From Aliivibrio fischeri ES114 (GTDB lineage Bacteria; Pseudomonadota; Gammaproteobacteria; Enterobacterales; Vibrionaceae): a DNA stretch of 32,000 bases. The notes under the pieces were generated by a model. The model searched no databases, was not told where the DNA came from, and worked only from the letters and a program-made list of their open reading frames with translations. The stretch is from assembly GCF_000011805.1 (NCBI RefSeq), contig NC_006841.2; one strand, given 5' to 3'. Shown here piece after piece: positions 1 through 32,000 of the stretch. Every line of letters starts with the position of its first letter. Within the stretch, counting starts at the first letter, position 1. A program made the translations under genes and the position numbers.

Positions 1-1712
1 AAATCGGTCTAGCTGGTGGTGGTGTATCTTACAGTCACCACTACTCAAGTGTTGGTGTTCCATCAACAGGATTCTCTGGTCCTGGTGGTTTCCCACGTAA
101 CGTGGACCAAGGTCATGAGCCTAAATGGAATAACAATGACTACAACGGTTACAGCAGTACAATTCCTGTTGCTCGTTGGATCGACTGTCTATTAGAACCA
201 GGTAAAGAGATCCGTTACAACGGTTCTAAAGTTGTACTACCTGATTTCAAAATGATGGTTATCTCTGGTAACAACCCTTGGCATCACCACCAAGATCGTA
301 ACCGTATGAAGAAAGCGTTCCAAAAACTTCAAACTGTTGTGACAATTGATTTCACTTGGACTGCAACATGTCGTTTCTCAGACATCGTGCTACCAGCGTG
401 TACGCAATGGGAACGTAATGATATTGACCAATACGGTTCATACTCTGCACGTGGTCTAATTGCAATGCATAAACTGGTTGATCCTCTGTATCAATCAAAA
501 TCAGACTTCGAGATCATGACTGAGCTAACACGTCGTTTTGGCCGTCATAGCAGTACAATTCCTGTTGCTCGTTGGATCGACTGTCTATTAGAACCAGGTA
601 AAGAGATCCGTTACAACGGTTCTAAAGTTGTACTACCTGATTTCAAAATGATGGTTATCTCTGGTAACAACCCTTGGCATCACCACCAAGATCGTAACCG
701 TATGAAGAAAGCGTTCCAAAAACTTCAAACTGTTGTGACAATTGATTTCACTTGGACTGCAACATGTCGTTTCTCAGACATCGTGCTACCAGCGTGTACG
801 CAATGGGAACGTAATGATATTGACCAATACGGTTCATACTCTGCACGTGGTCTAATTGCAATGCATAAACTGGTTGATCCTCTGTATCAATCAAAATCAG
901 ACTTCGAGATCATGACTGAGCTAACACGTCGTTTTGGCCGTCATAAAGAATACACTCGTGGTATGGATGAAATGGAGTGGATCCGTTCACTTTATGCAGA
1001 ATGTCGCACAGCGAACGAAGGCAAGTTTGAAATGCCTGAGTTTGATGAGTTCTGGGAAAAAGGTGTTCTAGACTTCGGTGAAGGTAAGCCATGGGTACGT
1101 CATGCTGCGTTCCGTGAAGATCCAGAAGTTAACGCATTAGGTACACCATCAGGCTTCATCGAAATTTCAAGTCGTAAGATTGAACGTTTCGGTTATGAGC
1201 ACTGTCAAGGTCACCCAATGTGGTTCGAAAAATCAGAACGTTCACATGGTGGTCCTGGTTCTAAGAAACACCCATTCTGGATGCAATCTTGTCACCCTGA
1301 CAAGCGTCTGCACTCACAAATGTGTGATTCAGAAGAGTTCCGTGCAACTTACACAGTTCAAGGTCGTGAGCCGGTATACTTAAACCCACAAGATGCTAAA
1401 GAAAAAGGCATCAAAGATGGTGATTTAGTACGCGTATTTAATGATCGTGGTCAACTACTAGCTGGTGCAGTTCTAACTGATAGCTACCCACGTGGTGTTA
1501 TCCGTATTGAAGAAGGTGCATGGTACGGTCCATTGAACGAAAAAGTAGGTGCTATTTGTACTTACGGTGATCCAAACACATTAACGCAAGATATCCCATC
1601 ATCTGAGCTAGCTCAGGCGACATCTGCAAACACATGTTTGGTTGATTATGAGAAGTTCACAGGTAAAGTTCCACCAGTAACGTCATTCGGTGGTCCAATT
1701 ATTATTGAATAA
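1..1712 (+). CDS. torA: Trimethylamine-N-oxide reductase TorA (bis-MGD molybdoenzyme), 5'-truncated by the window edge; carries an internal in-frame 132-aa tandem duplication
   Basis: The frame-3 ORF is open from base 3 ([16 protein letters not shown]...), so the listed Met at 102 is internal. It is colinear with E. coli TorA as I recall it ([57 protein letters not shown], and a C-terminal molybdopterin-binding domain ending LAQATSA). Stop at 1710-1712. Confidence 0.85.
153..944 (+). repeat. Perfect tandem direct duplication, 2 x 396 bp (153-548 and 549-944), in frame within torA
   Basis: I compared the two copies base by base and found them identical. The translation shows [14 protein letters not shown]...[11 protein letters not shown] twice in succession. 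Only 1 nt of junction ambiguity (a at 153/549/945). No flanking direct repeats of 2 nt or more. Confidence 0.95.
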
Positions 1713-1733
1713 TCATAATAATAAATAATATTA

Positions 1734-1762
1734 AAAAGCACCTAATTTAGGTGCTTTTTTTA
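1734..1762 (+). terminator. Rho-independent terminator of torA
   Basis: aaaaagcaccta-att-taggtgcttttttt: GC-containing stem with a 3-nt loop followed by a T-run, 22 nt after the torA stop. Confidence 0.8.
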
Positions 1763-1886
1763 TATATATAATTCATGATTTATAATATATATATCCAAGT
1801 TAAATTGATAACTAAATAACATATTCACAGAACTTATCTAATGCCGTTTTTTTTCTAAACTCGTGTTATTTCTCTATGAGAAATCA

Positions 1887-1914
1887 TAAACTTGTATTAT
1901 TCTCTCGCCGAAAT
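1887..1914 (+). promoter_or_regulatory. Candidate sigma-28 (FliA) promoter for the downstream chemoreceptor
   Basis: TAAA (1887-1890), 16-nt spacer, GCCGAAAT (1907-1914), compared with the consensus TAAA-N15-GCCGATAA. Located 36 nt upstream of ATG 1950. Chemoreceptor genes are commonly FliA-dependent. Confidence 0.35.
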
Positions 1915-1931
1915 TTCACATTGCGTGAAAT
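1913..1931. promoter_or_regulatory. Inverted repeat ATTTCAC-N5-GTGAAAT overlapping the predicted -10/start region of the chemoreceptor gene
   Basis: Perfect 7-bp arms read directly from the sequence. Function (operator or 5' hairpin) is unknown. Confidence 0.25.
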
Positions 1932-1949
1932 GTGCAGGATATAGCAAGA

Positions 1950-3935
1950 ATGTCACACAAATTATTAACTAATCTAAAAACAAAATATCAAATATTAGTC
2001 CCTGTATTAGCAACCATTATAGTAATGGTGGTAGCGATTTATCTGGTTAACTCTAAATTAGAGTCAACAAACAGAAATGTTCAGATTTCTGATCATCGTA
2101 GCCTTCAATTGAGCAATGTTTCAATTGCAGAATCACGTCTTCTTTTCTTACGATTAAGCGTATCTTCAGGCTTCACTAATTATGAAGTATTAAAATCAAT
2201 TGATTTTGATGGAATTACCGCTGAACTTAGTGCCAATTTTAAAAGTATGGTAGAAGAACAGCGTAAGCTACAAGAAATGAAAGCTGCGGTTAAAACACCT
2301 GAACAACTTCAAACTGAAGTCAACGTATTGATTTCTCAGCTTAACAGTTATAAAAAATATGCTGAAAACATTTCTAAATCTAATGATGCAAAAATAGAGG
2401 AATGGGGCAATTCACTGTATTTAACAACGCCTATTCAACAAGCAAGTGAATTAATATTTACAGCCTCTCAAAGTGAAGAATCAAAGCAGTATTGGAGTAA
2501 GGTAGTTCCTGAGGTTTACAATAAAGCTGGAAGCATCGAAATTCAAATGACGTCTTTATTTAATGATGATTTATATACATCAGTAAGTAAAACGCCAAGA
2601 ATTGACATTGTTAAACGAGATTTTGACGCATTAGCTAAATTAATTGCACCGCTAGAAAATAAAAAAGCAAAAGAGATTCTGGTTTCAGCATTTAAGGTTC
2701 AATCAGAATTAAATATGTCTTTATGGAATGCAACGGCTGATATTAATAAAAATAAGAAAGCATTGACCGAACTTGGTAATCTTATTTACCAAGAATTAAA
2801 TGATGAGAAAAATCGTTTAACTGAAATGAATGGAAAAATTTCAGATCATAATATGCAATTAATAGCAGAAAGTCAGAATCTATTATTAATGGCAATTACG
2901 ATTACAGTTATTATTTCTTTGATTATCGGAATATTTATTGCTCAAATAGTGACAAGACCGATTTTAATTCTACAAAAACAAATGTCTGATATATCAGAAG
3001 GTCGCTTAGATTCATTAAATGAACAATCAAGCGATAATGAGATTGGTGAGTTATGTAAAAATACAGATGGCACTGTCATTCGTTTGCAAGAAATGATTAG
3101 TAACTTACGAAATGTCGGAGAGGAAGTTTCTTCTTCATCAACAGAACTTGCAGCAATTATGGTGCAAAGTGAAGCTAATGCCTCTGATCAAAAATCGCAG
3201 GTTGATCTGATCGCAACAGCAATTACGCAATTGGCAGCATCAGCAAATCAAGTTGATGAGTCAGCTAACCAAGCTGATGCAAAAGCAAAAGAAGTGCTGA
3301 ACATGAGCCGTGATGGTGCGCGTTCTGCTTCTGAAGGCGTAAAATTAAGTCAAGACTTAGCATCTCAAATGGATGCAACCTCTGGTGAGGTAATGATACT
3401 TAAAGATCAAACTGACCGTATTAGCGAAGTTATTACTGTTATTGATTCAATCTCTGAGCAAACGAACTTACTTGCGTTGAATGCGGCCATAGAGGCGGCA
3501 CGAGCAGGAGAAAGTGGTCGTGGATTCGCGGTTGTTGCCGATGAAGTTCGTGTATTAGCGGCGAAGACACAGCAATCAACGCAGAACATTCAAAACATCA
3601 TTAATGAGCTACAACAGAAATCATTGAATGTTGTTGAATCAGTAAATCAATCGATAGAGATGATTCATCAAACCGCTCAAATGAGCATTGATACAAACAA
3701 TCAATTGCTTAATATTTCAGAGTCAATTGAACTCATTTCTGTAACGAACTCTGAGATGGCAACAGCGGCGAATGAACAAAACCGTGCAATTGAATCTATT
3801 AGCGAAAATGTAAATATGATCACTGAAACAATCAGCCAAAATGTTGAAGGGATCAAAGAGTCAACTCAAGCGAGTCAACACTTGTCAGAGCTGTCCGAGA
3901 ACCAAAGAGAACAATTATTGTTCTTCAAATTATAA
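1950..3935 (+). CDS. Methyl-accepting chemotaxis protein (paralog 1) with a long, predicted helical periplasmic sensor region
   Basis: Two hydrophobic segments ([19 protein letters not shown] and [21 protein letters not shown]) bracket about 275 aa, followed by a HAMP-like linker. The conserved MCP tip [32 protein letters not shown] is present. I preferred ATG 1950 (MSHKLL) over the ORF-track GTG at 1932. Confidence 0.9.
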
Positions 3936-3943
3936 CCAAAACA

Positions 3944-3969
3944 GAGCAGACAGCTATGGTTGTCTGCTC
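3944..3969 (+). terminator. Hairpin after chemoreceptor 1 (possible terminator)
   Basis: gagcagaca-N8-tgtctgctc, a perfect 9-bp stem 9 nt after the stop. The trailing T-run is poor (ctcatcttatt). Confidence 0.45.
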
Positions 3970-4003
3970 CTCATCTTATTGATTAACATTCTTTGGAATC
4001 ATT

Positions 4004-4120
4004 ATGAATAATATAAACAACGATTATATTACGACTGTTAGCAAAGAATCATTGCTGGCTTTAGGGCTTACAGACGAAGAAATCGAATATATATTAATTA
4101 TATTTGAGCTTGAACTGTAA
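4004..4120 (+). CDS. Small ORF a (38 aa), homologous to small ORF b at 8260-8406; unknown function
   Basis: Hand translation: MNNINNDYITTVSKESLLALGLTDEEIEYILIIFELEL. It aligns without gaps to ORF b over 22 aa (KE-----GLT-EE-[ED][YF][IL]--[IV]F). No convincing Shine-Dalgarno sequence. Confidence 0.35.
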   Translation: MNNINNDYITTVSKESLLALGLTDEEIEYILIIFELEL

Positions 4121-4331
4121 TAATTAGCGCTAAATTTGATGGGGTAAGACTACCTAAAAAAGTAAAATAACCACTCTCTATTGTTGATGTAATTCATATA
4201 ATTAATACTAATAAGCATCAAGACTTTCACTTTTATTTGTTCTTGTTGATTGTATTCTTAATAGTAGTATTCTATGCAGATTACAGAATTACCTGATTTT
4301 AGTTAATGCAGCAGTCAACACTAGGAAGTGA

Positions 4332-6071
4332 ATGATGAACCCACTATTTTTCTTATGTGGACAAGAAAGTATCCCGGTACAAACCGATTTAATCTATGAA
4401 TTCCAAAATGATCAAATATCGATGCATTTTTCAGGTATTCATAATCTTCCAATTAATGATCATTACCTTATTCTGCAATTTCCAACCCAATTAGAGCATG
4501 ACGCAAAAATTTTGGGGGATGGTTTTCAAATGCTTGCTCAGACAGGCGGAAAAGTTGACTCACCACAAGAGATCGGCCGCTGTCCTGATAATAGTCCTAG
4601 TTATCGAATTTATTCAGAGCACGCAAAAAAAAGATTTTATAATTATTTAGTGATTGAACAATCAGACGGATTTACTCTCTTTGGTTTTACTTCTTGTTAT
4701 CGATTTGCAGGTTATTTCGAGATACATGAATATCAAGGTTCAATGAATGTAATGGCATTTCTTGATGGTGAATTCACTCATCCACAAGATTGGGCTAGTA
4801 ATCGAATGGAGTCATTAACGGTTATTAAGGCTGAGTCTTTAGCTGAGTTATATGAGCTTTATGCAGCCAAAGTACAACAGCAGCACCCAATTCGACCAGG
4901 AGTAAAACAAGACGCTCCAATTGGTTGGTGCTCATGGTATGCCTACTATGCAGACGTTACAGAGAAAAACGTTTTAGATAATGTTGAGGTCATGTGCCAA
5001 AAAGACTCTGAATTTGAGTGGGTGCTTCTTGACGACGGATATCAAGCTTTCATGGGAGACTGGTTAACACCTTCAGATAAATTTCCTAATGGTATAAAAG
5101 CACTATTACAAGATATAAAAGCAAAAGGAAAGAAACCTGCTATTTGGATAGCTCCATTTATTGCACAACCTGAATCAGACATTTTTAAAAATCACCCAGA
5201 TTGGTTTGTTCATCACGAGAATGGTGAATTATTAAAAGCAGAAGATATTACTTATGGTGGCTGGCGTTGTACGCCTTGGTATATCCTTGATACTTCAAAA
5301 CAAGAAGTTCAAATACATTTAACAGAAGTTATCCACACCATGAGGGAAGAGTGGGGAGTAGAGCTGTTTAAACTGGATGCTAATTATTGGGGTACGCTTA
5401 AAGGTAAGCGAACACAATCAGGGATCACGGGTATTGAGGCTTATCGATTAGGTATGCAAGCTATTACAAACGGGGCTGGTGATGCGTTAATTCTTGGCTG
5501 TAATGCGCCAATGTGGCCATCATTGGGTCTAGTTGATGCAATGCGAGTATCTGATGATGTCGAACGTAATCCTCAACGTTTTGAACAGATAGCAAAAGAG
5601 ACATTTTACCGTAGCTGGCAGCACCGTAAATTATGGCAAATTGATCCTGATTGCGTCACGTTGATCTCACTGTCTAACCAAGGTACGGAACGAAAATATT
5701 ATGAATTTCATCGAAATGTGATTTTAGCTTCTGGTGGGCTTGCATTGTCTGGTGATCCGTTACCAGATTTGAATAAATTCGCAAAGAAAACATGGAAGAA
5801 TATTTTGTCTCGTCTTCGTTTAACTCAAGAGGCGGCTCAGTTTACTTCATTGAGTAATAGGCATTGCACATTAACACTCAATCATCAGCATGAACTACAT
5901 TGTTTATTTAACTATGACGATGAAGCAATGGAGCACACCCTTGTTGCTGATCAGCCATCTATTTGGCGAGATTTCTGGACGGGGGAGCAGTTAAATGAAG
6001 AACCAACACAGATGTTAATTTTAACTTTAGATAGTGGATTGAACAGTAAAGCTATCTTAGTTTCAAATTAA
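4332..6071 (+). CDS. Cytoplasmic glycoside hydrolase, clan GH-D / GH36-like (putative alpha-galactosidase, Sip1/raffinose-synthase-like subgroup)
   Basis: 579-aa ORF with no signal peptide. Motifs GWCSWYAYY, VLLDDGYQ, KFPNGIK, AIWIAPF, HPDWF, FKLDANY and MRVSDDV resemble the GH36/GH27 catalytic barrel. AGGAAG lies upstream of tandem ATGs at 4332 and 4335. Confidence 0.6.
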   Translation: MMNPLFFLCGQESIPVQTDLIYEFQNDQISMHFSGIHNLPINDHYLILQFPTQLEHDAKILGDGFQMLAQTGGKVDSPQEIGRCPDNSPSYRIYSEHAKKRFYNYLVIEQSDGFTLFGFTSCYRFAGYFEIHEYQGSMNVMAFLDGEFTHPQDWASNRMESLTVIKAESLAELYELYAAKVQQQHPIRPGVKQDAPIGWCSWYAYYADVTEKNVLDNVEVMCQKDSEFEWVLLDDGYQAFMGDWLTPSDKFPNGIKALLQDIKAKGKKPAIWIAPFIAQPESDIFKNHPDWFVHHENGELLKAEDITYGGWRCTPWYILDTSKQEVQIHLTEVIHTMREEWGVELFKLDANYWGTLKGKRTQSGITGIEAYRLGMQAITNGAGDALILGCNAPMWPSLGLVDAMRVSDDVERNPQRFEQIAKETFYRSWQHRKLWQIDPDCVTLISLSNQGTERKYYEFHRNVILASGGLALSGDPLPDLNKFAKKTWKNILSRLRLTQEAAQFTSLSNRHCTLTLNHQHELHCLFNYDDEAMEHTLVADQPSIWRDFWTGEQLNEEPTQMLILTLDSGLNSKAILVSN

Positions 6072-6094
6072 AATCTCAGTTAAAAATCAGAAAT

Positions 6095-6136
6095 AAGGCA
6101 GGTGTAATGTTTAAATTTACACTTGTCTTTTTTTAT
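6095..6136 (+). terminator. Rho-independent terminator of the glycosidase gene
   Basis: aaggcaggtgtaa-N9-ttacacttgtctt (13-bp stem including two G-U pairs) followed by a T-run. Confidence 0.75.
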
Positions 6137-6290
6137 GCCTAAAAACTTCTAAAATATACAAGAATAACTAGATTTAACTATTTGATTTAAAATAACTAAC
6201 TACTTTTTTCTTCGTTTTTGTTCATTTGAAGACGACTATTGGTATCCATATAATCCGACTCCCATTTTAAATCATAAATAGAGTTATTAT

Positions 6291-8270
6291 ATGAATGCTA
6301 TCAATCGTTTCTTACTGAATATCCCTCTACGATATCAAATACTCTTTCCCCCGCTTTTCGCTATTATGGTTATGATTATCTCTATGTTGATCATTTCATC
6401 TGCGATGAATCAATCGGTTAAGAACTCGGAAGTATTAAATGTTCGCTTGCAAGAAATGACGCATTTATCTAGCAGTGAAACAAAAATTTTGCAGATATTT
6501 AGTGAAATTAATCGTTCTCTATCAAATCCAGAAGCCTTAGAGAATGTGGATGATTATGTTTTTGAACAAATTGAATTGATTAATTATGATTTCAATTATA
6601 TTGAAGAAGAGCACAACAAGATAAAAGGTCAAAAGCATACAACACAGCAATTGATCATAGATTTAAACAAAGTTTCTGTTTTATTAGAAAACATGAAAGA
6701 CATTATTGAATCGAATCAAACCATTTCAAAAAAGATGCAAACGGAATGGGCTAAGTTACCTTATTTAAGTGACTCGATAGAGCTTTTAAGTAAAGAAGTT
6801 CAGGATAATGAGGAACACCATTGGATCGAAATGGAAGAGGCACTGTACTCTTCATCTGAGATATTACAAATAAAGTTAAATTCGCTATATAACTTTAATA
6901 TAGATAAGGAAGATTTTGAGATTATTGATGCTGAATTTATAAAAATAAACCAAGTAATTGATGATATTCATGAAAGTGATGCAAAAAGAAAAATACAACT
7001 AAATATTAGTAATTTACAATCAATTTATCATCAATTTTCTGAGTTAATTACTAATCTAAATAACAATAAATCGGATCTATTCAAAATTGAAAATAGCATT
7101 AATTACTTGATAAAAAATCAAAGTTCAAGAATTAATGAAATTAGTAGTACTTTATCAAAAGATAGTATTGAGCTTGTTTTTTCTAGCAAGCAAATGATTA
7201 TTATTTCTATGATTTGCTTTACGTTATTAACCATGCTGATCACATGGATTACGATTCGAACGATTGTGATGCCTATAAGGATTTTGAAGGATCAGATAGA
7301 GTTTCTTTCCGAAGGAAAACTGAATGAGTTGAATAACTTAATTGGCAGTAATGAAGTCGCCGAACTTTGTCAAAATACAGATAAAACGGCACATCATTTA
7401 CATCAGATAGTGAATGCTCTACGTGATATCGCCTCAGAGGTGTCTACGTCCTCATTAAGTCTTAATGTGTTAATGAATACGAATGAAAAAAATATATTAG
7501 AAGAGAAATCTCAGATTGAATTAATCGCAGCGGCTGTTACTGAATTATCGGCAGCAGCAACTCAAGTTGATCACGTTGCTATGAATGCAGATGAAAGAGC
7601 AAAAGAGGCATTGAACTTGAGCCGTTCTGGATCAGACACGGCTTCAGTAAGTAGTCAGTTAAGCCAAGAGCTGGTGAAACAAATGGGATTAACGGCTAAA
7701 GAAGTTGAGTCATTAAAGGTTCAATCAGAGCAAATTAGTGAGGTTATTACGGTCATAGACTCAATATCAGACCAAACTAATTTATTAGCATTAAATGCAG
7801 CGATCGAAGCGGCAAGAGCAGGTGAGAGTGGGCGAGGCTTTGCTGTTGTAGCTGATGAAGTTAGGATGCTTGCTGCAAAAACGCAACAATCAACATTAAC
7901 CATTCAAGAGGTCATCGATCGTTTGCAGAGTACATCTAATGATGTGGTTGAATCTGTTTCGAAATCAATCAAGATAATTAATGAAACTCAAGAAATGACA
8001 GAGAAAACAAACTCACAATTACTTGATATATCGAAAGAAATAGAAGAAATAACTTGTTCAAATACAGAAGTTGCGACCGCTGCAAATGAGCAAAATCAGG
8101 CCATTTTATCTATAAGTGAAAGCATTAATTTAATGACGGAGAATATTAATAAAAATATTGATGAAATGAATAAAATCAGCTCTAACGCCGATAAATTATC
8201 CGAGCTATCGACATCACAAGTAGAGCAACTTAAATTCTTCACTTTAATAGATAAAGATCATGAAAAGTAA
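6291..8270 (+). CDS. Methyl-accepting chemotaxis protein (paralog 2), same architecture as paralog 1
   Basis: 659 aa with an N-terminal TM ([22 protein letters not shown]), a second TM ([20 protein letters not shown]), a HAMP-like linker and the tip [32 protein letters not shown]. It is colinear with paralog 1 from the N-terminus (RYQILFP vs KYQILVP) to the C-terminus (EQLKFF vs EQLLFF). Confidence 0.9.
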
Positions 8271-8406
8271 TACAAAAAAAACAGGCTATCCTCAGAAAGA
8301 AGCGTCTATTTCTAATGGTTTAACTGCGGAAGAGAGGGATTTCCTTTATAAAGTGTTTTGTTTTCCATTTAATCAAACGTTAAAAAAAGAAGATACAGAG
8401 AAGTAA
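8260..8406 (+). CDS. Small ORF b (48 aa), homologous to small ORF a; its start overlaps the stop of chemoreceptor 2 by 11 nt
   Basis: Hand translation: [48 protein letters not shown]. It shares the KE..GLT.EE core with ORF a. No clear Shine-Dalgarno sequence. Confidence 0.35.
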
Positions 8407-8418
8407 ATAAACTAAATG

Positions 8419-8446
8419 CCATAGCAGCAAAGGTATGCTGCTATGG
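8419..8446. terminator. Bidirectional hairpin between the convergent chemoreceptor/small-ORF unit and the ToxR-like gene
   Basis: ccatagcagca-N6-tgctgctatgg, a perfect 11-bp stem. The flanks are A/T-rich but there is no long T-run. Confidence 0.6.
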
Positions 8447-8454
8447 TATGCATT

Positions 8455-9582
8455 TTAATAAAACTCTTTAACAATAAATGAAATATCTTGTTGTTCACTA
8501 TAAGTAAGGCTGAAGCCTTTATCTATAATATAAAAGTGCAGGTAGTTATACTTATTGTCGTTTTTGAATGTTTTGGGGAACATTTTTAGTTTCGTTTGAT
8601 CTTCAATGTGCCCATGCTGAATTAAGCTACTTTGTTCATCTTCATTAATAACATTTGATATTAAGGTATCTTTATCAAATTGAGCTTTAAAATCACTAAA
8701 ATAAGTATACTTCCCGTTATATCCAGTTTCTGAGATGTTAATTGACATATCTAAGTCATAGCTTTTATCTTCTTGAAGATTAAAGTAGAAATTATACGTC
8801 GCAAATGCAATGTAATCTTTATCATCATTTGATGTAAATTGAACATTAGTATGAAGATTAAAATTACCATCCTGATCGCTGTCTTTTTGAATGATAGGAT
8901 TATTATCTTGTTCTAAATCACTAGTAAGATTTTGATTTATTAGTGTCTCAACATTATCTTCATTTGTTTCAAGGAAAATAATTTTATTCGTAACATCATT
9001 ACATTTATGTTCGATAAATAAACACTGAGATAAAGACAGCTTATCTTCGCCAAGATGCAAAAAGTATAAGTAATTAGGTTGAATATTTAATTTTGTTATA
9101 TCAATAGGTTTAGAGGTGGATAACATATATATGTTATCTGATACTTTATTAAGGTTTTGAGTTATTGAGTTAGGTGCAACTTGCTTGAAAATAGGGAAGA
9201 TGAGAAAAAGAGAAACAAGAATAAGCACAGAAAAGAAGAGAAAATAGAACTTTTTAATTGGTTTTGCGAGTAGGCGATCTCCTGATTTATAACCTTTATT
9301 TTTTATTGTATCGATAATAGATATGTTATGAGTTAAGAATTTTTTCCTTAACAAGGATATTGTCTGGGTTACGACACTATTTGCAACGGAACCATCCTCC
9401 CAACATTGTGTATATATTTCATCTTTTGTATAAATTCGATTAGGATGGCTATAAAGAAGAAACAATAAATTAGCCTCGTTAAGGCTTATTTTTATCTCTT
9501 CTTTAGTGCTATTGATTACAACAGTTAAACTGCTGTAATCAATCGTGAGATTTTGGGTTTTAACTATCTCTTTTTTATTCAT
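8455..9582 (-). CDS. ToxR/CadC-like membrane-anchored transcriptional regulator (N-terminal OmpR-type winged helix, one TM, about 240-aa periplasmic domain of unknown type)
   Basis: The N-terminus fits the Trans_reg_C pattern (LNEANLLFLLYSHPNRIYTKDEIYTQCW...VVTQTISLLRKKF...IDTIKNKGY). TM segment FYFLFFSVLILVSLFLIFPIF. The periplasmic part is N/D-rich with a C-x6-C pair (SQCLFIEHKCND). AGGA lies 5 nt upstream of the ATG, directly after the sapF stop. Confidence 0.75.
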   Translation of the reverse strand: MNKKEIVKTQNLTIDYSSLTVVINSTKEEIKISLNEANLLFLLYSHPNRIYTKDEIYTQCWEDGSVANSVVTQTISLLRKKFLTHNISIIDTIKNKGYKSGDRLLAKPIKKFYFLFFSVLILVSLFLIFPIFKQVAPNSITQNLNKVSDNIYMLSTSKPIDITKLNIQPNYLYFLHLGEDKLSLSQCLFIEHKCNDVTNKIIFLETNEDNVETLINQNLTSDLEQDNNPIIQKDSDQDGNFNLHTNVQFTSNDDKDYIAFATYNFYFNLQEDKSYDLDMSINISETGYNGKYTYFSDFKAQFDKDTLISNVINEDEQSSLIQHGHIEDQTKLKMFPKTFKNDNKYNYLHFYIIDKGFSLTYSEQQDISFIVKEFY

Positions 9583-9591
9583 TAGTATCCT

Positions 9592-10416
9592 TTAACATTC
9601 AATTTTTGGCGTTGCAGCACTGATGCGCTGTTTTCTATCGTGAGTTGGAGCATCAAAATGACTTTCTAAAAGACGCTGCGTAATTGAATGTTGAGGGTTA
9701 GAAAAAATTTCCTCTGTCGGCCCTTTTTCTACAACTTCCCCTTCATGCATCACCATTACTTTATCGGTAATGTGTTTCACTACACCTATGTGTTGTGATA
9801 CATAAATAAATGAAATGGCCATTTCTTGTTGCAATTCCAAAAATAAATTAATGATTTGAGAACGCATCGCCATATCTAAACCGTTTAATGCTTCATCAGC
9901 AACGATAATTGATGGTTGAAGAATCAATGCACGAGCCAAACAAACACGCTGTTTTTGACCTGTTGCAAGCATTTGTGGGTAAAAATACGCATGCTCAGGT
10001 AATAAGCCTACACGAAGCAAGGTGTCCTTTACTCGTTGTTGGCGTGCTTCAGGTGGCATGCTGGTATTACGTTTTAATGGGCCTTCTAAAATTCGGCCAA
10101 TTTGAATTCTAGGATTTAATGAGGAGTTTGGATCCTGAAAAATCATTCGAATCAATTTACAGCGAGTTTGGAAGTCTTTGTAATCTAATACTTCGCCATT
10201 AACTTTGATTATCCCTGATGTTGGTTCAACAACTCCTGCTAACATACGAGCAAGTGTGGATTTACCAGAGCCATTCGCTCCAATAAACCCAAGAGTTTGT
10301 CCCGCTTCTAAAGAAAAGCTAACGGGCTTAACTGCCTCACGTACTTGTTTACGAAATAATCCAGTACGAAATACATAGTCTTTTTTAAGATCAGTAACTT
10401 CAAGAAGCGCAGTCAT
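9592..10416 (-). CDS. sapF: Peptide ABC transporter ATP-binding protein SapF
   Basis: Walker [10 protein letters not shown], signature-like TGQKQR, Walker B IIVADE, and its position as the last sap gene. I set the start at ATG 10416 (MTALLEV) with GAGGAG 7 nt upstream. The ORF-track TTG at 10431 gives an unlikely MRRRR extension. Confidence 0.8.
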
Positions 10417-11413
10417 TCTTCTTCTCCTCAAAATTTAATGGGAAATGGCAGCTAAATTTGTGATCTTTCACTTTTTGTCTCTCTGGAACTTGAACACATT
10501 TACGTTGCGCATATGGACAACGAGGCCCAAGACGGCAGCCAATGGGTAAATGTTGTAGAGGTGGAATTGTGCCAGGTAGTGATTCCAACTTAGCTTTATG
10601 TGGGATCCCATCTTTACTAAAATCAGGCATAGCACGAAGCAGTGCATTGGTATAGGGATGCTTTGGTGCTTCAAGGATATCTTTACGACAAGCTGATTCT
10701 ACCGATTGACCACAATACATCACCGTGATTCGGTCTACCCACTGAGTAAGGGTGATTAAGTCGTGGCTGATTAATAAAATTGTCGTGTTATTAACCTGGT
10801 TCATTCGACTTAGTAGACGGAATATTTGTGACTGTGTCACTGCATCTAATTCATCGGTTGGTTCATCTGCAATTAAGATACGTGGTTTGTTGGCAATCGC
10901 CATTGCGATCATCACTTTTTGACATTCACCATCCGTTAATTCATATGGATAGCATTTCATTATGTGTTTATGATCTTTAATACCAACCTTGTGGAGTAGG
11001 GCTATTGCACCTTTCGTTCGCCAATTCCATCTTTGCCACCAGCTACCAGTAAAGTACTTGGAAGGAATCGCTTCTTTTAGTTGGTTACCCACTTGTTCTG
11101 ATGGGTCAAGGCAGGTTGATGGCTCTTGGAAGATCATTGCCATTTCACGTCCGATAACTCGGCGTCGCTCTTTAGGAGATAGGGCTAATAAATCAATGTT
11201 ACCTAGACGCATACGGTCTGCACTGATTTTCCAGTTATCTTTAGTGATACCTAAAATGGCTTTAGCAACGAGAGATTTTCCTGAGCCAGATTCTCCCACT
11301 AAACCACGAATTTCACCTTCATTTAAGGTTAAGCTCATGCGGTCAACGGCTTTCACCATGCCTTGTGGCGTTTCTAACTCAATGGTTAAATGGCGAATAT
11401 CTAATAATGGCAT
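10400..11413 (-). CDS. sapD: Peptide ABC transporter ATP-binding protein SapD
   Basis: Walker A GESGSGKS, Walker B ILIADEP, and an oligopeptide-type C-terminal extension. Gene order is sapABCDF next to pspF, as in E. coli. Confidence 0.8.
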
Positions 11414-12300
11414 TATTCTGTCCCCGCATTTAACGCACGTTGAATACCGTCACCAACTAAGTTGATGATGATGACTGTAAAGGTAATTACAATTCCAGGT
11501 AACGTCACTGTCCATGGTGCTGTATAAATTAACTCAACAGAATCTCCTAACATGGCTCCCCACTCGGGACTAGGAGCCTGTGCTCCTAAACCTAGAAAAC
11601 CTAACGCAGTGATATCTAAAATGGCAATAGAGATAGCAAGCGTCATTTCTGCAACCATAACGACAAGAATATTAGGTAATATGGAATTCCATAAGAGATA
11701 GAAGTTGTTTGCTCCATCTAATCGTGCAGCAAGAATATAATCCTTTTCAACCTCATTATGAACCGCTGTATAAACAGCTCGAACAAAGCGTGGGATAAGC
11801 GCGAGCCAAATAGCTAATAAAATATTAAATTCCCCAAATCCTAAAAATGCCACGAAAATGATCGCAAGCAATAAAGATGGGATAGATAAAATGGTATCGA
11901 GTAGGTGGTTTAACGTACTGGATAGTAATCCCTTTGTCATACCTGCAAAAATACCAATTACGCAGCCAACAAACCCTGATAGCAGGGCAACGATAACCGC
12001 ATAACCAAAAGTTAATTGTGATCCCATAAGTAATCGTGACAAGATATCTCTACCTAGGTCGTCAGTACCTAAGAAAAAGATAACCTCCCCCTCAGAGCTC
12101 CATGATGGAGGCATCAGTAAATAATCTGACTGCCATTGTGGATCATATGGACTTAACCATGGCGAGGTGACGGTGATAATTACAATCAGTAATAAGCACC
12201 AAAAACCGAACATCGCGAGTGAATTCGCTCGATAACTCAACCAGAAACGTTCCATTTGAGTAGGGATATGTTCTTCTTGATAAACATTATTTGAGAGCAT
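11413..12300 (-). CDS. sapC: Peptide ABC transporter permease SapC
   Basis: 295-aa multi-TM BPD-type permease resembling DppC/OppC. Its stop overlaps the sapD start (TAATG). Confidence 0.8.
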
Positions 12301-13234
12301 AGAACTCTTTCCTTACTAACGGGTTAACTGCTGCACCCAGTAAATCAGATAAAATGTTGGCTAATAAAATGAATGACGCAACAGTTATAACGCCAGCCTG
12401 AATGGCGACAAAATCTTGATTAATAATGGCATCAAGTAGCCAGTGCCCAATACCTGGCCAATTAAAAATGGATTCAGTTAAGATCGCCGCGGTAAATAAG
12501 CCCGATAATTGAACTCCTAATTTTGGAATAATTGGAGGTAAAGCATTACGGATTATGTGCTTGACCATGATTTCAAATTTAGACAGGCCTTTAGTATGAG
12601 CAACTTTGATGTAGTTTTGTGTAATAACTGTTGCGACGGACGAGCGCATTAAACGAACAACTTCTGTCATCGGCGCAATGGAAAGTACTAATGTGGGTAA
12701 AATTAAATGCTGAATAATGTTCTCAAGCATTTCTGCCCGATAAGGCGATTTTGAGGCAAGCACATCAATAAAGGCAAACCCTGTTTTAGCATCGAATTCA
12801 TACAATAAGCTGTAACGACCTGAAACTGGAGTTACGCCTAGTTGTAAACCTAATAAAGCAATCCAGAATAAAGGCATGGAATAACCAACTAATGCGATTG
12901 ATGAGATTAGTGTATCTAAAGGCTTACCTCTACGCATTCCGGCAATAGTACCAATCGGCGTACCTATAATCAGTGCAATAAAGAAAGCAAAGAAACAAAG
13001 TTCGATAGTCGCAGGGAAGACTCGAAGTATTTCATTAAGCATTTTTACGCCATATTGATTAACTCCTAAATTACCGTTTAATAGTTGACCAAGATAAGTT
13101 AACCAACCAGATAAAAAAGGCGTTTGCGCCCAAGCAGATGTATCATCTAGGCGTAAAATATTAAAACCAATCAGAGTTAAAATGAGTAAGGTAATAACAA
13201 ATAAATTAAAGCGTCTAATGGTATAAATCCACAT
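12287..13234 (-). CDS. sapB: Peptide ABC transporter permease SapB
   Basis: 315-aa multi-TM permease resembling DppB/OppB. It overlaps sapC by 14 nt and is TAATG-coupled to sapA. Confidence 0.8.
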   Translation of the reverse strand: MWIYTIRRFNLFVITLLILTLIGFNILRLDDTSAWAQTPFLSGWLTYLGQLLNGNLGVNQYGVKMLNEILRVFPATIELCFFAFFIALIIGTPIGTIAGMRRGKPLDTLISSIALVGYSMPLFWIALLGLQLGVTPVSGRYSLLYEFDAKTGFAFIDVLASKSPYRAEMLENIIQHLILPTLVLSIAPMTEVVRLMRSSVATVITQNYIKVAHTKGLSKFEIMVKHIIRNALPPIIPKLGVQLSGLFTAAILTESIFNWPGIGHWLLDAIINQDFVAIQAGVITVASFILLANILSDLLGAAVNPLVRKEFYALK

Positions 13235-14859
13235 TAGTTCAACTCCTTAACTCTAACAACGTTATGGAAAGAGTAAGTATTAAAAGGGCTTAATGTGAAG
13301 CCTGTTAAAGAAGATTGATTTGCTTGATATTTAACACCGTGAGCCAGAGGGATAACGGGTAATTCTTCACTTAATACATTTTGGATTTGGCGATAAATAT
13401 TAATACGATATCTTGGTTGATTTGTTTCTTTAGCTAAATCTAATAACAGATCAAACTCCTCGTTACACCAGTTTGCAACACCAAAACCCGCTTGTTTAGC
13501 ATCACACGAAAGTAACGGTCTAAGTAATGAATCAGGATCTGAACTGTTTGCATTCCAGCCTGTAAGCACCAAATCGACATCAGCATCTTTTAATTCATTC
13601 GGATTTAAAATATCAGAGGTGAGTATTTTTAAATCTATGCCTAATTTTGCAAAGTCACTTTGAATAATCTCTGCAGATTTTTTCGGACTTGGATTGTATG
13701 AGTTATTATCCAGCGGGACCCACATGGTGAGTTCTAACCCATCTTTAACGCCGGCTTCTCGTAACAAGCCTTTGGCGTAATTGAGATCATAGCGAATGTG
13801 TGAGCTGTCATTACCATAAGCCCATGATGCGGGAGGTAAAATGGATTTTGCTTCAATTCCTGAATTGTAATAAACCGAATTAATTAGGCTAGAACGGTCG
13901 ATAGCAAAACTGAGTGCCTTTCGAACTCGTTGATCTTGTAATATCGGTTCTCGCATATTAATTGCGATATAAGCTACATTCATTGCCGTTTGTGAGTATA
14001 AAGTCAATGCATCATTAGCAATAATGATTGGTAGTTGGCTTGATATTGGATTGGCAACAACATCGCATTCTTGGCGCAGTAATTTTGCTAAAGAGCCTGT
14101 CCCTCTGCTAGAGATATCAAAGACAACTTGAGACATGTTTGCAGGACCTTGCCAGTATTGTTCATGACGCTTCAAGCGAACTAATTCACTTCTTTGGAAT
14201 TGAGCTAACTTAAATGGACCAGTACCTACTGGCTTAACATCAATTAATGTTTTTTCGTCTATTGCTGCTAATTGTTGTGCGTACTCCTCTGAATGAATAA
14301 CCGCATAGCTTGCAGCGAGAACTGATAAGAAAGTGTTATCTGGTGTTGATAAAGTAAATCGCACTTTATGAGGGGTGATTGCTTCAACAGATGTAACCAT
14401 TTGAGAAAAGTTTATGCTGTTAAACCAAGGATAGTCTCCTGAATTAACGTTATGAAATGCGTTATTTTTATCTAAGATTCGATTAAAACTGAATGCTACA
14501 TCACTAGCTGTTAAAGCTCGGGATGGAGTAAACCATTCGGTTGTATGAAATTGAACATTTTCTTTTAAATCAAATGTATAAACTGTACCCGTATCATCAA
14601 CCTGCCAAGAGGTCGCGAGGTTAGCTGAAGGTTTTTGCGTAACAGGAGCTATGATAAGCAAACGGTCATAAACTTGAGCGCTTATGGCCTCCAGAATGCT
14701 GTTGCCGTCAGAAATCTGTGGGTTGAAAAAATCCACATTTCCAGATTCACAATAAATGAATCCTGTGTCATGAATCGTTTGTTTGATCCCCGCATCATAA
14801 CAAGCTGTTAGATTAAATAATCCAGTAGCAGCTATGAGTAGGCGCGCAATAATCTTCAT
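13234..14859 (-). CDS. sapA: Periplasmic peptide-binding protein SapA (family 5 SBP)
   Basis: 541 aa with an N-terminal signal/lipobox-like sequence (LIAATGLFNLTAC). SBP_bac_5-like throughout and first gene of the sap cluster. Confidence 0.8.
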   Translation of the reverse strand: MKIIARLLIAATGLFNLTACYDAGIKQTIHDTGFIYCESGNVDFFNPQISDGNSILEAISAQVYDRLLIIAPVTQKPSANLATSWQVDDTGTVYTFDLKENVQFHTTEWFTPSRALTASDVAFSFNRILDKNNAFHNVNSGDYPWFNSINFSQMVTSVEAITPHKVRFTLSTPDNTFLSVLAASYAVIHSEEYAQQLAAIDEKTLIDVKPVGTGPFKLAQFQRSELVRLKRHEQYWQGPANMSQVVFDISSRGTGSLAKLLRQECDVVANPISSQLPIIIANDALTLYSQTAMNVAYIAINMREPILQDQRVRKALSFAIDRSSLINSVYYNSGIEAKSILPPASWAYGNDSSHIRYDLNYAKGLLREAGVKDGLELTMWVPLDNNSYNPSPKKSAEIIQSDFAKLGIDLKILTSDILNPNELKDADVDLVLTGWNANSSDPDSLLRPLLSCDAKQAGFGVANWCNEEFDLLLDLAKETNQPRYRINIYRQIQNVLSEELPVIPLAHGVKYQANQSSLTGFTLSPFNTYSFHNVVRVKELN

Positions 14860-14936
14860 AATGACCGTAGTTTTATCGATTTAAATTAATGAACCTGCCA
14901 TTTTATACCCAAGTGACTGGTTCTGCACTCAAATAT

Positions 14937-15956
14937 CTAAGAATATCCCTTGATTGTGGTCAAGAGTTGATGTTTTTTTAATAATCCACGAAATTGATGG
15001 TAAGTAATGCCTAATTCTTCAGCAGCTTTTCGTTGGTGGTACTGTGTTTCAACTAATGCTTGTTGCAGTAATTCTTTTTCTTGATCTAATTGAAATTGCT
15101 TTAGATTCAAAGGTAAAGATGGTTTGCTATCTTGCGTTACCGTCTTGTTGATTATAGTTGAAGAATTTTTTGTTGGCGCATTTTCCCAAGGTGCAATAAA
15201 TGGGTTTATTTGAATGGATTCTATCTGAGCTTCTTCATGGTTATGTTTAAATACCGCTCGTTCAATACAATTACGAAGTTCGCGAACATTACCTGGCCAG
15301 TCATAATCTAAAATTTGATGTTTAGCTTGGTGCGAGAAACCAGCGAAATAAGTAAGGTTCATTTCCTGACACATTTTGATTGCAAAATGTTCTGCAAGTA
15401 ATAAAACATCGTTTTCACGGTATCGCAGTGGTGGTAGATGAATGACATCAAAAGAGAGTCTATCTAATAGATCTGCTCGAAATTTTTTCTCATTAACCAT
15501 TTCTTGAGGGTTTTGATTAGTTGCACAAATTAGACGAACATTGGCTTTTAATGTTTGTGACCCACCAACTCGTTCATATTCACCATACTCAATCACTCTA
15601 AGTAGCTTTTCTTGTACAGTAAGAGGAGCAGTAGTGAGTTCATCTAAAAATAAAGAGCCGCCATCGGCACGTTCAAATCGACCTTGATGACGTTGCTTTG
15701 CACCCGTAAAAGATCCTGCATCGTGGCCGAAAAGTTCCGAATCGAGAGTTCCGGAGTTTAGAGCTGCACAATTTAAGCTAATCAATGGCTCATTCCAGCG
15801 TCTAGATAAAAAATGCAAACGCTGAGCAATTAACTCTTTACCTGTTCCTCTTTCACCAAGGATTAGTATCGGTCTATCAATTGTCGCTAATTGTGAAGCA
15901 TGGTCTAACGCAGATAAGAATGCATCAGACTCCCCAACTAAACTGTCTTTTCTCAT
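14937..15956 (-). CDS. pspF: Sigma-54-dependent activator PspF (AAA+ domain plus C-terminal HTH, no receiver domain)
   Basis: GERGTGKELIA Walker A, GAFTGA-type loop (GSFTGA), DELTTAP Walker B, C-terminal HTH (QRKAAEELGITYHQFRGLLKKH). Divergent from pspA. Confidence 0.9.
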   Translation of the reverse strand: MRKDSLVGESDAFLSALDHASQLATIDRPILILGERGTGKELIAQRLHFLSRRWNEPLISLNCAALNSGTLDSELFGHDAGSFTGAKQRHQGRFERADGGSLFLDELTTAPLTVQEKLLRVIEYGEYERVGGSQTLKANVRLICATNQNPQEMVNEKKFRADLLDRLSFDVIHLPPLRYRENDVLLLAEHFAIKMCQEMNLTYFAGFSHQAKHQILDYDWPGNVRELRNCIERAVFKHNHEEAQIESIQINPFIAPWENAPTKNSSTIINKTVTQDSKPSLPLNLKQFQLDQEKELLQQALVETQYHQRKAAEELGITYHQFRGLLKKHQLLTTIKGYS

Positions 15957-15980
15957 CAGATCTCCATTCTTATGGTTATT

Positions 15981-16032
15981 TTGACCAAAAAGTAGTGGTT
16001 TTAATCATGACTTATTTTTATTGTGTGGTCAA
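15981..16032. promoter_or_regulatory. Candidate PspF upstream activating sites (inverted TTGACCA heptamers)
   Basis: TTGACCA at 15981-15987 and TGGTCAA at 16026-16032, about 40-90 bp upstream of the sigma-54 element. The assignment rests on position only. Confidence 0.3.
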
Positions 16033-16069
16033 TTTTAAATAAGTTATTGATTTTTATGGAGTGAAAAAG

Positions 16070-16085
16070 TGGCATGCATTGTGTA
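16070..16085 (+). promoter_or_regulatory. Sigma-54 promoter of pspABC
   Basis: TGGCAT-GCATT-GTGT has correct GG-N10-(G)T spacing. E. coli pspA, as I recall it, also has a TTGT-type -12 element. Located 47 nt upstream of ATG 16132. Confidence 0.55.
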
Positions 16086-16131
16086 ATAGCTATATTAAAA
16101 GCAAAATCGTTTATTTAGTGAGGATTCAATT

Positions 16132-16797
16132 ATGGGTATTTTTTCACGTTTTGCAGATATCGTTAATTCTAATGTAACTTCTTTATTGGATAAGGCTGAA
16201 AATCCAGAAAAAATGATCCGTTTGATCATTCAAGAGATGGAAGATACGTTAGTTGAGGTACGCACAGCATCAGCAAAAGCGTTGGCAGATAAAAAAGAGT
16301 TAACTCGCAAAATTAGCTCTATTGAAGCACAAGTTGCTGATTGGCAAGATAAAGCAAGTTTGGCATTACTTAAACAAAGAGAAGATCTTGCGCGTTCAGC
16401 ATTAATTGAAAAACAAAAAGTTCAGGATATTCTTTCTAGCTTAAAAACCGAATTTATTTTGGTAGAAGAGAGTATTGAGAAGCTGAGCGCAGAATTAATT
16501 GAGTTAGAAACTAAACTGACAGAAACAAGAGCAAGACAACAAGCATTAGTCATTCGCCAACAAACTGCACAGCATAGGAATGACATAAAATCACATACAC
16601 ATTCGGGTAAGACAGAACGTGCTATGGCTAAATTTGAGCAATATGAACGCCGAATTGATGAGTTAGATGCTAAAGCTGACAGTTACTCTATTGGAAAAGC
16701 AAATTCATTAGAACAAGAGTTTGCTGAACTGCAAGCGCAAGATGAAATTGATAAAGAAATTGAGCGTCTAAAAGAACAAATGAAGAAAGACGCATAG
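16132..16797 (+). CDS. pspA: Phage shock protein A
   Basis: 221-aa coiled-coil protein with the canonical N-terminus MGIFSRFADIVNSNVTSLLDKAENPEKMIRLIIQEMEDTL. Confidence 0.95.
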   Translation: MGIFSRFADIVNSNVTSLLDKAENPEKMIRLIIQEMEDTLVEVRTASAKALADKKELTRKISSIEAQVADWQDKASLALLKQREDLARSALIEKQKVQDILSSLKTEFILVEESIEKLSAELIELETKLTETRARQQALVIRQQTAQHRNDIKSHTHSGKTERAMAKFEQYERRIDELDAKADSYSIGKANSLEQEFAELQAQDEIDKEIERLKEQMKKDA

Positions 16798-16860
16798 TCT
16801 TCTACCTGAGCAACAATTATCTGAATGGGTAGAGAGTTAATAATTATTTAGGAGAAAACA

Positions 16861-17085
16861 ATGAGTAGCTTTTTTGCTTTCCCATTGGCTGTATTTTTTA
16901 TTTTTGTTGCACCTTTATGGTTGTTTTTGCATTACCGAAATAAAGGCAAAGCAGGCCAAGGTTTGTCATACGAAGATGGTCAGTTATTGAAATCAATGAC
17001 AGAACGTGCAGATAAAATGCAAAAACGCATTGAAACGTTAGAGAAAATCCTAGATTCGGAGTCCCCAAGTTGGAGGGAGCGCTAA
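16861..17085 (+). CDS. pspB: Phage shock protein B
   Basis: 74 aa with a single N-terminal TM and a position between pspA and pspC. GGAG lies upstream. Confidence 0.9.
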   Translation: MSSFFAFPLAVFFIFVAPLWLFLHYRNKGKAGQGLSYEDGQLLKSMTERADKMQKRIETLEKILDSESPSWRER

Positions 17086-17471
17086 TGTCACGAGAGTTAT
17101 ATAGAGATACTCGAAACGGAAAAATTGGAGGAGTATGCGCTGGTATTGCTCAATACTTTGGAGTAGAACCTTGGATTGTACGCATATTAGTGGTTTCCGC
17201 TGCGCTTTTTAGTGCGGGCTTTTTAGTTATGCTAGCGTATTTTGCTGGGATGCTATTTTTGGATAAAGCACCTATCGAAATGTATTACCGAGCAGAAGAA
17301 AGTCGTGAGCATACAGTAAAAAGTAAGCCATGGCAGGCAGGGCAATCTGCATCAGAGGTAATTAAGCGTGTAGATCGTGATATGGCAAGAATGGAAGAGA
17401 AAATTCGCCGTATGGAAGGCTATGTAACCTCTTCTGAATATAAAGTACGTAAAGAGTTTCGTAACTTATAA
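17085..17471 (+). CDS. pspC: Phage shock protein C
   Basis: PspC-domain motif LYRDTRNGKIGGVCAGIAQYFG plus a TM segment. I set the start at ATG 17085 (TAATG overlap with pspB, GGAGGGA upstream) rather than the ORF-track TTG at 17070. Confidence 0.9.
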   Translation: MSRELYRDTRNGKIGGVCAGIAQYFGVEPWIVRILVVSAALFSAGFLVMLAYFAGMLFLDKAPIEMYYRAEESREHTVKSKPWQAGQSASEVIKRVDRDMARMEEKIRRMEGYVTSSEYKVRKEFRNL

Positions 17472-17503
17472 CCTTATTTATAACAAAGTAATACCTTGTT
17501 CAT

Positions 17504-17533
17504 GGAGTGTTCAGATTAGGTTCTGTACACTCC
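17504..17533 (+). terminator. Hairpin between pspC and ycjX (possible partial terminator or attenuator)
   Basis: ggagtgt...acactcc, a 7-bp stem with an extension, followed by a weak T-run (actttgt). Confidence 0.25.
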
Positions 17534-17566
17534 ACTTTGTATGAATGAATAAAGTGAGAACAATAA

Positions 17567-18964
17567 ATGAGTAAATTAGCTAAAGAAATGAACAGATGGG
17601 TTAGTCGTAGTATGGATCGCCATGTGAAATTGGCTGTCACAGGACTTTCTCGTGCAGGTAAGACTGCATTTATCACCTCTTTAGTTAATCAATGCTTGCA
17701 TGCCTCTACAAGTGACAAGCTACCCTTGTTATCTGCGAGTCGTGAAGGGCGAATGATTGGAGCCAAACGAGTTCCGCAATCTAACCTATCTATTCCAAGT
17801 TTTACTTATGACGACGGAATGGATTCACTGTTATCTGATCCACCAACTTGGCCAGAACCAACAAGAGACGTTAGTGAACTACGTTTAGCCATTAAATTTA
17901 AACCTAAGTCTGGGGTGCTTAAGCATTTTCAGGACAGCGCAACTCTGTTTGTCGATATTGTTGACTATCCCGGTGAGTGGTTATTAGATCTGCCTTTGTT
18001 GGATATGGATTATTTGGCATGGTCAAAACAACAGCAAGCTAATTTAACAGGGCATAGAAAAGTGCTTTCAGAGGCGTGGTTGCAAGAAGCGAAACAGTTA
18101 GATCCTCTGGCACCTGTTGATGAAAAAAAATTGGCACGTATTGCTGATGCATTTACTGATTATTTGCACACTTGTAAAAATGAAAAGGGACTGCATTGGG
18201 TACAACCTGGTCGCTTTGTGTTACCTGGAGAGCTTGCTGGTGCGCCAGTTTTGCAATTTTTTCCGTTTATGTTTTTACATAAATACACAGAAGAAGAGTT
18301 AGCAAAAGCAAAGAAAGGGTCAAATATTGCTGTGCTCAAGCAACGTTATAAGCATTACCAACAGAATGTGGTTAAAAAATTCTATAACGACCATTTTCGC
18401 CATTTTGATCGTCAGATTGTTTTAGTTGACTGTTTGCAGCCATTAAATGCAGGGGAAAATTCATTTAATGATATGCGACAAGCAATAGATCAATTAATGC
18501 ACAGTTTTCAATATGGCAAGAGCTCATTACTTAAGCGTTTATTTTCGCCAAAAATAGACAAGGTATTATTTGCCGCAACAAAAGCGGATCATGTTACTCC
18601 AGAACAGCACCCTAATATGGTGTCGTTGCTTCAACAAATGATTTATCAAACATGGCAAGAAACCGCTTATGAAGGAATTAAGATGGAGTGCATGAGCATT
18701 GCTTCTATTCAGGCAACGACTGCGGGAATGATTGATGAAGATGGTGAAATCTTTGCAGCAATTTCTGGAATAAATACAGCTCAACAACCAATGATGATGT
18801 TTCCTGGAGAAGTACCAAAACGTATACCAAGTAAAGCGTACTGGGAAACAGAACCATTTAATTTTATGAGTTTTCAGCCATTAAAAAATGAGAATGATAG
18901 ACCGTTACAGCATATTCGAATGGATAAAGCGATACAGTTCTTATTGGGAGATAAATTGATATGA
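17567..18964 (+). CDS. ycjX: YcjX-family P-loop NTPase
   Basis: 465 aa with Walker A GLSRAGKT near the N-terminus. Same length class as E. coli YcjX and ATGA-coupled to ycjF. Confidence 0.85.
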   Translation: MSKLAKEMNRWVSRSMDRHVKLAVTGLSRAGKTAFITSLVNQCLHASTSDKLPLLSASREGRMIGAKRVPQSNLSIPSFTYDDGMDSLLSDPPTWPEPTRDVSELRLAIKFKPKSGVLKHFQDSATLFVDIVDYPGEWLLDLPLLDMDYLAWSKQQQANLTGHRKVLSEAWLQEAKQLDPLAPVDEKKLARIADAFTDYLHTCKNEKGLHWVQPGRFVLPGELAGAPVLQFFPFMFLHKYTEEELAKAKKGSNIAVLKQRYKHYQQNVVKKFYNDHFRHFDRQIVLVDCLQPLNAGENSFNDMRQAIDQLMHSFQYGKSSLLKRLFSPKIDKVLFAATKADHVTPEQHPNMVSLLQQMIYQTWQETAYEGIKMECMSIASIQATTAGMIDEDGEIFAAISGINTAQQPMMMFPGEVPKRIPSKAYWETEPFNFMSFQPLKNENDRPLQHIRMDKAIQFLLGDKLI

Positions 18965-19986
18965 GTGAATTAAAAAAACAGCGTGTTTTTCAATCGCAGG
19001 AACTAAAACAACAAGATGTAATTGAATCGCTGAACACTCAAAAATTGTTTAATGATAATGTGACATTTATTCCTCAGAAGACTGAGGATGAAGAGGAGCT
19101 AGATAGCTCTGATATAGAAATGTCATTGATAAAAAAGAGAACGCATTGGAGCATTAAAACTCTGATTATTGGTTTTTTAGGTTTAACGCTTTGGCAGAGT
19201 ATTGATCATGTCATTACTGCAATTCAATCGGCAAATTTTCTTTCATTAGGGTGGGCTGGATTAATCAGTTTTGCAGCATTACTGGGTGTGACGGCTATTG
19301 GTCGAGAGTTATTGACACTTCGTAAGTTAAAAGATCGTGCAGAGCTTCAAGAGCAAGTTACTGAACTGATTGATGGGAATGGCATAGGGCAAGCAAAGGT
19401 GTTTTGTGAAGGTTTGGCTAGAAAAAACTTGAAACTTAACCCTATTGAATATACTCGCTGGCAGAACAGCATTGAACCACATCACAGCAATGCTGAAGTA
19501 TTTGAAATGTACGATAGCATGGTCATCTCTGTTCAAGATAAACGAGCAAAAGCGTTAATAAGTAAGCATGCTGGTGAATCTGCTCTAATGGTTGCATTAA
19601 GCCCTTTAGCCGTGGTCGATATGTTATTAGTTGCATGGCGTAATATCAGATTAATAGAGCAAGTATCCGAAGTTTACGGGGTTGAATTAGGCTATTGGGG
19701 CCGCTTGCGTCTGTTTAAAATGGTTCTACAAAATATGGCTTTTGCTGGAGCAACAGAAATAGTAACGGATGTTGGTGTTGATATGCTTTCTACTGGTTTA
19801 GCTGGAAAATTATCAACTCGTGCAGCTCAAGGTTTAGGCATTGGTTTAATTACGGCTCGTTTTGGTTTGAAAACCATGAACTTAATGCGTCCATTGCCTT
19901 GGATGAATGATGAAGCCCCTAAATTATCTGATATGCGTAAAACGATAGTTACTCAGCTGGCATCAAAGTTAGGTACTCAAAATTAA
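18961..19986 (+). CDS. ycjF: YcjF-family inner-membrane protein (DUF697)
   Basis: 341 aa with two central TM segments (IKTLIIGFLGLTLWQSI and LGWAGLISFAALLGVTAI). Start overlaps the ycjX stop. Confidence 0.8.
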   Translation: MSELKKQRVFQSQELKQQDVIESLNTQKLFNDNVTFIPQKTEDEEELDSSDIEMSLIKKRTHWSIKTLIIGFLGLTLWQSIDHVITAIQSANFLSLGWAGLISFAALLGVTAIGRELLTLRKLKDRAELQEQVTELIDGNGIGQAKVFCEGLARKNLKLNPIEYTRWQNSIEPHHSNAEVFEMYDSMVISVQDKRAKALISKHAGESALMVALSPLAVVDMLLVAWRNIRLIEQVSEVYGVELGYWGRLRLFKMVLQNMAFAGATEIVTDVGVDMLSTGLAGKLSTRAAQGLGIGLITARFGLKTMNLMRPLPWMNDEAPKLSDMRKTIVTQLASKLGTQN

Positions 19987-20048
19987 AACTAATTAGCATC
20001 TTCATAAAAAATCATACTATTTACAAATCAATTAATGATAGTATGACG

Positions 20049-20135
20049 CCATTAGTCGGGGAGCCAATAGGCTGAGATCGCAATAGCGAACCCGTTGAAC
20101 CTGATTCAGTTAGTACTGACGTAGGGAACTAATGG
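20049..20135 (+). promoter_or_regulatory. TPP (THI-box) riboswitch aptamer
   Basis: P1 ccattagt...actaatgg encloses GGGGAGC...GGCTGAGA...ACCCGTTGAACCTGATTCAGTTAGTACTGACGTAGGGA, matching the THI element consensus. Downstream lie a long hairpin (20174-20207) and a possible SD-sequestering helix, UUCCUA (20217-20222) paired with UAGGGA (20232-20237), before ATG 20247. Confidence 0.9.
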
Positions 20136-20246
20136 TCCTTTTGACACGATCTTTTTAGATCCGTTTCTTTTGGTGAGATCTTACGCTTATACGTAGGAGT
20201 AATCTCATTTGACTGTTTTTCCTAGACGTCAGTTAGGGAAATTAAC

Positions 20247-21125
20247 ATGTCTACATTCACAGCGATAACTTCTTCTAAATCATCCATTCTAAATAATTTA
20301 GCAGCAACTCCTATAGTATTAACCATTGCTGGATCTGATAGTGGTGGTGGTGCCGGTATTCAAGCTGATATTAAAGCTATTTCAGCTACAGGGGGATATG
20401 CCTGCTCTGTTCTTACGGCATTAACGGCTCAAAATACTCAAGGGGTAACAGGAATTTATCCAGTTAGTGGTGAATTTGTTGAACAACAGCTTGATGCCGT
20501 TTTTTCTGATTTAAATGTGATTGCCGTTAAAATTGGAATGTTGAGTGACTCTGATATTATTCACTCTGTAGCTAAAAAAATTAAACAATATGCTCCTCAA
20601 TTTCTAGTGGTTGACCCTGTTATGGTAGCAACTAGTGGAGATTTACTTCTTCAAGCATCTGCAATTGATAGCCTTAAGTCTGAACTACTTCCTCTTGCCG
20701 ATGTAATCACTCCAAACCTCCCTGAAGCCGCAGCATTAATTAATGCTCAAGTGCCAAAAAATGAAGTCGAAATGACAGCAATGATCAATCAACTTCGTCA
20801 ATTAGGTGCTAAGTCGGTTTTATTGAAAGGCGGGCATCTAGAAGATGATACCAATAGTACCGATTTACTTATTCTTTCTGATACCGTTGAGCGTTTATCA
20901 ACGGCACGTATTGAAACTCGCAATACTCACGGAACAGGATGTACTTTATCTTCTGCGATTGCTTCGTATTTAGCTCAAGGTCATGAATTACAAACCGCTG
21001 TGACATTAGGTAAGCATTACATTACTCAGGCAATTATTCATGCGGATGACTTGAATATTGGTCAGGGACATGGGCCAGTTAATCATTTTTTTGCGTTGAA
21101 TGTAAAAGAGTTGCGTGATGAATAA
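20247..21125 (+). CDS. thiD: Hydroxymethylpyrimidine/phosphomethylpyrimidine kinase ThiD
   Basis: LTIAGSDSGGGAGIQADIK, GMLS and a C-terminal HGTGCTLSSAIA motif. Confidence 0.9.
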   Translation: MSTFTAITSSKSSILNNLAATPIVLTIAGSDSGGGAGIQADIKAISATGGYACSVLTALTAQNTQGVTGIYPVSGEFVEQQLDAVFSDLNVIAVKIGMLSDSDIIHSVAKKIKQYAPQFLVVDPVMVATSGDLLLQASAIDSLKSELLPLADVITPNLPEAAALINAQVPKNEVEMTAMINQLRQLGAKSVLLKGGHLEDDTNSTDLLILSDTVERLSTARIETRNTHGTGCTLSSAIASYLAQGHELQTAVTLGKHYITQAIIHADDLNIGQGHGPVNHFFALNVKELRDE

Positions 21126-21864
21126 CGGCATTGGAGTAATCATTTCTAATGGTACTTTACGGTATACAGATAGCCATAGTCCTATTATTTCCGGATTGAA
21201 GATGACGATACCTAAAGGGAAGTGGACTGCAATTCTTGGAAGAAGTGGCTGCGGTAAAACGTCTATTCTTCGTTATTTAGCGGGATTACTGAAAAATAAA
21301 GTCGTATGGTCAGGTGATATCCACATTGATGGGGCAGAAGGCATAGAAGGAAATATTGCTTATATGGCACAGCAAGACTTATTGATGCCATGGTTAAATG
21401 TTATTGATAATGTTTGTTTTGCTAGCAAGTTTTCAGAGGATAGGACAGAAGATAAGAATCGAGCGTTTGAATTGTTAGAGCTTGTTGGTTTAAAAGGCCA
21501 AGAAAGAAGTATGCCGTCACAGTTATCTGGCGGAATGCGTCAGCGGGTGGCGTTAGCTAGGACACTCATGCAAGATAAGCCGTTGGTACTGATGGATGAA
21601 CCGTTCTCTGCGCTAGATGCGGTTACTCGTTATCGTCTACAAGATCTTGCTGCTCAAGTTTTAGTAGGTAAGACGGTTTTATTGATTACTCATGATCCAC
21701 AAGAAGCATTAAGATTGAGTGATAGGATTTATATAATGAAAGGCCAGCCCGCTTCTTCCATTTCTTTAACGGTCCCAAATACGCCGATACCTAGAAAAAT
21801 CAGTGCAGAGCTGGCGGTTCTTCAGCAACAAATAATTGATACTTTAGAGGTCGATTATGTCTAA
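21115..21864 (+). CDS. thiZ: ABC transporter ATP-binding protein of the thiamine-precursor (ThiXYZ-type) importer
   Basis: Walker A GRSGCGKTS, signature LSGGMRQR, Walker B LVLMDEPFS. Nitrate/sulfonate/taurine-type ATPase inside the thi operon. Start is GTG 21115 or ATG 21118. Confidence 0.65.
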   Translation: MMNNGIGVIISNGTLRYTDSHSPIISGLKMTIPKGKWTAILGRSGCGKTSILRYLAGLLKNKVVWSGDIHIDGAEGIEGNIAYMAQQDLLMPWLNVIDNVCFASKFSEDRTEDKNRAFELLELVGLKGQERSMPSQLSGGMRQRVALARTLMQDKPLVLMDEPFSALDAVTRYRLQDLAAQVLVGKTVLLITHDPQEALRLSDRIYIMKGQPASSISLTVPNTPIPRKISAELAVLQQQIIDTLEVDYV

Positions 21865-22675
21865 ATCTCTTCCTATAAAGCAACCTTCACCAACGCCAAA
21901 TCAGGTAAAAGAAAAACCGTTACAAAAAAGCATCAGCGCTATGATAAGGAATGTAATTAGTGCGATTGTTATTTTGGGATTATGGCAATTCATTGTGATG
22001 GCTTTTGCTTTACCTAGTTTCATTTTACCTAGTCCATTTAGTGTATTTTCTCAATTAATAGAAAGATACGACGTGTTGCTTGAGCATTCATGGATAACGG
22101 CTCAAGAGATCTTACTTGGTCTTGGTTTAGGGCTATCCATGGGACTATTGTTTGCCTTACAAATGTTGCTATTTGACCCACTCAGACGTTGGCTATTACC
22201 TATATTAATAGCCAGTCAAGCAATCCCTGTGTTTGCTATTGCACCTATTTTGATGCTTTGGCTAGGTTACGGTATTGCGTCAAAAGTGGTGATGGCTGCC
22301 TTAATTATTTTTTTCCCAGTTACTACCTGCTGTTATGACGGCTTACGTAATACCCCGACAGGTTATCTTGATTTAGCGCACACCATGGGAGCTTCTAAGT
22401 GGGCAATCCTTAAATACGTTCGTCTTCCTGCGGCTTTACCTACATTGGCTTCAGGTATTCGTGTCGCTGTTGTTGTTGCACCGATTGGAGCAGTAGTTGG
22501 GGAATGGGTCGGTTCAAGCAAGGGGTTAGGCTATTTAATGTTGCAAGCAAATGCCCGAATGATGATAGATGAAATGTTTGCTGCGTTATTCATTCTCGCG
22601 GGGCTATCTGTCAGCTTGTATTTTTTAGCAGATGTATTAATTAAAAAACTCATACCGTGGCAACACGATAAATAA
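21857..22675 (+). CDS. thiX: ABC transporter permease of the ThiXYZ-type importer
   Basis: 272-aa multi-TM BPD-type permease. Overlaps the ATPase gene by 8 nt. Confidence 0.65.
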   Translation: MSKSLPIKQPSPTPNQVKEKPLQKSISAMIRNVISAIVILGLWQFIVMAFALPSFILPSPFSVFSQLIERYDVLLEHSWITAQEILLGLGLGLSMGLLFALQMLLFDPLRRWLLPILIASQAIPVFAIAPILMLWLGYGIASKVVMAALIIFFPVTTCCYDGLRNTPTGYLDLAHTMGASKWAILKYVRLPAALPTLASGIRVAVVVAPIGAVVGEWVGSSKGLGYLMLQANARMMIDEMFAALFILAGLSVSLYFLADVLIKKLIPWQHDK

Positions 22676-22702
22676 TGTATAAATAAAAGGACTCAATGAA
22701 AA

Positions 22703-23650
22703 ATGAAGAAGGTATTAATTAAAGGCGCTATGGCTCTGCTCCTTTCTAGTTATTCCATGATAGTAAGTGCAGAAGATAAAACCATAACATTAATGTTGGA
22801 TTGGTTTGTAAACCCAAATCACGGGCCAGTAGTGGTGGCACAACAAAAGGGTTATTTTAAAGAAGAAGGCTTGAATATTACGATTCAAGAACCAGCGGAT
22901 CCAAGTATGCCTGCGAAATTGGTTGCTGCAAATAATATCGATCTGGCGATTTCGTATCAAACCAGTTTAACCATTGACGTTGCTGCTGGTTTACCGTTGA
23001 TTCGCTCAGCTACCTTGATTGCAACCCCTCTGAATACCTTGATGGTACTTGATAATGGAAAAATTAATTCACTGGCTGATTTGAAAGGTAAGAAAATTGG
23101 TATTGCGATTGCTGGCAATGAAGAAGCCACAATTGGAACCATGTTAAAAACAGAAAATGTGAATTTTTCGGACGTCAATATTATCAATGTTGGTTGGGCT
23201 CTCTCTTCGTCATTAGCATCAGGTAAAGTCGATGCAATTTGGGGGGGATTACGTAATTTCGAAACTAACCAACTGGCGTTGGAAGGGTATAAAGCGAAAT
23301 CGTTCTTCCCAGAAGAGCACGGTGTCCCATCGTATGATGAGCTTGTTTTTGTTGCGAATGCTAAAACTTACGATGCAGATGCATTAAAGAAGTTTAACCA
23401 CGCTATCGAAAAAGCAACGCAATTTATTGTGAATCACCCTGAAGAATCATGGAAGACCTTTATTTCTTATGCGCCGGATACATTAAATAATGAATTAAAT
23501 AAACGCGCATGGAATGACACTCTAACTCGTTTTGCATTGCGTCCATCTGCGGTAGATTTGCAGCGTTATGACCGATTTTCTGACTTCATGTATCGACATC
23601 AAATGATAAAAACACAACCAAAAGCCCAAAATTTTGTTCCTGTTCTATAA
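22703..23650 (+). CDS. thiY: Periplasmic NMT1/THI5-like substrate-binding protein (ThiY-type, pyrimidine precursor binding)
   Basis: Signal peptide MKKVLIKGAMALLLSSYSMIVSA, then TLMLDWFVNPNHGPVVVAQQKGYFKEEGL, typical of the NMT1/THI5 fold. Confidence 0.65.
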   Translation: MKKVLIKGAMALLLSSYSMIVSAEDKTITLMLDWFVNPNHGPVVVAQQKGYFKEEGLNITIQEPADPSMPAKLVAANNIDLAISYQTSLTIDVAAGLPLIRSATLIATPLNTLMVLDNGKINSLADLKGKKIGIAIAGNEEATIGTMLKTENVNFSDVNIINVGWALSSSLASGKVDAIWGGLRNFETNQLALEGYKAKSFFPEEHGVPSYDELVFVANAKTYDADALKKFNHAIEKATQFIVNHPEESWKTFISYAPDTLNNELNKRAWNDTLTRFALRPSAVDLQRYDRFSDFMYRHQMIKTQPKAQNFVPVL

Positions 23651-23668
23651 AATTTCTATGGAGGAAAT

Positions 23669-24331
23669 ATGAACCATCAAGACTTGATTCAAGCGTGTCA
23701 AAGCCAATGGAATGAATACACGGAACATAATTTTGTTCAGCAATTAGCACTTGGTGAATTAGCACATTCATCATTTTTACATTATTTAAAACAAGATTTT
23801 TTATTTTTGAAGCAATACACCAGAGCATATGCACTTGCGATTTATAAGGCGAGGACGTTAGCGGAAATGCGAATGGCTTTACCTAGTGTTCAAGCATTAT
23901 TAGATTCTGAAATTGCACATCATGTCGCTTATTGTGGCGAATGGGGGATCTCAGAGTCAGAGATGGAGGAAGAACCAGAAGCTTTTGGTACCGTTGCATA
24001 TACACGTTTTGTTCTTGATACAGGAATGTCAGGAGATGTGATTGATCTCTATGCAGCACTGGCACCGTGTTCTATTGGTTATGCTGTTATTGGTGCGCAA
24101 TTATTAGCGAGTGGATCTACCGTACTAGAGGGAAACCCTTACGCGAATTGGATAAAAATGTATGGTGGAGAAGAGTTTCAAAAAGGTGTCGAAAAAAGCG
24201 TTAAACAATTAGATATCCTACTGAATGATATTGAATTAGAAAGCCAGCGTGGACAGCGTTTATGTCATATTTTTAAAACGGCAACTCGTATGGAAGTGGC
24301 ATTTTGGCAGCAAGGGTTGGATGACGCATAA
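23669..24331 (+). CDS. tenA: Aminopyrimidine aminohydrolase (thiaminase II) TenA
   Basis: 220 aa. [28 protein letters not shown], a LAPC...Y motif and a C-terminal E..FW are typical of the TENA/THI-4 family. Confidence 0.85.
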
Positions 24332-24363
24332 AGCGTGTATTAATAAGAATAGGAAAGAGAATA

Positions 24364-25167
24364 ATGACAATCATGAACATACAATACATTGTAGAATGCT
24401 TAGCTTTATTGCGTGAGAAAAAACCGCTAGTTGTTAATATTACTAATTACGTTGTGATGAATAATACAGCGAATGCTTTGTTAGCATTAGGTGCATCACC
24501 TATCATGGCACATAGTCAGCAAGAAATGGCAGAGATGATGAGCTTCTCTGGTGCGTTAGTTATTAACATTGGAACACTAGATAGTGTATGGACACCACGT
24601 ATGCATTTTGCTGTTGAGCAGGCTAATTTAAATAATAAAGCTGTGGTTCTTGATCCTGTCGGTTGCGGTGCTAGCCAATTACGAACACAAGTTGCTCGTC
24701 AAATAGCTGAAGCTGCAAATAAGTTAATTATTCGTGCTAATGCGTCTGAAGTTATCGCCCTCGCTGGTGAAAATGCACAAAGTAAAGGGGTCGATGCACT
24801 AGATAGTAGTGATTCTGCTGTGGGGGCGGCGTGTTACGTTGCACAAAAGTATCAATGTAGTGTGGTAATTTCTGGTGAAACAGACTACATCGTAACTCAA
24901 GATGCACAATACAAATTGAATAATGGTCATGCAATGATGCCGTTTGTTACAGGTATGGGTTGTACGCATACTGCGTTAACCGGTGCCTTTGCTGCAATCG
25001 GTGATGAGTCTGGTGTTGTTGCAACTGCCGTTTTAGGGGTTGCGGGAGAGATTGCAGCAGAGCAATCAGCAGGTCCGGGGAGTTTGCAAATGAATCTATT
25101 AGATACGCTCTATCAGTTAGATGAAGAAACACTCACTCGTCGTTTGAAATTAACGGTTAATGCTTAG
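24364..25167 (+). CDS. thiM: Hydroxyethylthiazole kinase ThiM
   Basis: [33 protein letters not shown] and TGMGC motifs. Confidence 0.9.
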
Positions 25168-25816
25168 GTTTTATAGTATGAATAATCCTTATACATTGTA
25201 TTTAGTGACAGATGAAAAACAAGATATTGATACATTGTGCCATGTTGTTGCTGAGGCGGTAAAAGGCGGTGTCACCATGGTGCAAGTTCGTGAGAAACAT
25301 GGCGATGTACGTGCTTTTATTCAACGTTCTTTAGCGATAAAAGAAATACTAAAAGATAGTGGTGTACCACTAATCATAAACGATCGTGTTGATGTGGCAT
25401 TGGCAGTTCAAGCGGATGGCGTTCATTTAGGTCAATCTGATATGCCAGCACAAATAGCCCGTCAATTGATAGGCCCTGATATGATTCTAGGACTATCTGT
25501 CGAAAATGAAACACAATTGTGTAACGCCCAAGAACTACCTGTTGATTATCTTGGTATTAGCGCGATATTTTCGACACCAACTAAGACTAATATAATTAAA
25601 GAGTGGGGAATTCAGGGGTTGGCTTTTGCGGTAAAAGAGAGTCAATTACCACTTGTTGCCATTGGTGGGATTAATGACTCAAATATTCGAGAGGTTGTTG
25701 ATACCGGCGTTGATGGGATCGCTTTGGTTTCTGCAATTTGTCATGCTTCTTCTCCAAAACAAGCGAGCCAAGCATTGTTGGGTTTAATGAATGATGACGT
25801 AGAATTGAAAAAGTAA
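25160..25816 (+). CDS. thiE: Thiamine-phosphate synthase ThiE
   Basis: [34 protein letters not shown] and IGGI motifs. The start could instead be ATG 25178 ([12 protein letters not shown]). Confidence 0.9.
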
Positions 25817-25821
25817 TTCAA

Positions 25822-26634
25822 TTATATAGAATCAGAGCACTTTTTTGGGTGCTCTTTTTTTTGCTCTTCTTTCATATTATACATGCGTTTATCGGAACAA
25901 ATTAGCGCGTTTTCTAAATCATCTTTAGTTGATGTTTTTATGCCATAAGCAAAAGAAATTTGTTCATTACAGAGTTGTTCATGTATGTGTTTAATAAACG
26001 CGCTTGAACGACCTTTATGAGTAGTTACGATAAATTCATCTCCTCCGACACGAAAAGCCATTTCTTGTTTAAGACATGCATTTCTAAGAGCTTGAGAAAA
26101 ACGAATGATCATCAAATCACCAACTTGATGTCCTTTTAAGTCATTCACTTTTTTTAAATCATTTAAATCAAAATAAATAAGGTCAAATTCCGTTAACTTT
26201 ATTTCAGAAAGTTTCCTTCTATTATATAGATTTGTGAGTTCATCTTTCATGGTTTGTTTTGCTAACATTTGCATCATTTGGGTAATACCAACGGCAATGA
26301 GTAAAAACGCAATAAACAAAGAACCATCATCTAACAGGGTATCTATAACTTCAAAATGATCGGCATAAAATTCAATTTGAGGAAACTCTGTTAATAAGTC
26401 ATAAGCTTTATTAAATAAAAGAAGACAAGCACCAGCATGAAGAAATGGATATTTTTTGAAGGCGTTAACAGTGGTTAAAAAAATATAAGTAAGCAAGATA
26501 AGAGTTAAGCCTTCAAAACCAAGATCTGATGAGGACTCAAACCCAATATCGTTATAAAAAAACACACAGACAAAAAGAAAAATGAAGAGAATCGTAACAA
26601 CGATGAAGGGCATTTTCTTATTTGTCATGATCAT
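25822..26634 (-). CDS. Membrane-anchored diguanylate cyclase (GGDEF domain)
   Basis: Several N-terminal TM segments, then DELTNLYNRR...FDLNDLKKVND..GH..GD...RVGGDEF with an intact GGDEF motif. No RxxD I-site is visible just upstream of it. The start is uncertain: ATG 26634 (MIMTNKK) is preferred over the ORF-track TTG at 26670. Confidence 0.8.
   Translation of the reverse strand: MIMTNKKMPFIVVTILFIFLFVCVFFYNDIGFESSSDLGFEGLTLILLTYIFLTTVNAFKKYPFLHAGACLLLFNKAYDLLTEFPQIEFYADHFEVIDTLLDDGSLFIAFLLIAVGITQMMQMLAKQTMKDELTNLYNRRKLSEIKLTEFDLIYFDLNDLKKVNDLKGHQVGDLMIIRFSQALRNACLKQEMAFRVGGDEFIVTTHKGRSSAFIKHIHEQLCNEQISFAYGIKTSTKDDLENALICSDKRMYNMKEEQKKEHPKKCSDSI
25834..25862 (+). terminator. Rho-independent terminator of the thi operon, embedded in the 3' coding end of the convergent GGDEF gene
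   Basis: agagcac-N8-gtgctct followed by T8, 18 nt after the thiE stop. Confidence 0.7.
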
Positions 26635-26736
26635 TAACCATTGTTTATGGGGTGCTGTTAAGTATAACAACTTAGTTTACGATAAAAAACAAGGTGCGAA
26701 GGCGATTTTATCGTTGATTTGTTGTGAAATATAAAG

Positions 26737-26771
26737 AAAAAGCTGCGATTAGAAATAAACAGCAGCTTTTT
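26737..26771. terminator. Hairpin downstream of the DsbD-like gene (possible bidirectional terminator)
   Basis: aaaaagctgc-N15-gcagcttttt, perfect 10-bp arms. The loop is large and the GC core is only 6 bp. Confidence 0.45.
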
Positions 26772-26821
26772 GAGTGGGTATTCACTTTTTAATGTAACGA
26801 TTTGAGTTTTGCTATTCCGTA

Positions 26822-28162
26822 TTATTGATTCGAGCTGCCTTTTGCGTAATTAAGTGCATGAATGACTTCATCGCCATCTAATAAAACTGGAAGAGTTAGA
26901 CCTTGTGGAGTATTAGGCCCATACACAACGGTCAGAGGAACGCCATATCGTTGGTGTTTTTTTAAATACTCCGTTATTTTATGGCTTGGATGAGTCCAGT
27001 CTCCTTGCATGGTAATTACGTTTTCTTGCTGTAATGCAGGGTAGACAGGGTTTTGTAATATCACGCCGATTTTATTAGTTTTACAAGTAATACACCAATC
27101 AGCGCTGACATTAACAAAGACGGTTTTTCCTTGTTTCACATAGTCATCAATAGTACGTTCATCTAATGATTCCCAGCGTAAGTTATCTTCCGTTGGAGTA
27201 ACCCAATATTTGGTGGTCATGCTGCCAACAATAAGTATTGAACTGCTTAAAAAAATAATGACAGCAATAATTGTGATTACCGTATTTTTTCCATGTATAT
27301 GAGCAATTTTATAGAGTAAATAAATACTAAAAAGTAAGGCAATAATTACTGTTAATAAGACTCCAATGAATGGTGAAAGTAAGCTCAATAACCACAATGT
27401 TGAACTCAGCATCATTAAACCAAAGACGATTTTGACTTTGTTCATCCATGGGCCTGATTTTGGCATATATGAAATTAAGTGAGGAAAAACAGCAAAGAAT
27501 AACCAAGGCAAGGCCATGCCCAATCCTAAGAAAGTAAAAATTAATAGCATTTCTAATGTGCTAGCACCTAAAGCAAAAGCGATAGCTGTTCCTAAAAATG
27601 GGGCACTACATGGTGTAGCTAATAGTGTCGCAAACATCCCTTGTATAAAATTTCCGAGTGTTGAATTGTCGCCTTTCTGGGCAATAAACGTTGAAAATCG
27701 ATGCGAAAGCTGTATTTCGAATAATCCCAAAAGGTTAGCTGTAAACAGACCTATTGTGATAGCCATAAAGCCTATAAATAGTGGGTTTTGATATTGGATG
27801 CCCCAACCAATCATTCCACCTGTAATTCTTAAAATAAGTACGCTAAAAGCGAGTAACCAAAATGAAACCAATATTCCTGAGGCAGAAGCTAAAAATTGTA
27901 AACGTATAGATTGGCTATTCATAGAGGATAGAGCGAGCATATTGCTCAATTTCATACCTAAAACCGGCAGTACACAAGGCATAATATTAAGGATTAAGCC
28001 TCCCAATAATGCGATACCAATAATGTTAAATATATTATTTGATTGTATTTCATCAGTAGGTTGGGCTATCGCAGAAACTGAAAAAAGCGATAGAAAAAAA
28101 AGAGTCATTAAAATGATAAATTGACATCGATTGAACGATTTTACTTTTTGAATGATAAACAC
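26822..28162 (-). CDS. DsbD-family thiol:disulfide reductase with transmembrane beta domain and C-terminal thioredoxin-like gamma domain, lacking the N-terminal alpha domain
   Basis: GTG start with GGAG 7 nt upstream. Signal-like N-terminus (...FSVSAIAQP). Membrane cysteines in NIMPCVLPVLGMKL and ATPCSAPFLGTA. C-terminal WCITC thioredoxin motif. At 446 aa it is about 120 aa shorter than E. coli DsbD. Confidence 0.8.
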   Translation of the reverse strand: MFIIQKVKSFNRCQFIILMTLFFLSLFSVSAIAQPTDEIQSNNIFNIIGIALLGGLILNIMPCVLPVLGMKLSNMLALSSMNSQSIRLQFLASASGILVSFWLLAFSVLILRITGGMIGWGIQYQNPLFIGFMAITIGLFTANLLGLFEIQLSHRFSTFIAQKGDNSTLGNFIQGMFATLLATPCSAPFLGTAIAFALGASTLEMLLIFTFLGLGMALPWLFFAVFPHLISYMPKSGPWMNKVKIVFGLMMLSSTLWLLSLLSPFIGVLLTVIIALLFSIYLLYKIAHIHGKNTVITIIAVIIFLSSSILIVGSMTTKYWVTPTEDNLRWESLDERTIDDYVKQGKTVFVNVSADWCITCKTNKIGVILQNPVYPALQQENVITMQGDWTHPSHKITEYLKKHQRYGVPLTVVYGPNTPQGLTLPVLLDGDEVIHALNYAKGSSNQ

Positions 28163-28213
28163 GGTTTTACTCCGAAAATAATTATATGAAAGATATAAGT
28201 TATTGCGGAATTC

Positions 28214-28588
28214 TTACTCGTGGAAAATACAAAATGCTAAATGTCGCCGCACCCTATAAGAAGTGTGAGGTTCTGTGAAGAGGTTGATTTTATCTACTTG
28301 TTTTTGAATTGCTGAAATAATTGCAAGCACCAAGAGAAACATAACAAGAGCTATATCAAAATATGAAGTATGAGCTTTAATAAGGTGCTCACTACTTGTG
28401 CATTTTTCATTGATATTACTTTGATTGTGTGCGGCTTGTTCGTTGAGCTCTGTAATTGTTGGGGTAGCAGGGCATGGATATGATCTAGCTAGGTTTTGAG
28501 ATAAGCAAACGTATAGAACGATAGCTACTAATAAAAGCATCCAAGAAGCAATGGTTTTTTGTTGATATTGTAAGAGTGTGAATCTCAA
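28214..28588 (-). CDS. Hypothetical small membrane protein (2 predicted TM segments, 4 Cys), immediately upstream of the DsbD-like gene
   Basis: 124-aa ORF with a TTG start as drawn (alternative ATG at 28540). Hydrophobic segments WMLLLVAIVLYVCL and IALVMFLLVLAIISAI. I recognise no family. Confidence 0.4.
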   Translation of the reverse strand: MRFTLLQYQQKTIASWMLLLVAIVLYVCLSQNLARSYPCPATPTITELNEQAAHNQSNINEKCTSSEHLIKAHTSYFDIALVMFLLVLAIISAIQKQVDKINLFTEPHTSYRVRRHLAFCIFHE

Positions 28589-28809
28589 AAAGTCTAACTC
28601 AATAACGTAAATTCTTTTGGTATTTTATGTTTAAAATTTAAAAGGTCAATTGCTCCTCGTAACAAATATAAACCTATTGTGAAATAACTACGTTTAATAT
28701 TAGTTCTGTGAATTGTTGGCATGAAAATTGATAATAAAATGAAATAATAATTATGTGTCTACTGCAACTTATAGTAAAGATGTAGATGGAACTACCTGAG
28801 AGAAAAGTT

Positions 28810-30471
28810 ATGAATTTATCAATCAAATCAAGATTATATTTGCTTGCAATATTACCAATAGTTTTAACCTCTTTGTTAATCATGTTAATGACATACAAGG
28901 AAACGAATGCGCTTAACCAAGCACAAATGGATATGACGCGCACACAAATGATGGAGATGAAACGCGTAGAATTGAAATCGTATTTAGATATCGTTTCATC
29001 AGAATTAGAACACCTTGAAAAACAAGGGAAATCCATAGATGAAGTGCTCGAAACACTAAAACCGATTCAATTTGCTGATACAGGTTATTTATTTGGTTTC
29101 CAATCCAATGGTGTACGAATTTTACAAGGTAATACCAATGATATTGGTAACAATATGTGGAATGCGAAAGACAAAAGAGGCAACTATTTGATCCAAGATA
29201 TCATTACTGCCGCTAAAAATAAGTCTGGATATTCAACATATTACTACCCTAAATTAAATGAAACTGTTGCTTTACCTAAACTGGCTTACAGTGTTTATTT
29301 TCCAACATGGGATTTGATTGTAGGTACTGGTTTCTATACGGATGATGTTGATGCCGTTATTGCGGATATGAAAGCGCTTAGTGATGAGCAGCTTGCACAA
29401 AGTATGAAAGCGATTGTGTTGTTCACATTAGTTATTGTGGCTGTTGTTGCAATGATCGGCTTTTATATCAATAGAAGCATTATGGCTCCAATTCAAAAAT
29501 TTGATGAATCGATTCGTTCATTTGCTTCGGGTGATGCAGATTTAACGGCAAGAATGCCTGAGTTTACCGTTCCTGAGTTTAATCAATTGAGTCATAATTT
29601 TAACTTATTCGTTAATTCTCTACATCAAATCATTAGTAATGTATCACTAGTGAGTCAAGATGTCGTCGCTGAAACCACTCGAATGTCAGAGCGTTCAGCG
29701 CAAGTTAATGCTGTAGTAACTAATCAACGCTCAGAAACTGAGCAAATTGCAACAGCGATGACAGAGCTAACGACGTCTTCTCATGAGATATCTGCTAATG
29801 CTGAGCAAGCGGCTAATTCAGCTCAAGATGCTGATAATAATGCACAAGTTGCAATGCAAACCGTAAATGAAGCATCAGAATCAGTGAAGACGCTAGCTGC
29901 AGAATTAGATGAAGCAAGTGATGTTATTTCAAAATTAGAAGGTGATGTACAAAATATCGCAAGTACGTTATCCGTTATTCAAGATATCGCTGAACAAACA
30001 AACTTGTTAGCTCTTAATGCGGCTATTGAAGCGGCAAGGGCGGGGGAACAAGGGCGTGGATTTGCCGTTGTTGCTGATGAAGTTCGTAAATTGGCGAGTC
30101 GTACTCAAGAGAGTACAGCACAAATTCATCAACGAATTGAAGCGCTTAAGTCCGGTTCTGATTCGGCAGTACAAGTGATGGCGGCAAGTAAAAACTTCAG
30201 TACATTGACGGTAACTAAAGCGGTCGCTGCATCTGAGTCGTTAAGCCAAATTTTAGTGTCGGTTAATACGATCATGGAAATGAACTCATTAATAGCGACA
30301 GCGACCCAAGAGCAGAGTTTGGTTGGTCAAGAGATCTCAGAGCGTATTGTGTCGGTATCCGATCAGAGTTCAGAATCAGCAGATTTAGCGAGTCAAAACC
30401 GCTCTGGTGGTATTGTGTTAAACCAAAAAGCCAACGAACTGTCAGAATTAGTTGAGCGTTTTACACTTTAA
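28810..30471 (+). CDS. Methyl-accepting chemotaxis protein with a single-Cache (sCache_2-like) periplasmic sensor
   Basis: I set the start at ATG 28810 ([19 protein letters not shown]). Cache-like GYLFGF...YYYPK...[23 protein letters not shown], a second TM, HAMP, and the tip [32 protein letters not shown]. Confidence 0.9.
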
Positions 30472-30492
30472 TCGATACGTAAATTAATACAT

Positions 30493-30527
30493 AAAAGCAC
30501 AAGATTGATGAGATCTTGTGCTTTTTT
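30493..30527. terminator. Bidirectional rho-independent terminator between the chemoreceptor and the ydjM-like gene
   Basis: aaaa-gcacaagat-N7-atcttgtgc-tttttt: perfect 9-bp stem with A-run and T-run flanks. Confidence 0.8.
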
Positions 30528-30528
30528 A

Positions 30529-31227
30529 TTACCATAATTTAAAGGTATCCCAATTACTTAACGCTTCAATACTTGAATCAATTGGAGGTGCTAAAAAAGC
30601 TAAAATCACCGTAGCAATTACGAATATTGCAGATAGCGATAAGTTTGAAAAATCAGTCAGTTTTAATGCTGAACCAAATGAGCGTTTAATACGAACATTG
30701 GCCAAATCAACACTGTATATTTCGTCTAATAGAAGATGAATGACACCACCACAGAATACAAAAATGCCGGATAACCAAGCAAATAGATCCGCATTTTTAA
30801 ATTTGTCATTGATAATAAAAGCGGTTGTGTTTGTGGTTAGTAAGCCGCAAAAGAGCAAAAATAACAATGAATGACATATGCCTCTATGAATCGTTTGCCA
30901 CTCGAATACGTTTCGGATCCCATATTTTATAATTAGGTGTATTACAACAGGTAAACCAATTAAAAGCATAAATTGCCTTTCATTAATGGCATCACTCGTA
31001 AAGTAGCGAATACTGAGTAAAACAATACACACAGTAAAAAGATTAAAAATAATATCGAGAGAGGTGGAATTGTCTGAGTCAATATCAGGCAGCAGGCCAC
31101 CAATGGTACCTAAAAACCAAAGCCATAATGCCGTATCAAGATCGATATGGTTAGCGGAAAGAAGTGCTGCAGAGGCGGCACCAGATGTTAATGCGGCGAC
31201 ATTTAAATGTGTGCTGAAATTTGCCAT
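30529..31227 (-). CDS. Membrane-bound metal-dependent hydrolase, YdjM/DUF457-like
   Basis: 232-aa polytopic protein with LLPDIDSDNS, HRGICHS and HLLLDE motifs, resembling E. coli YdjM (LLPDIDHPKS, HRGFTHS). Confidence 0.6.
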   Translation of the reverse strand: MANFSTHLNVAALTSGAASAALLSANHIDLDTALWLWFLGTIGGLLPDIDSDNSTSLDIIFNLFTVCIVLLSIRYFTSDAINERQFMLLIGLPVVIHLIIKYGIRNVFEWQTIHRGICHSLLFLLFCGLLTTNTTAFIINDKFKNADLFAWLSGIFVFCGGVIHLLLDEIYSVDLANVRIKRSFGSALKLTDFSNLSLSAIFVIATVILAFLAPPIDSSIEALSNWDTFKLW

Positions 31228-31283
31228 AGGTTTTCTAAGAATTCTTTTGTAATATGAAGGCTGATTAATTGAGATAAGAAATT

Positions 31284-31454
31284 ATGTTTAAAATATTTGC
31301 ATTACTGTTCATTGCGTTAGGTATCTATATCGGAATGAATTACGGCGATGAAGTTCAAAGTGTTATGGATTCAGATGCCTTTGAGCAAGTACAAGATACT
31401 TTGGTTGATGGAAAAGATCTTGTGATTGAAAAAATTGAAGATGCTGTTCAGTAA
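31284..31454 (+). CDS. Small membrane protein (56 aa): N-terminal TM helix plus acidic tail; below the ORF-track cutoff
   Basis: Hand translation: MFKIFALLFIALGIYIGMNYGDEVQSVMDSDAFEQVQDTLVDGKDLVIEKIEDAVQ. A strong terminator follows 26 nt downstream. The Shine-Dalgarno sequence is weak (gagataagaa). Confidence 0.45.
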   Translation: MFKIFALLFIALGIYIGMNYGDEVQSVMDSDAFEQVQDTLVDGKDLVIEKIEDAVQ

Positions 31455-31475
31455 TAGTTAGCATGTTCGATGGAT

Positions 31476-31556
31476 AAAATAAAAATCCCCCTTGATAGCA
31501 ATATCGTGGGGGATTTTTGATTCTATACAAACGAACCATGAAAACAAGAGAATAAC
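31476..31556 (-). ncRNA. Candidate about 80-nt LexA-repressed small RNA (or 5' leader) running from the SOS-box promoter to the 31481-31518 terminator
   Basis: On the minus strand: -35 TTAACC (31591-31586), 17-nt spacer, -10 TATATA (31568-31563) inside the LexA box, then a pyrimidine-rich stretch (UUCUCUUGUUUUC) and the terminator hairpin. This is prediction only. Confidence 0.3.
31481..31518. terminator. Bidirectional rho-independent terminator
   Basis: aaaaatccccc-N16-gggggattttt, with A/T runs on both sides. Confidence 0.8.
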
Positions 31557-31574
31557 TGTTTTTATATACAGTTA
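31553..31574. promoter_or_regulatory. LexA (SOS) box
   Basis: ATAACTGT-TTTTATAT-ACAGTTAT gives exact CTGT-N8-ACAG with an all-A/T spacer and perfect 8-bp palindromic arms. It matches the gammaproteobacterial consensus TACTGTATATATATACAGTA. Confidence 0.8.
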
Positions 31575-31619
31575 TTTTCTGTTTTGGTTAAATTCATGGC
31601 TAACGATGCGTGAATTAAC

Positions 31620-32000
31620 TTATTTAAGCGGTAAAATTGTGATTTCTACACGGCGGTTACAAGCACGGCCTTGTTTTGTAGAGTTATCACAAACTGGGTA
31701 ACGAGCACCGTAACCACGAGCATTAACTCGACCAGCGGCAACGTCTTGCTTAATTAGGTAGGTACGCACTGAATCAGCACGTTGCTCTGATAGTGTTTGG
31801 TTTTTAGTTGCATTACCAGAACTGTCAGTATGACCGTCAATTTGAAGAGCTGTATCTGGGTATTCAACAAGGATACGTGCAACACCGTTTAATGTGTTGT
31901 AGATACTAGCATCTAATTGGTATGAGCTAGATTGGAAGCCAATACCGTTGTCCATTACTAGTTTAAGTTCGTTTTTGCCTACACGTTCAACTTGAACACC
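31620..32000 (-). CDS. OmpA-family (OmpA_C/peptidoglycan-binding) protein, 5' end beyond the window
   Basis: The ORF stays open to base 32000 upstream of the listed Met (GVQVERVGKNELKLVMDNG...). C-terminal OmpA-like motif IDGHTDSSGNATKNQTLSEQRADSVRTYL...GYG...NRRVEI. Confidence 0.8.
   Translation of the reverse strand, partial: GVQVERVGKNELKLVMDNGIGFQSSSYQLDASIYNTLNGVARILVEYPDTALQIDGHTDSSGNATKNQTLSEQRADSVRTYLIKQDVAAGRVNARGYGARYPVCDNSTKQGRACNRRVEITILPLK

What the first reader, a model, noticed from the sequence alone, without database searches (positions are those of the whole stretch)
153..944. Base-perfect 396-bp in-frame tandem duplication inside the TMAO reductase gene torA
Bases 153-548 and 549-944 are identical. 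The predicted TorA therefore carries the 132-aa block [18 protein letters not shown]...[11 protein letters not shown] twice in a row, and the frame continues normally to the native C-terminus. Aligned to E. coli TorA as I recall it, the block lies in the molybdopterin-binding core just before the C-terminal cap domain. Doubling it should disrupt cofactor binding or folding. Zero divergence between copies, a 1-nt junction microhomology and the absence of IS or target-site repeats point to two options. Either this is a very recent illegitimate-recombination or slippage event, or it is an assembly or construction artefact. If real, such a duplication can collapse by RecA-dependent recombination. 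That could make it a reversible on/off switch for TMAO respiration, which is speculation.
Basis: partly seen in the sequence, partly recalled or inferred. Interest (0 to 1): 0.85.

Follow-up and report, generated by a model that had tools for sequence, protein, structure and literature searches.

The report
Uncorrected assembly duplication in ES114 torA
The perfect 396-bp tandem repeat inside the TMAO reductase gene is really in this sequence, but it is almost certainly a leftover assembly error in the 2005 Aliivibrio fischeri ES114 reference genome, not a biological duplication.

Summary
Window 153-548 and 549-944 are identical (396 nt, 132 codons, in frame, 1-nt junction overlap), and this is the only long repeat in the 32 kb.

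The window is Aliivibrio fischeri ES114 chromosome II (NC_006841, about 330001-362000). The resulting 952-aa TorA is exactly the deposited ES114 protein (AAW87369.1 / WP_011263185.1 / Q5E0S7) and occurs on that one contig only.

Evidence against a real duplication:
- Independent assemblies of the ES114 lineage match the collapsed window with no mismatch over 7.5 kb. They differ at one base in 15.5 kb, and that base is a published ES114 reference error. All have one copy and an 820-aa TorA.
- All 80 Vibrionaceae orthologues examined are single-copy.
- Mandel, Stabb and Ruby (2008) showed by PCR that this assembly held 14 false tandem "expansions" of 318-1264 bp. Their screen relied mainly on split ORFs. 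torA is absent from their tables and no tested primer lies in it.

Best explanation (about 0.92): a fifteenth, uncorrected artefactual expansion. A private real duplication in the sequenced clone is not excluded (about 0.06). The on/off switch idea has no support. Biological interest is low, but the reference record should be corrected.

The parts
1..1712 (+). 3' part of torA, the catalytic subunit of periplasmic TMAO reductase TorECA. Window base 3 is the first base of native codon 384, and the stop codon is at 1710-1712. The gene runs off the 5' end of the window.
   Evidence: Translation. Pfam PF00384 and PF01568. The native 820-aa protein aligns end to end with Shewanella massilia TMAO reductase 1TMO (1295 bits). 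The upstream genes torE (NapE family) and torC (Cytochrom_NNT) are seen in L001.
153..548 (+). Copy 1 of the 396-bp block (TorA residues 434-565).
   Evidence: Identical to 549-944. Single-copy assemblies align to window 1-549 and then resume at 549.
549..944 (+). Copy 2 of the 396-bp block. One of the two copies is extraneous, and which one is arbitrary.
   Evidence: Removing 396 bp makes the window 100% identical over 7539 bp to four independent ES114-lineage contigs.
548..549 (.). The novel junction ...GGCCGTCAT|AGCAGTACAA..., with only one ambiguous base (A) of overlap. It is the only sequence that exists solely in the two-copy form.
   Evidence: The 42-mer across the junction is absent from genome contigs and metagenome contigs and from all 102 loci fetched. 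Flank comparison.

Best explanation
The duplication is an assembly artefact, an "artefactual expansion", that survives in the Aliivibrio fischeri ES114 chromosome II reference (NC_006841.2 / CP000021, about positions 330153-330944). It is not a feature of the organism. In the Sanger shotgun assembly of about 2001-2005, two sequence pieces overlapping by 396 bp were most likely joined head to tail instead of merged (mechanism inferred, as proposed by Mandel et al. 2008 for 14 verified cases in the same assembly). The repeat is perfect and its length is a multiple of three. It therefore did not split the ORF and so escaped the 2008 clean-up, which found targets mainly through split ORFs and suspect ORF ends. 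It is also invisible to ordinary read-mapping pipelines, because every read from a one-copy genome maps perfectly somewhere in the two-copy reference (inference). The real ES114 torA is single-copy and encodes a normal 820-aa TorA precursor.
For: (1) Source identified. The 952-aa protein built from the window plus the identical upstream sequence is exactly AAW87369.1 / WP_011263185.1 / UniRef100_Q5E0S7 of A. fischeri ES114. It is seen on 1 contig of 1,330,333 bp.

(2) Window coordinates. The only mismatch to independent contigs is window 9595, A versus G. It is the last codon of a 274-aa ABC ATPase, TGT. This is the published variant 'NC_006841 339595 A->G, sapF C274C', shared by about 60 resequenced ES114 derivatives and judged an error of the original assembly (PMC4573307).

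(3) Independent same-strain assemblies are single-copy. Logan contigs from SRR27724182, SRR32215518 and SRR32215524 are 100% identical to the collapsed window over 7539 bp. The SRR26984628 contig, which starts within the last 126 nt of torA, matches over 6349 bp. The contigs show 1 mismatch in 15,523 bp against the window. SRR27724178 has 0 mismatches in 19,298 bp. Other A. fischeri strains differ by 1.2-3% in the same regions.

(4) Contig structure. Of 23 contigs carrying the ES114 allele of the adjacent MCP gene, 18 hold an uninterrupted 820-aa torA. None shown ends at a duplication boundary.

(5) Allele counts. The single-copy 820-aa allele is on 145 contigs in 191 index blocks.

(6) Orthologues. 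All 80 Vibrionaceae orthologues are 816-822 aa with no internal repeat.

(7) Precedent in the same assembly. There were 14 tandem expansions of 318-1264 bp, each shown by PCR to be absent from ES114 and attributed to contig ends misassembled in tandem (PMC2330054).

(8) torA was never examined. It is absent from their Table 1, their text and all five supplements. None of the 50 chromosome-II or unassigned primers tested maps to torECA. Target 176 primers map 8 kb away, at window 9056-9531.

(9) Reference status. NC_006841.2 was still the mapping reference in 2025 (PMC12369376).

(10) Junction. It has essentially no microhomology (1 nt). That is expected for end-to-end concatenation and is atypical of RecA-independent duplications (general knowledge).
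Against: No raw reads or PCR from the sequenced stock could be examined, so the artefact is inferred, not demonstrated. [quoted passage not shown] They also compared the ES114 and MJ11 chromosomes visually in Mauve and did not flag it. Short-read assemblers can in principle under-represent a true tandem repeat. My argument that a k=31 graph would break at a real junction is inference, not a test. That the Logan runs are ES114 derivatives is inferred from sequence identity and the shared 339595-G fingerprint, not from sample metadata.
Confidence: 0.92

Rival explanations
1. A real but private mutation. The particular ES114 clone sequenced around 2001-2005 carried a newly arisen 396-bp tandem duplication in torA (illegitimate recombination or template switching). 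The duplication is absent from, or has collapsed in, all other stocks.
For: The copies are perfectly identical and lack the few unique bases at the ends that Mandel et al. describe as typical of their artefacts. The duplication survived the v2.0 revision (WP_011263185.1 exists). Tandem duplications do arise spontaneously and are lost by homologous recombination (general knowledge).
Against: Only one contig in the whole collection carries it. Every independent ES114-lineage assembly examined is single-copy. A 1-nt junction is poor substrate for microhomology-mediated duplication. The prior for one specific clone carrying such an event is small. Against that stand 14 proven artefacts of the same kind in the same assembly (PMC2330054). 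From memory and unread here, Dunn & Stabb 2008 (PMC2519543, not held) reported TorECA as the main TMAO reductase activity of ES114, which would be unlikely with a doubled core segment.
Confidence: 0.06
2. A genuine, recurring and reversible duplication that acts as an on/off switch for TMAO respiration, expanding by slippage and collapsing by RecA.
For: None beyond the formal possibility that a perfect 396-bp direct repeat can recombine.
Against: No second occurrence of the junction was found in genome contigs, metagenome contigs or any of 102 fetched loci. Of 23 contigs with the ES114 MCP allele, 18 hold an uninterrupted single-copy torA and none shown ends at a duplication boundary, so no graph branching is evident there. 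No repeat or microhomology is present that could drive recurrent formation.
Confidence: 0.01
3. An old, tolerated domain duplication in TorA, or a sequence edit introduced when the window was prepared.
For: None.
Against: The copies show zero divergence, and the duplication is absent in 80 related species and in conspecific strains, which rules out an old duplication. The identical 952-aa protein is in GenBank, RefSeq and UniProt under ES114 accessions, which rules out a window-specific edit.
Confidence: 0.01

Closest known systems
The 14 'artefactual expansions' of the V. fischeri ES114 v1.0 assembly (Mandel, Stabb & Ruby 2008, BMC Genomics 9:138; PMC2330054)
   Same: Same genome assembly. 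Unique DNA is repeated directly in tandem. At 396 bp it falls within their 318-1264 bp range. It is absent from conspecific strains, and independent sequencing of the strain gives the shorter form.
   Different: It was not in their list and not corrected in v2.0. It is base-perfect, without the few unique bases at the ends. It is in frame, so it lengthens one ORF instead of splitting or truncating ORFs, which plausibly explains why it was missed. Absence has not yet been confirmed by PCR.
Residual ES114 reference errors catalogued by Foxall et al. 2015 (PMC4573307, Additional file 1)
   Same: Differences between the reference and all resequenced ES114 derivatives, where the resequenced allele matches other Vibrionaceae. 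One of them (NC_006841 339595 A->G) lies in this very window at position 9595.
   Different: Their list holds only point changes and indels of 1-3 bp found by breseq. A collapsed perfect tandem repeat produces no mismatched reads, so it is not in the list (the reason is inferred).
TorA / DMSO reductase family molybdoenzymes (Shewanella massilia TorA, PDB 1TMO; E. coli TorA, 9H4T)
   Same: The one-copy protein is a canonical 820-aa Tat-exported TorA with PF18364, PF00384 and PF01568 in a torECA operon. It aligns end to end with 1TMO.
   Different: Only the deposited ES114 record carries the extra 132 residues. No family member seen here has them.
Genuine unstable tandem duplications and amplifications in bacteria (Salmonella/E. 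coli work reviewed by Reams & Roth; recalled from general knowledge)
   Same: A perfect direct repeat that could formally collapse by homologous recombination.
   Different: Real cases form between repeats or microhomologies and are seen as junction reads and raised depth in the population. Here there is no microhomology and no independent junction.

Membership tests
ES114 assembly 'artefactual expansion' (Mandel et al. 2008) | Lies in the published ES114 reference sequence | tested here: met
   Exact 952-aa product equals AAW87369.1 / WP_011263185.1 on the 1,330,333-bp contig. The window maps to NC_006841 about 330001-362000 through the 339595 variant and through target-176 primers.
ES114 assembly 'artefactual expansion' (Mandel et al. 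2008) | Unique DNA incorporated twice in direct tandem, over 300 bp (318-1264 bp) | tested here: met
   396 bp, 2.0 copies, 100% identity. The size range comes from PMC2330054.
ES114 assembly 'artefactual expansion' (Mandel et al. 2008) | Extra copy absent from conspecific strains and orthologues | tested here: met
   TorA is 820 aa in 10 NCBI A. fischeri assemblies and 816-822 aa in 80 species. No internal repeat was found.
ES114 assembly 'artefactual expansion' (Mandel et al. 2008) | Amplification or sequencing from ES114 itself yields the shorter, one-copy product | tested here: inconclusive
As a proxy, ES114-lineage Logan contigs have one copy (0-1 mismatch in 15-19 kb and the 339595-G fingerprint). 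The strain identity of those runs is inferred from sequence, not metadata.
ES114 assembly 'artefactual expansion' (Mandel et al. 2008) | A few unique or low-quality bases at the ends of the repeat (described as typical, not universal) | tested here: not met
   The copies are identical and the junction is clean.
TorA (periplasmic TMAO reductase, DMSO reductase family) | Domain set PF18364 + PF00384 + PF01568, end-to-end similarity to solved TorA, torE-torC-torA operon | tested here: met
   (1TMO 1295 bits over residues 4-820).
Genuine microhomology-mediated tandem duplication | Several bases of microhomology at the breakpoints, or flanking repeats or IS elements | tested here: not met
   One shared base downstream and none upstream. 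No other repeats in the 32 kb.
Genuine microhomology-mediated tandem duplication | Junction present in independent sequence data from the same strain | tested here: not met
   The junction 42-mer is absent from all fetched loci and from two public collections. Raw reads were not testable.
Duplication-based reversible (phase-variable) switch | Both states coexist or recur in populations or lineages | not testable with these tools
   This needs read-level population data. Assemblies show only the one-copy state outside the reference.

The most novel reading that the evidence does not exclude
The sequenced ES114 clone really carried a spontaneous in-frame 396-bp tandem duplication that inactivated TorA. 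Such a duplication would be unstable and could revert to one copy by homologous recombination, giving heterogeneity in TMAO respiration among laboratory stocks of a model symbiont.
Probability: 0.06. Interest if true: 0.35.

Novelty: not a real feature. Interest (0 to 1): 0.1.

Why it matters
Biologically this is ordinary: ES114 almost certainly has a normal TorA. The practical value lies in data quality.

- NC_006841.2 is still the standard mapping reference for V. fischeri genetics, including breseq, RNA-seq and Tn-seq (for example PMC12369376 in 2025).
- The 792-bp doubled stretch makes reads multi-map, which halves or voids signal over part of torA.
- It propagates a 952-aa TorA into RefSeq and UniProt (WP_011263185.1, Q5E0S7).
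- It shifts all downstream coordinates by 396 bp relative to the true chromosome.
- It shows that an in-frame, base-perfect assembly expansion can survive both a dedicated comparative clean-up and years of resequencing by read mapping.

Tried and rejected
- **Junction search.** An exact search for the 42-nt junction in genome contigs and metagenome contigs found nothing. This fits an artefact but is weak alone, because the GTDB representative for the species is another strain.
- **Homologue search.** I ran the search for homologous proteins with the doubled 264-aa block to look for any natural two-copy TorA. Only fragment clusters came back (best 271 bits, about one copy's worth). The apparent 68% query coverage was a spurious BLASTP extension. 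The 952-aa protein sits in a cluster represented by a 191-aa fragment, so this search says little.
- **Literature.**
  - Dunn & Stabb 2008 on ES114 TMAO reductases (PMC2519543) is not held, so what I say about it is from memory.
  - Searches on torA, ES114 and guessed locus tags VF_A0288-0302 found nothing relevant.
  - Dillon et al. 2016 and Pankey et al. 2017 use the reference as is and do not mention torA.
- **AlphaFold2 on the 569-aa window fragment.** Copy 2, next to the C-terminal domain, is modelled at pLDDT about 57-90. Copy 1 is mostly below 50. The alignment rows cover only copy 2, so this is confounded and does not show that the extra copy cannot fold.
- **Rejected readings.** An old domain duplication is ruled out by zero divergence and absence in all relatives. 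A window-specific edit is ruled out because the protein is in GenBank. An IS- or repeat-mediated event is ruled out because no such elements are present.

Full report
**1. The observation**

Window 153-548 and 549-944 are identical base for base. Tandem Repeats Finder reports one array at 153-945: period 396, 2.0 copies, 100% matches, no indels. The period-396 identity extends 397 nt, so the junction has a single ambiguous base (A). There is no shared base on the upstream side.

This is the only long repeat in the 32-kb window. All 373 repeated 25-mers have offset 396 and there are no inverted 25-mers. The block is 132 codons and starts on a codon boundary. The frame is open from window base 3 to the stop at 1710-1712, so SSTIPVARW...TRRFGRH is encoded twice in a row.

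**2. What the gene is**

- The ORF has Pfam PF00384 (Molybdopterin, two matched stretches because of the repeat) and PF01568.
- In related contigs it is preceded by a NapE-family gene (torE) and a pentahaem cytochrome gene (torC).
- The one-copy protein (820 aa) aligns end to end with Shewanella massilia TMAO reductase 1TMO (1295 bits), and next best with a 'Trimethylamine-N-oxide reductase 1' entry, 9H4T (976 bits).
- The repeated block is residues 434-565 of the 820-aa precursor.

**3. Where the window comes from**

I joined the upstream part of torA from a contig identical over the overlap to the window's two-copy 3' part. The resulting 952-aa protein is present exactly in the public protein collection as AAW87369.1 / WP_011263185.1 / UniRef100_Q5E0S7, 'TMAO reductase I, catalytic subunit [Aliivibrio fischeri ES114]'. 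It is seen on a single contig of 1,330,333 bp, the size of ES114 chromosome II. The duplication is therefore in the deposited reference genome and was not introduced into the window.

The coordinates can be fixed from one base. The only difference between the window and independent contigs is window 9595, A versus G. It is the third base of the last codon (TGT, Cys274) of a minus-strand ABC ATPase. Foxall et al. 2015 list exactly 'NC_006841 339595 A->G, C274C (TGT->TGC), sapF' among differences shared by about 60 resequenced ES114 derivatives. They attribute these to errors in the original assembly (PMC4573307). So the window is NC_006841 about 330001-362000, and the repeat is at about 330153-330944.

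As a cross-check, the primers for Mandel et al.'s resequencing target 176 (VF_A0304) map to window 9056-9531.

**4. What independent sequence of the same strain shows**

| Source | Comparison | Result |
|---|---|---|
| SRR27724182, SRR32215524 (Logan contigs) | window 549-16071 | 1 mismatch in 15,523 bp (the known 339595 site) |
| SRR27724182, SRR32215518, SRR32215524 | collapsed window | 100% identity over 7539 bp |
| SRR26984628 (contig starts within the last 126 nt of torA) | collapsed window | 100% identity over 6349 bp |
| SRR27724178 | window 12703-32000 | 0 mismatches in 19,298 bp |
| Other A. fischeri strains | same regions | 78-126 mismatches per 4.3 kb; 210-311 per 19.3 kb |

The contigs from SRR27724182 and SRR32215524 align to window 1-549 and then resume at 549, which means one copy. 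Given the 1.2-3% divergence of other strains, these runs are ES114 or its derivatives. They also carry the ES114 laboratory G allele at 339595.

Of 23 contigs carrying the ES114 allele of the adjacent chemoreceptor gene, 18 contain an uninterrupted 820-aa torA. The remaining five end elsewhere (torA nt 423, or 126 nt before the stop), not at a repeat boundary.

In a k=31 de Bruijn graph, a real tandem repeat would add junction k-mers and create branches at the block ends, so contigs should break there. They do not. This step is inference.

The junction 42-mer occurs in none of the 102 loci fetched. It is also absent from genome contigs and metagenome contigs.

**5. Relatives**

- The exact one-copy 820-aa allele is on 145 contigs in 191 index blocks, including ten NCBI assemblies.
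- All 80 best Vibrionaceae orthologues (Aliivibrio, Photobacterium, Vibrio) span 816-822 residues and have no internal repeat.
- An old tolerated duplication is excluded.

**6. Why an artefact is the best explanation**

Mandel, Stabb and Ruby (2008; PMC2330054) re-examined this very assembly. [quoted passage not shown] The sizes were 318-1264 bp. In all 14, PCR from unique flanks gave smaller bands than predicted, and sequencing led to precise deletion of the repeated DNA.

Their targets came mainly from MJ11 proteins whose reciprocal best hits were two neighbouring ES114 ORFs. Others came from ORFs with suspect 5' or 3' ends seen in Mauve. A base-perfect repeat whose length is a multiple of three neither splits the ORF nor alters its ends, so it would pass that screen.

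torA is absent from their Table 1, their text and all five supplementary files. None of the 50 chromosome-II or unassigned primers I tested lies in torECA. The existence of a WP_ accession for the 952-aa protein shows the repeat persisted in v2.0, and NC_006841.2 was still the mapping reference in 2025.

Foxall's breseq-based error list does not contain it either. That is expected: reads from a one-copy genome all map perfectly to a two-copy reference, so no variant evidence arises (inference).

Being in frame is therefore not a biological signal. It is a survivorship effect: only such an expansion would have escaped.

The clean junction with 1 nt of overlap fits end-to-end concatenation. It is atypical of RecA-independent duplications, which usually use several bases of microhomology (general knowledge).

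**7. What argues the other way**

- I could not look at reads or run PCR.
- Mandel et al. describe their expansions as typically having a few unique bases at the ends, and this one has none.
- Their whole-chromosome Mauve inspection did not flag it.
- A private real duplication in the sequenced clone therefore remains possible. I put it at about 6%.

If it were real, the extra 132 residues are a non-autonomous piece of the molybdopterin-binding core and would probably wreck the enzyme. An AlphaFold2 model of the window fragment places copy 2 confidently and leaves copy 1 mostly below pLDDT 50. However, the alignment covers only copy 2, so this is not independent evidence.

From memory, Dunn & Stabb 2008 found TorECA to be the main TMAO reductase of ES114, which would fit a normal gene. 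That paper is not held here, so this is a lead and not a result.

**8. The switch hypothesis**

Nothing supports a reversible on/off switch. There is no second sighting of the junction, no sign of graph branching at the block ends in the 18 ES114-allele contigs that span torA, and no sequence feature that could regenerate the duplication repeatedly.

**9. Verdict**

The feature is most likely (about 0.92) a fifteenth, uncorrected artefactual expansion in the ES114 chromosome II reference. It matters for data curation, not for biology. A single PCR, or a search of public ES114 reads for the junction 42-mer, would settle it.

Noticed in passing
window 9595: The reference has A where independent ES114-lineage contigs have G. 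This is the published ES114 reference variant NC_006841 339595 A->G (sapF C274C, synonymous) from Foxall et al. 2015. It is a second residual reference discrepancy in the same window and fixes the window's genomic coordinates.
   Followed up: yes
window 9056-9531 (ORF 8455-9582, minus strand): Primers 176F and 176R of Mandel et al. 2008 map here, so this Trans_reg_C ORF is VF_A0304, which was frameshift-corrected in v2.0. The authors resequenced 8 kb from the torA repeat without touching it.
   Followed up: yes
window 20047-20144 (+): TPP riboswitch (RF00059, 76.5 bits against a gathering score of 54.3), just upstream of a thiamine salvage/biosynthesis and ABC-transport cluster at 20247-25816.
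   Followed up: partly
window 3240-3279: Short 21-nt tandem repeat (1.9 copies, 84% matches) inside the chemoreceptor (MCP) gene at 1950-3935. Probably trivial.
   Followed up: no
window 14937-17471: Phage-shock operon: a sigma-54 activator (PspF-like) on the minus strand at 14937-15956, divergent from pspA at 16132-16797. Related contigs call pspB and pspC in the stretch that follows, about window 16860-17471. It lies next to the sapABCDF-like peptide ABC transporter at 9592-14859.
   Followed up: no
L086 (A. fischeri H905, CP160630.1), locus positions about 1799-2977 and 5858-7684: In this complete genome no torC gene was called upstream of torA, and the adjacent MCP is 608 aa instead of 661 aa. 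Frameshifts or assembly errors in that record are possible.
   Followed up: no
protein cluster of P0001: The 952-aa ES114 TorA is filed in a 90%-identity cluster whose representative is a 191-aa fragment from another Vibrio. A homologue search with the doubled block returned only fragment clusters and no full-length TorA. This is a quirk of the clustering and index, and worth knowing when using that tool for duplicated proteins.
   Followed up: partly
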